Shown here piece after piece: positions 1 to 64,000 of a stretch of DNA of 64,000 bases (within the stretch, counting starts at the first letter, position 1; each line of letters starts with the position of its first letter). The DNA comes from a virus, in the IMG/VR virus record IMGVR_UViG_3300045988_166613, positions 87,720-151,719 of that record, one strand, 5' to 3'. The notes beneath the pieces were generated by a model. It had not been told where the DNA came from and searched no databases. It was given only the letters and a program-made list of their open reading frames with translations. The position numbers and the translations under genes are program-made.

Positions 1-1193
1 GTTGCAAAGCTGTATTAAATTGTTTTAAAACTAATGTTAAATATAAGGTATTATTAACAGGTACAAGCGTTAGAAATTCAATAAATGAAATATATACACA
101 GATTGAATTATTATATAACAACAGTTTAAATATGCTTTGTGAAAATGAATATATATATGCTGAAGACAAGGAACAGAAAAAAATTAAAAAAGAAGTAAAT
201 GAGTATTATAATAAACAATATCCACCTTATAAACAAGGGTATGAATTGTTTACAAAATCTCATATTCCTAAAAAAGTAAGTACATTTGGTGTAGCAAAAT
301 TTGAGCAGCATGTATATAACAAAGATAGTTTGAAAAAAATAATAGATAAAACAATTATAACAAGAACTTTAGAAGATGTTATAGGAAAAAAACTATATAA
401 CATCCATCAAGTTACATGTGATTTTACAGAATCAGAAAAGAATTTATATAATCAAATACTAAATGATTTTTATAAAATGAGTGCTGAGTATCATATACAT
501 ACTGGAAATAGTAGAAAGGATGCTATGTTTAAGATATTAGCACAGTTAAATACTTTGTTAAAATCATGTAGTACACCACATAAATTTAAAGAGTATGAAG
601 GTAAAAATATAAGTAGTAAAATATTAAAAGTATGTGATATGGTAGAAAAATTTAAAAATGAAAGAGTTGCTATAGGTTGCACCAGGATAAAAACTGTAAA
701 TGTATATGCACATATATTAGCAGAAAAATTCCCAAATAGAAAAATATTTGTTATTACAGGGCAAGATACAACTTTAAAGCAAAGAAAAGAAATGGTTGAG
801 GAAATGAAAAAATACAATGATTGTATAATATTATCTACTCAACAAGCTTTATCATGCAGTATGAATATAGGATTTGTTAATAAAGTCATTATTCCAGAAA
901 TGCAATGGAATGAATCAGGTTGTAGCCAATATAAAGCTAGATTTTCAAGAATGAATTCAGAAAAAATAACAGAAATATATAATGTATTTTACAAAAATAG
1001 TATTGAGGTTAATTTATTAAAACTTAATATGGCAAAAGATAAATTATGTTCATTAATGAAAAATGAAGATTTAATGGATGAAGAAATATACGAAAAATTT
1101 AATATTGATCCAATAGTATTAGAAGGATTAATGGTTAAAGAAGAAACAGAAAATGGAATCAATATTACATGGGGTAATCAAAAAATTAGTTAA
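1..1193 (+). CDS. SNF2-family helicase/ATPase, C-terminal part (5' end lies upstream of window)
   Basis: Frame open from nt 3. 'VLLTGTSVRNSINEIYTQIELL' matches SNF2 motif III (LLLTGTPxQN). Helicase-C lobe motifs 'IILSTQQALSCSMNIG' and 'QYKARFSRMNS' follow. Confidence 0.75.
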   Translation, partial: CKAVLNCFKTNVKYKVLLTGTSVRNSINEIYTQIELLYNNSLNMLCENEYIYAEDKEQKKIKKEVNEYYNKQYPPYKQGYELFTKSHIPKKVSTFGVAKFEQHVYNKDSLKKIIDKTIITRTLEDVIGKKLYNIHQVTCDFTESEKNLYNQILNDFYKMSAEYHIHTGNSRKDAMFKILAQLNTLLKSCSTPHKFKEYEGKNISSKILKVCDMVEKFKNERVAIGCTRIKTVNVYAHILAEKFPNRKIFVITGQDTTLKQRKEMVEEMKKYNDCIILSTQQALSCSMNIGFVNKVIIPEMQWNESGCSQYKARFSRMNSEKITEIYNVFYKNSIEVNLLKLNMAKDKLCSLMKNEDLMDEEIYEKFNIDPIVLEGLMVKEETENGINITWGNQKIS

Positions 1194-1330
1194 AATATTT
1201 CTTTTAAGGAAAAATTAAATAAGAATAAAATAACAATAAAAATATATACCATAAAATGTTAAACATAAATATTTTGTGGAAAAAAAGCGAATATTTTTTA
1301 AATTTAACAATGGTTTTAACAAAAAGAAAA

Positions 1331-1339
1331 TGATATACT
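1331..1339 (+). promoter_or_regulatory. possible extended -10 promoter (TGATATACT)
   Basis: TGnTATACT lies 63 nt upstream of the 1402 ATG. No good -35. Confidence 0.3.
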
Positions 1340-1401
1340 TATTTTGTTCAATAGATGTTAATTAAATTCAAATTATTTTTAAAGGAAAGGTTAGGGAGAA
1401 G

Positions 1402-1647
1402 ATGGAAAAAATTAAAGAATTCATGGAGGAAAATTTATACGAGGAGGTAATTTATGAAAATGTAAGGGGAAACATTACAGTCGGTTGCGTAGAGGATTAT
1501 ACTATATATCCAAATGCAGTACGAGTTGTATTAGATACTTTAGAAATAACAGTGGACAATATTATTAAACATCTAACTTGTTTATTAGAGTTTGGGGAGC
1601 TATGTATAAATAGCAAAGAGGGGATACATAAGTTTTATATAATCTAA
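1402..1647 (+). CDS. hypothetical protein
   Basis: Open frame with SD GGGAGAAG just upstream. No recognisable motif. Confidence 0.5.
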   Translation: MEKIKEFMEENLYEEVIYENVRGNITVGCVEDYTIYPNAVRVVLDTLEITVDNIIKHLTCLLEFGELCINSKEGIHKFYII

Positions 1648-1659
1648 TTAATATATAAT

Positions 1660-1694
1660 AGATAGAACCTTATTATGGTGGTGAGGTTCTATCT
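1660..1694 (+). terminator. intergenic hairpin (possible terminator)
   Basis: Perfect 11-bp stem AGATAGAACCT/AGGTTCTATCT with a 13-nt loop. No clear U-tract. Confidence 0.4.
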
Positions 1695-1711
1695 TAAAAT
1701 AATAAATGTAA

Positions 1712-1740
1712 TTGATTTAAATTATATAAGATGATATAAT
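1712..1740 (+). promoter_or_regulatory. sigmaA-type promoter
   Basis: TTGATT-N17-TATAAT with TG at -15/-14 (TGATATAAT). Preceded by a degenerate copy of the AT-rich box. Confidence 0.6.
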
Positions 1741-1796
1741 AAAAACATATTAAACGACATAAAAGGACAAAATAAATAAAAAGGTAGGTGTTACAA

Positions 1797-3152
1797 ATGA
1801 ATAGTAAAGTTCAAAAATTTGAATCTGATGTATATAAATACATGGGATCTATAGATTTTAATGAAACAAAGAAAATTTATAGATCCGTAAAAAATGAATT
1901 AATAAAGAAAAAATTAGCCCCTTTTGTTTTTAATGAAGTAATGAACGAAGAAAACGGGTTAAATATAAGTGATTTGGAAACAAACGAACAAATAGCAATT
2001 GCAAAGGGGTTATATAATTATGGCTTAGAACAATTTAAACCAAGTAGCTATTTTAATACAAATGAACTAGGAGCATATGAAACTTATGTTAATCTTAAAG
2101 AAGATGATAGTATGGTTTTAGTTTTTGACAATGTAGATGAATATAGTGATGATTTTTATTGTTGTACTTACTGGCAACCTCACGAACAATATAGGGCTAG
2201 AAAAGAAAGGTTAGTAAGATATAATTTTGCTACTCAAAGAGAAGCAACTATAACAAGAACCAACTACGGGGCAATAAGAAAAGAAATAACATTGAATAGA
2301 CCAAACGTAGAAGGAATAAAAAAAATGATTAAAGAAGGAGATTATTTTCCTCCTGACGTATTAAGTTTGAATATTTTACTTTTAGAAGACAAAGTAGCAA
2401 ACGTAGAATATGATAAAAATAAAAGACAACTGAGAATAAGAATAAATTATGATATAGATGCAGTAGATTATACCGTGGTTGACTTTACTGACGGATGGCA
2501 TAGAGATACTGCTATCTATGAGTTATATAATGAAGGGTATGACGTAGAAAAAAGTTTCAAAGGCTTTCCCGTAAATATTTCTATTATTACACCAGAGCGA
2601 GCAGCAAAATTTGTTGGAAGACAAATGTTAGCAAATGTATCTAGTAAACAATATATAAAAGCTATACAAGATAATAATTATAATACTTTTATTAAGAAGG
2701 TTAATGCCAGTAAAGGTGTTCTACATGACCAAATAGCAAAAACAAGAAATGAATTTATAGAAATGGGAAAACTAACCCACTATGAAGTTTTTGAAAAAGG
2801 ATTAAGGTATGTAGAAAAAAATGAGAGAATAAAAATTGAAGGTAGAAATATAATGATTTTTGGTGTTGAAAACTATGTGAGAATTGTAAATACCATATTT
2901 GAGATATTAGAAGATAAAAAAGTAGATAGCAAAACAATGGAAATATTTAAAAGTGAAAATATTTGGCTAGGATATTTTGCAATATGGAGTTATTTACGAA
3001 AAAATAAATTAGATGACCTTGAAGAGTATGAATTAATTAAAAATGTGATTAATAACGCCATAATATTAAAAGATGAAATGAAAGAATTAAAAGTAAATTA
3101 TAAAAGCTTTATTATTAGTGATATTTATAATTTCTTTAGAGATTTAATATAA
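1797..3152 (+). CDS. DGQHR/DndB-like (ParB/Srx-fold) domain protein
   Basis: ATG at 1797 follows SD AAGGTAGGTG (the track start at 1788 is GTG). 'VVDFTDGWHRDTAI' resembles the DGQHR motif of DndB/ParB-nuclease-like proteins. Confidence 0.5.
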   Translation: MNSKVQKFESDVYKYMGSIDFNETKKIYRSVKNELIKKKLAPFVFNEVMNEENGLNISDLETNEQIAIAKGLYNYGLEQFKPSSYFNTNELGAYETYVNLKEDDSMVLVFDNVDEYSDDFYCCTYWQPHEQYRARKERLVRYNFATQREATITRTNYGAIRKEITLNRPNVEGIKKMIKEGDYFPPDVLSLNILLLEDKVANVEYDKNKRQLRIRINYDIDAVDYTVVDFTDGWHRDTAIYELYNEGYDVEKSFKGFPVNISIITPERAAKFVGRQMLANVSSKQYIKAIQDNNYNTFIKKVNASKGVLHDQIAKTRNEFIEMGKLTHYEVFEKGLRYVEKNERIKIEGRNIMIFGVENYVRIVNTIFEILEDKKVDSKTMEIFKSENIWLGYFAIWSYLRKNKLDDLEEYELIKNVINNAIILKDEMKELKVNYKSFIISDIYNFFRDLI

Positions 3153-3172
3153 AATTCAAAGGAGGATTATTT

Positions 3173-4243
3173 ATGTTTTCTAATTATATTGTAGATTATA
3201 ATAGAGCATTAAAAGAAATAAATAATTTAGATACTTTTTCAAAAAATAAGATAAAATTCTTAGAAGAACAAGGGTACGCAGATACTACAAAACAAAATTA
3301 TTGGAGTATGTTTAATAATCATATACATGATCTTGAAGTTATGTACGATAAAGATTTGGCGATGTTTAATGAGATGGAAGCATTAAGCATAATAAAAACA
3401 AGGATGACAACAGATTTAAGTACAATAGCTTCATTAAAAAGCTTAATCAATGGCTATGAAGAATGGGCATTAGAAACGGGTTTAAATCCCACCTATAACC
3501 CTTGCATAAATTGGAACACAAGAGAAATAGCAATTATCAACGAGGAAAAAATAAGAAAAAACTATATTTCTTTAGATGATTTATTTGCTTTATGGGATAA
3601 AACAAAAGATAGGGCAGAAATTATTACGGTACATGAATTTGCAATTGTACTTTTAGCAAGGTTGGGGCTAAAAGGATCTAAGTATAAAGAATTAAGATAT
3701 CTTAAAATGCAAGATATAGATTTAGATAGTTACATTATCAATGTAACTGATAGAGACGAAAATAATTTAGAAGATATTAAAGTAGTTAAGAAAATTAATA
3801 TAGATAAAAGAATTTTAGATGTTTTAGTTCAAGCTGATAAGCAAGAATATATGCGTAAAAAAGCTTACCATAAAATATCTGAAGAAGAATTTATAGACAC
3901 AGAGTATATATTAAAATCTACAAAGGGTAAAGTAATAGATTTGATGGCTATAAGAAAAGGTATAATAGACTTTTTTACAGAAGTTGATAGGGAATATATA
4001 CCTGCCAAAGATTTATTTAGAAACGCAGAAATAGATACACTTATAAAAATAAAAAGAACTAAAAAATGGAACAAATTAGATATGAAAGATTTTATAGAAG
4101 TCATAGAAGAGTATGAATTAAAAAAATCCTACAATATAGCCTTAAAATTAAAAGATCTATATATAAAAATTACAAATGATGATGATATTATATATGGGAA
4201 ATATAACTACGATGAAAATGGAAATAGAATAATATTAGACTGA
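3173..4243 (+). CDS. hypothetical protein, weak tyrosine-recombinase-like features (probably not catalytic)
   Basis: SD AAGGAGG upstream. 'VLLARLGLKGSKYKELRYLKMQDIDLD' resembles integrase box I, but with K in place of the catalytic R. No clear HxxR or Tyr box. Confidence 0.35.
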   Translation: MFSNYIVDYNRALKEINNLDTFSKNKIKFLEEQGYADTTKQNYWSMFNNHIHDLEVMYDKDLAMFNEMEALSIIKTRMTTDLSTIASLKSLINGYEEWALETGLNPTYNPCINWNTREIAIINEEKIRKNYISLDDLFALWDKTKDRAEIITVHEFAIVLLARLGLKGSKYKELRYLKMQDIDLDSYIINVTDRDENNLEDIKVVKKINIDKRILDVLVQADKQEYMRKKAYHKISEEEFIDTEYILKSTKGKVIDLMAIRKGIIDFFTEVDREYIPAKDLFRNAEIDTLIKIKRTKKWNKLDMKDFIEVIEEYELKKSYNIALKLKDLYIKITNDDDIIYGKYNYDENGNRIILD

Positions 4244-4273
4244 TGGGAAATAAAATTCCTATCAGTCTTTTTT
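4238..4273 (+). terminator. rho-independent terminator
   Basis: 12-bp stem GACTGATGGGAA/TTCCTATCAGTC (one G.U) with a 6-nt loop, followed by TTTTTT. The stop codon lies in the stem. Confidence 0.8.
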
Positions 4274-4284
4274 ATTATTAAATT

Positions 4285-4336
4285 GTTGAAATAAATTAAA
4301 TAATTACTTGATTTATAGTGATATTTGTGTTAATAT
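4285..4336 (+). promoter_or_regulatory. AT-rich box + sigmaA-type promoter
   Basis: GTTGAAATAAATTAAATAATT is followed by TTGATT-N17-TAATAT, with TGT just before the -10. Confidence 0.6.
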
Positions 4337-4358
4337 ATAATCAAAGGAGATGATAAAT

Positions 4359-4511
4359 ATGGAATTGATGAGAGATAAAACCAAAGAAAATATAATAGAT
4401 AGATTAACAACAGTTATAGCGATATTGGGAGTTGTTATAATATATTTGTTGGGAACAATAACCACATCACTTATAGGTGCTTATTTATTACATATAATTT
4501 ACGATAGATAA
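4359..4511 (+). CDS. small membrane peptide (50 aa)
   Basis: SD AAAGGAG lies 9 nt upstream. Hydrophobic segment 'VIAILGVVIIYLLGTITTSLIGAYLL'. Below the size cutoff of the ORF track. Confidence 0.45.
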   Translation: MELMRDKTKENIIDRLTTVIAILGVVIIYLLGTITTSLIGAYLLHIIYDR

Positions 4512-4513
4512 AA

Positions 4514-4565
4514 GTTAAAATAAATTAAAGAATTGATTGACAAATAATATTATCTATTGTATAAT
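4514..4565 (+). promoter_or_regulatory. AT-rich box + consensus sigmaA promoter
   Basis: GTTAAAATAAATTAAAGAATTGA is fused to TTGACA-N17-TATAAT. Confidence 0.75.
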
Positions 4566-4625
4566 AAAGACATAAGATAAAGAGATTAATACAACAAAGA
4601 ATAATATAAAAAGGAGCGATTTTAA

Positions 4626-5252
4626 ATGGAAACAATGATTAAAAATTGTCAAAGAGGAGATGTATTTTATGCTAATCTTGGAGAAAAACCAGAAGGAGTT
4701 CAAGATTGCGAACAATATGGGATGAGACCAGTTGTAATAATTCAAAATAATAAAGGAAACAGATATAGTCCTACTACAATAATTGCACCAATAACAACAA
4801 AGATAAACAAAAATAAGATTCCTACACACGTAAAACTAGACGGGGAATACATAGGTTTACCAAAAGAAAGTATGGCAATGTTAGAACAAATTAGAGTTTT
4901 AGATAAAAGAAAACTAAAAGAAAAAATAGGGGAAATAAGCCCAAAAGATAGAAAGAAAATAAATGTTGCAGCGGCATTATCTTTAAATCTATTATCTATA
5001 GAAGAAAAGAATTTAGAAATAATAGAAGAGAAAGTTAATGAAATTGAAAGAATAGATTCACACATAAGATATGCGATCAAAAATGGAGTAGATATAGAAA
5101 ATTTCTTTGAAGGTTTAATAGAAGAAAGAGAGGCTGTTATGGAGGATTTAGAAGCTTTTTGTAAAGCTAATGGATTAAATCATAATGATTTTTTGAAAGG
5201 GTGTAACAAAAGAAAAATAAGTAAAAAAAGCAACAAAATAGGGGTGTGTTAA
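4626..5252 (+). CDS. MazF/EndoA (PemK-family) endoribonuclease with ~85-aa C-terminal extension
   Basis: 'RGDVFYANL...RPVVIIQNNKGNRYSPTTIIAPITTKINKNKIPTHVKL...MLEQIRVLDKRKLKEKI' aligns along its length with B. subtilis EndoA/MazF. Residues after ~125 are extra. Confidence 0.9.
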   Translation: METMIKNCQRGDVFYANLGEKPEGVQDCEQYGMRPVVIIQNNKGNRYSPTTIIAPITTKINKNKIPTHVKLDGEYIGLPKESMAMLEQIRVLDKRKLKEKIGEISPKDRKKINVAAALSLNLLSIEEKNLEIIEEKVNEIERIDSHIRYAIKNGVDIENFFEGLIEEREAVMEDLEAFCKANGLNHNDFLKGCNKRKISKKSNKIGVC

Positions 5253-5255
5253 AAT

Positions 5256-5795
5256 ATGGCTATCGTTAAAATATTGGGGGACTATAAGAGTAAAAAAAAT
5301 AAGAATAATTTAGATAATTTTATAGTAAAAAAGCTTAGTTGTAATATAGATAAAGAGTTTAGTCAAGAGCTTTTTATGGAAAATTTTTTGATTGAAAAAA
5401 CAATAGCTAAAAATGAATCAAAAAGTGTTATTCAACAAAGGTTAAAAAATTTAGAAGATATAAAAAAGAAATATTTTATATCTAGTGATAGTTTAGAAAA
5501 TAAGATTACATTGTTAACCTGTTTTACCAAGTTATCTAATAAATATAATTCACAATTAATAGAATTTATTGAAGATAATTTAGTGGAAATATTAGAAAGG
5601 TATAAACTAAATTGGACAATAAGTATATTAAATCAAATCAAAAGATACGATGAAGAAATAGTTAAATATATAGTCTATCTAAAAGAATTAAAGTCAGAAA
5701 TGATCAAACTTGATTATGGAGGGACTATTCCCTCCTATAGAGATATTCAAGATAGTATCTCTATAGGAGGCGAGTACAACTTCCAAAAAGCATAA
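5256..5795 (+). CDS. hypothetical protein (co-transcribed with the MazF-like gene)
   Basis: Starts 4 nt after the mazF-like stop. No recognisable motif. Confidence 0.6.
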   Translation: MAIVKILGDYKSKKNKNNLDNFIVKKLSCNIDKEFSQELFMENFLIEKTIAKNESKSVIQQRLKNLEDIKKKYFISSDSLENKITLLTCFTKLSNKYNSQLIEFIEDNLVEILERYKLNWTISILNQIKRYDEEIVKYIVYLKELKSEMIKLDYGGTIPSYRDIQDSISIGGEYNFQKA

Positions 5796-5859
5796 TTTAC
5801 AGTACATAATTAAAAATAAAATAGAAACGTAGTAAAATACGGATTATAAGTAGTCTATA

Positions 5860-5891
5860 ATCTTCCTACTTTAGAAAAGAAGATGTTTTTT
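5860..5891 (+). terminator. weak terminator-like hairpin
   Basis: ATCTTC/GAAGAT stem with a 13-nt loop, followed by GTTTTTT. Confidence 0.35.
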
Positions 5892-5955
5892 ATAAATGGG
5901 AAATTTTAACCAGAATTAAATACATAATATTATACATATAAGAAGGTGAGATAGG

Positions 5956-7686
5956 ATGCCAAGAAAGAAAACACATGAAGAGTTTGTTAAAGAGATTAAA
6001 GATAAATATGGGAATGAGTATGAGATATTAGGCAAGTATGTTAATGCGAAAAATAAAATTAAAGTTAGACACAACTGTAATAAATGTAGTAATTACGAGT
6101 GGGAAGTTACGCCTGATAGTTTATTAAGAGGAACTAGATGTCCTATATGCAATGGTGGAGTTAAAAAGACACATAAAGAGTTTATTGAGAGAATTAGAAA
6201 AAAATATAATGGAGAATACGAGATTTTAGGAAAATATATAAATGCAAAAACTAAAATATTGGTAAGACATAATTGTGATAAATGTGATTTTCACAAATGG
6301 AATATTACGCCAAGTAATTTATTGAGAGGATATGGTTGCCCAAAGTGTGCGGGGAATATTAAAAAAACTACAGAAGAATTTAAACAAGAAGTTTATGATA
6401 AATATAAAGATGAATACATTGTTTTAGGAGAATATAAAAATACCAATTCTAAGATATTGATTGAACATAATTGTAAAGAATGTCATTATCATCAATGGGA
6501 AATAACCCCTAGCAAACTATTATGCGGTAGAGGTTGTCCTGTATGTGGAGGTACTAAGAAGAAGACGCATGAGGAATTTATTCAAGAAATTAAAGATAAA
6601 TATGGTAATGATTATGAGGTTTTGGGAGAATATGTAAGCAATGATAAAAAAGTATTAATAAGACATAATTCCGATAAGTGTAATTATCATGAGTGGAAAA
6701 CATTACCTAATAATTTGTTAAAAGGACATGGTTGCCCAGTTTGTGGTGGTAGAGAAGCCAAATTAGGTATTAACACTATATGGGATACCGACAGATGGAT
6801 GTGTAATTTAGGTGTTTCTGAGGAAGATGCAAAGAAATATAGCAGAGGCAGTAGTAGAAAAATCACTGTAACATGTCCCGATTGTGGGAGAAAAAAGAAA
6901 ATCGAACCTCATGCTATATTACAACATAAAACCATATTTTGTTCATGTGGTGATGGAAAGAGTTACCCTGAGAAATTTATTATGAATTTCTTAGAACAAT
7001 TAGGTTTAGAGTTTGAAACAGAGTATAAACCACAATGGATCGATAACAAAAGATACGATTTTCATATTAAAGATAATAGTTGTATTATTGAAACTCATGG
7101 CGAACAGCATTATAAACAAACATCAAGAAGAGGGGAGAGATCAAGAACACTTGAAGAAGAACAAGAAAACGATAAGTACAAGAGAGAAATGGCATTAAAG
7201 AATGGAATTAAGTATTACGTTGAATTAGACTGTAGAGAATCTAATATGGAGTGGATAAAAAAATCAATAATCAACTCTGAATTAAATAAGTTATTTGATT
7301 TATCAAATATAGATTGGACAAGCTGTGAAGAGTTTGCTAATAAAAATATAGTTAAGGAAGTATGTGATTATTGGAATCATAAAAGAGAAGATGAGACAAC
7401 AAGCGATTTAATGAGAAGATTTGTTTTGGCGAGAATAACGATAATAAGGTATCTTAAAAAAGGAACAGAGCTTGGTTGGTGTGAATATAATCCTAAAGAA
7501 CATTATAAGAAAGTAGAAGTATTTAAAGATAATAAAAGCTTAGGAATATTCTCATCTTGTGCCGAACTCGAAAGACAAAGTGAGAAGTTATTTGGGATAA
7601 AATTATTAAATCAAAGTATTTCAGATGTTTGTAATAGCAAAAAATCTCAATATAAAGGATTTACTTTTAAATATATAATAAATTAG
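5956..7686 (+). CDS. free-standing homing-endonuclease-like protein: 4 tandem zinc-ribbon modules + PD-(D/E)XK (Vsr/DUF559-like) core
   Basis: Four ~66-aa repeats 'KKTHEEF..KYG.EYE.LG.Y...K...RHNC.KC...W...P..LL.G.GCP.C.G' span nt 5965-6756. An extra CxxC..CxC follows, then 'YDFHIKDNSCIIETHGEQHY' (D...E.HG.QH nuclease motif). C-terminal 'YKGFTFKY'. Confidence 0.6.
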   Translation: MPRKKTHEEFVKEIKDKYGNEYEILGKYVNAKNKIKVRHNCNKCSNYEWEVTPDSLLRGTRCPICNGGVKKTHKEFIERIRKKYNGEYEILGKYINAKTKILVRHNCDKCDFHKWNITPSNLLRGYGCPKCAGNIKKTTEEFKQEVYDKYKDEYIVLGEYKNTNSKILIEHNCKECHYHQWEITPSKLLCGRGCPVCGGTKKKTHEEFIQEIKDKYGNDYEVLGEYVSNDKKVLIRHNSDKCNYHEWKTLPNNLLKGHGCPVCGGREAKLGINTIWDTDRWMCNLGVSEEDAKKYSRGSSRKITVTCPDCGRKKKIEPHAILQHKTIFCSCGDGKSYPEKFIMNFLEQLGLEFETEYKPQWIDNKRYDFHIKDNSCIIETHGEQHYKQTSRRGERSRTLEEEQENDKYKREMALKNGIKYYVELDCRESNMEWIKKSIINSELNKLFDLSNIDWTSCEEFANKNIVKEVCDYWNHKREDETTSDLMRRFVLARITIIRYLKKGTELGWCEYNPKEHYKKVEVFKDNKSLGIFSSCAELERQSEKLFGIKLLNQSISDVCNSKKSQYKGFTFKYIIN

Positions 7687-7695
7687 AATTTTTAA

Positions 7696-7725
7696 TTGGA
7701 AATAAATGAGATGAAATGATAAAAT
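7696..7725 (+). promoter_or_regulatory. possible promoter
   Basis: TTGGAA-N18-TAAAAT with TG upstream (TGATAAAAT). Confidence 0.3.
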
Positions 7726-7766
7726 AGTAATTGAAATAATTATTTTTTTATATGGGAGGGTTCATT

Positions 7767-8210
7767 ATGTGTTATAAAGCTGCTTTAGAAAATGCTATGT
7801 GTCATGAGTTAAAAAAAGGTACTAATCCAACAGAAGATATGTATAAAAATGTGTTTGATAATAACAGATTAGCTTTTTGTTTTTATGCATACGAAGACGA
7901 ACTTGAAATATATTGTAAGGTACGCCATAGATTTGAATATTTTAGCGAGGATTATAATGAATATGGGGATTCAAATCTATCTTCAAATATGTCCAATGTA
8001 ATATTAACTTTTAAAGCTAATTCTAATGATAAAATTGTATTCGATGAAATATATGATCCAACATTTGAGGAAATAAAAGATTTTATAACAGAACTTAGCG
8101 TACTGTTTAAGGTTAGATATTTATTTCTTTCAATCGATAATACTGCTATCGGATATATAGAAAATGGAGAAGCCTTTGAATATAGAGCCAACAAATTAAA
8201 TATATCTTAA
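7767..8210 (+). CDS. hypothetical protein
   Basis: ATG at 7767 follows SD GGGAGGG. No recognisable motif. Confidence 0.6.
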   Translation: MCYKAALENAMCHELKKGTNPTEDMYKNVFDNNRLAFCFYAYEDELEIYCKVRHRFEYFSEDYNEYGDSNLSSNMSNVILTFKANSNDKIVFDEIYDPTFEEIKDFITELSVLFKVRYLFLSIDNTAIGYIENGEAFEYRANKLNIS

Positions 8211-8223
8211 AATTTAATATTTA

Positions 8224-8264
8224 CTTTAAAGAGGAAATGGATAGTTGTTCCTTCCTCTTTAAAG
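8224..8264 (+). terminator. intergenic hairpin (terminator or RNA-stability element)
   Basis: Perfect 13-bp stem CTTTAAAGAGGAA/TTCCTCTTTAAAG with a 15-nt loop. No U-tract. The next SD follows directly. Confidence 0.4.
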
Positions 8265-8279
8265 AATAGGGGGTGGATA

Positions 8280-8609
8280 ATGAATACAAGGCAGTTCGTT
8301 AATTTAGTGGAAAATAAACACATACAAGTAAAAATTAAATTAAAGGAATTAAGTTCTATATATGAAGCATTTGGAGTAGAAGTTAGAGAATATAATGGTG
8401 AAGAAAAAGAAATTTGGTGCGAGATAGAATCAATAAATAGTTTTAGCTCATTATCATATAAAGTATTTTGTAAACCTATAGAGAATAAATATAAAGGAAA
8501 AGAGTTTTATACAATAGATTTATTAAGATTAATAGATAGTGAGATCATAAAGATAAGAGCTTTATATGATGAAGAATATAATGATAAAATAATAAGGAAG
8601 GAATATTGA
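8280..8609 (+). CDS. hypothetical protein
   Basis: SD GGGGGTGG upstream. No recognisable motif. Confidence 0.6.
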   Translation: MNTRQFVNLVENKHIQVKIKLKELSSIYEAFGVEVREYNGEEKEIWCEIESINSFSSLSYKVFCKPIENKYKGKEFYTIDLLRLIDSEIIKIRALYDEEYNDKIIRKEY

Positions 8610-8611
8610 TT

Positions 8612-9055
8612 ATGGAAGTACATAGAATAAATGATTTTAAAGAAGGCAAATATTATCATCAACTAGGTAAGTTTGGAGAAAAACTTGATATTATTAATAC
8701 AAATTCTATATTTTTTATTAAAAATAATAAAATTTTTAGGAAATATAGTTCAGGGAAAATAAGTGAATGTTTAGAACCTTATAATATTATTATAAATGCT
8801 AAATTCACTTTGGCTGATACATTTATAGATTTTAAATTTCTTAAACATGGTGAGAAGGTTAAAGCTAAAATAAATGGTGTATGGAGAGATAGATATTATA
8901 TATCAAGCAAAAAAGATTTATTCCTTGATGGTAAAAGAGAATTAATAGTTTCTCTAGTAAATCCACTAATAGAAAAAGAAGAAAGATATTATGAATTAGC
9001 AGAAGCAATAATGCTCGAAAATGATTGTGTTGAATGTATTAATTGGCGTATTTAA
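8612..9055 (+). CDS. hypothetical protein
   Basis: ATG at 8612 follows SD AAGGAAGGA. No recognisable motif. Confidence 0.6.
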   Translation: MEVHRINDFKEGKYYHQLGKFGEKLDIINTNSIFFIKNNKIFRKYSSGKISECLEPYNIIINAKFTLADTFIDFKFLKHGEKVKAKINGVWRDRYYISSKKDLFLDGKRELIVSLVNPLIEKEERYYELAEAIMLENDCVECINWRI

Positions 9056-9096
9056 ACATAATTATAGAAAAATAGATATAAAGAGAGGATATTTAG

Positions 9097-9297
9097 ATGA
9101 AATTTGATGTTTTAGCATTGTATAGAAAAGGTTCAACTTCCTATACAATAAATCCCGTTTGGAGAATTGATTCACCATTTTTTAATGAAGATGAATGGTT
9201 TTTGAAAAATGAAGAAACAAAATCAACAGTTTTCATAGGAACTAAAAAAGAAATATTTGATAAGATGAGAGAATTGGGAATAGAAAAGGTGTTTTAA
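9097..9297 (+). CDS. hypothetical protein
   Basis: SD AGAGAGGA upstream. No recognisable motif. Confidence 0.55.
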   Translation: MKFDVLALYRKGSTSYTINPVWRIDSPFFNEDEWFLKNEETKSTVFIGTKKEIFDKMRELGIEKVF

Positions 9298-9306
9298 GGT
9301 GATAAC

Positions 9307-9480
9307 ATGAGAAGAATAATTTTTGAAGGAAGGAACTTTGATGTCATTAAGAAAGGTAATAATTATTTTGGTATAGAAAGAAATGGTAAAGAGTTTACTT
9401 CAGCAGATACATATTCTAAAGCTATAAAGAGAGTTAAATTAATGGATAGAGTATATGATTTAGGTTATTCTCAAGGTTGA
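9307..9480 (+). CDS. hypothetical protein (57 aa, below track cutoff)
   Basis: ATG follows SD AAGGTG. Fills an otherwise empty gap. Confidence 0.45.
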   Translation: MRRIIFEGRNFDVIKKGNNYFGIERNGKEFTSADTYSKAIKRVKLMDRVYDLGYSQG

Positions 9481-9517
9481 TGGGATAGCTACTAACAAAA
9501 GAATAGGAGGAAATAAT

Positions 9518-9736
9518 GTGAAAGATAATTTTACAATAATAAATAATGGATTAGAACAATTTTCTGATGAGACAAGTAGAGATGTAGATAAATTTACAAA
9601 ATCAATATATCCTTTTTATAAAGAACTAATCAATAAGGGGTATTCACATTTACAGATACAAAATATATTATTCTGTACATGTCTTAAATTAAAAATAGAT
9701 ATAGAATTCAATAATGAAGATAAATATATAAAATAG
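9518..9736 (+). CDS. hypothetical protein
   Basis: GTG start 7 nt after AGGAGGA. No recognisable motif. Confidence 0.5.
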   Translation: MKDNFTIINNGLEQFSDETSRDVDKFTKSIYPFYKELINKGYSHLQIQNILFCTCLKLKIDIEFNNEDKYIK

Positions 9737-9748
9737 GAGAAATAAAAA

Positions 9749-10018
9749 ATGAAATTAAAAGATAATGTAGACTTTAAAGAATTAGAGAAATATGATTTTA
9801 TAGAAGATCCAGATAATTGTGAAGAAGGAGAACATTATTACGGAGAAAATAATTACTATTATGAATTTAAAAGTTGTTATAGTGCAGAATTTAGATTGGT
9901 AGTCAATATACATACTAGAAAATTTGAAATATTAGCTATGGCTAAAAACACAGGTTTATTGCAACTATGTGATTTAGATATAATGGTGAAATTGATGAAA
10001 GATGGATTAATAGAATAA
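9749..10018 (+). CDS. hypothetical protein
   Basis: SD TAGGAGA upstream. No recognisable motif. Confidence 0.6.
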   Translation: MKLKDNVDFKELEKYDFIEDPDNCEEGEHYYGENNYYYEFKSCYSAEFRLVVNIHTRKFEILAMAKNTGLLQLCDLDIMVKLMKDGLIE

Positions 10019-10045
10019 TAACAAAAGAAGTTTATAAATTGCTTG

Positions 10046-10075
10046 TTTTAAATAAAAATAAATTAAAGAATAATC
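10046..10075 (+). repeat. AT-rich intergenic box, stand-alone copy (variant)
   Basis: Core AAATAAATTAAAGAAT at 10056-10071, directly upstream of SD AGAGGTG. Confidence 0.5.
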
Positions 10076-10090
10076 AAGAGGTGATATTTG

Positions 10091-10297
10091 ATGTATAAAG
10101 TTAGCAGTTGTTCAAGATGTGGTAAGGAATTAGGAGAAAATGAGATTTGTTCATGTAATGATAGAGGTAAGTGTCTAGGTTATACTGACGAAGAGTGTAT
10201 TAATTGTGGAAGACTAAGAGTTGAATTATTTGAAAATGGTGATGAAATATGCGAAAGATGTAAGTTTAATCAACTTACTGAAGAATTTGAATTTTAG
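10091..10297 (+). CDS. small zinc-ribbon protein
   Basis: Four CxxC-type pairs (CSRCG, CSC, CINCG, CERC). Confidence 0.55.
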   Translation: MYKVSSCSRCGKELGENEICSCNDRGKCLGYTDEECINCGRLRVELFENGDEICERCKFNQLTEEFEF

Positions 10298-10309
10298 GTG
10301 GTGATATAG

Positions 10310-10726
10310 ATGAAGGTTAGAACTTTCAAAGAGGTATATGATGATTTAGTTGACATTGACTTTGATACCAACAATGAGGGAGTCGTTACTGGTGAAGAAT
10401 ACGAAAAATGGGTTAAAGAACGATTTAGGAATTTAACAAGTGAGGAAGAACAGGCTTACGTTAAATGTTTAGATAATATATCGCAAGATACTGAAATAGT
10501 ATTATTTGAAGGAGAAAGCCATATGAAGGATGATTTATTAAAACTTAAAAAGTATTTAGAAAGAAGAATATCTATGAAAGAAATCGAAGTTGACAATTTA
10601 AATAAGAAAAACTTGAGCGATACTGGTCATTGGAGTAAGGGGTATTGGGAAGGTAATATAGCTGCTATGGATTTTGTGATTGGTAAAATAGATGAAATAT
10701 TGGATAAGGAGAATATTAATGAGTAG
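10310..10726 (+). CDS. hypothetical protein
   Basis: SD AGGTGGTG upstream. No recognisable motif. Confidence 0.6.
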   Translation: MKVRTFKEVYDDLVDIDFDTNNEGVVTGEEYEKWVKERFRNLTSEEEQAYVKCLDNISQDTEIVLFEGESHMKDDLLKLKKYLERRISMKEIEVDNLNKKNLSDTGHWSKGYWEGNIAAMDFVIGKIDEILDKENINE

Positions 10727-10982
10727 AGGAAACAAATTACAAAGCTTATCAGAATTTCAAAGGTATAATGATGATTTATCTGATTATGAATTAAAACAAA
10801 TATTAGATATTTATAAAAAGGTTATTTATAGAATAAAAAATAGAAGCAATAAATATAAATGCCCTTATTGTGGAGAATATTTAATTAAGGATTATGAGTA
10901 TATATATGACAATGGTACAAAAATAGAAGAATATAAATGTTTTCAGCATTATTATACTTACCAAACAACAATTAAACAATAA
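10719..10982 (+). CDS. hypothetical protein (CxxC...C..H)
   Basis: ATG at 10719 follows SD AAGGAGA. The track start at 10692 lies inside the previous gene. Confidence 0.55.
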   Translation: MSRGNKLQSLSEFQRYNDDLSDYELKQILDIYKKVIYRIKNRSNKYKCPYCGEYLIKDYEYIYDNGTKIEEYKCFQHYYTYQTTIKQ

Positions 10983-10995
10983 AAAGGATTAAAAG

Positions 10996-11220
10996 ATGAA
11001 AGTTAAAACAATGCTTGTAATTATTGATATTTGTTTATTTATATTGGGCGTGTTGTGTATCTTTAATAATAATGTTAATGACTTAAAACATTTAATAATT
11101 TTATTATTAATAAGTAATGCTTATTTTATAAATCGAACCTTTGATAATTATAAAGATAAGAGTATAAATATAGATCTTGTTGATATTTTAAAAAATATAG
11201 AAAATAAATTAAAGAAATAA
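10996..11220 (+). CDS. small membrane protein
   Basis: Two hydrophobic segments (LVIIDICLFILGVLCIF, IILLLISNAYFI). Confidence 0.55.
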   Translation: MKVKTMLVIIDICLFILGVLCIFNNNVNDLKHLIILLLISNAYFINRTFDNYKDKSINIDLVDILKNIENKLKK

Positions 11221-11236
11221 AGGAGAATTAACAATT

Positions 11237-11539
11237 ATGATAGTTAAATTAATAGAAAATCCTTGGGTTAGCGATACGTTTCCAGAGGGATTAACATTAG
11301 GAAATACCTATAAATGTACCGAAATATTTAATTCTAATCCATATGATGAATACTTTAGAATAGTTAATGATAATGGTGAAGAAGATGCTTGGAATAGTTG
11401 TTGCTTTGAAGTAGTAAAAGGAGAAAATAAAGAAAAACATAATGGTATGTTAAAAGAAATGAAAAAGATTGATGAATTTTTTGAAAAATATAAAGATGAA
11501 ATTAATGAAATTTATGAAAAAGTTTATAAGGAGAAATAG
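11237..11539 (+). CDS. hypothetical protein
   Basis: SD AAGGAGA upstream. No recognisable motif. Confidence 0.6.
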   Translation: MIVKLIENPWVSDTFPEGLTLGNTYKCTEIFNSNPYDEYFRIVNDNGEEDAWNSCCFEVVKGENKEKHNGMLKEMKKIDEFFEKYKDEINEIYEKVYKEK

Positions 11540-11544
11540 CAAAT

Positions 11545-11718
11545 ATGGAGTTTAAAATTTCCAATAGAGATAGAGATAAGTGTAAAAATTGTAAATGGAG
11601 CAGTTATTTACAATGTGTTCATGTAAAATTAAACGGAGTCTGTAGTTTAACTGGAGTAAAGGTTGCAAAAGATTATACCTATGGGAGAAGTTTAATGGAT
11701 TCAGTCGTTCATAAATAA
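11545..11718 (+). CDS. hypothetical Cys-rich protein (57 aa, below track cutoff)
   Basis: ATG follows AAGGAGA. Contains CKNCKW...C...C. Confidence 0.4.
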   Translation: MEFKISNRDRDKCKNCKWSSYLQCVHVKLNGVCSLTGVKVAKDYTYGRSLMDSVVHK

Positions 11719-11745
11719 TCTTTTAAAATGATAGTTTTATAAAAT

Positions 11746-11797
11746 GTTGAAATAAATTAAAGTTTCAATTGACATTTAGTATAATTGGTATTATACT
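11746..11797 (+). promoter_or_regulatory. AT-rich box + sigmaA promoter
   Basis: GTTGAAATAAATTAAAGTTTCAA is fused to TTGACA-N17-TATACT. Confidence 0.7.
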
Positions 11798-11850
11798 AAT
11801 AATTGTTAAGAGAAATAAAAAATATATTACATATAGAGGGAGAGAATATT

Positions 11851-11973
11851 ATGATACATAAACCATTTGAAGAAATGAGTAATGAAGAGGTTAAACAATA
11901 CCTTAGAGGAAAAGCTGAGCGTAAGGTTAAAAGAAAAATGATGAATAAATTTGCACTCAGAAAGTTTAAATAA
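11851..11973 (+). CDS. small basic peptide (40 aa)
   Basis: SD GAGGGAGAG upstream. It is the only + frame between the promoter and the next box. The track shows only a minus-strand shadow ORF here. Confidence 0.35.
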   Translation: MIHKPFEEMSNEEVKQYLRGKAERKVKRKMMNKFALRKFK

Positions 11974-11990
11974 ATTAAATAATTAATACA
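11964..11990 (+). repeat. AT-rich intergenic box, stand-alone copy
   Basis: GTTTAAATAAATTAAATAATTAATACA runs into SD AAGGAGA. Contains the stop of the preceding peptide. Confidence 0.6.
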
Positions 11991-12009
11991 TATAAGGAGA
12001 TGTTTTATT

Positions 12010-12321
12010 ATGAGAACTAATTTATTAAAAATAGACAAAGGAATAATTCACAAGTACAGAACATATGTAAAAGGAAACGAAACCAAAAGCATATTGGAAA
12101 TTAGAAAGCTTTTGACTAGAAATTTTATCCTAGGGGAAGAGATATGGACAGATAATGTAGAAAATGTACAAGCAAGAATGTTTGGTAATTTAAAAATAAT
12201 AGTTGATATGGAAGATTACCAGGTAAAGAATATTTATAATAATTTAGATAAAAGAAGAAATATTTACATAAATCAATTAGAGAAAGAAAATTTAAATAAA
12301 GTTTTAGAAATAGCTGCATAA
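12010..12321 (+). CDS. hypothetical protein
   Basis: SD AAGGAGA upstream. No recognisable motif. Confidence 0.6.
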   Translation: MRTNLLKIDKGIIHKYRTYVKGNETKSILEIRKLLTRNFILGEEIWTDNVENVQARMFGNLKIIVDMEDYQVKNIYNNLDKRRNIYINQLEKENLNKVLEIAA

Positions 12322-12335
12322 AGGGAGTGTTACAT

Positions 12336-12848
12336 ATGAAAAAAGAATTATTTCTTGTTATCGGAGAGTCTGGATGTGGAAAAGACTATTCTATTGATAG
12401 ACTTTGTAAAGAGTTTAAGAAGGGAAAAGTGGTTTCAAGAACCACTAGAGCAAGAAGACCTAATGAAAAAGGTACGCATCTATTCGTTGATAGTGAACAA
12501 GCAGATAAAGAATTTGATAAAGCAATAGCAAAAACAATAATTAATAATAATAGATATTATGTATTAGAAGAAGATTTAATCGATAAAACATTTTATGTGA
12601 TTGATTTTAAGGGTGTACATAATATGAAGGATAAAGATAAATACAATACTATAACAGTTTATATAGATGTAAATCCTTTTAAAAGAGCTTATAGAATGTT
12701 TAAAAGGAGAGATAAAATAAAAGATATTATATATAGATTAAAACATGATGGAAAAGAGTTAAGAGGATTTAAAGCTGATTTAACATTTAAGAATAATAAT
12801 GAGTTTTATGATTATTTTAAGGAGAAGTTTGAAAGTGAAAGAGTATAA
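12336..12848 (+). CDS. guanylate-kinase-like P-loop (d)NMP kinase
   Basis: Walker A 'GESGCGKD'. 'VVSRTTRARRPNEKGTHLFV' resembles the Gmk signature vS.TTR.pR.gE.dG..Y.FV. Confidence 0.5.
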   Translation: MKKELFLVIGESGCGKDYSIDRLCKEFKKGKVVSRTTRARRPNEKGTHLFVDSEQADKEFDKAIAKTIINNNRYYVLEEDLIDKTFYVIDFKGVHNMKDKDKYNTITVYIDVNPFKRAYRMFKRRDKIKDIIYRLKHDGKELRGFKADLTFKNNNEFYDYFKEKFESERV

Positions 12849-13035
12849 AATATTAGAAGTTGTAGCAGAACTAATAACAAATCCAAAAGTAGAGTTTAAA
12901 AGAGTAAATGATGAAGATTTTATAGTTTTCAGAGGAGATAGAGGGGCATTAATGTATAAAATAAAAGGTAGTAAATTTGCTAATCAAATGCAACTTTTTA
13001 ATTATACACAAGATTTATTTACTAAATGCGAATAA
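12835..13035 (+). CDS. hypothetical protein
   Basis: GTG at 12835 lies 9 nt after AAGGAGA. The track start at 12799 lies inside the previous gene. Confidence 0.5.
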   Translation: MKEYKILEVVAELITNPKVEFKRVNDEDFIVFRGDRGALMYKIKGSKFANQMQLFNYTQDLFTKCE

Positions 13036-13103
13036 TTACGACAAAATATTTTTAATATATATGTATTTTGGTTTAAATTACCATATTTTTTTCTGAAAAA
13101 TAA

Positions 13104-13112
13104 TGATATAAT
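13104..13112 (+). promoter_or_regulatory. extended -10 promoter (TGATATAAT)
   Basis: Consensus TGnTATAAT lies 50 nt upstream of the HTH gene. The -35 is poor. Confidence 0.45.
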
Positions 13113-13127
13113 AAAAAGAATATTAAA

Positions 13128-13142
13128 ATGAATTTAATTCAT
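13128..13142 (+). promoter_or_regulatory. operator-like palindrome
   Basis: ATGAATT-T-AATTCAT, a perfect 7-1-7 inverted repeat between the -10 and the SD of the HTH gene. Confidence 0.35.
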
Positions 13143-13161
13143 ATAGGAGATGAATTTTATT

Positions 13162-13458
13162 ATGGGTAATTGTAAAATCAGTTTTAAAAATATAAAGATG
13201 TATAGAAAAATGAAACATTATTCCCAATCAAGATTGGCTGAAGAAATTGGGACTAGCATTACCAAAATATCAAGGTTGGAAAATGATAAAGAAAAATTTC
13301 CTAGACTTGATGTCGTAGAGAAAATAGGTGATGTTTTAGAAGTATGTCCTTTTGATTTAATGACTTGTCATTGTGTGCATAAGAAGAAAAATGGTTGTAT
13401 GCATTGTGGTAAGAAATGCGAAAGAGTTAAAGAAATTGATAAAAGAAAGGAAGAGTGA
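13162..13458 (+). CDS. XRE-family HTH regulator with Cys/His-rich tail
   Basis: 'YSQSRLAEEIGTSITKISRLENDK' is a classic Cro/C1 HTH. C-terminal 'CPFDLMTCHCVHKKKNGCMHCGKKC'. Confidence 0.75.
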   Translation: MGNCKISFKNIKMYRKMKHYSQSRLAEEIGTSITKISRLENDKEKFPRLDVVEKIGDVLEVCPFDLMTCHCVHKKKNGCMHCGKKCERVKEIDKRKEE

Positions 13459-13459
13459 G

Positions 13460-15430
13460 ATGGAAAGTTATAGAAGTGAATCTAAGATAAAAGAAATGAA
13501 AAGTTTAATATCTGAATTGAATACTGCTAGTGATATGTATTATAATACTTCAAATACTATTATGAGTGATAAAGAATGGGATATTAAACTTGATAGATTA
13601 AAAGAATTAGAAAAAGAAACTGGAATAGTTTTAAATAACTCGCCTTCTGTTAATGTTGGATATGAAGTTAAAAGTAAACTAGAAAAAGTTAAGCATGAAT
13701 ATGTTTTAAGATCATTAGGTAAAACTCAAGATATAGATGAATTAAATAGCTTTATTGGTAATAAAAAAGCCGTAGGAATGCTTAAATTAGATGGTTTAAC
13801 AACAGATATTATATACGAAGATGGTAAATTAATAAAAGGAAGTACAAGAGGAAATGGAGAAATAGGGGAAAATATCACACACAATGTAAAAACTTATGTT
13901 AATGTTCCTCAAGAGATTAGATATAAAGGAAAAGTACATATAGTAGGAGAATCAATAGCAACGTATGATGTATTTAATGAAGTTAATTCTAAAATATTAA
14001 AGAAAGAAGATAGATTTAAGAATGCAAGAGGTTTAGCTATAGGAAGTGTAAGACAATTAGATAACAGTGTATGTAAAGAAAGAAAAATTCTATTCTTAGC
14101 TTATAATGTTTTTGGTAAAGATTTTATAAGTAAAGAAGGAGAATTAAAGTGGTTATCAGAACAAGGATTTGAAGTAGTCGATCATAGGATAGTAAATAAT
14201 CTTAATGAAGATATTGAAGAATTAAAAAATATAGCTGCTAACAAGCAAATCCCAATAGACGGATTAGTTTTCACTTATGATGATAAACTATACGGGGAGT
14301 CATTAGGTAATACAGCTCATCACCCTAATCATTCAATGGCATTCAAGTTTTATGACGAAGAAGAAGAAACAGTATTAAGAGAAGTTCAATGGCAAGTAGG
14401 AAGAACAGGGGTAATAACTCCAGTTGCGATATTTGAACCTGTAGAATTAGATGGTACGGAAGTAACTAAAGCAACTTTACATAATGTTAGTACAATGAAG
14501 AAATTTAAACTAGGTTTAGGAGACAAAATCACAGTTTATAAAGCAAATCAAATAATACCTCAAATCAGAGAAAATCTAACTCAATCAGACACATTAGAAA
14601 TACCTAGTAAATGTCCAGTATGTGGTCATAATACCAATATAAAAATAAGTGATAATGCTGAGTTCTTAATGTGTGAAAATCCTAATTGTAAAGCTCAATT
14701 AGTTCAAAAAATTAAGCATTATTGTAGTAGAAATGCTATGAATATTGAAGGTTTAAGTGAAAAGACAATAGAAAAATTTATTGAAAAAGGATATCTAAGT
14801 AGTATCGGAGATATTTATAAATTACAAGATAAAACAGAAATTAAAAGATTAGAAGGTTTTGGTATTAAATCATTTAATAATCTAGTTAAAAATATAGAAA
14901 AATCTAAGAAATGTAAATTAGAAAATTTTATATATGCTTTAGGTATTCCAAACGTAGGTAAAACAACAGCAAAAACATTTATAGAATTTATAAAAGGAGG
15001 TAATCCATATATTAAGCTATGTAATATTGAATTTTTAACGGTAGATGATTTGTTGAAAATGAAGGATTGTGGAGAAATAGTTGCTAATAGTATAATAGAC
15101 TGGTTTCACAATAAAGATAATATAAATCTAGTTAGTAGTTTTATAGATGAAATAGATTTTATAATAGAAGAAAAAGTAGAAGTTATAGCTAAAGAAAATC
15201 CATTAAAAGGTATGAAAGTTTATCCAACAGGAAAATTTACATTAAAGAAAAGTGAGTTAAAAACTAAATTAGAAGAATTAGGAGCTATAGTTGAAAGTGG
15301 ATATAAAAAATCACTAGATTATTTAATATTAGCTAATGATTCTAGTAAAAGTAGTAAAAAAGATAAAGCTATTAAAGATGGTGTTAAATTATTTACCGAA
15401 GAAGAGTTAATGAAACTATTGGAGGAATAA
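13460..15430 (+). CDS. ligA: NAD+-dependent DNA ligase
   Basis: KxDG adenylation site 'MLKLDGLT', Zn finger 'CPVCGH...CENPNC', HhH region and C-terminal BRCT-like region. ATG at 13460 lies 1 nt after the HTH stop. Confidence 0.9.
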   Translation: MESYRSESKIKEMKSLISELNTASDMYYNTSNTIMSDKEWDIKLDRLKELEKETGIVLNNSPSVNVGYEVKSKLEKVKHEYVLRSLGKTQDIDELNSFIGNKKAVGMLKLDGLTTDIIYEDGKLIKGSTRGNGEIGENITHNVKTYVNVPQEIRYKGKVHIVGESIATYDVFNEVNSKILKKEDRFKNARGLAIGSVRQLDNSVCKERKILFLAYNVFGKDFISKEGELKWLSEQGFEVVDHRIVNNLNEDIEELKNIAANKQIPIDGLVFTYDDKLYGESLGNTAHHPNHSMAFKFYDEEEETVLREVQWQVGRTGVITPVAIFEPVELDGTEVTKATLHNVSTMKKFKLGLGDKITVYKANQIIPQIRENLTQSDTLEIPSKCPVCGHNTNIKISDNAEFLMCENPNCKAQLVQKIKHYCSRNAMNIEGLSEKTIEKFIEKGYLSSIGDIYKLQDKTEIKRLEGFGIKSFNNLVKNIEKSKKCKLENFIYALGIPNVGKTTAKTFIEFIKGGNPYIKLCNIEFLTVDDLLKMKDCGEIVANSIIDWFHNKDNINLVSSFIDEIDFIIEEKVEVIAKENPLKGMKVYPTGKFTLKKSELKTKLEELGAIVESGYKKSLDYLILANDSSKSSKKDKAIKDGVKLFTEEELMKLLEE

Positions 15431-15432
15431 TT

Positions 15433-15654
15433 ATGAATAATGATAAAATATATGATAGTTTAACTAAAATAAAAGATGAAATAAAGGATTTTAAAAAATA
15501 CAATATTAACAATTATCATCATGAAAGATATTTTACTCAATCTGAGGGATTACAAATTTGTGATTTTATGGTTGATATAATTGAAAATATTCATGAATTA
15601 ATTGATAATATTGAAGATAATACAAAGGAAAATGATAGTGGTTTGTTTGATTAA
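15433..15654 (+). CDS. hypothetical protein
   Basis: Starts 2 nt after the ligA stop. No recognisable motif. Confidence 0.55.
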   Translation: MNNDKIYDSLTKIKDEIKDFKKYNINNYHHERYFTQSEGLQICDFMVDIIENIHELIDNIEDNTKENDSGLFD

Positions 15655-15673
15655 AAAGTTAGTTTTAATTAAT

Positions 15674-15697
15674 ATTAAAATAAATTAAATAATTAAT
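15674..15697 (+). repeat. AT-rich intergenic box, stand-alone copy
   Basis: ATTAAAATAAATTAAATAATTAAT lies directly before SD AAAGGAG. Confidence 0.6.
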
Positions 15698-15713
15698 AAA
15701 GGAGTAGATATAA

Positions 15714-15896
15714 ATGGAATTAGATATCGATACATGGATAAAAATGTTAACATCAATAATTGAATTAGGTAGAAAGAATGGTTTTGAAATATATAATCAA
15801 AGCTATAGTGATGATTTTCATGTTTTTAACGAAATTTGTAAATCTGATAAGTATTATAACACAGTATTTTTTAGTTATGATAAAAGAAATGATTAA
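15714..15896 (+). CDS. hypothetical protein
   Basis: SD AAAGGAG upstream. No recognisable motif. Confidence 0.5.
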   Translation: MELDIDTWIKMLTSIIELGRKNGFEIYNQSYSDDFHVFNEICKSDKYYNTVFFSYDKRND

Positions 15897-15931
15897 AAAT
15901 AGAATATTAATTGGTAGAAAGGTTGTTTTAT

Positions 15932-16381
15932 ATGAAGATTTGGCAAATATTAAAGAAAGAAAACATAGGAAAGATATATGAAAGTGATTCTAAACCATCT
16001 ATAAAAATAGTCATAAGAGAAGGAGAATTTGATAATAAAAAAGAAATAACGGCTATGACTATGACAGAATATGGAGAACAACAAACTTATTTTTCTATAA
16101 ATACTTCAAGTTTAAATATAGAATTTAATGAATGTAACAAAAGAAGAAAGAATAACGAAATTCCCGTTTTACAACTTAGAAGAAGAAAATCAAGAGAAAA
16201 TAAAGAGTTTGTTATTACATATATAATTGATTATGGATTTAGAGGTTGTTATGAATCAAAAATTAATACACAAATAGAAAAATATACACATGAAGAAGAT
16301 GCTTATGATAGATATTATTTATTAAGAAGACAGCCATATGTTCGTAATATTAAAATAGAAGAAAGAGAAGGTGTATTATAA
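15932..16381 (+). CDS. hypothetical protein
   Basis: ATG at 15932 follows GAAAGG. The track start at 15911 is TTG. Confidence 0.55.
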   Translation: MKIWQILKKENIGKIYESDSKPSIKIVIREGEFDNKKEITAMTMTEYGEQQTYFSINTSSLNIEFNECNKRRKNNEIPVLQLRRRKSRENKEFVITYIIDYGFRGCYESKINTQIEKYTHEEDAYDRYYLLRRQPYVRNIKIEEREGVL

Positions 16382-16384
16382 AGT

Positions 16385-16762
16385 ATGAAAAAAGATTTTT
16401 TAGTTTTTGGAGTAAAAAGTTTCACTGATATGTTTGGTGGTGCAAAAGGATATATAGGACAATTTAATAATATAGACGAGTTAATAGAATTAATAGAAAA
16501 GAAAAAAGAATGGATTTTTGAAGAAAGGATAGAAGGATTTAACTTTATAGATTTAAAAGCTGATGAAATTATTACTGATAATAATGAATATGAGGAATGG
16601 AATTTATTTTCAGAGCTTATAAGTTGGGAATATAAGGATTATACTTTTGACAAAGATGTATTAACAGAATTAGATGATATTTTAAAAAGAAGACAATCTC
16701 CGTGGTATTATTTTGTAAAAGATGTTGTAGAAAGAGAGGAACATAAAGATGAATACAGATAA
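16385..16762 (+). CDS. hypothetical protein
   Basis: Packed open frame. No recognisable motif. Confidence 0.55.
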   Translation: MKKDFLVFGVKSFTDMFGGAKGYIGQFNNIDELIELIEKKKEWIFEERIEGFNFIDLKADEIITDNNEYEEWNLFSELISWEYKDYTFDKDVLTELDDILKRRQSPWYYFVKDVVEREEHKDEYR

Positions 16763-17288
16763 AACATTAACTAAAAAGTTTTGTGAAAAAATAGATGACA
16801 GAGATTTATCATATAGTTTCACAACTAAAAAATTAGAGGAAGTAACTATAGATTATGTTATCAATAGATTGTTGCTAGATAGTTTCATGGTAGAGATAGA
16901 TGGTGATAGATATGATATTACATATGGTAAAAATAAAAAAGGAGAAATAGGATTCTCTCAAAGATATTATCCTAATGTTGTATCAAGATGTTCATTTGAA
17001 GTGACAAGAGATGCATTTGCTAAAGGTAAATGGTTTATAGTTACCGATGAAGATTTAACCCAAGAAGAACAAAAAGAAAAATTAGAAGAATTAGAGAAGA
17101 TGAAAGATAGAGAAGAATTATCAACTAGAAGGGATTGGATAGAAAGAATATTGGATCTTTTATTAAAAACAGATAAACAAAAAGCAAATAGGAAATCTTA
17201 TGAAGAAGAACTCATGAATATGAGCAGGGAAGAATTTATGGATTTTTTAGGAGATTTATTTGGAGGGGAAAGAAAAAATGAAGGTTAA
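16749..17288 (+). CDS. hypothetical protein
   Basis: Overlaps the previous gene by 14 nt. No recognisable motif. Confidence 0.55.
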   Translation: MNTDKTLTKKFCEKIDDRDLSYSFTTKKLEEVTIDYVINRLLLDSFMVEIDGDRYDITYGKNKKGEIGFSQRYYPNVVSRCSFEVTRDAFAKGKWFIVTDEDLTQEEQKEKLEELEKMKDREELSTRRDWIERILDLLLKTDKQKANRKSYEEELMNMSREEFMDFLGDLFGGERKNEG

Positions 17289-17424
17289 AGAATTGATTAA
17301 AGAGTTGCAGCAGCTAGATTAAGATAAAGAAATTAATATATATGATTATTCTTATGGAGAATCAAATCCAATTGGTTCAACTTATAAAAGCAAAGAAGAA
17401 TATATTATATATGCGACTGTATAA
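17278..17424 (+). pseudogene. small phage gene interrupted by an in-frame TAA (codon 15)
   Basis: 'MKVKELIKELQQLD*DKEINIYDYSYGESNPIGSTYKSKEEYIIYATV' reads in one frame. The stop is at 17320-17322. Confidence 0.45.
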
Positions 17425-17457
17425 AAGATTAATTTTAAAGAAAGCGAGGATTTATAA

Positions 17458-17973
17458 TTGAATATTGAGAAAATCAAAAGAAATAGACAAAGAAAAGATA
17501 AGTTAAAAAGACAATGGTATAAATTAATGTCGCCAATAGCTAATTATTTGGATGTAAGAGATCATGAAAAATGTAAAAATAATCAGAAATCCGCAGAGGA
17601 GTTGACAGATAAAGAAGTGATTAATTTAGTTGTCAAAGGTGTTATCAAAAAAATAAAGAAAACTGGAAAATTAGACGAGAAAATAACAGTATGTCAAAAA
17701 TTTATAGATTATGAATATAAATATCAAGGAATTTATGGATTTATCAATTCTATGAACACTTATTGGATAAAAAACAAAGTATTGAATTATTGGTGTTGGA
17801 ATAATGATAGAAATGAGAATATGGAAGATATATTAAAATTAACATCGCTTTTAAAAGAAGCATTGAAAAATAAAATAACAGGAATACAAATAGAAGAGTA
17901 CGTAGATGAATATAGTTCTAAGTGTTATTGGAGATATGAAAATTATCAAAAAACTATAAAAATAAGTATATAA
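17458..17973 (+). CDS. hypothetical protein
   Basis: TTG start 8 nt after GAGGA. No recognisable motif. Confidence 0.5.
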   Translation: MNIEKIKRNRQRKDKLKRQWYKLMSPIANYLDVRDHEKCKNNQKSAEELTDKEVINLVVKGVIKKIKKTGKLDEKITVCQKFIDYEYKYQGIYGFINSMNTYWIKNKVLNYWCWNNDRNENMEDILKLTSLLKEALKNKITGIQIEEYVDEYSSKCYWRYENYQKTIKISI

Positions 17974-17988
17974 GGAGGATGATATAAA

Positions 17989-18186
17989 ATGTTGCTTAGA
18001 GAAATACAAAGTATAATATTAACATTTGATGATGGAAAAGAAGCACTAAAGAAATATCAAGAAATATTAGAGGACTATACAGTTATCGAACATAAAATGT
18101 ATAAGGATTATTCAGAAATATTTGAAAAATGGGTTTATAAAATATATTATGAAAAAGATACTTTGAAATTAAACAAAAACTATTAA
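17989..18186 (+). CDS. hypothetical protein
   Basis: SD AAGGAGGA upstream. Confidence 0.55.
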   Translation: MLLREIQSIILTFDDGKEALKKYQEILEDYTVIEHKMYKDYSEIFEKWVYKIYYEKDTLKLNKNY

Positions 18187-18205
18187 ATGCAAAGGAGAAT
18201 TAATA

Positions 18206-18376
18206 ATGGATGAAATAGAATTTATAGAACAATTTTTAGGTATGAAGTTAAAATTCTATCAAAAAATACTTTTAAAAAAGTATAACTTTGATATAAAAAT
18301 ACCAAGACATAATAATGAAAAGGCGATTAGGTTGTTAATAGATAAAATATTGAACGGAGAGAATAATAATGAATAA
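18206..18376 (+). CDS. hypothetical protein (56 aa, below track cutoff)
   Basis: SD AAAGGAGA upstream. Overlaps the next start. Confidence 0.45.
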   Translation: MDEIEFIEQFLGMKLKFYQKILLKKYNFDIKIPRHNNEKAIRLLIDKILNGENNNE

Positions 18377-18647
18377 GAATAAAATATTAGATTGGCATAG
18401 ATGGTATGAAGATGATAATTATGTAATAATTGAAAATTTATATGAAGAAAATGGTATTATTAAATCTGAATTTATGTTAGGTATATATAAAGGGGATAAA
18501 TGCACTTCAAAATATAAATATAAATTTAATACCGAATCCATAGGAAGATCAACCTTTATAAAATTAAAAAATATAAAGTCAGATTATGAAATACAAAAAT
18601 ATATATATTATTTAATTAAGAAAACTGAATGTTTAACAAAAATATAA
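18369..18647 (+). CDS. hypothetical protein
   Basis: Packed open frame with SD GGAGAG upstream. Confidence 0.55.
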   Translation: MNKNKILDWHRWYEDDNYVIIENLYEENGIIKSEFMLGIYKGDKCTSKYKYKFNTESIGRSTFIKLKNIKSDYEIQKYIYYLIKKTECLTKI

Positions 18648-18718
18648 ATTTCAAATATTTATATTTTAGAAGTAAATAAAATCATACTTTTAAAGAAATG
18701 AGAGGAGGAGATGTTTTG

Positions 18719-18964
18719 ATGGAAATAACAAAAAATGATTTTGCTTATTTAAAAGAAAAAATAGAATTTGGGGATTTAAGAATTAAAGATTATGGGGAAA
18801 TAAAATATAACTATTGTCCTAAATATTGGGGATTAAAAGATTACTCAACTAATCCTAATAGAAGTTGTAATCAAGACATAGAAGACTGTTTCTTGTGTTG
18901 GGAAGAAAAATTAACAAAAAAGGAATTAAGAAAATATAATAAATTAAAGTTAGAGGTGAAATAA
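18719..18964 (+). CDS. hypothetical protein
   Basis: ATG at 18719 follows GAGGAGGAG. Its stop overlaps the methylase start. Confidence 0.55.
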   Translation: MEITKNDFAYLKEKIEFGDLRIKDYGEIKYNYCPKYWGLKDYSTNPNRSCNQDIEDCFLCWEEKLTKKELRKYNKLKLEVK

Positions 18965-19647
18965 TGTTAATACATAATAATTCAATTGAATATTTAAAAG
19001 AGATGAAGGAGTGTAGCGTTGATTTAATAGTTACAGATCCTCCATACAAAACTATAACTGGAGGAAATAGTGATGGAGCTAACTCTAAAAGACCTCAAGG
19101 TATGTTAGATGGGAATAGAAAATTATTCAAACATCAAAAATTAAAAATATCAGATTGGATGGGTGACATATATAGAGTTTTAAAAGAAGGTTCTCATTGT
19201 TATATAATGACAAATAGTTTAAATATGGAGGAAATGTTAACTGAAAGTAGGAAAGCAGGTTTTAAACTTCACAATATTCTAGTGTGGGAGAAAAATAATT
19301 GCACACCATCTCAATTTTATATGAAGAATTGTGAATATACTTTATTCCTAAGAAAAGGGAAAGCTAAATGGATAAATGATATAGGTGGAAGCAAAACAGT
19401 ACATAAATACAATAATATAATAGGAAAGAAAACACATCCATGTGAAAAGCCAGTAGAATTAATGGAGTTTTATATCAAAAATTCATCGAATGAAGGAGAT
19501 GTTGTACTAGATCCATTTATGGGAACTGGTAGTGTTGGAGTAGCTTGTTTAAATACCAATAGGAAGTTTATAGGAATAGAATTAGATGATAAATATTTTG
19601 ATATAGCGAAAGAAAGAATAGAAATGATAAATAAGGAAGCATGTTAA
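18964..19647 (+). CDS. orphan DNA methyltransferase (N6-adenine/N4-cytosine, beta class)
   Basis: 'DLIVTDPPY' catalytic motif comes first, then the AdoMet motif 'VLDPFMGTGSVGVA' near the C-terminus. No adjacent restriction enzyme recognised. Confidence 0.85.
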   Translation: MLIHNNSIEYLKEMKECSVDLIVTDPPYKTITGGNSDGANSKRPQGMLDGNRKLFKHQKLKISDWMGDIYRVLKEGSHCYIMTNSLNMEEMLTESRKAGFKLHNILVWEKNNCTPSQFYMKNCEYTLFLRKGKAKWINDIGGSKTVHKYNNIIGKKTHPCEKPVELMEFYIKNSSNEGDVVLDPFMGTGSVGVACLNTNRKFIGIELDDKYFDIAKERIEMINKEAC

Positions 19648-19648
19648 A

Positions 19649-19855
19649 ATGGTAGAAATAACTTATGATTTGAACGGATCAAATATTAAATACATATTTT
19701 ATGATGATAGAGGTAAAGAAGAATACTATATAGATAATAATTTAGTAGAGGTAAGTTATCTTAATGAAAGCATAGATGAATACATTAGAGAAATGAAAGA
19801 AGGTTTAGAGATATTAAAATTAGTAAATAATATAACAAATGTTGAAATAAATTAA
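19649..19855 (+). CDS. hypothetical protein
   Basis: Starts 1 nt after the methylase stop. Its last codons and stop lie inside the AT-rich box. Confidence 0.5.
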   Translation: MVEITYDLNGSNIKYIFYDDRGKEEYYIDNNLVEVSYLNESIDEYIREMKEGLEILKLVNNITNVEIN

Positions 19856-19891
19856 ATAATTGATTGACATTTGTTATAATGAGAGTATAAT
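19841..19891 (+). promoter_or_regulatory. AT-rich box + sigmaA promoter
   Basis: GTTGAAATAAATTAAATAATTGA is fused to TTGACA-N16-TATAAT. Confidence 0.7.
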
Positions 19892-19955
19892 AGTAGATGT
19901 TAAGAGAATTTTAACACATATTTAAAAATAAATCAAAGAATAGAGAGGAATATAT

Positions 19956-20612
19956 ATGAAAGTAGAAATATTAAAAGTTAGTGGAATCAACGAAGCGTTA
20001 TTTGGCATGAGAAACCCACTTAATAGCTGGGGTTTAAGTGATACAAAAGATGATATAATAGGTGAAAAAGATTTAAAGCTAGCTCAAAGATTAATAGATG
20101 GTGGAACAGAACATTGTAAATTTATGAGACAAATTCAAGTGTGGTTAAATATAACTGCACCGAGATATTGGTGGTCAGAGTTTGATACATATAAAATAGG
20201 AACGAGCGCTAATAGTACAAGCACAATGCATAAATTATTTGATAAGAAAACCGAAATAAAAGTTAATATGTTTGAAGTACATAGTGATTTTGAGAGGAAA
20301 ATAATAAATGAATTAATTAAAGAGTTAAATGTATTAAGAGATAGTTATTTTAAAGCAACAACTCAACAAGAAAAGGATTTAATATTGGTTACAGCTAAGA
20401 GAATACTTTCAGAAAGTTATTTAAATCTTAGAACAGTAAATTTAAACTATGCAGTATTAAGAAATATCATAATTCAAAGAAAGAATCATAGGTTAAAATA
20501 TGAGTGGCAAGAATGTTTTTGTAGAGAAATAACTAAGCTGCCTTATGCTAAACAACTTATATTCTATGGTATAGAAGAAGATTATGAGAGATTAAAAGGA
20601 GAAAATAACTAA
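19956..20612 (+). CDS. divergent ThyX (Thy1)-like protein lacking the RHR signature
   Basis: Collinear with ThyX: 'EHCKFMRQIQVWLNITAPRYWWSEFDTYKIGTSANSTSTMH' versus T. maritima '[36 protein letters not shown]'. RHR is replaced by TYK, and S.RY by STMH. Confidence 0.55.
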   Translation: MKVEILKVSGINEALFGMRNPLNSWGLSDTKDDIIGEKDLKLAQRLIDGGTEHCKFMRQIQVWLNITAPRYWWSEFDTYKIGTSANSTSTMHKLFDKKTEIKVNMFEVHSDFERKIINELIKELNVLRDSYFKATTQQEKDLILVTAKRILSESYLNLRTVNLNYAVLRNIIIQRKNHRLKYEWQECFCREITKLPYAKQLIFYGIEEDYERLKGENN

Positions 20613-21469
20613 TGATAATAGATTGTAAAAAGATAAGAGAAGAAATAAAACAAGAATTGAAGAAAAAGGATTTAAGCAAGATAAAAGGAGTTTTTATTCA
20701 GATAGGAGATAATCAAGCTAGTAACTTATATGTTAATAACAAATGTAAGTTATGCAAGGAATTAGGAATAGATTATGAATATATTAAACTAGATGAGAAT
20801 ATATCTGAAGAGGAATTATTAAATATAATAGATATGTTAAACAAAACTAAATGTGTAACGGGGATAATGGTACAATTGCCATTACCAAAGCATATAAGTG
20901 AGGAAAAAGTTATAAATGCTATAGATCCTAATAAAGATATAGATGGATTTACTAATGTGAACAAAGGTAAATTAATGATAGGAGATGAAACTGGAATTAT
21001 TCCATGCACTCCGCAAGGAATAATAACAACCTTAGAACATGAAAATATAGATGTTGAAGGTAAAAATGTAGTTATAGTAGGAAGAAGTAATATAGTAGGT
21101 AAACCACTAGCACAATTATTAATAAATAAAGGGGCTACGGTAACCGTTTGTAACAGTAAAACTGATAGAGAAGTATTAAAACAACAAATCATTCTTTCTG
21201 ATATATTTATCAGTGCTATAGGACAACCTAATTACTTTAATAAAAGCTTTTTCATGGAAAATGATAATAATTTTTATCCAGAATTTTTAGAAAATATAAT
21301 AGCAATAGATGTGGGAATAAATAGAGATAAGAATAATAAGTTATGTGGGGATATTTCAAAAGATATTTATGATTATTTTGATAGTGTAACGCCAGTTCCT
21401 GGAGGCGTTGGTGTAATGACTGTCTTAGAGCTTGTAAGAAATCTAATAAAGTGTGGTGAGAATAATTAA
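20612..21469 (+). CDS. folD: bifunctional methylene-THF dehydrogenase/methenyl-THF cyclohydrolase
   Basis: Full-length similarity to FolD: 'GIMVQLPLP', 'DKDIDGF', 'PCTPQGI', 'VVIVGRSNIVGKP', 'TPVPGGVGVMTV'. The start overlaps the thyX-like stop (TAATG). Confidence 0.9.
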   Translation: MIIDCKKIREEIKQELKKKDLSKIKGVFIQIGDNQASNLYVNNKCKLCKELGIDYEYIKLDENISEEELLNIIDMLNKTKCVTGIMVQLPLPKHISEEKVINAIDPNKDIDGFTNVNKGKLMIGDETGIIPCTPQGIITTLEHENIDVEGKNVVIVGRSNIVGKPLAQLLINKGATVTVCNSKTDREVLKQQIILSDIFISAIGQPNYFNKSFFMENDNNFYPEFLENIIAIDVGINRDKNNKLCGDISKDIYDYFDSVTPVPGGVGVMTVLELVRNLIKCGENN

Positions 21470-21764
21470 TACAAATGAAATTAAAGAGCTTAGAGGGGTA
21501 TTCCCTCATGAGCTTAATAAAAATAAATTAAAGAATTACTTATACTTACACAGTGATGATGTTAAAGAAGGTTTTATAAATGAAACTTTAGTTTGGTATA
21601 AGAATAATACTTATAATAGAGAGATTTTCAAAGAGGATAAGGTAGAAAGAGAAGATATAATTACTAAAGTTAAACTTAAAGGAAGAGAGTTTGAAAAAGA
21701 GATTATACATAAGATAAAAACTGGAATAATAAAAGATTGGTATCAACTAGCATTAGTTTTATAA
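21453..21764 (+). CDS. hypothetical protein (doubtful 5' end)
   Basis: 103-codon open frame, but with a GTG start and no SD. A hairpin and a copy of the AT-rich box lie inside its first 30 codons. Confidence 0.35.
   Translation: MVRIINTNEIKELRGVFPHELNKNKLKNYLYLHSDDVKEGFINETLVWYKNNTYNREIFKEDKVEREDIITKVKLKGREFEKEIIHKIKTGIIKDWYQLALVL
21487..21514 (+). terminator. hairpin after folD
   Basis: AGCT..GAGGG(gtatt)CCCTC..AGCT: stems of 4 and 5 bp with an internal loop. Confidence 0.3.
21519..21537 (+). repeat. AT-rich box copy (inside the predicted ORF 21453..21764)
   Basis: AAAATAAATTAAAGAATTA. Confidence 0.5.
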
Positions 21765-21784
21765 AATTTATTTAATGGATATAG

Positions 21785-21813
21785 TTGCAAATAAAACGGA
21801 AAATAGGTATAAT
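21785..21813 (+). promoter_or_regulatory. sigmaA promoter
   Basis: TTGCAA-N17-TATAAT. Confidence 0.7.
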
Positions 21814-21819
21814 CAAATA

Positions 21820-21833
21820 AGAACATATGTTCG
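21820..21833 (+). promoter_or_regulatory. LexA (Cheo/SOS) box
   Basis: AGAACATATGTTCG contains the perfect palindrome GAAC-ATAT-GTTC. It matches the Gram-positive consensus CGAACRNRYGTTYC and starts 7 nt after the -10. Confidence 0.6.
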
Positions 21834-21958
21834 CACTTAAAGGTATATAATTTCATAGTGCCTCTGTAATTATATTAATATTAGATTACCTATACAAGGT
21901 TATAAGTAACTTAAAATTAGTATTAAGTAATTTATTTTTAGAAAATGGTAATTTAATA

Positions 21959-21987
21959 TTGAAATTAGTAAATATATGTAGTATATT
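21959..21987 (+). promoter_or_regulatory. second, gene-proximal promoter
   Basis: TTGAAA-N17-TATATT, about 20 nt upstream of the ATG at 22008. Confidence 0.45.
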
Positions 21988-22007
21988 AAATATGAGGAGG
22001 AGATATT

Positions 22008-22832
22008 ATGAAATATGAAAGCAAACCGAAGCCAAACAGTCAAGGATTAAGTATGAAAACATCCAAACCAGCTATGTATTGCATAGATTCCGTAGCAGAG
22101 GGAGCTAATAGAATAGGAGTTTCCATAGGAGAAAATTTCAATTGTACTAAAGCTTCAATAATTAGAGATATGATTGAGGCAGCGATAATATCTAATGCTA
22201 ATATATTAACCATAGAAGATAGAACTTTTTCTATAAGAGAACTTATAGAGATTGAAAACCCAGATATGAACAATATAACAAACATTATGGATATTGTATT
22301 GGATAGTAAAAAGGATTATATAGAAATAAAAGAAAATTTCAAAAATTTTATATTAAAAACAACTTATGAAATTTTTTATGAGATGAAAGAAGATATAAAA
22401 GATGAATTGGAACTAAATAAAGAAGACATTGAAAATTATGATTCAATTATTAATGATTTTAATTTCATAATTGAATCTTATAGAAGCACTAGAGAGAAAA
22501 GAGAATTTGAGGAGATCTATTTAAAAGACTTCACGGAATCTGTAGACGAGGTCATTTGTAGAATTGATGATTTAGAAGATTTTGTGTCTGAAAATGATTT
22601 GCTTTGTGATGATTTTGAAAAAAGATTTAAAGACAAGATTAAATCCTTACCAAGATATAATCAAATTAAACCATTATATTTTTATGATAAATTTAGATAT
22701 AAAAACATAACTACACAACTAAAATATACTGTAAAGTTGTGGTACAGATACTTACATTTTTATTCTGTTGGAAGAAATGAAGAACTTACTTATGGTGATT
22801 TTGAAGAACAAATATTTAATTTTATAAAATAA
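22008..22832 (+). CDS. hypothetical protein (possible N-terminal ribbon-helix-helix)
   Basis: SD GAGGAGGAG upstream. N-terminal 'KPAMYCIDSVAEGANRIGVSIGENFNCTKASIIRDMIEAAI' has an RHH-like pattern. The rest is acidic and helical. Confidence 0.55.
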   Translation: MKYESKPKPNSQGLSMKTSKPAMYCIDSVAEGANRIGVSIGENFNCTKASIIRDMIEAAIISNANILTIEDRTFSIRELIEIENPDMNNITNIMDIVLDSKKDYIEIKENFKNFILKTTYEIFYEMKEDIKDELELNKEDIENYDSIINDFNFIIESYRSTREKREFEEIYLKDFTESVDEVICRIDDLEDFVSENDLLCDDFEKRFKDKIKSLPRYNQIKPLYFYDKFRYKNITTQLKYTVKLWYRYLHFYSVGRNEELTYGDFEEQIFNFIK

Positions 22833-22841
22833 TTATTATAA

Positions 22842-22866
22842 AAGGGAGTATCTCTTTTACTCCCTT
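22842..22866 (+). terminator. terminator-like hairpin
   Basis: AAGGGAGTA/TACTCCCTT: perfect 9-bp stem with a 7-nt loop. Confidence 0.45.
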
Positions 22867-22894
22867 AATTATAAAGTGGGAGAGGGAGATACAT

Positions 22895-23197
22895 ATGACA
22901 AACTTAAATTTTAAAATTTACGATGAGATATTTATAGATCCAGAGGAATTCTTTAGTAAGACTAAAAATAAAGAACTTAATTTAGAAAGATTTATCTATG
23001 ATAATGAATCTGTTTATCTAAAACAAAGCATGAACGGATATGATTTTAGATGTTTATTAAGTGGAATTATGGAAGATGTTGAAGCTGAGAAAGAATACAT
23101 AGTAATAGCTAAAGTGAATGATGGAATTATGATAAGACATAAGGTTAGAGATGAGTTTGAGGATGAGTTTATTAATGAGTGGTTCTTAAAGTGTTAA
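22895..23197 (+). CDS. hypothetical protein
   Basis: SD GGGAGAGGGAG upstream. Confidence 0.6.
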   Translation: MTNLNFKIYDEIFIDPEEFFSKTKNKELNLERFIYDNESVYLKQSMNGYDFRCLLSGIMEDVEAEKEYIVIAKVNDGIMIRHKVRDEFEDEFINEWFLKC

Positions 23198-23291
23198 TAG
23201 ATAGTAAGTAATTGGTTTCAGTTTAAATAATTATTTGGTTAATATTAAACTAAAGCTAATTACTTATAAATAAATAGTAATCTTATAATAA

Positions 23292-23579
23292 ATGAAAGAA
23301 GTGATAATACATATGGTAAAATTAAATGAAAAATCAAGAAAAGAATTATGGGAAGATATGAACAATATTGAGTTCAGAATAAACAGTTTAAAGAGTATTT
23401 TTCAAAATGAAATACCAATAGAAAAACAAATGTTGAATGATTTTATAAGTGAAAAAGAAGATATAATAGATAGATTAAAAGAGATAGAATATAAATTTAA
23501 AACACAAATTAAAGCTGAAGAATTATATCAAAAGATAATTAAAGATTTAAAAATTGGAAAAGAAGTGGTTAGAAGATAA
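23292..23579 (+). CDS. hypothetical coiled-coil protein
   Basis: Open frame. The start could instead be the ATG at 23313. Confidence 0.5.
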   Translation: MKEVIIHMVKLNEKSRKELWEDMNNIEFRINSLKSIFQNEIPIEKQMLNDFISEKEDIIDRLKEIEYKFKTQIKAEELYQKIIKDLKIGKEVVRR

Positions 23580-23603
23580 AAGAGTGAAATATATTTGTAA
23601 TAA

Positions 23604-23966
23604 ATGAAAGGAATGAAGCCGTTGGATAATAAAAATATTTGGACAGTAGAAGATTTTGTAAAAAATATTTATATTAGAAAAGGTGTAGATAATTTAAATT
23701 TTGGAACACTAGCAAGTCGATTAAAAATCAATATGGAAGACATCATTTATATTTGTTCTATATTAGAAAAGAAAGGCAAAATCAATTATCAATATGATGT
23801 CAGAGATAATCAAAAGAAGTTATTACATAAAGATGAAAGTTTAAGAGATGCAATATTTAAAGCTAAAGAATTGTTAGGGGAAAGAGAGAATTTTCTTGAT
23901 AATGTGTATATATCAATTAAACTTACAAAAGAATATAAAAACTTCTTAGATGATATGAAGAAATAA
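23604..23966 (+). CDS. hypothetical protein (possible winged-helix)
   Basis: 'FGTLASRLKINMEDIIYICSILEKKGKI' is wHTH-like. This reading is weak. Confidence 0.45.
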   Translation: MKGMKPLDNKNIWTVEDFVKNIYIRKGVDNLNFGTLASRLKINMEDIIYICSILEKKGKINYQYDVRDNQKKLLHKDESLRDAIFKAKELLGERENFLDNVYISIKLTKEYKNFLDDMKK

Positions 23967-23981
23967 ACAATAAATTGGAAA

Positions 23982-24008
23982 TTTTAAATAAATCAAATAA
24001 TTAATACA
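23982..24008 (+). repeat. AT-rich intergenic box, stand-alone copy (variant)
   Basis: TTTTAAATAAATCAAATAATTAATACA runs into SD AAGGAGAG. Nearly identical to the copy at 11964. Confidence 0.55.
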
Positions 24009-24023
24009 TAAGGAGAGATTATA

Positions 24024-24206
24024 ATGGAATATAAAGCAATATGTATCAAGGGAACTAGAGAAAAGATACTTCTTACAAAAAATAAAATTTACAATATCAA
24101 AATACAAGACGATGATTTAAAATGGTGTTTTGTAATATGTAATGATGGAGTCGAAAGAGGGTTTTTACAAAATAGGTTTAAAATAGTAGGTGAAGATAAT
24201 GATTAG
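24024..24206 (+). CDS. hypothetical protein
   Basis: SD AAGGAGAG upstream. Confidence 0.55.
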   Translation: MEYKAICIKGTREKILLTKNKIYNIKIQDDDLKWCFVICNDGVERGFLQNRFKIVGEDND

Positions 24207-24459
24207 TAAGAAATATTGGAATAGTAGTAATTTAAGTAATAGTACAACCGAAGAATTTAAATATTTAGATAGAATAGATAGCTTAGAATATGAGATTTCA
24301 GAAGCAAAAGATAATTTAAGTAGAATAAATATGTATGAATATTACAATATAAAAAATAATAAAGAAAGAATTGAAATAGATTTTAGTGAAATACAAAATA
24401 AACTTGAAGAAGTTTCTAAATTAATCAAGGTCAAATTAAAAGAAATAAAACAAAGATAG
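24199..24459 (+). CDS. hypothetical protein
   Basis: ATG at 24199 follows AGGTGAAG. Confidence 0.5.
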   Translation: MISKKYWNSSNLSNSTTEEFKYLDRIDSLEYEISEAKDNLSRINMYEYYNIKNNKERIEIDFSEIQNKLEEVSKLIKVKLKEIKQR

Positions 24460-24467
24460 GAGTATGA

Positions 24468-24710
24468 ATGAATAGAGTATATACAGGGATAAAAGATTGT
24501 AATGGAAAACCAATATATAGTGATGATAAAGTTAAATATACATATTTAAGATGTGGCAAAGTCAGTTTTGAAAATATTTGTAGTGTTGAATGGGGATATG
24601 ATGATGTAGAACAAAAAGAAGGATGGATGATTGGAGGAGATTTATTAAGTACAATAGGTGAATATGACACAAAGAAAAGTAAAGAGATAGTAGAAGTTAT
24701 AATAAATTAA
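24468..24710 (+). CDS. YopX-like domain protein (short)
   Basis: 'YTGIKDCNGKPIYSDDKV' resembles the YopX core TGLkDknGkeIyeGD. Confidence 0.45.
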   Translation: MNRVYTGIKDCNGKPIYSDDKVKYTYLRCGKVSFENICSVEWGYDDVEQKEGWMIGGDLLSTIGEYDTKKSKEIVEVIIN

Positions 24711-24740
24711 AGGATTAATTAAAAAGATAGGAGAAATAAA

Positions 24741-25322
24741 ATGTATAATAAAATTTATTTTAAATATGGAACAATGTTTAGTGGTAAAAGTTTAAACTTA
24801 ATTTCTACTGCAAAAACCTATAAATTTAATGGTAATAATGTTTTTATTATAAAAGCAAAGCAAGATAGTAGAGATTGTGGAATTATAAAGTCGAGAATGT
24901 CCAATGAAGAGTTGAAGTGTTACATAGTTGATAAGGATATGGATGATCTTAGTTTAATATTTAAAGATAAGTCAAATTTAGACTTAGACATAATTTTAAT
25001 TGATGAAGTTCAATTTTTAACAGTAAAACAAATAGAATCTTTAGTTAAATTATCTGAAATAGCACCTATAATTTGCTATGGATTAAAAAGTAGTTACACA
25101 GGGGATTTATTCCCTTCCATAGCAAAACTATTATCTATTGCAGAGGATATTCAAGAAATCAAAACTACTTGTGGATATTGTAATAAGAAAGCTACACATA
25201 ATTTATTATTAAGAAATGGAAAACCAGTTCATAACGGTGATATGGTAAACGTAGAAGGTAGCAATGTTAATGAAGAATATCAGCAAGTATGTAGATACCA
25301 TTTTTATAATTTAGGTAAATAA
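24741..25322 (+). CDS. tdk: thymidine kinase
   Basis: P-loop 'YGTMFSGKS', 'ILIDEVQF', C-terminal Zn ribbon 'CGYCNKKATHN...CRYH'. Confidence 0.9.
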   Translation: MYNKIYFKYGTMFSGKSLNLISTAKTYKFNGNNVFIIKAKQDSRDCGIIKSRMSNEELKCYIVDKDMDDLSLIFKDKSNLDLDIILIDEVQFLTVKQIESLVKLSEIAPIICYGLKSSYTGDLFPSIAKLLSIAEDIQEIKTTCGYCNKKATHNLLLRNGKPVHNGDMVNVEGSNVNEEYQQVCRYHFYNLGK

Positions 25323-25335
25323 GAGGTGATTTCTT

Positions 25336-25539
25336 ATGAAGAGAAAATTAAAAGAAGATTTAATATCAACTGGTAAATTTAGCATTATGTTGTTATCTGG
25401 TATATTTGCAATCATATTAATGTATTTAGTTAAAGATTGGACTATAAATAATAATTCTATTTGGAGTGGTATTATTGCATGTGTAACAATAGTCGGATTG
25501 AATGTAGGATTGTTTATATTAGGTAAAATATTGGAATAA
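25336..25539 (+). CDS. small membrane protein
   Basis: Two hydrophobic helices. Confidence 0.55.
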   Translation: MKRKLKEDLISTGKFSIMLLSGIFAIILMYLVKDWTINNNSIWSGIIACVTIVGLNVGLFILGKILE

Positions 25540-25542
25540 GAG

Positions 25543-25782
25543 GTGGTTATTATAGATAGAATAGCAAGAATTAAAAATGATATTAAAAAGGCAATGAGAA
25601 GTTTATGTGAATGGGTAGGATTATTTTTCTTTGTTAGTATAGGAGTAGATTTTGTTTTATGGCTTAACCAATTTGAAGTCTATAAGAGTAATTCTATATT
25701 AAAAATAATAATAGCTGTAGCGTTATGGATACATATAAATAAGGAGGAAAAAAGAATAAATGAGTACATATGTTATGAGTGA
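25543..25782 (+). CDS. small membrane protein
   Basis: Two hydrophobic helices. Start uncertain: GTG sits directly at the SD, and an in-frame ATG lies at 25594 (codon 18). Confidence 0.45.
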   Translation: MVIIDRIARIKNDIKKAMRSLCEWVGLFFFVSIGVDFVLWLNQFEVYKSNSILKIIIAVALWIHINKEEKRINEYICYE

Positions 25783-26428
25783 TATTCATGGGAATTATAC
25801 TAAGTTTTTAAAGATGTTAAAACTTATTGATTTTCAAAATGATGATGAATTATATATTTTAGGAGATATATTTGATAGAGGTAAACAACCATTTAATATA
25901 TTGGGGTATATATTAAAACATAAAAATATACATCTATTACAAGGAAATCATGAAGGATTTTTAATAGACTATGTGGATGGGTTTGAAGATGGGTATAGTT
26001 GGCATTGTAATGGAGGATTTAAAACCTATACACAATTCAATATGAAAACTCCAAAGCAACAACAATTTATTTATCAATATCTAAAAAGCAGACCTAAATA
26101 TGTAATATTAGAAGATAAATATATATTATCTCATGCTGGAATTTATATTCCTCCTAATGGTGATAGTTATGAATTAGAAACATTGGTTGATGTATTAGGT
26201 GATAATTTTTTATGGCATAGATACACAATAGGTAAAGAAAAATCTTATAGACATTATATTCAAATATGCGGTCATAATAGGGTTCAATCTATAGAAGAAG
26301 GTAGAAATACTATATTGCATAGAAAGGGGACAATTTATATAGATTGTGGAATAGATGTTAAAGGTGGACAACTTGGTTGTTTAAGATTAGATGAAGATTT
26401 AACTGAGTATTATGTTTGGGAGGAATAA
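25760..26428 (+). CDS. metallophosphoesterase (lambda-PPase/PrpE-like Ser/Thr phosphatase)
   Basis: 'SDIHGN', 'GDIFDRG' and 'GNHE' motifs in canonical order. Confidence 0.8.
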   Translation: MSTYVMSDIHGNYTKFLKMLKLIDFQNDDELYILGDIFDRGKQPFNILGYILKHKNIHLLQGNHEGFLIDYVDGFEDGYSWHCNGGFKTYTQFNMKTPKQQQFIYQYLKSRPKYVILEDKYILSHAGIYIPPNGDSYELETLVDVLGDNFLWHRYTIGKEKSYRHYIQICGHNRVQSIEEGRNTILHRKGTIYIDCGIDVKGGQLGCLRLDEDLTEYYVWEE

Positions 26429-26431
26429 TAA

Positions 26432-28324
26432 ATGGTAGAAATGAAACAGCAATATGATGAATCAAATATAGAGATATTAGAAGGATTAGATCCGGTAAGA
26501 AAAAGACCAGGAATGTATATAGGTTCTACTGATACTAGAGGTTTACATCATTGTGTTTATGAAATTGTTGATAATAGTATTGATGAGGCTTTAACAGGGA
26601 ATTGTAGTTTAATATATGTATCAATTAATGAAGATAATTCAATAACAGTTAAAGATAATGGGAGAGGAATTCCATGTGGTATCCATCCTAAAAAGAATAA
26701 ATCAACATTAGAAGTAATACTTACGGTTCTACATGCTGGAGGTAAATTTAATGGTAAAGGATATAAGGTATCTGGTGGTTTACATGGTGTAGGTTCTTCA
26801 GTAGTTAATGCTTTATCTAAACACATGATAGCAACAGTACATAGAGACGGGAATATATATAGACAAGAATATAAATGTGGTAAACCTATAACAAGCGTTG
26901 ATATTATAGGTAATTGTGAAGATACAGGAACAGAAATTACTTTTTTACCTGATGATACAATATTTGAAACTACTATTTTTAACTATAATACTTTAATGAA
27001 TAGATTTAGAGAAAGTGCATTTTTAAATAAATCTATATCTATAACATTAGAAGATAAAAGAAAGGGTAGAGAACAATTAAAGGAATTCCATTTTGAAGGT
27101 GGTTTAAAAGAATTTATAGAATATGTGGATAGTGATAAAGAAGTTCTTCATGATGTAATATACATAGAAAAATTTAATAATAAGAATAATTTCGGTATAG
27201 AATGTGCTTTTCAATATATTAATGATTATGTTAAATCTATATATACCTACGCTAATAACATTAATACAATTGAAGGTGGTACACATTTAAGTGGTTTTAA
27301 AGAGGGATTTTTAAAAGCAATTAACACTATTGGTAAGGATATGGAGTTAATCAAAAAAGATTTTATAACAAGTGACATGGAAGAGGGATTGTCATTAGTT
27401 GTATCTGTAAAATTACAAGAACCCCAATTTGAAGGACAAACTAAAACCAAGTTAGGAAGTAGTTTTGCTAGAAGCTTAACTTCCGAAATGGTATCGGATT
27501 ATTTAGAAATATTCTTCAAAGAGAATGAAGAAACAACAAGGGTTATAGTAGAGAAATTATTACAAACTCAAAAATTTAGAGAGAATATGAAGAAAAATAA
27601 GGATTTAGAAAAGAAAAAACAATCTTTAAATAGAAATAAATTACCAGGTAAACTTGCTGATTGTTCATCAAAAGATCCAAAGAAATGTGAAATACATATA
27701 GTTGAAGGTGATTCTGCTGGTGGTTCTGCAAAACAAGGAAGGGATAGAAAATTCCAAGCTATATTATCTTCAAAGGGTAAAATAATAAACTGTGAAAAAA
27801 CAACATTAAATAGATTATTAGATTCAGAAGAAATTAAAGCATTTATTGCAGCAATAGGTACTGGAATAGGAGAAGATTTTGATATTAGTAAATTAAGATA
27901 TGAAAGAATACATTTACTACAAGATGCAGACAGTGACGGGGTGGGGCATATAAGAGTTTTATGGCTAACGTTTATATATAGACATATGAGAGAGTTAATA
28001 GAGCAAGGGCATGTTTATTTTGATGTTCCTCCTTTATACAAGAATGTAATAGGAAAAGAAATACACTATACTTATTCAGAAAATGAACAATTAAAGTTTT
28101 TAGATGAACATAAAAAAGTAGGGAATATTCAACGTTTTAAAGGGCTTGGAGAAATGAGTGCCGACCAATTATGGGAAACAACTCTAAATCCTGATACAAG
28201 AATATTACAACAGGTAACAATAGAAGATGCAATAGAATGTGATAAAATGATAAGTTTATTAATGGGACAAGAAGTAAAACCTAGAAAAGATTTTATTAAA
28301 AAGTTCTTACAGGAGGAAAAATAA
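26432..28324 (+). CDS. gyrB: type IIA topoisomerase subunit B (GyrB/ParE-like)
   Basis: GHKL ATPase 'EIVDNSIDE', '[14 protein letters not shown]', TOPRIM '[15 protein letters not shown]', 'DADSDG'. Confidence 0.9.
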
Positions 28325-28325
28325 T

Positions 28326-30632
28326 ATGAATAATAGAATAGAAGTAGTGAATTTAGCAGAAATAATGCCTAAAAATTATGTTGAATATGCAGTAGAGGTT
28401 ATTGTCAATAGAGCATTACCAGATGTTAGAGATGGTTTAAAACCAGTCCTAAGAAGAATTATATATGGTATGTATGAATTAAAGATGTTTCCAGAAACAC
28501 CATATAAAAAATGTGCCAGAATAGTTGGGGAAGTTTTAGGTAAGTATCATCCGCACGGTGATTCATCGGTTTATGAGGCATTGGTTAGAATGGCTCAAGA
28601 CTTTTCTTTAAGATACACATTAGTTGACGGACATGGTAACTTTGGGTCTGTTGATGGAGACTCAGCAGCGGCTATGAGGTACACAGAATCTAAAATGAAA
28701 GCAATAGCTTTAGAATTAATTAGAGATATTGATAAAAATACAGTTGATTTTATTCCTAACTTTGATGGTGAAGAAACAGAACCATCAGTTTTACCTTCTA
28801 AATTCCCCAATTTATTAGTCAATGGTGCAACTGGAATAGCTGTTGGTTTTGCTAGTAATATGCCACCACATAATTTATGTGAAGTCATAGATGCAATTAA
28901 ATATAGATTAAATAATAAGGAGTGCAGTTTAGAAGAAATAATGCAATTTATAAAAGCACCCGATTTTCCAACTGGAGGAATTATTGTTAATCCAAAAGAT
29001 ATGAAGAATATATATAAACAAGGTATAGGAAAGGTTATTATGCGTGGTAAACATCATGTGGAATATTTAAAAAATGATAAAAGCAAAGAAATAGAAGCTA
29101 TTGTTATTACAGAATTACCATATCAAGTCAATAAAGCCAAATTAATAGAAAAGATATATGAATTATCAAACGATCAAGAAAAGGTTGAAAAGGGTAAAAA
29201 AATAAAAATAAAAGCTAAAATACCTGAGATTACTGATATACGAGATGAATCTGATAGAGAAGGTATGAGAATAGTTATAGAATTAAAAAATAAAGGTACA
29301 TATAAAAGAGTATTACAATTATTATATAAAGAATCTAATCTACAGTGTAATTTTAATGTTAATAATGTTGCTTTGGTAAATGGATTACCTGAAGACAATC
29401 TATCATTAATAAAACTAATAGATTATTATATAGCTCATCAAAAGGATGTTATGATTAGAAAAACTCATTTTGATAAAGAGAAATTTTCAAGTAAGTTACA
29501 TATATTAGAGGGATTAACTATAGCTTTAGATAAAATGGATTTTACAATATCATTAATAAGGAAATCAAAAACAAAGGTTGAGGCAAAAGAATATTTAAAG
29601 CAAGAACTAAGTATAGATGATGTACAAGCTGATGCTATCTTACAAATGCAATTACAAAGGTTAACTAATCTTGAGAAAGATGGTATATATAAACAAGTAG
29701 AAAAATTGAATGATGATATAAAGTTTTTAAATTCAATATTAGAGAATGAAAATGTATTAATAGAAGAATTAATTAAAGACTTAAACGTGATAAAAGATAA
29801 ATTTGGTGATGAAAGAAGAACTCAATTAATTGAGGGAGAAGTTATAAATAATGATATGCTAATAGAACAATATAACACAATAATTCAGCTAACAGATGAA
29901 GGATATATAAAGAAATTAAGAGCAACATCAGTTAAAAGTACAAATAAAAATAGATTAAAAGATGGAGATTTTATAATTAAAGAAATAAAAGGAACAAATA
30001 AAGATACTATATTATTGTTCTCAGATAAGGGAAATGCGTATCAAATTAAAGCAAAAGATTTAAAAGAGTTGAAGCCAGGAGAATTGGGAGAATTAATCAG
30101 TAGTTATCATGATTTAGATAAAGATGAGCAGATCAAGTTTATAGTATCTACACAATTTAATAAAAATGAATATATGATAAGTGTTTTTGATAATAGCAAG
30201 ATAGCAAAAGTTGATATTCAAGCTTACAATATGACTACTAAAAAGTTTAAATATAATAACATAGGTTTAATGGATATTAAAAATATACAAGGGGATAAGG
30301 ATATTTTCTTATTAAGTTCTGAAGGTAAGGCGTTAATATGCAACACTGATAAAATAGGTGTTAAATCAAATAGAAATGTATTAGGTAATATAGGAATTAA
30401 ACTTAATGAAGGATTTAAAGTTGTAGCAGCCATTATTAATGTTACCAAAGATGATAGATTTACAATACATACAGAAAAAGGCAAAGAGATATTTATTATG
30501 TTAGATGATGTGTCTAGTAATGAATCTAAGAATTGGTTCAACCATCTACAAGGTCGTGCAGGAAACCAAGGAAGTTTTCTTTATAATACAAGATCCAAGA
30601 ATGATTTAATAACTAATGTAGAGGTGGATTAA
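28326..30632 (+). CDS. gyrA: type IIA topoisomerase subunit A (GyrA/ParC-like)
   Basis: '[12 protein letters not shown]', '[17 protein letters not shown]', active-site Tyr context 'AAMRYTE'. The C-terminal domain is divergent. Confidence 0.9.
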
Positions 30633-30633
30633 C

Positions 30634-30906
30634 ATGAGAAGATATTTAAGAGCTATAAGAAAGAGTATTAATTGTAATATAAAAAATTTCTTTGAGAATT
30701 TAGGAATAATATTAATGGTATTATCACTTCCTTTTCTGATAATAGATTTATTTTCTCCTAATATATTATTAATAATCATAGCATTATTATTAGCTATACC
30801 TGGTTTTATAATATTATTTATAATATTGACCATAGATTTAATAATCTCATTTAAGGTATGGCTTAGAGATTTTATAGATAGAGTTAAATCAAACTTAGAG
30901 GAGTAA
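30634..30906 (+). CDS. membrane protein
   Basis: Two long hydrophobic helices. Confidence 0.55.
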   Translation: MRRYLRAIRKSINCNIKNFFENLGIILMVLSLPFLIIDLFSPNILLIIIALLLAIPGFIILFIILTIDLIISFKVWLRDFIDRVKSNLEE

Positions 30907-31010
30907 GATATGAGAATGTTTATATTAATGTTATTAATAGTAATAGGATTAGAATGGTTATTTTACGAATGGTGGTTATGTTAAAACTGCAATTTTAAAG
31001 AAAATTAAAA

Positions 31011-31040
31011 GTTGAAATAAATTAAAGAATTAATTAAAAT
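31011..31040 (+). promoter_or_regulatory. AT-rich box whose own TTGAAA forms a promoter
   Basis: GTTGAAATAAATTAAAGAATTAATTAAAAT reads as TTGAAA-N17-TAAAAT. Confidence 0.5.
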
Positions 31041-31068
31041 GGTGGTCGAATTAACGTTTGACTACCAT
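31039..31068 (+). other. leader hairpin
   Basis: ATGGTGGTC/GACTACCAT: 9-bp stem (one G.U) with a 12-nt loop, just upstream of SD AAAGGA. Confidence 0.4.
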
Positions 31069-31086
31069 TAAGAAAGGATGATTTGA

Positions 31087-31518
31087 ATGAGATTTTTAAC
31101 AATATTTTTTATGTTGGTTTATGGGTGGAGATTACTAAATAAACAGCAAAATACTATTTCCTTATGGAATAAAAAATGTGCCAATAAAACAGGAGAAGAA
31201 ATAGACAATGAAATTAAAGCAGGTATCAAAACAAATAATAAAGATGTTTTATTATTATCTTTTATAGCGATCTGTTCAATCATAATAATGATTATTCAAA
31301 TATTTTATGTGTTATTTGCGTTTAAGTATTCAAATATGACTGTATGGATTATTTATGTAATAATTATGATAGTGAATAAGATAATAAATAGTATTAAAAA
31401 CAGGATAAATAAAAAGTCTTATTATAAAATATGGAAATATACAGCTAGAACTTTCTTAATACATAGTATAAATTTAGTTTTCTTTGTTTATATGTTCTTT
31501 ATATTATTTATATTTTAA
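31087..31518 (+). CDS. multi-pass membrane protein
   Basis: About four hydrophobic segments. Confidence 0.6.
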   Translation: MRFLTIFFMLVYGWRLLNKQQNTISLWNKKCANKTGEEIDNEIKAGIKTNNKDVLLLSFIAICSIIIMIIQIFYVLFAFKYSNMTVWIIYVIIMIVNKIINSIKNRINKKSYYKIWKYTARTFLIHSINLVFFVYMFFILFIF

Positions 31519-31535
31519 AATGAAAGGATGATTAT

Positions 31536-32051
31536 ATGGCTAAAAGTAGTACAGCTAATAGAGGTTTAAAATTTGAAGAGGAAATACAAAAGAGATGCGA
31601 TTATTTGAGAAAAGAGGGTATAGCTTTAATTTCTAAAGTTCCTACGGATTGGAAAGTATTGAGGAAATATAGTCCAGCAAAGAAGAGAACTGAGATATAT
31701 TCAGCATTTCCGACATCTACCTCACGCTTTATAGACTTTGTAGGGATTTTCAAGGGAAAAGCTATAGGTATAGAAGCTAAGGAAACTTTAAACAAGACAA
31801 GCTTTCCATTCAATAATATCAAAGATACACAAATAGAGTTTTTAAAAGAGTGGGTAGAATTAGGTGGTTTAGGATATTATATGGTTAGATTTAAAACAAA
31901 TGAGAAGGTGTTTTTAGTTCCTAGTAAAGTTATGCACGAATGTATGGACACTATAGGTAGGAAATCTGCTCCTTACCAATGGTTTATAGATAATGCAGAA
32001 ATACAAGAGGTAGATTACAAACTATTAGACTTTGAAAAAAAGTTAAAATAA
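31536..32051 (+). CDS. recU: Holliday-junction resolvase RecU
   Basis: 'NRGLKFEEEI...ALISKVPT' and 'IDFVGIFKGKAIGIEAKETLNKTSFPFNNIKDTQIEFL' match the RecU catalytic core D..G....EAKET. Confidence 0.85.
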   Translation: MAKSSTANRGLKFEEEIQKRCDYLRKEGIALISKVPTDWKVLRKYSPAKKRTEIYSAFPTSTSRFIDFVGIFKGKAIGIEAKETLNKTSFPFNNIKDTQIEFLKEWVELGGLGYYMVRFKTNEKVFLVPSKVMHECMDTIGRKSAPYQWFIDNAEIQEVDYKLLDFEKKLK

Positions 32052-32093
32052 ATTAAAGTTTTAGTTGACATGATATAAATATGGTACTATAAT
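32042..32093 (+). promoter_or_regulatory. AT-rich box + consensus sigmaA promoter
   Basis: GTTAAAATAAATTAAAGTTTTAG is fused to TTGACA-N17-TATAAT. The recU stop lies inside the box. Confidence 0.75.
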
Positions 32094-32110
32094 AATAAAT
32101 GTAGACAGAA

Positions 32111-32136
32111 GTTAAAATAAATTAAAGAATTAATTA
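32111..32136 (+). repeat. AT-rich box, second copy inside the leader
   Basis: GTTAAAATAAATTAAAGAATTAATTA starts 18 nt downstream of the preceding -10. Confidence 0.6.
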
Positions 32137-32158
32137 AAAAGAAAGAGGTTGAATACAT

Positions 32159-32356
32159 ATGATTAACATGGATATTTGGAATAAGTCTTACAACCAAGAT
32201 TGGTTAGAAATGAGAGAAGATCTAAAAGAAGATGAGGTAATATTATTAGTACCAACAAAAGTTAAATTTGATAAGAATGGAATAGTAATGAGCAATAGAA
32301 CAGGTAGTACACTTGATAATTATAAAAAAGAAATTGAAAAAGGAGGAGTACAATGA
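32159..32356 (+). CDS. hypothetical protein
   Basis: SD AAAGAGG upstream. Confidence 0.55.
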   Translation: MINMDIWNKSYNQDWLEMREDLKEDEVILLVPTKVKFDKNGIVMSNRTGSTLDNYKKEIEKGGVQ

Positions 32357-33198
32357 AAGATTATATTTACATGAATGAGAAAAGGGTATGTAACTATTTT
32401 GCCCAAATAGATAAAAGAGGTATGTTAAATAGCTCAAAAGAAACAATTTCAAATGAAAGCGATGAAACAAAAGGGAAGAAAGGAGAAATACAACTTAAAG
32501 CAAAAATAAAAGGTATTTTTGGAATAGAAGGAAAAGGAGAAATAACGAAAGAAAATAAGAATAAATTCAATTCCTGTTGTGAACAATTGTATGAACAAAA
32601 ATCTGTTAATATGTGTAATTTATTAGAGCAACATTTTAAAGAGAATATTGATAGTTTTAAAATAGGAGAAGTTTGCAAAATTAGTAATTGTGATATTTAT
32701 TTTATTGATTTTCAACAAATAACATATGATTATAGACATTTGTTTGACAATTTAAAATTGTTTCATAAAATGCAAGGTAAAATGAGCATAAATGAATTCA
32801 AAGAAATGGCTAAAATAAATAATTTGAACGTTACAAAACAACAATTAATTAGTTTTGCTAAATTCATAGAAGATACATATGGAGATAATATATATATGGT
32901 TATTGTTGCAAATGGAAAAAGATTTGTTGGTTTACTTGATAGATCTAATTTAATGGTTGGTAATATAGAATTTAAAAGAATCATCAAAGAGGGGCTTAGG
33001 GGAACTGTTCTTTTTAAGATATTACGTAAGCCAATAAATGATGGTAATAACAAAAAATATTATAAACCTAAAAAAGATGATGAGGGCATTTTGAATGATA
33101 TTGCTCAATTAAATGATACACTAAATGAATATAATAGTTTAATGTCTTTAGTAAAAGAAGGAGACATCTCTATATTACCGATGGCTATATATGTTTAA
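32353..33198 (+). CDS. hypothetical protein (281 aa)
   Basis: ATGA overlap with the previous gene. No recognisable motif. Confidence 0.65.
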   Translation: MKDYIYMNEKRVCNYFAQIDKRGMLNSSKETISNESDETKGKKGEIQLKAKIKGIFGIEGKGEITKENKNKFNSCCEQLYEQKSVNMCNLLEQHFKENIDSFKIGEVCKISNCDIYFIDFQQITYDYRHLFDNLKLFHKMQGKMSINEFKEMAKINNLNVTKQQLISFAKFIEDTYGDNIYMVIVANGKRFVGLLDRSNLMVGNIEFKRIIKEGLRGTVLFKILRKPINDGNNKKYYKPKKDDEGILNDIAQLNDTLNEYNSLMSLVKEGDISILPMAIYV

Positions 33199-33217
33199 AA
33201 CTTAACATTTAACCAAA

Positions 33218-33240
33218 TTTAAAATAAATTAAAGAATTAA
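33218..33240 (+). repeat. AT-rich intergenic box, stand-alone copy
   Basis: TTTAAAATAAATTAAAGAATTAA lies directly before SD AAGAGG. Confidence 0.6.
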
Positions 33241-33257
33241 AAGAGGTTGGTGAGATC

Positions 33258-33446
33258 GTGGAAATAAAAGGAATGTATATGATAGTAAATTCAGATGTAG
33301 AAGATTTCTACAGAGATTTAATAGAAAAGGTAAATATATTACAAGAAGACAAACAAGAAGTAGAGATACAATATCAAATAAATAATAACGAATTCTTTTC
33401 AGCTTTGGTTATGGGGAGACAAAAACATGATAAAGAAAATATTTAG
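33258..33446 (+). CDS. hypothetical protein
   Basis: GTG start follows AGAGGTTGG. Confidence 0.5.
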   Translation: MEIKGMYMIVNSDVEDFYRDLIEKVNILQEDKQEVEIQYQINNNEFFSALVMGRQKHDKENI

Positions 33447-33519
33447 CAATAGTAAATATGGATTAATAGAAACAGTAATTATAGGATTTACTTTAATAAT
33501 CTTAGGGTTAGTATTATAA
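33427..33519 (+). CDS. possible 30-aa membrane peptide
   Basis: 'MIKKIFSNSKYGLIETVIIGFTLIILGLVL' fills the gap before 33537. Confidence 0.25.
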   Translation: MIKKIFSNSKYGLIETVIIGFTLIILGLVL

Positions 33520-33536
33520 GAATGGAGAGATACATA

Positions 33537-34061
33537 ATGGAAAGAGCATTTATAGTAACAAAGAATAGCGACTATTATAAAGCATTAAATGATTATTTAA
33601 AACATGATGAAATTAATAGAAGTTTTATTAAACATTTCTTTGAAGAAGCGGGTATAGAATCTACACAATATTGTTTAGAGAAAGATGGTTTTAATCAATC
33701 AGATATTTATTTAGATATAATACCCACAAAAAATGATGAGGTTAAATTTGGTGAAATATTAAATAAACCCACTTCAGAAAGGTTAAGGTATTTTAAGAAA
33801 AGAAGTAAGTTTTTAAAGGATTTTCAACAAAAGTGTATGGATAATAAAATAAAAATTATTAATTATGAGCCTAATTTGAGAAATTATTTTCAATCTTTAG
33901 ATCTTTGTAGCTTTAGTTATTGTCATATACCTTGCGAAGAAGGTTATTATTTACAGCTTGAAAGTAAAGTATTGAAGGAAGATGATGTTCCTAAAGGTAT
34001 GATACCTATTAAGATGAGTGAATTTTATAAATATAAAGAAGAATATAAAGAGGGGAGATAA
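33537..34061 (+). CDS. hypothetical protein
   Basis: ATG at 33537 lies 7 nt after GGAGAG. Confidence 0.6.
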   Translation: MERAFIVTKNSDYYKALNDYLKHDEINRSFIKHFFEEAGIESTQYCLEKDGFNQSDIYLDIIPTKNDEVKFGEILNKPTSERLRYFKKRSKFLKDFQQKCMDNKIKIINYEPNLRNYFQSLDLCSFSYCHIPCEEGYYLQLESKVLKEDDVPKGMIPIKMSEFYKYKEEYKEGR

Positions 34062-34064
34062 ATA

Positions 34065-34472
34065 ATGGAAAATATTAAAAAAGACGAATGGTTATATGAA
34101 GAGTTTGGGATAAAAGTAGATAATAGATACCTATGTACACCAAAGATAGGTAAAACAATTTCAGGTAAAATATTAAATTTTAGCCCAAGTAATAACATAG
34201 TTATTAAAGCTGAAGATGGATTACATATATTACCTTATAAAGAAATACTGGAGTTAAAACCGTTGCCAATTGAAGAAGAAAGATTTAAAGTGGGAGATTA
34301 TTTCGAATTAAAACAAGAATGTATTGTCGGTGATTTAGTAGTTAATAATATTATAGCTACAACAATATTTTATAAAGGTATAAATGGAATTATATACCAT
34401 GTGGATAATGATTATATATACGTAAATGGCAATAAATATGGAAAGTTTAGAATAGAGAAAAGAAGATTATAG
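34065..34472 (+). CDS. hypothetical protein
   Basis: SD GAGGGGAG upstream. Confidence 0.6.
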   Translation: MENIKKDEWLYEEFGIKVDNRYLCTPKIGKTISGKILNFSPSNNIVIKAEDGLHILPYKEILELKPLPIEEERFKVGDYFELKQECIVGDLVVNNIIATTIFYKGINGIIYHVDNDYIYVNGNKYGKFRIEKRRL

Positions 34473-34486
34473 AAAGGATTGATATT

Positions 34487-34936
34487 ATGATTAAATATTT
34501 TATAAATAAATGGGATAAAAACAAAAATAAGTTAGAGGAATATATAAGAACACATAAACAAGAAGAATATGCTAATAGCTATGAAGATTTATTAAAACAG
34601 GTGATTGAAATAGTGTTAAATGAAGATAATAGAGTAGGTAGACCTTTTAACACAGATATTCAAACAATAGATTTCGGAGATTATCAAGGAACTCTTATAT
34701 TGACTTTTTCAACATGTGCGTATCAACCTAGCGAAGATGAAACATTTTATACTGTAGTAGATTATGGTTCTTGTAGTGGTTGCGACACTTTATTATCTAT
34801 CAGCTCATATGAAGAAGATAAGTTACCCGATGAAGATCAGATTAAAGACTATATGACTTTATGTTTACATATGATTCAAAAAATAAAATGTTTCGGAGAA
34901 GTAGATGAATGGGCATTGGAGAATTATTATAGTTAA
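34487..34936 (+). CDS. hypothetical protein
   Basis: SD GAAAGGA upstream. Contains 'YGSCSGCDTL'. Confidence 0.6.
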   Translation: MIKYFINKWDKNKNKLEEYIRTHKQEEYANSYEDLLKQVIEIVLNEDNRVGRPFNTDIQTIDFGDYQGTLILTFSTCAYQPSEDETFYTVVDYGSCSGCDTLLSISSYEEDKLPDEDQIKDYMTLCLHMIQKIKCFGEVDEWALENYYS

Positions 34937-34982
34937 AATTAACTTTTTATCAAAAATAGAAAAATGACAAGAGGGAGTTAAA

Positions 34983-35429
34983 ATGATATATATAAATGAG
35001 TTTATGGAAGAAACAATATATTTAAAAGATCTTAAATCTAAAACACCTACATATTTAAGAAAGTTCTTAGAATGTTATAAAGAATATAAAAGTTTATTAT
35101 CTGAAATAAATAAAAAGATACAAGCTATAGTTATCAGTAAAAGGGGATGTAAATTAAAAGATATAAAAGTAAGAGTAGAATATTTTGATTATCTATCATA
35201 CGGTTCTAGATTTACAACAACAGATGAACCATTATATATATCTAGAGAAGAACCACTTATTGATATATTCGAAGAAATAGATGATGATATGAAAAAGATA
35301 TATGCTAGAGCTATGTATGAAGAGATGAAGAATATAAGACAAGAGTATGTAGATATAATAAAAGATATGGAAAGCTTTATGAAGAGTGAGGAGCCGTTAT
35401 CTGAAAAAGTAAAGGAGATTATATTCTGA
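34983..35429 (+). CDS. hypothetical protein
   Basis: SD GAGGGAG upstream. Confidence 0.6.
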   Translation: MIYINEFMEETIYLKDLKSKTPTYLRKFLECYKEYKSLLSEINKKIQAIVISKRGCKLKDIKVRVEYFDYLSYGSRFTTTDEPLYISREEPLIDIFEEIDDDMKKIYARAMYEEMKNIRQEYVDIIKDMESFMKSEEPLSEKVKEIIF

Positions 35430-35749
35430 TGAAAAATATTGAAGATATAGAAAAGAAATTATATAGAATAGAAGAGTTAAAAAAGAAAATAGTTCGGTTG
35501 AAATCTGATGACTTTTATAATAAGAAAGAATATAGGGAAGGAGATAAAACATATAATGTAAAAGCAGATTTATTATTTATCACCAATAATAAATCGAGAG
35601 AAAAAGAAAGGTTATTATTTAACGATAAAGAAAATGAAGCCGAAAGAATATATATGGCATTAATAAAAGCAAGAAACAAGATAATAGATAAACAACTAAC
35701 AAATTATAATAATGAAATAAATAACATAAAGAAAGAATTAAATATGTGA
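35429..35749 (+). CDS. hypothetical coiled-coil protein
   Basis: TGATG overlap with the previous gene. Confidence 0.55.
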   Translation: MKNIEDIEKKLYRIEELKKKIVRLKSDDFYNKKEYREGDKTYNVKADLLFITNNKSREKERLLFNDKENEAERIYMALIKARNKIIDKQLTNYNNEINNIKKELNM

Positions 35750-35779
35750 ATCTATTTAGGATGATAGGAGATTTAAAAG

Positions 35780-36037
35780 ATGAATAATTTTAAAATCAAA
35801 CAAAGAATAAGAGAATTAATCAAAATAATTTACAACAAATATAGTTGTGTTGGTGGACAATTACATATTGTATTAGATGATGGAAATATAGAAAATGGTC
35901 ATATAGAATACTGTTTACAATGTATAGATAAAATCGAAAATCAAGAAGAAAGAAACATATATAAAGAATGTGCAGAATTATTATTAAAGCTATCATGTTC
36001 TGCTAGAAAAAGATTGTTGAAGGAGAGAATTGTTTAA
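35780..36037 (+). CDS. hypothetical protein
   Basis: SD TAGGAGA upstream. Contains 'GGQLHIVLDDGN'. Confidence 0.55.
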   Translation: MNNFKIKQRIRELIKIIYNKYSCVGGQLHIVLDDGNIENGHIEYCLQCIDKIENQEERNIYKECAELLLKLSCSARKRLLKERIV

Positions 36038-36285
36038 TGAGATTTAATGTAGTTTTAGATAAAGAGCAACTAGAAGAAATAGCAAGTATGACAGCAGATA
36101 AAGTATTGGCTACAGTTGAATATTGTAAGAATGAAAAAGAGATATATGAGAGGCAAATGGAGGATTATAAACTTGCAATTCAACAAAGAGATAGTATGTT
36201 AGTAAATAAAGACTTTATAATAGATAGATTAAAAAATAGAATTAAAGAGTTAAGAGAGGAGAATAAAAGATATGAAAGCAAATAA
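36037..36285 (+). CDS. hypothetical coiled-coil protein
   Basis: TAATG overlap with the previous gene. Confidence 0.55.
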   Translation: MRFNVVLDKEQLEEIASMTADKVLATVEYCKNEKEIYERQMEDYKLAIQQRDSMLVNKDFIIDRLKNRIKELREENKRYESK

Positions 36286-36568
36286 AAAAACTTTAATGGC
36301 AGTTAAAAATTATTTAAAAAATGAAGAAGGATATGATTTAGATGAAGTAATATCAGACATAGTTTCAGAAACAAATATGTTAAAAGCAAAAGAAATGGGA
36401 GATGCTACTTTAAGTTTAGATGAGTGTAGTATAAACTGGGGAGAAGATGAAGTTTGTGTACTTGAAGACTTTATAAACGATTATACTAATAAGTTTATAG
36501 ATAAGATTTGCAATGTATTAGATTCTTTTGTTGGTGAAGATATAGATTGGTATTTAGAGGAGGAATAG
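36272..36568 (+). CDS. hypothetical acidic protein
   Basis: Packed, overlapping open frame. Confidence 0.55.
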   Translation: MKANKKTLMAVKNYLKNEEGYDLDEVISDIVSETNMLKAKEMGDATLSLDECSINWGEDEVCVLEDFINDYTNKFIDKICNVLDSFVGEDIDWYLEEE

Positions 36569-36570
36569 TA

Positions 36571-36816
36571 ATGGAAAAGTTAAATAATCATAAACATTTA
36601 AAATTAGCAGATGAAATATGTACTGCATATACAAAAATGTGTAACAATCATTGTTGTGGTGAATGCAAATATGCTTTCTTACCAAATTGTAAAATATTGT
36701 TTACATTAGATTATTTAGATGATAAGGCAATAAAAGATTATGGATTAACTATGGCAGTTGGTTCAACTAAGCATAAGATAATAAAATGTGATGAATTTCA
36801 TTTTGATAATGTTTAG
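36571..36816 (+). CDS. hypothetical Cys-rich protein
   Basis: ATG at 36571 follows GAGGAGGA. Contains 'CNNHCCGECKYAFLPNC'. Confidence 0.55.
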   Translation: MEKLNNHKHLKLADEICTAYTKMCNNHCCGECKYAFLPNCKILFTLDYLDDKAIKDYGLTMAVGSTKHKIIKCDEFHFDNV

Positions 36817-36826
36817 GAGGTTTTAT

Positions 36827-37024
36827 ATGGTTAATAAATTAGGTGGAAGAATAATATTAGCAGCTTTAATATTTAATGGAATTATAGGAGGATTATCAGT
36901 AGATTACATAGCATCATGGTTTGGTAAGAATATACCCATGCTTTATGATATATTAATCGGATTAGTGTTTGCTGAATTCACTATACCAATAGCAATTTTA
37001 GGTTGGTTAATAAAATTATTCTAA
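36827..37024 (+). CDS. small membrane protein
   Basis: ATG at 36827 follows AGGAGG. Two hydrophobic helices. Confidence 0.55.
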   Translation: MVNKLGGRIILAALIFNGIIGGLSVDYIASWFGKNIPMLYDILIGLVFAEFTIPIAILGWLIKLF

Positions 37025-37099
37025 ACATAACACAACATATAGTGTTTATAATAATACATATATACAATATAATGTGATTTAATTTGCTTAAATCTAAGA

Positions 37100-37130
37100 T
37101 TTTAAATAAATTAAATAATTGATGAATACA
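37100..37130 (+). repeat. AT-rich intergenic box, stand-alone copy
   Basis: TTTTAAATAAATTAAATAATTGATGAATACA lies directly before SD AAGGAGAG. Confidence 0.6.
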
Positions 37131-37145
37131 AAGGAGAGATGAAAG

Positions 37146-37718
37146 ATGAAAATAGAAGATTTAAAAGTAGGAACAAAATTACAGGTTATTAAGAATTATA
37201 AAGGAAACGGGATTATGCTCAGACAAGGAGAAGTTATAAAAATTAAGAAGGTTTTAGAGGGTGAAACTTATTCTGTTTCAACTCCATATTATTATTCACC
37301 TATAGTTGTACCTAAAGAAGCTTTATTAGAATGTTGTGTGAGAATTGGATTTATAAAATGTGATGATGGATGGCGTGAAGAAATTTATGGAGCTATTTTT
37401 AATAAAGAAGCACGTAACAATGTCATTGGAAAAACTGTACCATTATCAGACAGACTATGTACAGACCAAGTACATGCTAACAGCATATCATCTAAGAAAA
37501 CCATTAATAGATCGAAATACAAAATTGAAATAAGCATTACTTTTGATGGTAAGAAATATACTATTGGTGATTTTGTAAGGGTTAAAGTCAATGAAGCTAA
37601 TTATTATGGTAAAATTAAAGAAATTAATACTACAACTATACAATTAGCTAAATTATCTTCAAAGGGTAAATATACTATAGAATTAGATGGAATAGCTGAA
37701 ATGGAGAATATAGGCTAG
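37146..37718 (+). CDS. hypothetical protein
   Basis: SD AAGGAGAG upstream. No recognisable motif. Confidence 0.6.
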   Translation: MKIEDLKVGTKLQVIKNYKGNGIMLRQGEVIKIKKVLEGETYSVSTPYYYSPIVVPKEALLECCVRIGFIKCDDGWREEIYGAIFNKEARNNVIGKTVPLSDRLCTDQVHANSISSKKTINRSKYKIEISITFDGKKYTIGDFVRVKVNEANYYGKIKEINTTTIQLAKLSSKGKYTIELDGIAEMENIG

Positions 37719-37766
37719 TTTGAGGACTATTATACCAAGGATAAATAATTCATTTACAAAAAAAAT

Positions 37767-37818
37767 GTTAAAATAAATTAAATAATTGATTGACAAGTTA
37801 AACTAAAAGTAATATAAT
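37767..37818 (+). promoter_or_regulatory. AT-rich box + consensus sigmaA promoter
   Basis: GTTAAAATAAATTAAATAATTGA is fused to TTGACA-N17-TATAAT. Confidence 0.75.
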
Positions 37819-37910
37819 TAATATTGTCGAAGGACATAAGATAAAAACCTTAAAAAAGAAAGGTGTGGTTATCTTGATTGTATGAGAGATAATTTAAAAC
37901 AAAAACTTAT

Positions 37911-37938
37911 CTTAAAATAAATTAAAGAATTAAACAAA
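37911..37938 (+). repeat. AT-rich box copy inside the ssb-like leader
   Basis: Part of the 33-nt sequence at 37906-37938, which is identical to 38962-38994. Confidence 0.65.
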
Positions 37939-37970
37939 GAAATAAAAGATTAAAAGGAGCGATTTTTATT

Positions 37971-38918
37971 ATGGAAAACAGAACAGCAATGAACAAGGTA
38001 GAATTAGTAGGAGTAGTTAAAGAACATCAATTAAAAGAAGGTAAAAGTGATAATGGAAAATACATAAATGGATCATTAGTAGTAGCTTGTGGAGAAGCTG
38101 AAGTAAAATTAAAAGTTTATGTTGGTGAAAAAACAAAAGAAGGAAAAGTAAAAAAATCTTATGAAACATTAAATAAATTTATAAAAGAAGAATACCTAAC
38201 AATGGCTAAAGATAAAGATGAAGCAGCAGTAATAAGAGTATATGGATCAGGAGATTTCACACCACAATTTAGAGAGGAGCTATTTGTTCCAGAGAACGGA
38301 AAAGAGTGTAAATCAGTTATCTCAGTAGACTTAGGTTTTGGAAATATTTATGTTGATGAAAACAACAAAATAAAAGAAGAAGATTATAAAGCAACATTTG
38401 ATATAGAAATGTATGTTCAAGAAATAGAAGAAGAAGTTAAGAAAAATGGTGATGATGAAGAAGAAACAGGAAGAGTTAAGATTAAAGGATGTGTACCTTG
38501 CTATGGAGGTAAAGCTTTCCCAATAACTTTAATAGCTGGTACAGTGGTAGATGAAGAAGGTGAGTTCGATTTTGCAGAACAAATCAGAGAAAATGTTAGC
38601 GAAGGAGATTCAATGAATTTCTGGGGAGATATAAATTACATAAGCATATTAGAAAAGAAAAAGAAGGGTGGTTCATTAGGTAGAGCCAAAGTCGAAGAAA
38701 AAAGAACTACAATACATGAGCTTGTTGCTACAGGTGGGGAAGTCTTAGATGATGAAAAAGAATGGGAAGAAGAAGCAATAGAAAAAGCATTAAAAGAAAG
38801 AGCAATAGATATAAAAGAAAAAGAGGACAAGGCTAAACAAGAAAGTTCAAAAGGAACAGGATTAAGAGGTGGAAAAGATAAAGCAGAAAAGACTGAAAGA
38901 AGAAGACCTAAATTCTAA
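37971..38918 (+). CDS. single-stranded DNA-binding protein (OB-fold N-terminus, long charged tail)
   Basis: N-terminal 'NKVELVGVVKEH...NGSLVV' fits an SSB-type OB strand pattern. Very acidic/basic tail ending 'RRRPKF'. Sits at the head of the replication module. Confidence 0.55.
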   Translation: MENRTAMNKVELVGVVKEHQLKEGKSDNGKYINGSLVVACGEAEVKLKVYVGEKTKEGKVKKSYETLNKFIKEEYLTMAKDKDEAAVIRVYGSGDFTPQFREELFVPENGKECKSVISVDLGFGNIYVDENNKIKEEDYKATFDIEMYVQEIEEEVKKNGDDEEETGRVKIKGCVPCYGGKAFPITLIAGTVVDEEGEFDFAEQIRENVSEGDSMNFWGDINYISILEKKKKGGSLGRAKVEEKRTTIHELVATGGEVLDDEKEWEEEAIEKALKERAIDIKEKEDKAKQESSKGTGLRGGKDKAEKTERRRPKF

Positions 38919-38935
38919 TAAATACATAAAATAGT

Positions 38936-38966
38936 ATAAGGAAGGTTTTAATATCTCCTTCCTTAT
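38936..38966 (+). terminator. terminator-like hairpin
   Basis: ATAAGGAAGG/CCTTCCTTAT: perfect 10-bp stem with an 11-nt loop. Confidence 0.5.
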
Positions 38967-38994
38967 CTTAAAATAAATTAAAGAATTAAACAAA
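38967..38994 (+). repeat. AT-rich intergenic box, stand-alone copy
   Basis: CTTAAAATAAATTAAAGAATTAAACAAA. Belongs to the 33-nt perfect direct repeat at 38962-38994. Confidence 0.65.
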
Positions 38995-39031
38995 ATTTAA
39001 AAATATATAAGATTAAAGGAGAGAAATACAT

Positions 39032-40057
39032 ATGTTATCAAATGAATTACAAACATTATTTAATAAAGAATTTAAAGGTGAAGCAAAAGTTTCTAAACTG
39101 TCAGCAGATTTAAGAGGAAAAGTTATAGTAGTCTATGGAAGTAATAACTTAGGAAAAACTTTACAAGCTTCAAGAATGAAAAACCCAGTATTTATGCCAT
39201 TTGAAAAAGGAATGAACGGTGTACATGGTGCTATGGTGTTAACCACTAGAAGTTGGAGTCAAGCGAGAAAACATGCTAAAAAGTTAGCAGGTAAAAACTT
39301 TGTAAAATTACTACAACAGGGCGAACAAATTACCCTTATTATTGATGGTATAGAAAATGTCGGAAGATATTGTAGAGAATATGTAGCTAGTAAATATGAT
39401 GCTAGAGACATAGCAAGTGCTAAGGGCGGATATGGTGCTTGGCAACCATATGAAGATGAAATGCACAGTTGGGTAGATAGTATTATTTCTCTTGGATATA
39501 CAGTTATGTTCTTAGGTCATGAATCTTATGATAAAGATAAAGATAAATACACTATAAAAGGAGATAAAAGAAACATTGATCCAATTAAAGATAATGCTGA
39601 TATAGTTATTTACCTACAATCAAATGGTGTAGATGAAAATGGAAATGAGATACCTTCAAGTGGATATTTAGCAGAAACAAAAGATTTCTTTGCTAGAAGT
39701 AGATTTACATGTATGGATACAGTTATTCCAGAATATACAGCAGAGAATCTTGAAAAAGTAATTGTAGAAGGGATTCAAAGAGAGATAGATGAAAAAGGAT
39801 TAGAAAGTGTGTCTTTTGATGAACAACAAGAAATATATGAAACAGAAGATATGTCACTAGAAGAGATCAAGGAAGCAATAAAAGAGAAATACTTAGCTTT
39901 AGAAGAAATAGGGGAAGAAGAATTAGATAAATACGGTGAAATTGTAGAAGAACATTTAGGAGATGTTACTGTTAGTGAAGCTACAAGCAAGCAATTAGAA
40001 GCATTAAAGTGTATATTAGATGATCTTGAGGATTTATTAGAGGAATTAGAAGAATAG
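39032..40057 (+). CDS. Sak4-like (AAA_24/RecA-fold) recombination ATPase
   Basis: 'GKVIVVYGSNNLGKTLQA' Walker A in the Sak4 context, 'LIIDGIEN' Walker B, acidic C-terminal tail. Confidence 0.6.
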   Translation: MLSNELQTLFNKEFKGEAKVSKLSADLRGKVIVVYGSNNLGKTLQASRMKNPVFMPFEKGMNGVHGAMVLTTRSWSQARKHAKKLAGKNFVKLLQQGEQITLIIDGIENVGRYCREYVASKYDARDIASAKGGYGAWQPYEDEMHSWVDSIISLGYTVMFLGHESYDKDKDKYTIKGDKRNIDPIKDNADIVIYLQSNGVDENGNEIPSSGYLAETKDFFARSRFTCMDTVIPEYTAENLEKVIVEGIQREIDEKGLESVSFDEQQEIYETEDMSLEEIKEAIKEKYLALEEIGEEELDKYGEIVEEHLGDVTVSEATSKQLEALKCILDDLEDLLEELEE

Positions 40058-40060
40058 GTG

Positions 40061-40088
40061 ATAGGGGCTATTTAGCCTCTATTTCATT
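40061..40088 (+). terminator. terminator-like hairpin
   Basis: ATAGGGGCT/AGCCTCTAT: 9-bp stem (one G.U) with a 4-nt loop, followed by TTCATT. Confidence 0.45.
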
Positions 40089-40105
40089 AAAAAGGGGAGA
40101 GAAGA

Positions 40106-40585
40106 TTGAGCTTAGTAAAATGTCCAAAATGTGGTACTAAAAATGAAAAAGAAAATACAATAAAACATGGTAAAAGTTATTATTGCTTAAAATGTTTTGA
40201 AGATTTAGAGGAATATAAAGATTTAATATCAACAATATGTGAAATTTATAGAATTAAATCTCCTACTAGTCAAATGGTGAGTCAAATTAAAGATTATAAA
40301 GATAAATATAATTTCACTAACTCTGGTATTAAATACACTCTTAAATTTTATTATGAAATATTAGAGAATTCTGTAATGGATAATGTAGGTTTGGGAATAG
40401 TTCCCTATTTTTATGATAAAGCAAAAAATTATTACAAAAATAGATTTGATTTAGAAGAAAAAGCAGAGCTATTTGTTAATCAAGAAAAGATTAAAACATT
40501 TAAGGTAAGTAACAATAACAAGCAAGAATTTAAACGTCATGAGTTAAATATAGACATTGATTGGAGTGAAATAGATGAAGAGTAG
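40106..40585 (+). CDS. zinc-ribbon protein (possible replication accessory/loader)
   Basis: TTG start follows AAAGGGGAGAG. 'KCPKCG...YYCLKCF'. Overlaps the dnaB-like start. Confidence 0.5.
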   Translation: MSLVKCPKCGTKNEKENTIKHGKSYYCLKCFEDLEEYKDLISTICEIYRIKSPTSQMVSQIKDYKDKYNFTNSGIKYTLKFYYEILENSVMDNVGLGIVPYFYDKAKNYYKNRFDLEEKAELFVNQEKIKTFKVSNNNKQEFKRHELNIDIDWSEIDEE

Positions 40586-42140
40586 TAGACAAAGTAAATT
40601 AATAAAAAAATATTATGATAATAGAGCTTCAATGCAGATTTTAGGTTGTTTAATGCAGCAACCTCAGTTAATAAAATCAAGAAAATATAAATTAAGTGAG
40701 TTAGATTTTATTACTCCATATCACAAGACTTTGTTTTTAACTATATATAATTTAGCTATACAAGGTGCTGAAGAAATAACTTTAGCAGATGTAGAAACAT
40801 ATTTACATAATTCAAGACCAATAGACTACGCTCAAATATTTGAAAAAGATTTTGATGGAGTAGAATGGATTGTAGGTTTAAAAGAGGATTCTAATCTAGC
40901 TAATTTTGATTACTATTATAATACGGTAATTAAAATGTCTATACTAAGAAGCAAAATTGAATCTGGTACAGATGTAGGGGATATTTTAGATAAGAATGAA
41001 CTAGACGCTAATATAACAAGTGGACAATTAGAAAGATTAGATAATATGTCTATTAAAGATTTATTAGAGTATTTCGACAAAAAAAACTTAGAATCTAAGA
41101 AAAGGTTTATAGTAGAAGAAGATGAAACTGATAGAAAATGTGGAGACAATGCAGAGGAATTAAGAGAACAATTAAAACAAGAACCCAATTTTGGTTTTCC
41201 TTTAGAAAGTGAATATTTTAATACTATAACTAGAGGATGGAGAAGAAAAGGTTTTTATCTTGAAACTAGAGATAGTGGAATGGGAAAAACAAGAGTAGCT
41301 ATTAAAAGATTATTACAAATAACAGCGGAAGAGATTTGGGACTTTGAAATTAAAGATTTTAAAAAGAATGAAGCAGCAATAGGAAATAGTGCTTTGTATA
41401 TTGGTACAGAAATGGATACTTATGAAGAAATCGAACCTATGATGTGGGCTTTTGTATCAGGTGTAGATGAAGATAGAATCAGAATGAATGAGTTAACAGA
41501 GGAAGAAGAGGAAAGAGTTGATAAAGCTATTCAAATACTAAAGAAAACTAAGTTATTTTTAATAGATGAAGAAGATTATGATATTACATATTTATGGTAT
41601 AAAGTTGAACAGTATGTTACTGAATATAATATTTGTGCAGTTGCATTGGATTACATAGAATTAAATAATGCTTTGGTATCTGAGTTTATACAAGAAACTA
41701 GAGGTATGGGAGCTAGAGAAGATCAAGTCTTATTAAACTTATCAAGAAACATAAAAAATATAGCTAAAAAATTTAATGTTGCGTTCTTTTCTTTTACCCA
41801 AACTACCGATGAAGCTAGAAGAGATAACATAAGAGATCAAAGAGCGGTAAAGGGGGCTAGAAGTTTACCTAACAAAGCTGATGTTGGTTTAGTTACTTTT
41901 GAACCCACAAAAAAAGAATTAGACTTAATAGAACCTATATTAGAACAATTAGAAAGAAGAAATGGATTAATTGAGGGGAAAGTACCTAATGTATGCTATT
42001 CTTTCTATAAAAATAGAGGAGGAAGAATTAAAAACGTTAAGATTTGGGGTTATCAGAATTTAGGTAATATGCGTTTTATAGATATGTTTTGTACAGACCA
42101 CAAATACACACAAATTAATATAGATAGATATAGAAATTAA
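40575..42140 (+). CDS. DnaB-like replicative helicase
   Basis: DnaB N-domain pattern 'ASMQILGCLMQQPQL'. RecA-like core with 'RDSGMGKTR' (Walker A) and 'AVALDYIE' (Walker B). Confidence 0.75.
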   Translation: MKSSRQSKLIKKYYDNRASMQILGCLMQQPQLIKSRKYKLSELDFITPYHKTLFLTIYNLAIQGAEEITLADVETYLHNSRPIDYAQIFEKDFDGVEWIVGLKEDSNLANFDYYYNTVIKMSILRSKIESGTDVGDILDKNELDANITSGQLERLDNMSIKDLLEYFDKKNLESKKRFIVEEDETDRKCGDNAEELREQLKQEPNFGFPLESEYFNTITRGWRRKGFYLETRDSGMGKTRVAIKRLLQITAEEIWDFEIKDFKKNEAAIGNSALYIGTEMDTYEEIEPMMWAFVSGVDEDRIRMNELTEEEEERVDKAIQILKKTKLFLIDEEDYDITYLWYKVEQYVTEYNICAVALDYIELNNALVSEFIQETRGMGAREDQVLLNLSRNIKNIAKKFNVAFFSFTQTTDEARRDNIRDQRAVKGARSLPNKADVGLVTFEPTKKELDLIEPILEQLERRNGLIEGKVPNVCYSFYKNRGGRIKNVKIWGYQNLGNMRFIDMFCTDHKYTQINIDRYRN

Positions 42141-42162
42141 AGGGAGGATGAGAATGAAATAG

Positions 42163-43302
42163 ATGGATAGGGATGAATTACTAAAAGAAATCACTACAGA
42201 AGATGTAAAAAAGATAATGAAAGATCTGGGAAGTAATGAACCTATTCCAGATAAACAAGGTAATCTTCGTTTTCAAACAATATGTCATTGTGGGGAGAAG
42301 CATAAACTATGGTTTTATCCAGATACTAAAAGTTTCATGTGTTATACAAACTGTGGTTCTATGAGCTTATATGACTTAATATCACAAGTAAAATGTTGTG
42401 AGTTTTCAGAAGCTTTTAAATATGTAGCTGATATTAAGGGAATAGATTTACATAAAAAAAGAAGTATAGGATTAAAGATACATACTGATAACACAGATTT
42501 AGAAATATTAAAAAAACATACCTTTCATAATACAAAAAAAGAAATCAAACAATTACCTTCTTTTAATGAGAATGTATTGAGTATATTTGATAATTATTAT
42601 CCTGATGAATGGGAAAAAGAAGGAATTCATGAAGATATAGCTGATTATTTTGGTATTAAATTTTATTTTAACCAATTCAAATGTATTATTCCCCATAGAG
42701 ATATTTATGGTTCTTTAGTAGGGATAAGAGGTAGAAATTTTTTTCAGAGAGAAATTGAACAAGGTAAAAAATATATACCAGTTACAATACAAGGATTAAC
42801 TTATCGTTATCCAACAGCAATGAATTTATATGGTATTTATCAAAACCAAAATAATATTAGAAAAACGAGAAAAGTAATTTTATTTGAGAGTGAAAAATCG
42901 GTTCTTAAATATGGGAGTATTTATGGTCAAAATAATAATATTAGTTTGGCAACAATGTCAATGAATTTTACTTTGCAACAAAGAGATTTAATTCTTTACT
43001 TAGGTGTAGATGAGGTTATATTGGCTTGGGATAAACAATATAGGCTAGAATATCTGAAACCAGAATATAAGAATACTAAAGAATATAAAGAATTTGTTCA
43101 ATATATTAAAAAAATAAAAAAAGTAGTGTCATTGCTAATTAACTATTGTAATGTATCAGTTATCTTTTGTTGGGATGACCGTATAGACTACAAAGATGCT
43201 CCTATAGATAAAGGACAAGATATTTTTGAAGAATTGTTAAATGAAAGATTCTTAATAGAATCTACGGATGAATTAGAAGAGGAGATTTTAGATGCAATAT
43301 AA
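42163..43302 (+). CDS. DNA primase (CHC2 zinc finger + TOPRIM)
   Basis: 'CHCGEKHKLWFYPDTKSFMCYTNCG' is a DnaG-type Zn finger. TOPRIM-like 'ILFESEKSVL'. Confidence 0.7.
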   Translation: MDRDELLKEITTEDVKKIMKDLGSNEPIPDKQGNLRFQTICHCGEKHKLWFYPDTKSFMCYTNCGSMSLYDLISQVKCCEFSEAFKYVADIKGIDLHKKRSIGLKIHTDNTDLEILKKHTFHNTKKEIKQLPSFNENVLSIFDNYYPDEWEKEGIHEDIADYFGIKFYFNQFKCIIPHRDIYGSLVGIRGRNFFQREIEQGKKYIPVTIQGLTYRYPTAMNLYGIYQNQNNIRKTRKVILFESEKSVLKYGSIYGQNNNISLATMSMNFTLQQRDLILYLGVDEVILAWDKQYRLEYLKPEYKNTKEYKEFVQYIKKIKKVVSLLINYCNVSVIFCWDDRIDYKDAPIDKGQDIFEELLNERFLIESTDELEEEILDAI

Positions 43303-45076
43303 AGTTATAAATAAAAATAAAGATTGTTTAAATAATGATAATTTATTATATACATTATTACAACAGAGGGGTGTAAAAGATCCTAATAAATTAATGAATT
43401 TAGATAGTGATTGTGTTTATGATGGAATGCTATTAAATAACATGGATAGAGGACTAAATATGTTATATTGGCATTTAACAAATGGAAGTAAAATACACGT
43501 AATAGATGATAGTGATTTTGATGGTTATTCTTCAGCAGCTTCATGTATAAATTACATAAGAGATATTGGTTTTAATAACGATATAACTTTTTCAATCCAT
43601 AAAAACAAAGAGCATGGAATTATACTTAATAGATTAAAAGATTATGAATTCGATTTATTGATTGTACCTGATGCTGGTAGTAGTGATATGGAACAATGTA
43701 AAGAATTAAAAGATAAAGATATTCTTATATTAGATCACCATAATTTTAATCCTTTAGATTGGAAAGATATTGATAATACTATAATTATTAATTGTCAAGA
43801 TGGGATTTATCCCAACAATACATTATCAGGTGTAGGAGTTGTTTATAAATTTCTAAAAGAATTTGATAAAAAATATGGATTTAATAAAGCTGATAATTAT
43901 TTAGATTTAGCTGCACTTGGAATGATAGCAGATGATATGGATTTAAGAAATCCAGAAACAAGATATTTAGTATTAAATGGATTAAATAAAATAAATGAAG
44001 GTAATTGTAATTTATTTATCAAAGAGATAATGAGTAAAAATAACCTAGACAAGCTTAATATTTTAGATGTTGGTTGGAAAATAGCCCCACTAATTAATGG
44101 CGTTGTAAGAATGGGGACGCTAGAAGAAAAAACAGATGTTTTTAAGGCTTTTATTAACACAAAAGAAGATAGAGAATATCAACCTAGAAAAAAGAAAGGC
44201 GAAAAAGAAAAGCCTCCTATAGAATTACAATCCTTACAAAAATATATGGCAAGAGAAATTAAAAATATAAAAGGTAGACAAGATAGGTTAGTAAAAAAAG
44301 GCGTAGAGTTAGTAGATAATAAAATCAACGAAGAAAAATTAGACGCTAATAAAATGATAATAGTTGATATTACACAAGAATTAGAAAAAACTTTTACTGG
44401 ATTGGTTGCTAACAAATTAGCAAGTACATATAAAAGACCTGTAATACTACTTAGACAAAAAGAAAGCGATACTTATGGAGGTAGTGGAAGAAATTATAAA
44501 TTATCTTCTATTGAAAGTCTCCAAGAATTCCTAAATAATACTAAATTATTTAATTGGATTAATGGACATGACAACGCTTTTGGTTTCAACATAAATAAAA
44601 GTAATATAAACAATTTAGTACAAACAACCAATAATTTACTAAAAGATATGAAAATAGAAGATTGTTATTGGGTTGATTATGAAATGCCTGTAGGTAGATT
44701 AAAACCTAAAAATATTATTGATATAGGTAAGTGGAAAGATGTATGGGGAAATACATTACAAGAACCACAATTTGCAATAACTGATATATATGTAAAACCA
44801 GAAGAAGTACAGCTTTTAGGTACTAAAAAGAACATTATCAAAATTAATAAAACTATTGGAGATAAAACAATAACCTTCATTAAATTTTTTGCTAATGAAA
44901 ATATATATAACAAGATGATTTTAAAATCAACTAGAGGTTTAAGTAAAAAAACTCCTAAAAAATTAAAGTTTAATATAATAGGTAAATTCAACATTAATGA
45001 ATGGGAGGGTAAAGAATATCCTCAAATAGAAATTATAGATTTTGAAGTGTCAGAAGGAAGAAAAATAGAATTTTAG
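43292..45076 (+). CDS. RecJ-like DHH-family ssDNA exonuclease
   Basis: DHH motifs 'DDSDFDGYSS', 'LIVPDAGS', 'LILDHHN' and the DHHA1-like 'NGHDNAFGF'. Confidence 0.75.
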   Translation: MQYKVINKNKDCLNNDNLLYTLLQQRGVKDPNKLMNLDSDCVYDGMLLNNMDRGLNMLYWHLTNGSKIHVIDDSDFDGYSSAASCINYIRDIGFNNDITFSIHKNKEHGIILNRLKDYEFDLLIVPDAGSSDMEQCKELKDKDILILDHHNFNPLDWKDIDNTIIINCQDGIYPNNTLSGVGVVYKFLKEFDKKYGFNKADNYLDLAALGMIADDMDLRNPETRYLVLNGLNKINEGNCNLFIKEIMSKNNLDKLNILDVGWKIAPLINGVVRMGTLEEKTDVFKAFINTKEDREYQPRKKKGEKEKPPIELQSLQKYMAREIKNIKGRQDRLVKKGVELVDNKINEEKLDANKMIIVDITQELEKTFTGLVANKLASTYKRPVILLRQKESDTYGGSGRNYKLSSIESLQEFLNNTKLFNWINGHDNAFGFNINKSNINNLVQTTNNLLKDMKIEDCYWVDYEMPVGRLKPKNIIDIGKWKDVWGNTLQEPQFAITDIYVKPEEVQLLGTKKNIIKINKTIGDKTITFIKFFANENIYNKMILKSTRGLSKKTPKKLKFNIIGKFNINEWEGKEYPQIEIIDFEVSEGRKIEF

Positions 45077-45088
45077 AGGTGAGACATA

Positions 45089-46528
45089 ATGCCGTTTTCA
45101 AAAGAATACATACAAAAACTACAAGAACATTTTGTTCATTTACATAACCATAGTGATTATAGTAACTTACGTTTATTAGACTCAATAAATAAAATAAAAG
45201 ATATGATTATATATGTTAGTAGCTTAGGACAAAAAGCATTGGCATTGACAGATCATGAGAGTTTAAGTGGACATATTGAATTCATATTAACAGTTGAAGA
45301 ATTGAAAAAAGAAGGTAAAATTCCTCAAGATTTTAAAGTTATTTTAGGTAATGAAATTTATTTAGTAGATGAAGAGACAATGAAAGAAGAAATAAATGAT
45401 AGTAATTCTACTTCTTTTTATCATTTTCTTTTATTAGCTAAGGATAATGAAGGACATAGAATGTTAAGAGAGTTATCTACTAGAGCTTGGTTAAGAATGT
45501 TTAATTTTAAAAACATGGATAGAGTACCTACATATTATTCAGATTTTGAAGAAGTGGTAGGAGATAACATAGGGCATTTAATAGGTTCTACAGCTTGTTT
45601 AGGAGGATATTTTCCTAGACTTGTTACCACTTTATTAAACACCGAAGATGAAATAATACAAGAAAACATAAAAGATGAAATAGATGACTTTATTATGTGG
45701 TGTATAGGAATTTTTGGACAAGATGATTTTTACATAGAATTACAACCTTCATTAAATCAAGAACAAATAGATTTCAACAATAAAGCAATTCAAATAGCAA
45801 AAGCCTATGGATTAAAACATATAATTACAACTGACTCACATTATTTAACATTGGATAATAAAAGTATCCATGAAGCTTACTTAACTTCTAATGAAGAAGG
45901 CAATAGTAATAGGGAAGTAGGAGAATTTTATCAATCTACACATTTCTTTACTATGGAAGATTTAATGAAAAATATGAGATATCTAGATGTTCAAGATTTT
46001 GAACAAGCTATTAATTATACATATGAAATACAAGATAAAGTAATAGGATATAATCTTGCTAACGATCAAGAGATTCCTTTAACCCCAATTCCTCCAAAGT
46101 CTACATGGAAAAAACATAAAGAATTATATGAATATGCTAAGGATTACGATAATGTACAAGCAATGATAGAAAGTGAGGATAATATTTATAATCAATATTT
46201 AATTAACTTAACTTTTAATGGAATAGAGAAAAGAATTAAAAATAAACAAGAATATAATCAAGTATTTGAAAGAATGAATATTGAATGTAAAGAATTATTG
46301 GGTATATCTGAAGCTAAACAACAACCTGTATCTGGATATTTCACTACAATGGAAAAAATAATTGATATTATTTGGAATGAAGCTGAAGCAATAGTTCCTC
46401 CAGGAAGAGGGAGTGCTGGTGGATATATTATTGATTATTTAGTTGGAATTACACAAGTAAACCCATTAAAACAAGGTGTAGAAATGCCTCATTTTAGATT
46501 CATTAGTGCTGAAAGACCAGATTACCCT
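45089..46528 (+). CDS. dnaE: DNA polymerase III alpha (DnaE-type), exon 1
   Basis: PHP domain 'FVHLHNHSDYSNLR...LTDHESLSG'. The exon ends ...ERPDYP. The track's extension to 46582 is intron read-through. Confidence 0.85.
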
Positions 46529-47696
46529 AAACAATATTGGGGATGGATGGTGAACCCTATCAAGGGGTGTATGGTGATATAATATTACCATGCTAACGGT
46601 ATCAGTTGAATAAGACTTCTATTCAAGCCTTACAAGGAGATAATAGATTAATTTTATAGACGAAGCAGCTGACTAAGAGAGCCTACGGTCTTTCGCAAGA
46701 TAGCAGGTGATACCGTGCCAAGTCTTATTTACTTCTATAATAACCCTTTAAAATAAGGGGGTAAATATTATGGATATTTATGGAATAATTTATATGACAA
46801 TTAATAATCTCAATGACAAAAAATATATTGGACAACATACCAATTTAAATGATAATTACTTAGGGAGTGGCACATTATTACAACGTGCAATTAAAAAATA
46901 TGGTGAGAATAATTTTAATAGAATTATTTTAGATTATGCTTTTTCTCAACAAGAATTAGATATAAAAGAAAAATGTTGGATTTCATTTTATCATGCAACC
47001 ACCAGAGAAGATTTCTATAATATACATGAAGGTGGAACTGGTGGTAATACTTGGGCTGGTAAAAGTGATTTAGAAAAGCTATCTTTTCGCATACGAATGA
47101 GTAAATTAACCAAAGGTATAAACAATGGTATGTATGGAAAGAAGCATACTGAGGAAACTAAACGAAAAATATCTATTAATAGGTTAATTAAAGATTATCC
47201 ATATTTTCATAGTGAAGAATTTAAAATAAAGATGAGTAAAGTTACTTCGGGCAGATTAAATGGTATGTATGGAAAGAAGCATAAAGATAAAAGTAAAATA
47301 TTAATGTCTATTAATAGTAAAGGTAAAACATTAGGTTCTAAAAATGGTATGTATAATAAAAAAGGTGAACAAGCTATTAATGGCAAGAAAGTTTATCAAT
47401 ATTTAGATCCAAATAAAAATAACTTAATTAATACTTTTAATACAGTTGGTTGTGCATTGAAGTATTTAGGAGTTGTGGGGCATAGTGGATTAAATAAAGC
47501 TATTAAAAATAATAAAAGATATAGAGGTTATTATTGGAGTAAATAAGAAAGGTGTAGAGACTATTCCGAGAGGAAGTAGGAAGGGAGATAGATACCCTTC
47601 CGAAGTGCCATCCCTACTTCAAGTAGAAGTAGAAGAGATAGTCCAGTCCGACTTTTAAATAAGTGTTAAAGTATTGCGAAAGCAACGGTGTAGTAG
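46529..47696 (+). mobile_element. group I intron carrying a GIY-YIG homing endonuclease
   Basis: Exon 1 ends in U (CCU) and the intron ends in G (..TAGTAG|GAT). Joining gives 'ERPDYP|DIDIDIP', the DnaE catalytic PDxDxD motif. GC-rich structured flanks share about 40 nt with the nrdD intron. Confidence 0.8.
46770..47546 (+). CDS. GIY-YIG homing endonuclease (intron-encoded)
   Basis: 'IYGIIYMTINNLNDKKYIGQH' is the GIY-(10)-YIG motif. Repeated NUMOD3-like 'NGMYGKKH.EE.K.KIS' modules. C-terminal 'YRGYYWSK'. Confidence 0.85.
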   Translation: MDIYGIIYMTINNLNDKKYIGQHTNLNDNYLGSGTLLQRAIKKYGENNFNRIILDYAFSQQELDIKEKCWISFYHATTREDFYNIHEGGTGGNTWAGKSDLEKLSFRIRMSKLTKGINNGMYGKKHTEETKRKISINRLIKDYPYFHSEEFKIKMSKVTSGRLNGMYGKKHKDKSKILMSINSKGKTLGSKNGMYNKKGEQAINGKKVYQYLDPNKNNLINTFNTVGCALKYLGVVGHSGLNKAIKNNKRYRGYYWSK

Positions 47697-50366
47697 GATA
47701 TTGATATTGATATACCATCACACAAAAGAAATAAAGTTTTTGATGCTGTTAAAAAATATTATCAAAGTATAGGTGGAGATTTAGTTAGAGTATGTACTTT
47801 TGGTACAGAAACAGCAAAAAGTGCTATACAAACAGCTTGCAGAGGATTAAAAATTAATGGAGATATAGGTTTATATTTAAGTTCATTAATTCCAGTTGAA
47901 AGAGGTAAAGTTTGGGGAATTGGTGATTGTTATTATGGTAATCCTAAAAAGAATAGACAACCCGTAACTGAGTTTAAAAACATAGTAGATGAATGGTCAG
48001 AAAAAAAAGGAAGAAGTCTTTTAGAAGTAGCTTTAGGAATAGAAGGATTAATTAATAAAAGATCATCACATGCTTGTGGAGTACTTCCCGTTAACTCAGA
48101 ATTTACTAAACATAATGCTAAAATGAGAACCCCATCAGGTGAAATAGTATCACAATTTGATTTACATCATAGTGAATATGTTGGAGATTTAAAATATGAC
48201 TTTCTTAATACTAAAACAGCCTCAATGATACAAAAAACACTAGAGATGTTAGTGGAATATAATAAAATTCAATGGCAAGGTTCTTTAAGAAATACCTATG
48301 ATAAATATATACATCCAGACGTTATAGATAGAGATAGTGAAGAATTATGGTCACAATTAAGCGATGGATTGCTAATTTCTGCATTTCAATATGACTCACC
48401 AGTAGGAGAACAAGCTATAAAATCCATTAAACCTAAAAACTTTATAGAGGCTATGAACGGTAATAATTTAATGAGATTAATGGCTGAGGAAGGTAAAGAT
48501 CAGCCTATGGATATATATGTTAGAAATAAAATAAATATAAATGAATGGTATAAAGAAATGAAAGATTTTGGTTTATCTGAAAAAGATATATCAATAGTAG
48601 AAAAGCATCTAGCACAAGATTATGGGGTATGTTCAACTCAAGAAAGAATGATGTTAATGTCTATGGATAAAAATATATCTAATTTTAATGTAGTTGAATC
48701 TAATATTCTAAGAAAAGGTGTAGCTAAAAAAATAGGTGATAAGTTTGAAGAGGCACATAAATTATTTTACGAAAAAGGACAAGCATGTGGAACTTCTAAA
48801 AAACTATTAGATTACATATGGGATGTGCAAATAGCAATGCAAAAAGGTTATGGATTCAGTGTTATTCACTCAGTTGAATATACTTGGATTTTAGTACAAC
48901 AATTAAATTTAATAAAATATTTCCCTTCTATTTATTGGAATACTTCTGTTCTACTTGTTGAATCAGGGGCTTTAGAACTAGAAGAGGTGGAAGATAGTGA
49001 CATAAAAGCAAAAGAAAAAACTACTCAATATGGTAAAGTTGCTTCTGCCATATCAGAATTACAACAAAGAGGAATTACAATATCTTTACCAGACATTAAT
49101 GAAGCAGAAAAAGGATTTACTCCTATAGAAAATAAAAATGAAATAATGTTTGGTTTAAAAGGAATCATGAATGTAAATAACAATATGGCTACAGACATAA
49201 TAAACAATAGACCATATTCTTCTATAGAAGATTTTTATCAAAGAATGATACTTACTAAAAGAACTGTAGTAGATTCTAATGGTAAGGAAAAACAACAATC
49301 TATTGTATCAAATGGTGCTATGATATCCCTAATCAAATCTGGAGCTTTTAATAATATTAGTAATATAAATAGAAAAGATTTATTAGAAAAATATATTACC
49401 ATGACAAATCCACCAAAAACAAAGTTAGATATTAGAGAAAGTACAATAGATAAAATTATAGAAATGGGAATTATCCCAACTGAATTAAAAGATTACATAA
49501 GATTATATAATTTTAATAAATATATTAAATCTTTACCATTCTTTAAAGACGAAGAAAAACAAAGTATTAAATGGTATGTGTTACAAGGTGAAGATGAGGA
49601 AGAAACTGAATACATAACCAACTTCTTTATGGAGCATTTTGAATATTTAATGCAAGAGGGAGAGGATAAAGGATATATATACAATGATGAAGGTAATGTA
49701 TGTATAGCATTAGGCACAAGTCGTAAATATAGCTTTAAAAAAGCTTATGATGAGTTAATGAAGCCTTTCTTTAAATGGTATAAATCGAAAGAATGTTTAA
49801 ATCTATTAAACAATGATAGTTTTAATCAACTAAAAAATAAATTTATGCAAGGTGGTATTAGTAAATGGGAAATGGATTCAATGAATTTTTATTACAGTGA
49901 ACATGAATTAGTAAATGTTGATACAGAAACATATGGAATTAGCAATTTTACAGAGTTACCTGAAGAAGCTAGAATTGTTGGTTTCACTTATCATAATGGA
50001 ATGAAATATCCTAAGTTTGAACTAACTAGGATTGTTGGTACTGTTTTAGATAGAGACAAAAATAAACATAGTGTTGCTTTATTAACACCAACGGGTGTAG
50101 TAACAGTTAAATTTTATAGTGGTCAATTTACTTTTTATGATAAACAAATCTCTATATATGATGAAGAAGAAGATAAGAAAACAACTTTAGAAGAATCATG
50201 GTTTAAAAGAGGTACTAAATTAATGATTACTGGTTATAGAAGAGGGGATCAATTTGCACCTAAAAAATATAAGAATAGTATCTATCAACACACAGTTCAA
50301 AAAATACTTGATATAGATGAAAATGGAATTTTAACATTACAAAGTGAAAGGGTACAAGGTGATTAA
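47697..50366 (+). CDS. dnaE: DNA polymerase III alpha (DnaE-type), exon 2
   Basis: The frame opens exactly after two in-frame TAG codons at 47691-47696. 'DIDIDIPSHKRNKVFDAVKKYYQSIGGDLVRVCTFGTETAKSAI' is the palm/fingers region. The track shows only the part from the M at 48123. Confidence 0.85.
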   Translation, partial: DIDIDIPSHKRNKVFDAVKKYYQSIGGDLVRVCTFGTETAKSAIQTACRGLKINGDIGLYLSSLIPVERGKVWGIGDCYYGNPKKNRQPVTEFKNIVDEWSEKKGRSLLEVALGIEGLINKRSSHACGVLPVNSEFTKHNAKMRTPSGEIVSQFDLHHSEYVGDLKYDFLNTKTASMIQKTLEMLVEYNKIQWQGSLRNTYDKYIHPDVIDRDSEELWSQLSDGLLISAFQYDSPVGEQAIKSIKPKNFIEAMNGNNLMRLMAEEGKDQPMDIYVRNKININEWYKEMKDFGLSEKDISIVEKHLAQDYGVCSTQERMMLMSMDKNISNFNVVESNILRKGVAKKIGDKFEEAHKLFYEKGQACGTSKKLLDYIWDVQIAMQKGYGFSVIHSVEYTWILVQQLNLIKYFPSIYWNTSVLLVESGALELEEVEDSDIKAKEKTTQYGKVASAISELQQRGITISLPDINEAEKGFTPIENKNEIMFGLKGIMNVNNNMATDIINNRPYSSIEDFYQRMILTKRTVVDSNGKEKQQSIVSNGAMISLIKSGAFNNISNINRKDLLEKYITMTNPPKTKLDIRESTIDKIIEMGIIPTELKDYIRLYNFNKYIKSLPFFKDEEKQSIKWYVLQGEDEEETEYITNFFMEHFEYLMQEGEDKGYIYNDEGNVCIALGTSRKYSFKKAYDELMKPFFKWYKSKECLNLLNNDSFNQLKNKFMQGGISKWEMDSMNFYYSEHELVNVDTETYGISNFTELPEEARIVGFTYHNGMKYPKFELTRIVGTVLDRDKNKHSVALLTPTGVVTVKFYSGQFTFYDKQISIYDEEEDKKTTLEESWFKRGTKLMITGYRRGDQFAPKKYKNSIYQHTVQKILDIDENGILTLQSERVQGD

Positions 50367-50367
50367 T

Positions 50368-52644
50368 ATGGATAATAATATAAATAGAATTAAATGCAAA
50401 GTAAAATTAAGTAAACAACTTTTTCCAAAGAGTAAAATCAACAATGGAGAGTACGGAATACTCTCTGTTTTTGTTGAAGAAGTATTACAAGGTGAACCAG
50501 ACGTAAGTAAATGGGGAACTATAACAATAACAGGAAATATGTGTGAAATAGAACATAATGAAATATATACCATTATAGCTGATGAAATTATTGATGATAA
50601 ATATGGTAAGCAATATAAATTAATATACATAGGTAAAAATATAAATTTAGATTCGGTTGAAAACCAAAAAACTTTTCTCAATAAGATTTTGACTAAAAAC
50701 CAAGTAAAAAACTTATTCAATAGTTTTGAAGATCCTTTAGAAATTATAGAAAATGAGGATGTTGAAAAACTATGTACTGTTAATGGAATAGGTGCAAAAA
50801 CAGCTTTAAATATAATAGAGAAATATAATAATACAAAAGATTATAGTTCTGCTTATGTATATTTAGATAGTTATGGTTTGACTATTAATATGATTAATAA
50901 ACTTATTGAATCTTATGGTAGTCCAGATGTTGTAATTGCAAAAATAAAAGAAAATCCTTATTTAATTGCAGATGATGTTGATGGAATTGGTTGGGCTAAA
51001 GCAGATGAAATAGCATTAAATGGAGGCTATGAAAAATATTCAATTAATAGAATAAAAGCATATATGGAATACTATCTTAAATCTCAAGCTATGGAAGGGA
51101 ATTCTTATGTCGATATAAATGATTTATTAGAATGTATAGAGGATAACATAGGTTATGAAATACCAGAAGATAACCTTAATATGGCTTTTAAAGAGATGTC
51201 AGAAACCAAAATGTGGTGTAATAAGGATAAAACAAAATTAGGATTAAAAAAATATTATTATCTTGAAAAGAATATAGCCACAGAATTATTAAGATTAAAA
51301 AATGCAACAAATAACTTTAAATATAACAATTGGTTAAATGATATAAAGGATCAAGAAGAGGAACAAGGATGGAATTATACAGATGAACAAAAAGAAGCTA
51401 TAAAAACAATATTAGAAAATAATGTAGTTCTTTTAAGCGGTTCTGCTGGTACTGGTAAAACATCTACTGTGGCTGGAGTATTAGCTGCATTAAAAGATTA
51501 TAAATTTTCGCAAACAGCTTTAAGTGGTAAAGCTAGTGTTAATTTAACAGATGTTACTGGAGAAGAAGGTTTTACGATACATAGATTATTAGGTTACAAT
51601 CCATCAAAAGGTTTTACATATGACTATAAACATCAATTAGATACAGATATCGTTATATTAGATGAATTATCTATGGTAGATGGTATTTTATTCTATAAAC
51701 TTATCCAAGCTATTAAAAGTGGTTCAAAACTAATAATGTTAGGAGATACTGGACAATTAGAATCTATAGGTGTAGCTAATGTTATGCAAGATATAATAGA
51801 TAGTAATATAATTGCCCATGCTACATTAACAAAAATACATAGACAAGCTGCTAAAAGTGCTATAATAACAGAAAGTATGAAGATTCGTAATCATGAACAA
51901 ATAACTGATTCTAAATTTACAGGAGTTGAAACAAGAGGGGAGATTAAGGATTTAATTTTAGATATATATAACAACAAAAATGAAACTTTTGATAAAATTA
52001 TAGATTATACCAAAGAAGTATTGAGTAATATAGATAATATTATGGATTTTCAAATTTTAGTGCCTATGAAAAGTAGAGGGGAATCATGTACATATAAAAT
52101 AAATTTAGAAGTTCAAAAAATAATAAATAAAAGAAAGAAAGGATTAATAAAAAAACCAAAATGTATTAATTTGCTAGAGGGTTCAAAAACTCCATATTCA
52201 TTATATGAAGGAGATAAAGTGATAAATATAAAAAATAATTACAAGACAGTTAATACTAAAGGAGTAGATACACCTATTTTCAATGGTAATTTAGGAATCA
52301 TAAAAGAAGTAGATGTAGACAATAGGACGTTAATCATAGATTTTGAAAACATAGGAGAAGTAGTTGTAAAAGGATCACATTTAAATTCAATAGAACTTGG
52401 TTATGCAATTACTGTACACAAGTCTCAAGGAAGTGGATTCAAATATGTTATATGCGGTGTGGATTATTCACATTATAGTTTATTAAATAAAGAGATGATA
52501 TATACTATGTTAACTAGAGCTAAACAAAAATGTATCTTATGTAGTCAAAATAAAGCTTTACACTATGCAATATCAAGAAGTAATGTAAGAAGCAAACAAA
52601 CATTTCTAAAGAAATTATTACAAGAAGAAAACAGCTTAGAGTAA
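50368..52644 (+). CDS. RecD2-like SF1 helicase
   Basis: HhH 'VNGIGAKTALNIIEKY', Walker A 'SGSAGTGKTS', 'ILDELSMV', motif VI 'AITVHKSQGSGFKYV'. ATG at 50368 follows AAGGTGA. Confidence 0.8.
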   Translation: MDNNINRIKCKVKLSKQLFPKSKINNGEYGILSVFVEEVLQGEPDVSKWGTITITGNMCEIEHNEIYTIIADEIIDDKYGKQYKLIYIGKNINLDSVENQKTFLNKILTKNQVKNLFNSFEDPLEIIENEDVEKLCTVNGIGAKTALNIIEKYNNTKDYSSAYVYLDSYGLTINMINKLIESYGSPDVVIAKIKENPYLIADDVDGIGWAKADEIALNGGYEKYSINRIKAYMEYYLKSQAMEGNSYVDINDLLECIEDNIGYEIPEDNLNMAFKEMSETKMWCNKDKTKLGLKKYYYLEKNIATELLRLKNATNNFKYNNWLNDIKDQEEEQGWNYTDEQKEAIKTILENNVVLLSGSAGTGKTSTVAGVLAALKDYKFSQTALSGKASVNLTDVTGEEGFTIHRLLGYNPSKGFTYDYKHQLDTDIVILDELSMVDGILFYKLIQAIKSGSKLIMLGDTGQLESIGVANVMQDIIDSNIIAHATLTKIHRQAAKSAIITESMKIRNHEQITDSKFTGVETRGEIKDLILDIYNNKNETFDKIIDYTKEVLSNIDNIMDFQILVPMKSRGESCTYKINLEVQKIINKRKKGLIKKPKCINLLEGSKTPYSLYEGDKVINIKNNYKTVNTKGVDTPIFNGNLGIIKEVDVDNRTLIIDFENIGEVVVKGSHLNSIELGYAITVHKSQGSGFKYVICGVDYSHYSLLNKEMIYTMLTRAKQKCILCSQNKALHYAISRSNVRSKQTFLKKLLQEENSLE

Positions 52645-52662
52645 AATCTAGGCTGTTTTTAT
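52629..52662 (+). terminator. rho-independent terminator
   Basis: AAACAGCTTAGA/TCTAGGCTGTTT: 12-bp stem (one U.G) with a 6-nt loop holding the stop codon, followed by a T-tract. Confidence 0.8.
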
Positions 52663-52676
52663 TTATTAAAAAAAAT

Positions 52677-52728
52677 GTTGAAATAAATTAAATAAATGAT
52701 TGACATTGTGTGAATACGGTATTATAAT
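52677..52728 (+). promoter_or_regulatory. AT-rich box + consensus sigmaA promoter
   Basis: GTTGAAATAAATTAAATAAATGA is fused to TTGACA-N17-TATAAT. Confidence 0.75.
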
Positions 52729-52790
52729 AAAGACATAAGGTTGAGAAACACAAAATACAACAAAGAGCAATATAAAAAGGAGAGAGGAAA

Positions 52791-53621
52791 ATGAGTAAAA
52801 CAAAATGTATTAAATATCAAATTATTATTACATACATAAATGGAGACAAGGAGAATGTTGGTTGCAACAATATAGATGTTAGTAACTTTAAAGCAATGAA
52901 AGAATTTTATGATACAGTAAAAGAAAAATATAAAAACAATAAAACAATAGCAACAATAGGATTTAAAGGAATAACAAGAAATGGTGATATGGTTGATATA
53001 TGGAGAGAAAAAGAAATAAACGTAGTATCTAACATAGAAAAAGAGCAAGAAGAATACATAGAAAAGAATAAAGATAGAGATGTAAGAGAAATAACTAAAG
53101 AAATTTCATTTGCATTGAATTGTTTAAAAGAAATGAAGGTATATCATAACAATAAACTTAGCGAGTGTGACTTGGAAAGATCAATATTATTACATGAAAC
53201 CGAATTATCTAATAACAAAGTGTTTGATTCACAACAAGAACAAGATGAATATGAGAAAGAGTTATTTAATAAGCTAAAACAAAATGAAATTGATAGAAGG
53301 TTTTATAAACAAACAACATCTGATTTACAATCCATGTTTGGTAAACTTAAAATAGAAGATATCATAAATAGTATTAATATGTGGGTTGATAATAGAGCAA
53401 CGTTTGATAAATCCCCAGAAGAGTTTCATGAGGATAATAAAAAGACAGAGTTTTATAAGAATGACATGGAAAGATTAAATTACATAAGCAAATATGAGAA
53501 AATGAAATATGATACAGTATTTTGGTATAAAAAGAAAAAGAAGCTAGTTTTTATTAAACATGTAGGAATGGGAAAGAAAAAGTATAACCAAGCTTCAATT
53601 CAAATTAAAGAAATGAAGTAA
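52791..53621 (+). CDS. hypothetical protein (276 aa)
   Basis: SD AAAGGAGAGAGG upstream. No recognisable motif. Confidence 0.65.
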   Translation: MSKTKCIKYQIIITYINGDKENVGCNNIDVSNFKAMKEFYDTVKEKYKNNKTIATIGFKGITRNGDMVDIWREKEINVVSNIEKEQEEYIEKNKDRDVREITKEISFALNCLKEMKVYHNNKLSECDLERSILLHETELSNNKVFDSQQEQDEYEKELFNKLKQNEIDRRFYKQTTSDLQSMFGKLKIEDIINSINMWVDNRATFDKSPEEFHEDNKKTEFYKNDMERLNYISKYEKMKYDTVFWYKKKKKLVFIKHVGMGKKKYNQASIQIKEMK

Positions 53622-53623
53622 TT

Positions 53624-53648
53624 CTTAAAATAAATTAAAGAATTAAAC
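53624..53648 (+). repeat. AT-rich intergenic box, stand-alone copy
   Basis: CTTAAAATAAATTAAAGAATTAAAC lies immediately after the stop codon. Confidence 0.6.
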
Positions 53649-53789
53649 GCTATAAAATAACTGTTTTAATTAGAATTAAGATTGCAAATTATTAATAAAA
53701 TACGATATATATTAATAGAATTATAATGGCTACGACGATAGCATTATAAAATTAATAAAATAAATACATATTTAAGGAGAAAATAAAAA

Positions 53790-54200
53790 ATGAGAGAAAT
53801 TAAATTATATTTATTAGAAGATTTTGAAGACTGGAAAGCATCATGGGAAGATGTAAAACCATTTAAAATTCTATCTGTATCAGATGATATTGAGTTATGG
53901 GATAGAGTTATAAAAATAAACAAATCATATTATAGAATTTTTTCAAGTCAAGGTAATAATTATAAAATAGAAGAAATATTGAATTTTGATTTAGATGAAA
54001 TTGATACATGGGGAGAACAAGAGATAAAATGTCCTATATGTGGATATGAAATGAGTGATAGTTGGGAATATGAAGATGATGAAGGAGAAGAAATTTGTGG
54101 AGGATGTGGTGCTACTTTAGAATGGAAAAGAGAAGTAGAAGTTACGTACTCAACAGAAGTAAAAGAAAGAGTAGAACCGATAATTTTAGGGGAGGAATAG
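53790..54200 (+). CDS. zinc-ribbon protein
   Basis: 'KCPICGYEM...CGGCGATLEW'. Confidence 0.6.
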   Translation: MREIKLYLLEDFEDWKASWEDVKPFKILSVSDDIELWDRVIKINKSYYRIFSSQGNNYKIEEILNFDLDEIDTWGEQEIKCPICGYEMSDSWEYEDDEGEEICGGCGATLEWKREVEVTYSTEVKERVEPIILGEE

Positions 54201-54202
54201 CA

Positions 54203-54517
54203 ATGAATAAACTTACAATTTCACAATTAGAGACTTTAAAGGGATATCCTAGATTTGTTAAATGTCATGCACTACAACTAACACCTATGAACACAACAGA
54301 AAATGATATTAAAAAATATTTTAAATCAAAAGCTATAAAATTAGCTAATGAATTTGATGAAATAGATTTATTGACTTGTGATAAAAAATATCTATTAGAT
54401 TTATGTAGGAGATCAAGCTTATTATACTTTAGTTTTAAATATTACAGAGATAGTAAGAATTGTAATTGGGAAGATATTCAAGAATGTTTAAACAAAATTA
54501 AAAGATTTACTAAGTAA
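54203..54517 (+). CDS. hypothetical protein
   Basis: ATG at 54203 follows GGGGAGGA. The track start at 54095 overlaps the previous gene. Confidence 0.55.
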   Translation: MNKLTISQLETLKGYPRFVKCHALQLTPMNTTENDIKKYFKSKAIKLANEFDEIDLLTCDKKYLLDLCRRSSLLYFSFKYYRDSKNCNWEDIQECLNKIKRFTK

Positions 54518-54529
54518 GGAGAATTAACA

Positions 54530-54826
54530 ATGGAATTAAAAGTATTAGATAATTTTATAATTAAATCAGACGATAACAACTACATAATAGAGGAATATGG
54601 TGTAATTAAACATAAAGAAAATGAAAGATATGGCATAAAAAAAATAACTTATCATCCAACTTTAAGACAAGCTTTTAAATACATATTAAAACAACAACTT
54701 AAAAGAGAAGAATATAAGGTTATAGATGATGTAGTTAAAAATATGGAATCTATAAAAGAAAGAATATTAAATGATATAGATAGTAGATTTACATATGAAA
54801 TTGATGAAGAATCAGATTTATATTAA
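54530..54826 (+). CDS. hypothetical protein
   Basis: SD AAGGAGA upstream. Confidence 0.6.
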   Translation: MELKVLDNFIIKSDDNNYIIEEYGVIKHKENERYGIKKITYHPTLRQAFKYILKQQLKREEYKVIDDVVKNMESIKERILNDIDSRFTYEIDEESDLY

Positions 54827-54840
54827 GGAGGAATAAAATA

Positions 54841-55107
54841 ATGAAAGTTAGAAATAAAAAGCAAACATGGGAAGGATTATCAAGCGAGTTTAATACTTGT
54901 GGATTAGGAGAGGTAATAGTTGGGTTTTTAGATGATGAAGGAATGGATTCAATGTTTATTAATGAATTAGAAGTATTCTTAGATTCTAAACAAGAGTGGA
55001 AAGACATGAGCCAAGCCTTTAAAGATAATAATATAATATCAGATAATTTTAATACTTGTTTTAGAGAGCCTAAAAATGAAGAAGAAAGAGAAAATGGATA
55101 TTATTAA
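54841..55107 (+). CDS. hypothetical protein
   Basis: SD AAGGAGGA upstream. Confidence 0.6.
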   Translation: MKVRNKKQTWEGLSSEFNTCGLGEVIVGFLDDEGMDSMFINELEVFLDSKQEWKDMSQAFKDNNIISDNFNTCFREPKNEEERENGYY

Positions 55108-55124
55108 TTTTAGGAGGATCATTA

Positions 55125-55325
55125 ATGATTAATTATTATGAAGATATACTTAGAAGAATGTGGTTATCTACAAGAGATTCTAATAATGTTACATATCAAG
55201 AGTGGCGAGAAAATATAAGTAAAAGGGTTTCTCAAAACAAATATTCAAATATAAAATCTTTTAATGATAAAGAATTAGTATTATTATTGAGAGATGTATT
55301 AGGAGGAATTTATGTGCAAATTTAA
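55125..55325 (+). CDS. hypothetical protein
   Basis: SD TAGGAGGA upstream. Confidence 0.55.
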   Translation: MINYYEDILRRMWLSTRDSNNVTYQEWRENISKRVSQNKYSNIKSFNDKELVLLLRDVLGGIYVQI

Positions 55326-55548
55326 AGTTTATCAAGCTAATAAGAATATTAGAGGAACTTGCGTGAACATACCATTAAGAAAAGATAATAAAATATTTGC
55401 AAAAGAAGTTTTGGCTAATCCAAAAATAAGAATGAAACATACTCTAATAGTTTATACAGCTATGGGAATACATTTTTATAAACCTTCAGACTTTAGAATT
55501 AGCAAAAATCAAAAGTTAAATAATAAAATAATGGGAGTTGATAGATAA
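55312..55548 (+). CDS. hypothetical basic protein
   Basis: SD AGGAGGA upstream. Confidence 0.5.
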   Translation: MCKFKVYQANKNIRGTCVNIPLRKDNKIFAKEVLANPKIRMKHTLIVYTAMGIHFYKPSDFRISKNQKLNNKIMGVDR

Positions 55549-56153
55549 TGTTAAAAGTAGGAGATAAAGTTAAAGTAAGAGAAGATTTAAAATGTGGTGA
55601 GGAATATGGTAAATATACTTTTTCTGATGCCATGGATGAATTTAGAGGGAAAATTGCAACTATAAAATATATAGACGAAGAATGTGATAAGATTTATAGA
55701 AATTATAATTTGGATATAGATAATCTATGTTTCTGTTGGACAGAAGATATGTTTGATAAAATAGAGGAGGAGAATAATATGGAAGAATTAACATTTAAAG
55801 AAGTAATAACAAATATTAAGGATGGTGAAACTTGGGAAAGTGAGACTTCATATATAAATAAAAGAAAAGGAGTTATTAATATTTGGGATAATACACCATC
55901 TAAAACAGTTAAATCAATAGCAGATGATATATTATTTACATTACAAGAAAGAAAAGAATATACATTTGAAGAGGCTTTTAAATGTTTTGAAAAAGGTAGA
56001 GAAATAGAAAGTGTGGTTAGTGGAAAATGTTTTAAAATTAGAGATAGTGTTAGTGTATATATCACTAAAGATAAAACTATCAATACGGTGAATGACGAAA
56101 TAAGACTGTTTACTCACAATGAAATAAGAGGTAAATGGTACGTAAATGATTAA
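55548..56153 (+). CDS. hypothetical protein
   Basis: TAATG overlap with the previous gene. Confidence 0.6.
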   Translation: MLKVGDKVKVREDLKCGEEYGKYTFSDAMDEFRGKIATIKYIDEECDKIYRNYNLDIDNLCFCWTEDMFDKIEEENNMEELTFKEVITNIKDGETWESETSYINKRKGVINIWDNTPSKTVKSIADDILFTLQERKEYTFEEAFKCFEKGREIESVVSGKCFKIRDSVSVYITKDKTINTVNDEIRLFTHNEIRGKWYVND

Positions 56154-56180
56154 TTAATACATATTAGGAGATGATAAATT

Positions 56181-56609
56181 ATGAATAAAAGAGAAATTAA
56201 ATTTAGAGTTTGGGAGTCATTAAATAAGAATATGCAGTATTTAAACTTTGAATTGTATGAAAATAAAGGACAAGTTAATCATTGAGTACTACCCTTAGAC
56301 CATCAATGTTGTTCAGATAAGAATTATACAATAATGAATTTAAATAACGTAGAAATAATGCAATATATAGGTTTAAAAGATAAAGATGGCATAGAGATAT
56401 ATGAGGGAGATATTTTAATTAACACTAATAAATCTAAATTGAATTTAGGAATGGATAATCAAAAATACTTAGTAATATATAAAACTTTAGGATTTGATCT
56501 TAAACCATTGTTTAAAGGTATAGCATTAAAATTCGATTACAGCGATTTAAAGAAAATAGGTAATATATATGAGAATCCAGAGTTATTAAGTGAAGAGGGA
56601 TGTGTTTGA
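56181..56609 (+). pseudogene. yopX-family gene with one in-frame TGA (codon 35)
   Basis: 'MNKREIKFRVWE...GQVNH*VLPLD...IMQYIGLKDKDGIEIYEGDIL...IGNIYENPELL' is a full YopX layout in a single frame. The stop is at 56283-56285. Confidence 0.65.
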
Positions 56610-56671
56610 TATAAAAATAAAGCTAAATAGATAATATTTCAACCAAAACAAGCCATTTTGTAGATATTATA

Positions 56672-56696
56672 TTTAAAAATAAATTAAATAATTAAT
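56672..56696 (+). repeat. AT-rich intergenic box, stand-alone copy
   Basis: TTTAAAAATAAATTAAATAATTAAT, bracketed by the 7-bp inverted repeat TGTAGAT...ATCTACA. Confidence 0.55.
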
Positions 56697-56754
56697 CTAT
56701 TTAAAATCTACATTTTAAAGATAAAAAAAATAATCAAAGTGGGGTAATACAAAT

Positions 56755-57195
56755 ATGGATAATAAAGAAATAAACACAAAAGACTTATTAGGAATAGATT
56801 TAGGATTTGAAAATTGTGAGGGGATGTTCATTCCAGTAGAAGCGTTGGATAACATATACATACAAGATGGAGAAATTAATACATATATAAATCTTAACGA
56901 AAAAATTGAATATAAAGGTTTTTATGATGATTTAACACCATTACAAAGAATAAATAAATATGATGATATAACATCTGTAAATTTAATATATAAAGATAAC
57001 GATGTAGAATATGAGATTATTAGATATAACGAATGGGAACAAGAGAATAGATATCAAACAAGCGAATTAATATCTTGGAATAAACTACATTTAGAAATAT
57101 CTAAAGATGTACTAAAAAGAAAAATTCAATCTATGAAAGATCAAGCAGCTCAATTATTACAACAAGCAGAAGAATTAGAATTAAGTATAGCTTAA
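56755..57195 (+). CDS. hypothetical protein
   Basis: SD GTGGGG upstream. No recognisable motif. Confidence 0.6.
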   Translation: MDNKEINTKDLLGIDLGFENCEGMFIPVEALDNIYIQDGEINTYINLNEKIEYKGFYDDLTPLQRINKYDDITSVNLIYKDNDVEYEIIRYNEWEQENRYQTSELISWNKLHLEISKDVLKRKIQSMKDQAAQLLQQAEELELSIA

Positions 57196-57262
57196 AGTTA
57201 TATCTAAAATGATTTACTCGTAAATGAAAATAATTTTATAAAATAAAAGGAGAATACATATT

Positions 57263-57814
57263 ATGATTAATATTTGTGTAACAGGACATAGACCTTCAAA
57301 TCCAAATTTAGGAGGATACGATTGGAATTCTGATAAAAATCAACGAATTATGTTAAAGCTTTATCAAACTGTAGAAGATATATTAAAAGAAAATCCTAAT
57401 GAAACTATTAATTGTATAGAGGGTGGTGCATTAGGTGTAGACCAAATGTTCTTCAGAAGTTGTGAAGTATTAAGAGCTAAATATCCTGAAAGAATAACTC
57501 TTGAGGTAGCAATACCATTTAAAAATCAAGCTAATAAGTGGTTTAATAAAACAGATGTAGATAGATATTATAAACAAGTTTTAATTGCTGATGATGTTAC
57601 ATTTGTAGATGAATTGGAGAAGTATCATTTAAAAGGAATAGAAAATGAAGTATACCATCCAGCTAAGATGATGAAAAGAAATATGTATATGGTAGATAAA
57701 GCCGATATAGTTATAGCAGTATGGGATGGAAGCAAAGGTGGTACTGGTAATTGTGTTAATTATGCTAAAAAAGTAAATAAAAATATTATAAGAATAGATC
57801 CAAGAGAGGTGTAA
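57263..57814 (+). CDS. SLOG-superfamily protein (YpsA/DUF1273-like)
   Basis: 'ICVTGHRP', 'GGALGVDQ' and 'AVWDGSKGGTGNCV' occur in the order typical of YpsA-type SLOG domains. Confidence 0.6.
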   Translation: MINICVTGHRPSNPNLGGYDWNSDKNQRIMLKLYQTVEDILKENPNETINCIEGGALGVDQMFFRSCEVLRAKYPERITLEVAIPFKNQANKWFNKTDVDRYYKQVLIADDVTFVDELEKYHLKGIENEVYHPAKMMKRNMYMVDKADIVIAVWDGSKGGTGNCVNYAKKVNKNIIRIDPREV

Positions 57815-57819
57815 AATTA

Positions 57820-57987
57820 ATGAGTAAAATAATAAAGAGATTACATACCTTATTATTATTCATAGAAGTATTATGTATGATATTGGTATGGTTTCAATCA
57901 AATATTAGTACGTTAAAAATAAGTTGTTTCTGTTTGATAATATGTGTATTTATAAATGATTTGAGTGAGGTAGTTAAACATGAGTAA
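57820..57987 (+). CDS. small membrane protein (55 aa, below track cutoff)
   Basis: ATG follows GAGAGGTG. Two hydrophobic helices. Confidence 0.4.
   Translation: MSKIIKRLHTLLLFIEVLCMILVWFQSNISTLKISCFCLIICVFINDLSEVVKHE

Positions 57988-64000: not shown

Follow-up and report, generated by a model that had tools for sequence, protein, structure and literature searches.

A remodelled ThyX-fold protein encoded with FolD in a clostridial phage element is a candidate thymidylate-synthase equivalent

A 64,000-nt stretch of viral DNA (the window), whose source element is a Clostridium perfringens phage or phage-plasmid, encodes a 218-aa protein of the ThyX fold immediately upstream of folD. We consider this protein to be a ThyX-superfamily enzyme that is strongly remodelled yet catalytically competent and acts as a thymidylate-synthase equivalent fed methylene-THF by FolD, and put the probability of this reading at roughly 0.55. 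The protein belongs to the phrog_6721 family, which has no characterised member, and no description of the family was found in the literature on ThyX-like proteins, hypermodification and C. perfringens phage-plasmids.

Both ORFs were present in the ORF list as the initial annotation had described them, including the TAATG overlap in which TAA (20610-20612) and ATG (20612-20614) have the last A in common (1 nt). The putative folD ribosome-binding site lies 10 nt from the folD ATG, and the promoter, a candidate by consensus, is the sole 12/12 match in a scan of 18600..22100 (Table 1). The short ORF overlapping the folD 3' end is possibly a third gene of the unit; it had no Pfam or PHROG match and no homologue among 80 related loci. 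No Rfam family, introns included, was detected in the window, and DNA-level relatives were found neither in PLSDB nor, except at the methyltransferase, among GenBank phages.

Table 1. Positions of the features discussed, numbered from the first letter of the window.
Feature	Position	Strand	Evidence
Guanylate-kinase-like P-loop kinase, candidate dNMP kinase for the product	12327..12848	+	PF00625 E 9.6e-6
N6/N4 DNA methyltransferase, beta order, context only	18964..19647	+	PF01555 E 2.8e-38
Candidate sigma-70-type promoter, TTGACA-16 nt-TATAAT, upstream of the ThyX-like/folD pair	19864..19891	+	Consensus match
Shine-Dalgarno-like GAGAGGA, 6 nt 5' of the ATG of the ThyX-like ORF	19943..19949	+	Sequence inspection
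ThyX-fold protein, 218 aa, ATG start, phrog_6721 member, TYK/STMH for RHR/S.RY	19956..20612	+	ORF list, profile match, AF2, Foldseek, hhalign
Putative ribosome-binding site AAGGAG for folD, within the 3' end of the ThyX-like ORF	20596..20601	+	Sequence inspection
FolD, bifunctional methylene-THF dehydrogenase/methenyl-THF cyclohydrolase, 285 aa	20612..21469	+	PF00763, PF02882
103-codon GTG ORF, 17-nt overlap with folD 3' end	21453..21764	+	ORF list
Thymidine kinase, salvage route to dTMP	24741..25322	+	PF00265 E 3e-35
Anaerobic NrdD in two ORFs (60857..62008 and 62292..63704); NrdG-like segment (63297..63740)	60857..63740	+	PF13597, ATP-cone; tblastn
dUTPase, dUMP source, starting at ~63777 and cut by the window end	63777..64000	+	Profile E 4e-19

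The match to phrog_6721 (E 2.8e-52) places residues 1-202 of the protein on profile positions 8-215 of 218. There was no Pfam match at E<=1 and no NCBIfam match, the curated ThyX models PF02511 and TIGR02170 thus missing the protein, and PDB sequences were matched neither by phmmer with the single sequence nor by a 35-sequence profile. The AF2 model, a monomer (pLDDT 90.9, pTM 0.84), retrieved 3ah5_A as its best Foldseek match in the PDB (E 1.3e-8, prob 1.00, TM 0.68); the best 50 of 156 matches at E<=1e-3 were all ThyX, with no ThyA fold among these 50, and BFVD returned only family members and phage ThyX. When a 115-sequence family alignment was compared with a 13-sequence ThyX alignment by hhalign, the two were collinear over 1-216 and 1-220 (P 0.0012 local, 2.7e-4 global); from shallow alignments, 35 family sequences and 24 of Thermotogae ThyX, the probability was only 0.4. 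Judged from the structural model and these profiles, the relationship to ThyX is real but remote, and the collinearity with flavin-dependent thymidylate synthase proposed in the initial annotation is borne out. Compared with the known enzymes (PF02511, TIGR02170; 1O26, 3AH5, 2AF6, 2CFA), the fold is shared over the whole chain at TM 0.6-0.7 with collinear secondary structure.

ThyX forms homotetramers in which three subunits contribute to each active site, and the RHR...S.RY residues, which contact FAD and dUMP, are considered necessary for its catalysis. The FAD phosphates are contacted by R78-H79-R80, whose R78 is also a dUMP ligand, and S88-x-R90-Y91 supplies dUMP phosphate and uracil contacts and a Tyr lid. 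Published work on canonical ThyX likewise assigns FAD phosphate and dUMP binding to the RHR, R90, Y91 and R165 residues (PMC6514825). The hhalign register pairs T78 of the family with R78, Y79 with H79, K80 with R80, S89 with S88, M91 with R90, H92 with Y91 and R175 with R174, confirming the replacement of RHR....S.RY by TYK....STMH that had been noticed in the sequence.

Conservation was counted over 190 diverse phrog_6721 members. Conservation is 100% at Y79, S87, S89, R175 and H178, and at least 97% at K55, R58, T78, M91 and H92. At the RHR positions, T occurs in 186/190 and Y in 190/190, and position 80 is basic in 180/190 (K 152, H 20, R 8); at the S88-x-R90-Y91 positions, S89 is present in 190/190, M91 in 185/190 and H92 in 187/190. 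The uracil O4 contact R174 and the following His are kept, as the invariant R175 and H178 align to R174 and H178. Equivalents of S88, R174, N85, N163, N169 and H178, and probably of H53, are conserved as in ThyX, but that of R165 is not; R147 corresponds to K in just 102/190 members, and H. pylori R66 to R in just 85/190. New invariant residues relative to ThyX are K55, R58, E75, D77, Y165 and W184. Eight of the equivalents of 11 H. pylori ThyX FAD/dUMP contacts, taken from a published list of positions (PMC6514825), are at least 85% conserved where 2.3 were expected (hypergeometric P 2e-4). Since the most conserved residues of the family lie at ThyX ligand-contact positions, the active site appears to be remodelled and not dead, and a decayed pseudo-enzyme was rejected.

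The downstream folD is full length and intact, as had been claimed: both Pfam domains are present (PF00763 E 1e-33; PF02882 E 2e-46), the protein matches phrog_7320 (E 1e-81), and NCBIfam FolD models score it at E ~1e-76, yet under their equivalog cut-offs. Its translation carries YVNNK, QLPLP, DIDGF, GRSNIVGKP and PVPGGVG, which from knowledge of E. coli FolD we take to be the catalytic and NADP motifs (YxxxK, QLPLP, D(I/V)DGF, GRSxxVGxP, PVPGGVG). We uphold the earlier view that translational coupling to a full-length FolD would imply one-carbon transfer. Genes for FolD are rare in phages (53/50,697 phage records) and adjoin the phrog_6721 gene in 8/161 loci with at least five gene orders, an enrichment with a binomial P of 1e-11. 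Their absence at ~95% of phrog_6721 loci counts against a synthase fed by FolD.

The phrog_6721 family comprises no fewer than 4,310 clusters when grouped at 50% identity (E<=1e-3) and at least 7,891 homologues in 90% clusters. Nearly all are carried by phages, prophages or plasmids whose hosts are anaerobes of the gut and elsewhere, among them Clostridium, Clostridioides, Enterocloster, Fusobacterium and Desulfovibrio. Cultured carrier phages are ProddE, Fnu1, PMBT24, phiCD211 and phiCTP1. One UniRef entry bears the automatic name "Thymidylate synthase".

Within 6 kb of the family gene in 80 IMG/VR loci, NrdD (31), LigA (25), Gmk-like kinase (19), dUTPase (15) and NrdG (15) were encoded, and genes for glycosyltransferases, hmU kinases or aminotransferases were absent from the recurrent neighbours. 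In other elements, the ThyX-like gene has a member of the window's guanylate-kinase-like family beside it or fused to it: the kinase lies directly 3' of the family gene in L023, L028, L026, L032, L042 and L056, and fusion to a guanylate-kinase-like domain occurs in four clusters (P0280, P0421, P0422 and P0423; mutual identity 41-46%). Alongside the family gene, the complete 42.6-kb genome of the Desulfovibrio phage ProddE encodes NrdD/G, a P-loop kinase and a MazG-like NTPase, and its annotation lists no thymidylate synthase. No second synthase was detected by ThyX profile or E. coli ThyA, either in the window or beside the family gene in 161 loci. In phiCD211, phiCTP1 and Fnu1, the gene is found among replication/recombination genes, not nucleotide genes, and in Fnu1 a C5-cytosine methyltransferase gene is directly 5' of it. 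Homing-endonuclease insertions, which are typical of essential nucleotide enzymes, were found in family genes, making the family a homing-endonuclease target like ThyX.

The niche is also that of ThyX, namely phage nucleotide modules and an identical slot in related phages. Comparison of the slot covered 58 gut-phage loci, each anchored on NrdD of at least 84% identity (69% in one locus); found with a single NrdD protein, these loci are close relatives only, and the shared slot was seen in that set. An alignment of 17 NrdD sequences offered no stretch conserved enough to search with for distant control loci. The slot has mutually exclusive occupants: phrog_6721 in 18 loci, a Pfam Thy1 gene in 22, canonical ThyX passing TIGR02170 in 2, and two further Thy1-like genes. 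Loci L124 (phrog_6721) and L083 (Thy1 gene) have flanking DNA 98.7% and 96.7% identical around the swapped cassette, with no other change within ~10 kb. The Thy1 gene of this near-isogenic pair (c19) lacks RHR and scores 71 bits against the TIGR02170 cut-off of 87.9; alignments of it and of the other occupants c36, c80 and c124 are shallow. The loci with certified ThyX, L115 and L137, have more diverged flanks (~50-65% protein identity). The canonical slot-mate in L137 reaches 158.9 bits with PF02511 and 130.6 with TIGR02170, and the family member in L088, like the 218-aa protein, has no Pfam or NCBIfam match. In gut-phage loci an NT5C-type deoxynucleotidase gene lies just 5' of nrdD, at a distance of a few kb from the slot. 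Among closely related phages, this single slot alternates between at least five ThyX-superfamily lineages that differ in their motifs, a pattern that could equally reflect diversifying chemistry.

The thymidine kinase, Gmk-like kinase, anaerobic ribonucleotide reductase and dUTPase that had been read from the window were all recovered, by Pfam, by tblastn with NrdD and NrdG of related loci as queries, and by a profile of 15 phage dUTPases and E. coli Dut. The upstream beta-class DNA methyltransferase is likewise supported by PF01555 and by motif order, DPPY preceding FxGxG. It was considered as a part of the system and rejected, as a 68-codon ORF (19649..19855) and the perfect promoter consensus separate it from the ThyX-like ORF, placing it in another transcription unit, and linkage is not conserved: methyltransferase homologues occur near the family gene in 6/81 loci, which is not above the norm for methyltransferases of phages.

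In the pathway we favour, UTP and CTP would be reduced by NrdD/NrdG, dUTPase would provide dUMP, and the ThyX-like enzyme would move a one-carbon unit from 5,10-methylene-THF to C5 of dUMP. Co-translated FolD would regenerate methylene-THF from the formyl/methenyl-THF pool, which is abundant in clostridia, and the product, most likely dTMP, would pass to the guanylate-kinase-like dNMP kinase. Flavin would still be bound, K55, R58 and the basic residue 80 replacing the phosphate contacts of R78/H79/R80 and R165. We infer substrate, one-carbon donor, product and retained flavin alike. The demand for thymidylate is plausible given the 74% A+T of the element, and the thymidine kinase argues that ordinary thymidine nucleotides are used. 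Between the two alternatives of the initial annotation, the evidence leans towards a divergent functional ThyX, favoured by the slot, the lack of a co-occurring ThyX or ThyA, the nucleotide modules and the thymidine kinase, over a base-modification pathway, a modified pyrimidine being the less probable product. What separates the family from ThyX, T-Y-(K/H/R) for RHR (here TYK), an invariant Met for R90, an invariant His for Y91 and loss of the R165 equivalent, counts against the favoured reading, as does the failure of the curated models to detect the protein.

A possible, though unlikely, alternative is that the enzyme performs C5 one-carbon chemistry on a pyrimidine mononucleotide to give a product other than dTMP, such as 5-hydroxymethyl-dUMP or 5-methyl- or 5-hydroxymethyl-dCMP, which the phage kinase would phosphorylate for incorporation as a protective base, the slot genes representing alternative base chemistries. 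The dUMP-holding R78 and R90 and the Tyr lid are exchanged for invariant T78, M91 and H92, and the family has gained invariant acidic (E75, D77) and basic (K55, R58) residues, all of which resembles a new specificity signature more than decay. The dedicated kinase, adjacent or fused, is as in hydroxymethyl-pyrimidine phages, the deoxynucleotidase near nrdD also fits, and the lineages sharing the slot recall the way ThyA homologues have diversified in T-even phages (PMC13326640). Against this, near-isogenic phages exchange the gene for a Thy1 gene with nothing else altered nearby. A change of DNA base normally needs extras such as canonical-dNTP exclusion and transferases, and the recurrent neighbours include no glycosyltransferase, hmU kinase or aminotransferase; the thymidine kinase also speaks against it, and the methyltransferase beside the Fnu1 gene argues against wholesale C5-substituted cytosine in that phage. 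We regard as unlikely a C5 one-carbon transferase with a remodelled cofactor site, perhaps dispensing with canonical FAD use, whose product is not dTMP, the five slot lineages being interchangeable base-chemistry cassettes selected by host restriction or defence and FolD a recruited feeder.

It is quite improbable that the ThyX fold serves without one-carbon transfer, as a nucleotide-binding regulator or sponge or in unrelated nucleotide chemistry (hydrolase, isomerase), with folD adjacent by chance. The loss of canonical FAD-binding residues, the scarcity of folD at family loci, the silence of curated models and the replication/recombination setting in phiCD211, phiCTP1 and Fnu1 would fit such a role, but the conserved residues cluster where ThyX contacts its ligands, the Arg and Ser that bind uracil among them, folD is enriched in several gene orders and overlaps the gene here, the slot is common with bona fide ThyX, and homing endonucleases insert as in essential nucleotide enzymes. 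Methylation of uracil in DNA or RNA in place of a free mononucleotide, functionally like that by TrmFO/RlmFO, is very improbable. The arginines clamping the dUMP 5'-phosphate are lost or unconserved (the R90, R147 and H. pylori R66 equivalents) and the gene is often among replication genes; nevertheless, NMP kinases are recurrently fused or adjacent, dUTPase and NrdDG are neighbours, and the AF2 model has no nucleic-acid-binding extension.

Change of specificity has precedents. PolB of polyoxin biosynthesis is a flavin-dependent ThyX paralogue acting as a methylase on both dUMP and UMP (PMC5954106), showing that specificity can shift in the superfamily; the paralogy is close, however, polB being described as a thyX gene, whereas phrog_6721 is far more divergent and phage-borne. 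Among ThyA homologues, one in T-even phages makes 5-hydroxy-dCMP (PMC13326640), and those with an altered active site give another C5 substituent and pass their products to a phage dNMP kinase (PMC13326640; PMC8989533). Like phrog_6721, T4 gp42 dCMP hydroxymethylase, SPO1-type dUMP hydroxymethylase and the RB69/DLP3 5-hydroxy-dCMP synthase hold the place of the ordinary synthase with an altered active site, but they have the unrelated ThyA fold, and the dNTPases and transferases of their phages were not seen beside phrog_6721. The T4 td-frd-nrd module joins thymidylate synthase to a folate-recycling enzyme, ribonucleotide reductase, dUTPase/dCTPase and a dNMP kinase. Its folate partner is dihydrofolate reductase, unlike the FolD found here, which fits a ThyX-type reaction because THF and not DHF is released.

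To our knowledge, thymidylate synthesis exists in two forms only, ThyA and ThyX. Here a family of several thousand clusters keeps the ThyX scaffold and active-site position with a different set of invariant residues, yet occupies a thymidylate-synthase slot. The cultured carriers named above are at hand for tests. If dTMP is made, the family would represent a second way of building a flavin or folate site on the ThyX fold, with a bearing on the design of ThyX-targeted drugs, and a large family of "hypothetical proteins" could be annotated; if another pyrimidine is made, it would provide a new entry point to DNA modification in phages of anaerobes.

The ThyX kinship of the product of ORF 19956..20612 (the ThyX-like protein) is invisible from sequence alone. 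The protein matched no Pfam or NCBIfam family at E ≤ 1, gave chance matches only against PDB sequences, both as a single protein and as a profile, and matched phrog_6721 ("unknown function") with an E-value of 2.8e-52. An AlphaFold2 model built on a 35-sequence alignment was confident (pLDDT 90.9, pTM 0.84), and a Foldseek search of the PDB with this model returned 156 matches at E ≤ 1e-3, with ThyX exclusively at the top, including H. pylori ThyX (3ah5_A; E 1.3e-8, TM 0.68, 21% identity) and many recurrences of T. maritima TM0449. In BFVD, uncharacterised family members were the best Foldseek matches, followed by phage ThyX proteins. One UniRef entry in the family is auto-named "Thymidylate synthase", and the ThyX relationship has thus been picked up by automatic annotation at least once.

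The residue register was assessed via hhalign, comparing a 115-sequence family alignment with four reference ThyX sequences (T. maritima, H. pylori, M. tuberculosis, and PBCV-1, each 100% identical to its PDB entry) and nine Thermotogae ThyX. The two were collinear over positions 1-216 versus 1-220 (P 0.0012 local, 2.7e-4 global), with family residues facing those of T. maritima ThyX as follows: S24=S30, H53=H53, K55=T55, R58=E58, E75=Q75, T78=R78, Y79=H79, K80=R80, N86=N85, S89=S88, M91=R90, H92=Y91, K148=R147, N164=N163, A166=R165, N170=N169, R175=R174, and H178=H178. The initial annotation, which had stated that the ThyX signature RHR....S.RY is replaced by TYK....STMH, was therefore correct.

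Among 190 diverse family members, which include cultured-phage proteins of 27-40% identity, Y79, S87, S89, R175, and H178 are invariant, and R19, S24, D29, D39, K55, R58, T78, M91, H92, and W184 reach 97% conservation or more. H53, E75, D77, T90, and Y165 are likewise strongly conserved, and 180 members have K, H, or R at position 80. In H. pylori ThyX, the FAD phosphates and ribityl contact R74-H75-R76, S50, and R165, the flavin ring contacts R74 and the V82 backbone, and dUMP contacts R74, R174, R66, S84, and R86, with Y87 as a lid (PMC6514825). At eight of the 11 equivalent ligand-contact positions, conservation across the family is 85% or higher, where 2.3 such positions are expected (P 2e-4), and only S84 and R174 are kept unchanged. 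The Arg that binds uracil and the Ser of the motif are retained; the other two arginines for dUMP have been replaced, as have most ligands of the FAD phosphates. Conservation at these positions implies that the pocket was kept and its lining changed, and the active site appears to be remodelled, not dead. K55 falls where ThyX has an FAD-binding Ser/Thr; together with R58, it is a new basic residue and a candidate substitute for lost ligands.

Features of the window (coordinates in nt)
Feature	Coordinates	Strand	Details
MazF/PemK-like toxin domain protein	4626..5252		208 aa
DUF4379 zinc-ribbon/CapR-homology protein	5956..7686		576 aa
Gmk-like kinase	12327..12848		
NAD-dependent DNA ligase with BRCT	13373..15430		
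N6/N4 DNA methyltransferase	18964..19647		PF01555; upstream of ThyX-like/folD pair
Putative sigma-70 promoter	19864..19891		TTGACA-16-TATAAT; in 100-nt gap upstream of ThyX-like ORF
ThyX-like ORF	19956..20612	+	218 aa
FolD ORF, full length	20612..21469	+	285 aa; PF00763 E 1e-33, PF02882 E 2e-46
GTG ORF	21453..21764		103 codons; overlaps folD end
Thymidine kinase	24741..25322		
GyrB and GyrA	26432..30632		
DUF6414 protein	32353..33198		
DNA polymerase III alpha, two parts	45089..46582 and 48123..50366		
GIY-YIG-like ORF	46770..47546		between the two parts
YspA/SLOG-family protein	57263..57814		
DUF488-N3a "active subclade" protein	57980..58369		
NrdD, NrdG, and dUTPase genes	60.8-64 kb		
nrdD, first ORF	60857..62008		ATP-cone and NRDD N-terminal half
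nrdD, second ORF	62292..63704		
NrdG-like similarity	63297..63740		begins in frame of second nrdD ORF

As the initial annotation had described, the TAA of the ThyX-like ORF (20610-20612) shares one base with the folD ATG (TAATG), and both Pfam domains confirm a full-length folD; the Gmk-like kinase, thymidine kinase, anaerobic RNR (NrdD/G), and dUTPase that it had listed are also present. The usual FolD motifs are legible in the translation, which matched NCBIfam FolD models at E about 1e-76, yet under their equivalog cut-offs. GAGAGGA lies 6 nt ahead of the ThyX-like ATG, and AAGGAG lies 10 nt upstream of the folD ATG, within the ThyX-like ORF. In this window of 26% G+C, the putative promoter is the sole 12-of-12 sigma-70 consensus within 18600..22100; it and a 68-codon ORF intervene between the methyltransferase and the gene pair. 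No homologues of the GTG ORF were found in Pfam, PHROG, or related loci.

Across the family, folD lies no more than 3 kb from the gene in 8 of 161 loci (the window, L003, L004, L006, L023, L028, L071, and L149), in at least five placements: downstream overlapping, downstream past an HNH gene, and upstream with varied spacer genes. As folD is found in 53 of 50,697 phage records, this is an enrichment (binomial P 1e-11), and none of the folD-bearing phage records listed carries the ThyX-like family. The folD link is real but facultative.

Within 6 kb of the gene in 80 IMG/VR loci, the recurrent neighbours are all on the same strand: NrdD (31 loci), NAD-dependent ligase (25), a guanylate-kinase-like P-loop kinase (19), DNA polymerase III alpha (18), dUTPase and NrdG (15 each), ClpP (12), and a nucleoside 2-deoxyribosyltransferase-like protein (10). 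L023 and L028 have the order FolD - HPr-like - ThyX-like - kinase - NrdD - NrdG, followed in L028 by dUTPase and ligase. In the 42.6-kb, T7-like Desulfovibrio phage ProddE, where no thymidylate synthase is annotated, the gene lies between DNA polymerase and an exonuclease, after which come a MazG-like NTPase, a P-loop kinase, NrdD, and NrdG. Four clusters of only 41-46% mutual identity (P0280, P0421, P0422, and P0423) have the ThyX-like domain fused to a C-terminal guanylate-kinase-like domain, P0280 on three independent contigs; this fusion connects the product with a nucleoside monophosphate. Several members from other metagenomes (P0242, P0246, P0248, P0285, P0322, P0364, and P0379; 400-450 aa) contain in-frame NUMOD4/HNH endonuclease modules of about 200 aa directly after STMH; such insertions are typical of conserved nucleotide-metabolism genes.

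A scan with NrdD of one family locus identified 58 loci in gut phages of about 150 kb (NrdD identity at least 84%, except one at 69%), in which a slot some 5 kb upstream of nrdD (at about 4.1-5.6 kb of the individual loci L083-L140) is occupied by five mutually exclusive ThyX-superfamily lineages. These are the ThyX-like family (c22; TYK...STMH; 18 loci; no Pfam or TIGRFAM match), c19 (YTH...STRY; 22 loci; PF02511 E 1.5e-32, TIGR02170 71 bits, under the 87.9 cut-off), canonical ThyX (c124; RHR...STRY; L115 and L137; PF02511 E 1.7e-46, TIGR02170 130.6 bits), c80 (HARR...NSTRL; 3 loci; PF02511 29 bits), and c36 (SRHK...SSQRD; 8 loci; PF02511 19 bits, under the cut-off); 5 loci have no recognisable occupant. 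The cassette swaps cleanly between genomes with flanks 97-99% identical. Between L124 (ThyX-like family) and L083 (c19), the upstream 2.5 kb and downstream 8.2 kb of DNA are 98.7% and 96.7% identical and the gene itself is unalignable, a pattern repeated between L088 and L087; proteins flanking the swapped gene are 97-100% identical. The canonical-ThyX loci are syntenic, with flanks only about 50-65% identical. None of the 161 loci combines a ThyX-profile match with the family gene, and no ThyA match was found in the window or any of these loci.

The family comprises at least 7,891 homologues in a 90%-identity collection, none with a Pfam domain or informative name, and an exhaustive profile search gave 4,310 clusters (50% identity) at E ≤ 1e-3 and 2,827 at E ≤ 1e-10. 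The exact sequence from the window also occurs on a 151.8-kb JGI/ENA contig, and the C. perfringens contigs that carry its 78-member cluster measure 143-160 kb, one being labelled plasmid, which makes the element a phage or phage-plasmid of some 150 kb. Cultured carriers are ProddE, Clostridium phage phiCTP1, Enterocloster phages PMBT24 and CB4xx, the C. difficile phiCD211 group, and Fusobacterium phage Fnu1, all with the gene annotated as hypothetical, and our literature search found no paper on phrog_6721. Members are rare among GTDB genomes (264 stretches), where they are nearly restricted to anaerobic Bacillota contigs. Members also occur in MAG bins labelled Absconditabacterales, Bacteroides/Bacteroidaceae, and Treponema (L198, L165, L167, L176, L189, and L217); these are probably binned phage contigs and hint at hosts beyond Bacillota.

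Elsewhere in the window, the split of DNA polymerase III alpha suggests that an intron or homing endonuclease has inserted; no Rfam intron family was found there at E ≤ 0.1, nor did the split nrdD, with ORFs 283 nt apart, give an Rfam intron match. The adjoining YspA/SLOG and DUF488-N3a proteins are predicted nucleotide- or base-processing domains, and the MazF/PemK-like, DUF4379, and DUF6414 genes may be conflict or defence-related. The element also encodes its own gyrase and ligase, an unusually complete replication set given its phage-plasmid-like nature and size of about 150 kb.

Most simply, the ThyX-like protein would be the thymidylate synthase of its nucleotide module (probability roughly 0.55), with the chemistry predicted. 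NrdD/G and dUTPase would supply dUMP and FolD methylene-THF, the product would pass to the Gmk-like kinase, and thymidine kinase would add salvage. Since a ThyX-type reaction releases THF, a FolD partner fits, not dihydrofolate reductase. Confidence is moderate because the protein has lost the canonical ligands of FAD and dUMP, and c19, its cleanest swap partner, is itself non-canonical.

As the leading alternative, held tentatively, the altered pocket might instead make a different C5-substituted pyrimidine, the five slot lineages being alternative base chemistries, for which T-even phage ThyA homologues offer a parallel (PMC13326640). Such a product is however disfavoured by the failure to find modification-pathway genes nearby, the single-gene swap between near-isogenic phages, the thymidine kinase encoded in the window, and the C5-cytosine methyltransferase adjoining the Fnu1 copy. 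A non-transferase role fits the evidence less well and is unlikely, and a polynucleotide substrate, also a poorer fit, is highly improbable.

The family has the same fold and genomic place as ThyX but fails its sequence definition (models, RHR, R90, and Y91), and is therefore not filed as ThyX; the protein belongs to phrog_6721, an uncharacterised family.

Follow-up and report, generated by a model that had tools for sequence, protein, structure and literature searches.

The 64,000-nucleotide stretch of viral DNA analysed here (the window) carries, near 22 kb, a gene for a 274-aa protein that is preceded by a predicted promoter (P1), a candidate host LexA box immediately downstream of P1, a leader occupied largely by 21-bp tandem repeats, and a second predicted promoter (P2). 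A gene of about 100 codons follows. These features, together with the repressor-like gene pair encoded elsewhere in the window, are listed in Table 1.

Table 1. Features of the 22-kb locus and of the repressor region (positions in the window)
Feature	Position	Strand	Basis and remarks
YopQ/SroE-like gene	1788-3152	+	BLASTP versus SPβ YopQ, E = 4e-12
MrpR/SroF-like integrase-fold repressor gene	3173-4243	+	Pfam MrpR_N_CB, 37.9 bits (cut-off 27)
Promoter P1	21785-21813	+	Predicted; -35 TTGCAA (21785-21790), 17-nt spacer, -10 TATAAT (21808-21813)
Candidate LexA (Cheo/DinR) box, AGAACATATGTTCG	21820-21833		Begins 7 nt past the -10 element (CAAATA between)
CU-containing stretch, AUUUCAUAGUGCCUC	21850-21864	+	Inverted repeat I6; predicted to pair with 22000-22014 (ribosome-binding site and start codon)
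21-bp tandem array, 3.2 units, consensus AGTAATTTAATATTAGAAAAT	21905-21971	+	TRF, period 21, score 57
Promoter P2, TTGAAA-N17-TATATT	21959-21987	+	Predicted; promoter scan, conserved in relatives
Ribosome-binding site, GAGGAGGAG	21994-22002	+	Read from the sequence; largely conserved (alignments A1/A5)
Gene for 274-aa protein, acidic (pI 4.8)	22008-22832	+	ORF list; homologues found
GC-containing hairpin, AAGGGAGTA-N7-TACTCCCTT	22842-22866	+	After the stop codon; folded in the window and in relatives
Partner gene, ~100 aa	22895-23197	+	Gene tables of relatives, alignment A6; possibly co-transcribed

The DNA belongs to a large, SPβ-like phage of the temperate type from Clostridium perfringens, whose backbone shares the SPβ replication module: its DNA polymerase is 41.6% identical to SPβ YorL, and the yorF-to-yorL gene order of SPβ is kept in the window. 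The product of the MrpR/SroF-like gene has a weak pairwise match to YopR (E = 9e-5), and no C-terminal MrpR domain was detected in it. This gene and its YopQ-like neighbor (1788-4243) may constitute the circuit into which an SOS input could feed. A 17-mer, AAATAAATTAAAKAATT, is present in 21 copies in the window (0.29 expected), all on the + strand and often just 5' of TTGACA promoters; it is a candidate operator and a putative binding site for the MrpR-like protein. The first-pass annotation had considered a LexA-gated switch surprising within an otherwise lytic-looking replication arm. That description does not fit an SPβ-like phage with yorF-to-yorL synteny and a YopQ-like/MrpR-like pair, and the equivalent arm of SPβ has LexA boxes of its own, at yorB and yorL (PMC8270828 Table 1). 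A LexA box on a promoter is a known kind of switch in the SPβ-like temperate family, not an oddity in a lytic phage.

Isolate assemblies of C. perfringens contain homologues, on contigs of 142-151 kb. One relative is a circular Clostridium botulinum plasmid with ParB, an MrpR-like gene and a separately annotated replication initiator; the 50 kb of this plasmid that were scanned contain no strong LexA box, only the weak site TAAACACTTGTTCG after the mrpR-like gene. The cassette is flanked in the relatives by nucleotide-metabolism genes on one side and, on the other, by a variable accessory region that carries RNase H, RtcB, Macro, AbiGi and SocA-like genes. A megablast of the region against GenBank phages gave no match, and a protein-based search of viral contigs and GTDB genomes found no relatives. 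(It should be added that GC skew rises monotonically across the window, with no inflection at 22 kb; because such a rise gives no information on the origin, locating a replication origin by GC skew was dropped.)

The LexA box proved to be as the first-pass annotation had described it, that is, near-perfect, 7 nt past TATAAT and unique in 64 kb. Its coordinates can be read directly from the sequence, and AGAACATATGTTCG has one mismatch to the Bacillus/Clostridium LexA consensus CGAACATATGTTCG (a motif class also written CGAACRNRYGTTYC). This is the consensus given for Bacillus subtilis LexA (PMC8270828 Table 1), and the LexA sites of C. perfringens and Clostridium acetobutylicum are reported to resemble it (PMC4234289). 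The window has a single 14-mer with no more than one mismatch to CGAACATATGTTCG, and 0 of 100 shuffled sequences have any. The 8-base core GAAC-N4-GTTC, which also occurs only once in the window, is not significant by itself, because 22 of 100 shuffles contain at least one match. The box is in addition the sole intergenic site in the window with one core mismatch or fewer. Near the MrpR-like gene, a scan detected no further LexA box; in the region covered there, 4243-4626, are a terminator and two repeat-element promoters and nothing LexA-like. The window covers only 64 kb of a genome of ~146 kb, and further LexA boxes as well as a genuine sar-like gene may be present in the remainder. Given that the box begins 7 nt after the -10 element, it covers the predicted start of transcription.

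Promoter-like hexamer pairs are not enriched in window DNA (26% GC; 108 found versus 121 expected), and consequently the promoter calls rest on conservation rather than on the match to consensus. For P1, this conservation is extensive. Both of its hexamers, like the box, stay invariant in five diverged versions of the locus whose spacers differ, and the -35 element, the -10 element and the box are kept in relatives in which protein identity is 98, 73, 50 and 34%. L088 has another spacer and another upstream gene, yet it retains TTGCAA-N17-TATAAT-N5-CGAACAGATGTTCG. Within the box, the GAAC/GTTC(G) arms are invariant down to 34% protein identity and the center varies (ATAT, ATAA or AGAT), as does the outermost 5' base, which is A in the window, L008 and L003-L004 and C in L002 and L007 (box CGAACATAAGTTCG) and in L088 (box CGAACAGATGTTCG). 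A scan of 6-13 kb around each relative finds this box to be the only strong one; applied to SPβ, it returns the published boxes at yorB, yorL, yonT and yopT. Upstream of the distant homologues L090 (26% identity) and L087 (about 20%) the box is absent, and thus SOS control is not universal to the gene family.

This pattern of conservation bears on whether the palindrome is a LexA site in vivo at all, or whether it has been kept for a phage-encoded factor or as a 5'-terminal mRNA hairpin. The palindrome does form a 4-bp hairpin at the 5' end of the predicted transcript, and LexA binding is read from the sequence. However, conservation coincides exactly with the LexA-contacted CGAAC/GTTCG arms, the central 4 nt being variable, and the part of the window ORFs that was scanned includes no LexA-like or other obvious factor; a role apart from LexA is therefore very improbable. 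The site is near-consensus, unique and marked by a phylogenetic footprint, which makes it a strong candidate for the host-LexA operator of a real promoter; from its sequence we infer both LexA binding and inducibility by DNA damage.

The geometry of promoter and box also recurs elsewhere. Most of the 72 metagenome contigs that contain exactly the layout TTGCAA-N17-TATAAT-N7-GAAC-N4-GTTC have the extended Cheo consensus, and many have a second box; the layout there precedes genes for a Y-family polymerase (IMS), a SRAP peptidase and radical-SAM/HhH repair proteins. None of these 72 loci is related to the phage, and they serve as a control for the arrangement. The design is also seen in L012, an unrelated 167-kb phage, before a 91-aa ORF beside a DndB-like/MrpR-like pair. 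The placement of the box, with the spacing seen at the IMS, SRAP and radical-SAM SOS genes, fits LexA interference with RNA polymerase at the predicted promoter. Taken alone, a LexA box of this kind is ordinary.

Between the box and the ATG at 22008 there are 188 nt, in agreement with the leader of 190 nt noted earlier, but this DNA consists mainly of the 21-bp tandem array overlapping P2. RGTAAYTT cores begin at 21905, 21926 and 21947, exactly 21 bp apart, and a fourth unit is degenerate. They are the only cluster, and the only intergenic copies, of this core in the window, and the core positions (-103/-82/-61) are conserved in relatives. Arrays of the same period and different sequence also lie upstream of the distant homologues L090 and L088; at its threshold, TRF finds none in L002, L007 or L087. 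The array overlaps the -35 element of P2, as in iteron-type modules, in which tandem repeats of ~19-22 bp lie over the module's own promoter, and is probably an operator. The internal promoter P2 itself, also noted in the first pass, is present and conserved: -10 variants in relatives (TACAAT, TATAGT) keep T1, A2 and T6 and are functionally neutral, and an equivalent of P2 is found in L090, which has neither P1 nor the box. Unless something represses P2, the gene would also be expressed from it in the absence of SOS, a point against SOS gating.

The phased 21-bp DNA repeats account for the conserved blocks of the leader, and the T-run at 21931-21939 lies within unit 2 of the array. This T-run had been put forward as the end, near 21935, of a separate LexA-controlled small RNA of ~115 nt made from P1. 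The window sequence does allow a hairpin at 21900-21940 with UUUAUUUUU behind it, and the leader folds somewhat better than shuffled controls (minimum free energy z = -2.7). Nevertheless, the hairpin is broken or replaced in L008, L002, L007 and L088, none of 41 predicted pairs has a compensatory change, the terminator scan makes no call at this position, and a search of Rfam yields nothing even at E <= 1, so that a small RNA ending here is hardly to be expected. (Small conserved ORFs in the leader were also considered; neither reading the sequence nor the ORF list yielded any.)

Folding of the leader has a further aspect, since the CU-containing stretch near its 5' end can pair with the start region of the gene. 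In each of the five variants, the long leader is predicted to leave the Shine-Dalgarno/AUG region less open than the short leader does, with values only 0.7 to 2.9 standard deviations below those of shuffled controls. Sequestration of the ribosome-binding site by the long P1 leader is thus weakly supported by the models. The site is identical in the window and L008, L002 and L007 (AGGAGGAG) and is substituted in L003/L004 (GAGGAGGCG) and L088 (AAGAGGTGA). Such occlusion, weakly predicted as it is, would blunt protein output and would speak against an SOS-boosted dose of the 274-aa protein.

An earlier AlphaFold run on the 274-aa protein, made from 5 sequences, was too poor for use (pLDDT 49). 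The confident AF2 model (pLDDT 84) is a mostly helical monomer, in which residues 1-17 are disordered and are followed by a 20-residue helix, a second helix, a β-hairpin and a remainder that is helical. The protein has no match in Pfam, PHROGs or a PDB profile search, and its fold has no Foldseek match in PDB or BFVD. A tblastn search against phages and plasmids found no homologue, SPβ included, and the diversity of alignment A4 precluded its use as a search seed. The ribbon-helix-helix (RHH) N-terminus proposed in the first pass finds no backing either in the Pfam, PHROG and PDB profile checks of ORF 22008-22832 or in the model, where a helix-helix-β-hairpin follows the disordered tail; ten family members likewise gave no RHH match in Pfam even at E <= 10. 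A monomer model cannot strictly exclude a strand that depends on dimerization.

The same N-terminal element is wing-like, and it is one reason to ask whether the protein could be a DNA-binding initiator or regulator that acts on the 21-bp iteron-like repeats (a rep/iteron or partition module), with P1 boosting it, or transcribing through its sites, after damage and so promoting replication. The overlap of the array with the gene's own promoter, the arrays of other sequence upstream of distant homologues, the circular-plasmid relatives and the 142-151 kb contigs in isolates are all in keeping with such a module. On the other hand, neither the fold nor the sequence matches Rep, ParB/ParR or winged-helix proteins, the protein is strongly acidic, the C. 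botulinum plasmid has its own annotated initiator and ParB, GC skew does not inflect at this position, and TRF detects no array in three of the relatives. This role is accordingly considered improbable.

Downstream of the 274-aa gene, the hairpin that follows the stop codon has no clean U-tract and was not called by the terminator scan; its 3' arm can alternatively pair with the ribosome-binding site of the next gene. In the aligned relatives, among them the distant L087, L088 and L090, an ORF of ~95-106 aa lies behind the homologue. The partner protein shows no similarity to SPβ YorB or YopT.

Taken together, these results favor, with somewhat better than even confidence, a reading in which the site is a working host LexA operator that covers the P1 start, heads a stand-alone cassette and carries an SOS signal into the phage program. 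As long as the lysogen is undamaged, LexA bound as a dimer at 21820-21833 would block either initiation at P1 or escape from it. Upon DNA damage, active RecA would stimulate LexA self-cleavage and P1, a σA-type promoter, would fire. The P1 transcript would then run through the 21-bp array and the LexA-independent P2 and continue into the 274-aa gene and, probably, the conserved ~100-aa gene. Because of this read-through, the cassette would have two inputs: a local one, consisting of P2 and a repeat array likely bound by the cassette's own product or its partner, and an SOS override through P1. The cassette is most likely SOS-inducible. The phage's master repressor belongs to the MrpR/SroF integrase-fold class, in which a self-cleaving domain is absent. 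This type of repressor, together with the LexA-controlled antirepressor of SPβ and phi3T, suggests that the cassette most likely relays the SOS signal to the lysis-lysogeny or early program. An antirepressor-like inducer role for its products is something we infer only.

The closest precedent is the switch in which LexA-controlled Sar antirepressors induce SPβ and phi3T, with YopT and phi3T_99 acting on SroF/MrpR (bioRxiv 10.1101/2025.11.27.690993), the integrase-fold repressor of the SPβ family described in PMC10516654. In SPβ, a LexA box is present at the antirepressor gene yopT (bioRxiv 10.1101/2025.11.27.690993). The Clostridium phage shares with this system an SPβ-like backbone, an MrpR-type repressor gene preceded by a YopQ-like gene, a repeated element spread over the genome that may act as an operator (the 17-mer, to be compared with the asymmetric SPBRE/Phi3TRE-like operators at many intergenic sites of SPβ/phi3T), and a promoter with a host LexA box before a phage gene that otherwise fits no known family. 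The differences are considerable. The LexA target here encodes 274 aa, whereas Sar proteins have 72-100 aa and a small YopT/Sar-fold dimer; the 274-aa protein has neither a YopT Pfam match nor sequence similarity to it. The sar gene lies one ORF past the repressor gene with the box between them, whereas here the gene is ~17.8 kb and the box ~17.6 kb downstream. A second promoter and a 21-bp array are present here, and the host is Clostridium instead of Bacillus. The size of the protein, its dissimilarity to YopT and its ~17.8-kb distance from the MrpR-like gene all weigh against a role in induction. A specific version of such a role, which is speculative and on balance doubtful, is that the 274-aa protein, with or without its ~100-aa partner, is a new SOS-triggered inducer, unrelated to Sar, that acts on MrpR/SroF-type repressors, LexA gating P1 and the 21-bp operator limiting P2. 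If that were true, the SOS input in the clostridial SPβ-like plasmid prophages would have moved from a small gene adjacent to the repressor to a distant, structurally unmatched cassette.

The other SOS boxes of SPβ, at yorB, yorL, yolC/yolD-uvrX, yonT and yokF (Au et al. 2005, tabulated in PMC8270828), invite a different comparison. They too are Cheo-type boxes at promoters within the early/replication arm, in positions that range from upstream of the -10 element to just downstream of it; the gene regulated here has no SPβ homologue by tblastn. Several of them suggest a competing possibility, namely that the LexA box is real and that the cassette is an SOS-boosted accessory pair (for repair, replication help, host takeover or anti-defence) unrelated to lysis-lysogeny. 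It would then resemble yorB, yolD-uvrX and yokF, which have LexA boxes and are not an induction switch; most of the ~ten SOS boxes of SPβ are at genes of unknown function or repair genes (PMC8270828). Also in line with this are the variable accessory region that borders the cassette in relatives, the distant homologues without a box, as expected of an optional regulatory add-on, and P2, which allows expression independent of SOS. Yet this is the sole LexA box in 64 kb that include the repressor module, and it has one mismatch to the consensus where every SPβ box has 3-5. A box nearer the consensus than any in SPβ argues for tight, switch-like repression over mild modulation. An accessory pair is a plausible but less likely reading.

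Host LexA is used by other phages in ways that resemble the favored reading, a relay of the SOS signal into the phage program, in part. In GIL01, a tectivirus of Bacillus thuringiensis, LexA acts on the tandem promoters P1/P2 (PMC4551915, PMC6182141); the predicted action of host LexA on a phage promoter in a Firmicute, the two closely spaced promoters and the extrachromosomal prophage are alike. GIL01, however, is an unrelated phage that lacks a master repressor of its own and depends on the co-repressor gp7, whereas an MrpR-like repressor and a single box are found here. LexA-gated antirepressors are also known as coliphage 186 Tum, N15 AntC and the Gifsy Ant-type proteins (see PMC3121763 for one of these). 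These systems combine a non-cleavable phage repressor with a LexA-repressed gene whose product triggers induction, a role that is putative for the cassette; they have no homology to it, and the Gram-negative LexA motif differs.

If LexA gates the cassette, the locus would be a DNA-damage entry point into the circuit of a large family of C. perfringens/C. botulinum prophages related to Bacillus SPβ. These elements, about 145-200 kb in size, seem to be maintained in isolates, in some cases as plasmids. The way in which integrase-fold repressors are inactivated has been worked out only recently, and in Bacillus only; the locus is a testable candidate for the clostridial counterpart. With two promoters, one operator and two small genes, the cassette is compact enough to be deleted or fused to a reporter directly.

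Upstream of the gene for a 274-aa protein lies a predicted sigma-A-type promoter, P1, whose -10 element is followed by a LexA box (see the table). The first-pass annotation regarded the GAAC-N4-GTTC core of this box as the sole such site in 64 kb, and a single copy is indeed counted in the window; by itself the core is weak evidence, because at least one copy is also present in 22 of 100 shuffles. A 14-mer within one mismatch of CGAACATATGTTCG, the LexA consensus of B. subtilis (table in PMC8270828), likewise occurs once in the window and is found in none of the 100 shuffles. When one mismatch is allowed in the 8-base core, the window has nine sites, eight of which are located within ORFs and carry 4-7 mismatches overall; the box downstream of P1 is the only intergenic one. 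Hexamer pairs that resemble promoters are not enriched in this DNA of 26% GC (108 versus 121 expected), and the promoter calls therefore rest on comparative evidence.

Features of the window around the LexA box, the repressor region and the repeat elements
Feature	Position	Strand	Description
YopQ/SroE-like gene	1788-3152	+	E = 4e-12 versus SPβ YopQ
MrpR/SroF-like gene	3173-4243	+	356 aa; Pfam MrpR N-terminal core-binding domain, 37.9 bits, above threshold
Membrane-like ORF	4350-4511		53 aa
MazF-domain gene	4626-5252		208 aa; N-terminal PemK/MazF toxin domain
HNH-type endonuclease	5956-7686		576 aa; four 198-nt (66-aa) internal repeats, Cys-rich module (6055-6745)
Putative ORF	21453-21764		103 aa, GTG start; between folD and P1
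P1	-35 21785-21790; -10 21808-21813	+	TTGCAA, 17-nt spacer, TATAAT; read from 21400-22900
LexA box	21820-21833		AGAACATATGTTCG; six bases past the P1 -10; direct reading
21-bp tandem array	21905-21971		3.2 copies, consensus AGTAATTTAATATTAGAAAAT; Tandem Repeats Finder
P2	21959-21987	+	TTGAAA-N17-TATATT; conserved, -10 variants TACAAT, TATAGT
Ribosome-binding site	ahead of ORF start 22008	+	GAGGAGGAG; direct reading
DNA polymerase ORFs	45089-46582; 48123-50366		homing-endonuclease ORF 46770-47546 between
NrdD ORFs	60857-62008; 62292-63704		anaerobic ribonucleotide reductase
17-mer sites (among 21)	4289, 4518, 11968, 15678, 19845, 21521, 31015, 32115, 37771, 38971, 53628, 58369, 58917	+	AAATAAATTAAAKAATT

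Such evidence comes from homologues of the 274-aa product. Four of these have 98, 73, 50 and 47% identity and lie on contigs of 142-151 kb, two of which belong to NCBI assemblies (GCA_053449505.1 and GCA_029464055.1); the former, with the 47%-identity homologue, has the NCBI organism name Clostridium perfringens. Further homologues, with 34, 26 and ~20% identity, came from an exhaustive profile search. When the loci were retrieved and their upstream regions aligned, the P1 -35, the P1 -10 and the arms of the box were invariant in every version down to 34% identity, while the centre of the box varied (ATAT, ATAA, AGAT). At the 34% homologue, the whole P1 spacer and the upstream gene differ (a nucleoside deoxyribosyltransferase-like gene in place of folD and a 103-aa ORF), yet TTGCAA-N17-TATAAT-N5-CGAACAGATGTTCG is kept. 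In these alignments P1 and its box stand out as a clear phylogenetic footprint, that of a promoter with its operator. This is also the sole strong box within the 6-13 kb examined around each relative, in a scan that recovered the published SPβ boxes at yorB, yorL, yonT and yopT. No LexA box is present upstream of the 26% and ~20% homologues, which argues that the predicted SOS control is a trait of one sub-lineage and not of the whole gene family.

The same arrangement is found elsewhere. Public collections queried for the exact sequence TTGCAA-N17-TATAAT-N7-GAAC-N4-GTTC, a fixed spacing that is uninformative on any preference over other spacings, gave matches at 3 viral and 72 metagenome loci. 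Most have the extended Cheo consensus, and many contain a second box within the spacer. Among the genes behind them are those for Y-family polymerases (Pfam IMS), an SOS-response-associated peptidase (SRAP), a radical-SAM/HhH repair protein and small XRE-type regulators, and such genes mark the layout as a standard Firmicute SOS promoter design. The LexA sites of C. perfringens and C. acetobutylicum are reported to be Bacillus-like (Johnston 1997 and Nuyts 2001, as cited in PMC4234289). With the box beyond chance in the shuffles, its arms conserved among relatives and its layout common to SOS genes, the initial proposal of a LexA-gated promoter holds as a prediction, and we consider the operator and promoter at 21785-21833 very probably real.

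The "190-nt leader" of the first-pass annotation exists as the stretch between box and gene, but it is not featureless, since it contains a 21-bp tandem array and P2. RGTAAYTT cores at 21905, 21926 and 21947, spaced by exactly 21 bp, are the sole cluster of this motif in the window, which has no other intergenic copies, and their distances to the ATG are kept in relatives (-103/-82/-61). The array overlaps the P2 -35. The 26% homologue (3.0 copies, 88% matches) and the 34% homologue also have upstream 21-bp arrays, of other sequence; none is detected at the TRF threshold in L002, L007 and the ~20% homologue. P2 was correctly noted from the start, and its presence at the 26% homologue, a locus without P1, makes P2 and the repeats look like the ancestral control region of the gene family, to which P1 and the LexA box seem to have been added upstream in a single lineage. 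The repeats are probably an operator array for the 274-aa gene's own product or for a partner. A small RNA ending at the T-run, as first suggested, was rejected: the hairpin ahead of the T-run is not maintained in relatives, no predicted leader pair shows a compensatory change, and an Rfam search gave no match even at E <= 1. The T-run itself belongs to repeat unit 2 of the array. In 4 of 5 variants of the long P1 leader, a CU-containing stretch (21850-21864) is predicted to pair with the ribosome-binding site and start codon, an effect only 0.7-2.9 sd below shuffled controls; masking of these elements by the leader is a possibility raised by the folding model. In the relatives L003, L004 and L014 the upstream region, promoters and repeats are near-identical to 21740-22040 of the window and the protein is just 47% identical; divergence starts at the ribosome-binding site and start codon, which places a recombination breakpoint (mosaic boundary) at the gene start. 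The putative ORF upstream of P1 holds one 17-mer repeat copy (21521), and its length is 101-103 aa in some relatives and down to 39 aa in L001 and L002.

The 274-aa protein is acidic (pI 4.8), with a patch at residues 166-195 of net charge -10. Its AlphaFold model, built from a ten-sequence alignment, is confident (pLDDT 84, pTM 0.75) and has a disordered segment (residues 1-17), two helices and a beta-hairpin (20-75) and a helical remainder. Profile searches against Pfam, PHROGs and PDB sequences were empty, and Foldseek against PDB and BFVD found nothing at E <= 0.001; the RHH N-terminus suggested earlier is therefore unsupported and was dropped. A gene of ~100 aa (22895-23197) lies next to the 274-aa gene in every relative, distant ones included, and the two form a conserved pair, which may be co-transcribed. 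Between them, a GC-containing hairpin (GGGAGTA-N7-TACTCCC, within 22833-22900) with no clean U-tract can refold with the partner gene's ribosome-binding site GGGAGAGGGAGATAC (MFE -19.3 kcal/mol). Both the hairpin and the RBS-paired alternative are conserved in C. perfringens-type relatives, and the element may serve the partner gene as a switch of translation or of termination.

The arm in which this cassette (the 274-aa gene and its partner) resides was initially taken as lytic-looking. All large ORFs of the window are on the + strand, and PHROG and Pfam scans, from which the gene calls derive, identified a helicase, NAD-ligase, DNA methylase, FolD, thymidine kinase, two topoisomerase II subunits, Sak4, a DnaB-like helicase, primase, RecJ-like exonuclease and exonuclease V/Dda, together with a PHP-type polymerase interrupted by a homing endonuclease and a split NrdD; the two interruptions suggest introns or inteins, by analogy with SPβ nrdE/nrdF. 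The polymerase shares 41.6% identity with SPβ YorL, and the gene order of 37971-50366 is that of SPβ yorF-G-H-I-J-K-L. The YopQ-like and MrpR-like genes are the pair that closes the SPβ repressor operon; 3' of the latter are a good terminator and then two repeat-element promoters, and 1788-5252 has the appearance of a repressor module of the SPβ type. The window has 21 copies of the 17-mer AAATAAATTAAAKAATT, all on the + strand, against an expectation of 0.29. Copies often continue into AAATGTTGAAATAAATTAAAKAATTGATTGACA-N17-TATAAT, and so lie directly upstream of consensus TTGACA promoters; others are just ahead of a ribosome-binding site. The 17-mer, which in form parallels SPBRE, the element bound by MrpR (PMC10516654), is a candidate for the operator to which the MrpR-like repressor would bind, or for a phage-specific promoter element. 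The nearest relatives in the plasmid database are circular Clostridium botulinum plasmids of 197-215 kb, with a polymerase 56% identical; one of these, pNPD1_1, shares the replication block and also encodes ParB, a toxin of the MazF type and an MrpR-like protein in which both MrpR domains are present. By its synteny, repressor pair, 17-mer and plasmid relatives the phage is an SPβ-like temperate element and not a lytic phage; it is possibly kept as a plasmid prophage.

LexA boxes in SPβ-family phages are already well known: SPβ has about ten, of which those of yorB and yorL lie in the corresponding arm (PMC8270828). SOS induction of SPβ and phi3T occurs via LexA-controlled small antirepressors (Sar), YopT (72 aa) and phi3T_99 (100 aa), encoded one ORF downstream of the repressor gene (bioRxiv 10.1101/2025.11.27.690993). 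An unrelated 167-kb phage (IMGVR_UViG_3300050336_000035, 2700-5650) has TTGCAA-N17-TATAAT-N7-AGAACATATGTTCT directly ahead of a 91-aa ORF, followed by genes for a DndB-like protein of 446 aa and an MrpR-like protein of 345 aa that has both MrpR domains, with MazF-domain and AgrB-like genes 5' of the promoter and box; this is likely a Sar-type switch outside Bacillus. Plasmid pNPD1_1 (NZ_CP013295.1, circular, 197 kb; 6832-10015) has a weak LexA-like box, TAAACACTTGTTCG, past an extended -10 and ahead of a 93-aa ORF that comes directly after the mrpR-like gene. A MazF-domain gene is found near the MrpR-like gene in both of these elements as well as in the window. Whereas they follow the classical Sar layout, the window does not: no LexA box is present in its region 3' of the MrpR-like gene, and its box lies ~17.6 kb from that gene, ahead of a much larger, unrelated protein. 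These layouts weigh against a simple equation of the cassette with Sar. In this lineage a different effector may have taken over the SOS input; alternatively, the cassette could be, like SPβ yorB, an accessory unit boosted by SOS, in which case the real switch would be elsewhere in the remaining ~80 kb of the genome.

In the mechanism that we propose, LexA would occupy the P1 start site in a lysogen; DNA damage would take LexA off, and transcription from P1 would then run through the array, past P2 and on into the cassette, adding an SOS input to a unit otherwise under its own local control. An MrpR-type repressor without self-cleavage, together with the family precedent of a LexA-gated antirepressor, makes the cassette a sensible candidate for connecting SOS to induction. 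We lean towards an SOS-inducible cassette as described; that it has a role in induction is a more tentative proposal, and we think it rather unlikely. The finding, as predicted from the sequence, is a LexA operator of known type at a promoter in a temperate phage of the SPβ family. What adds interest is that the clostridial lineage is uncharacterised, that the target protein has no structural match and that the candidate operator is iteron-like.
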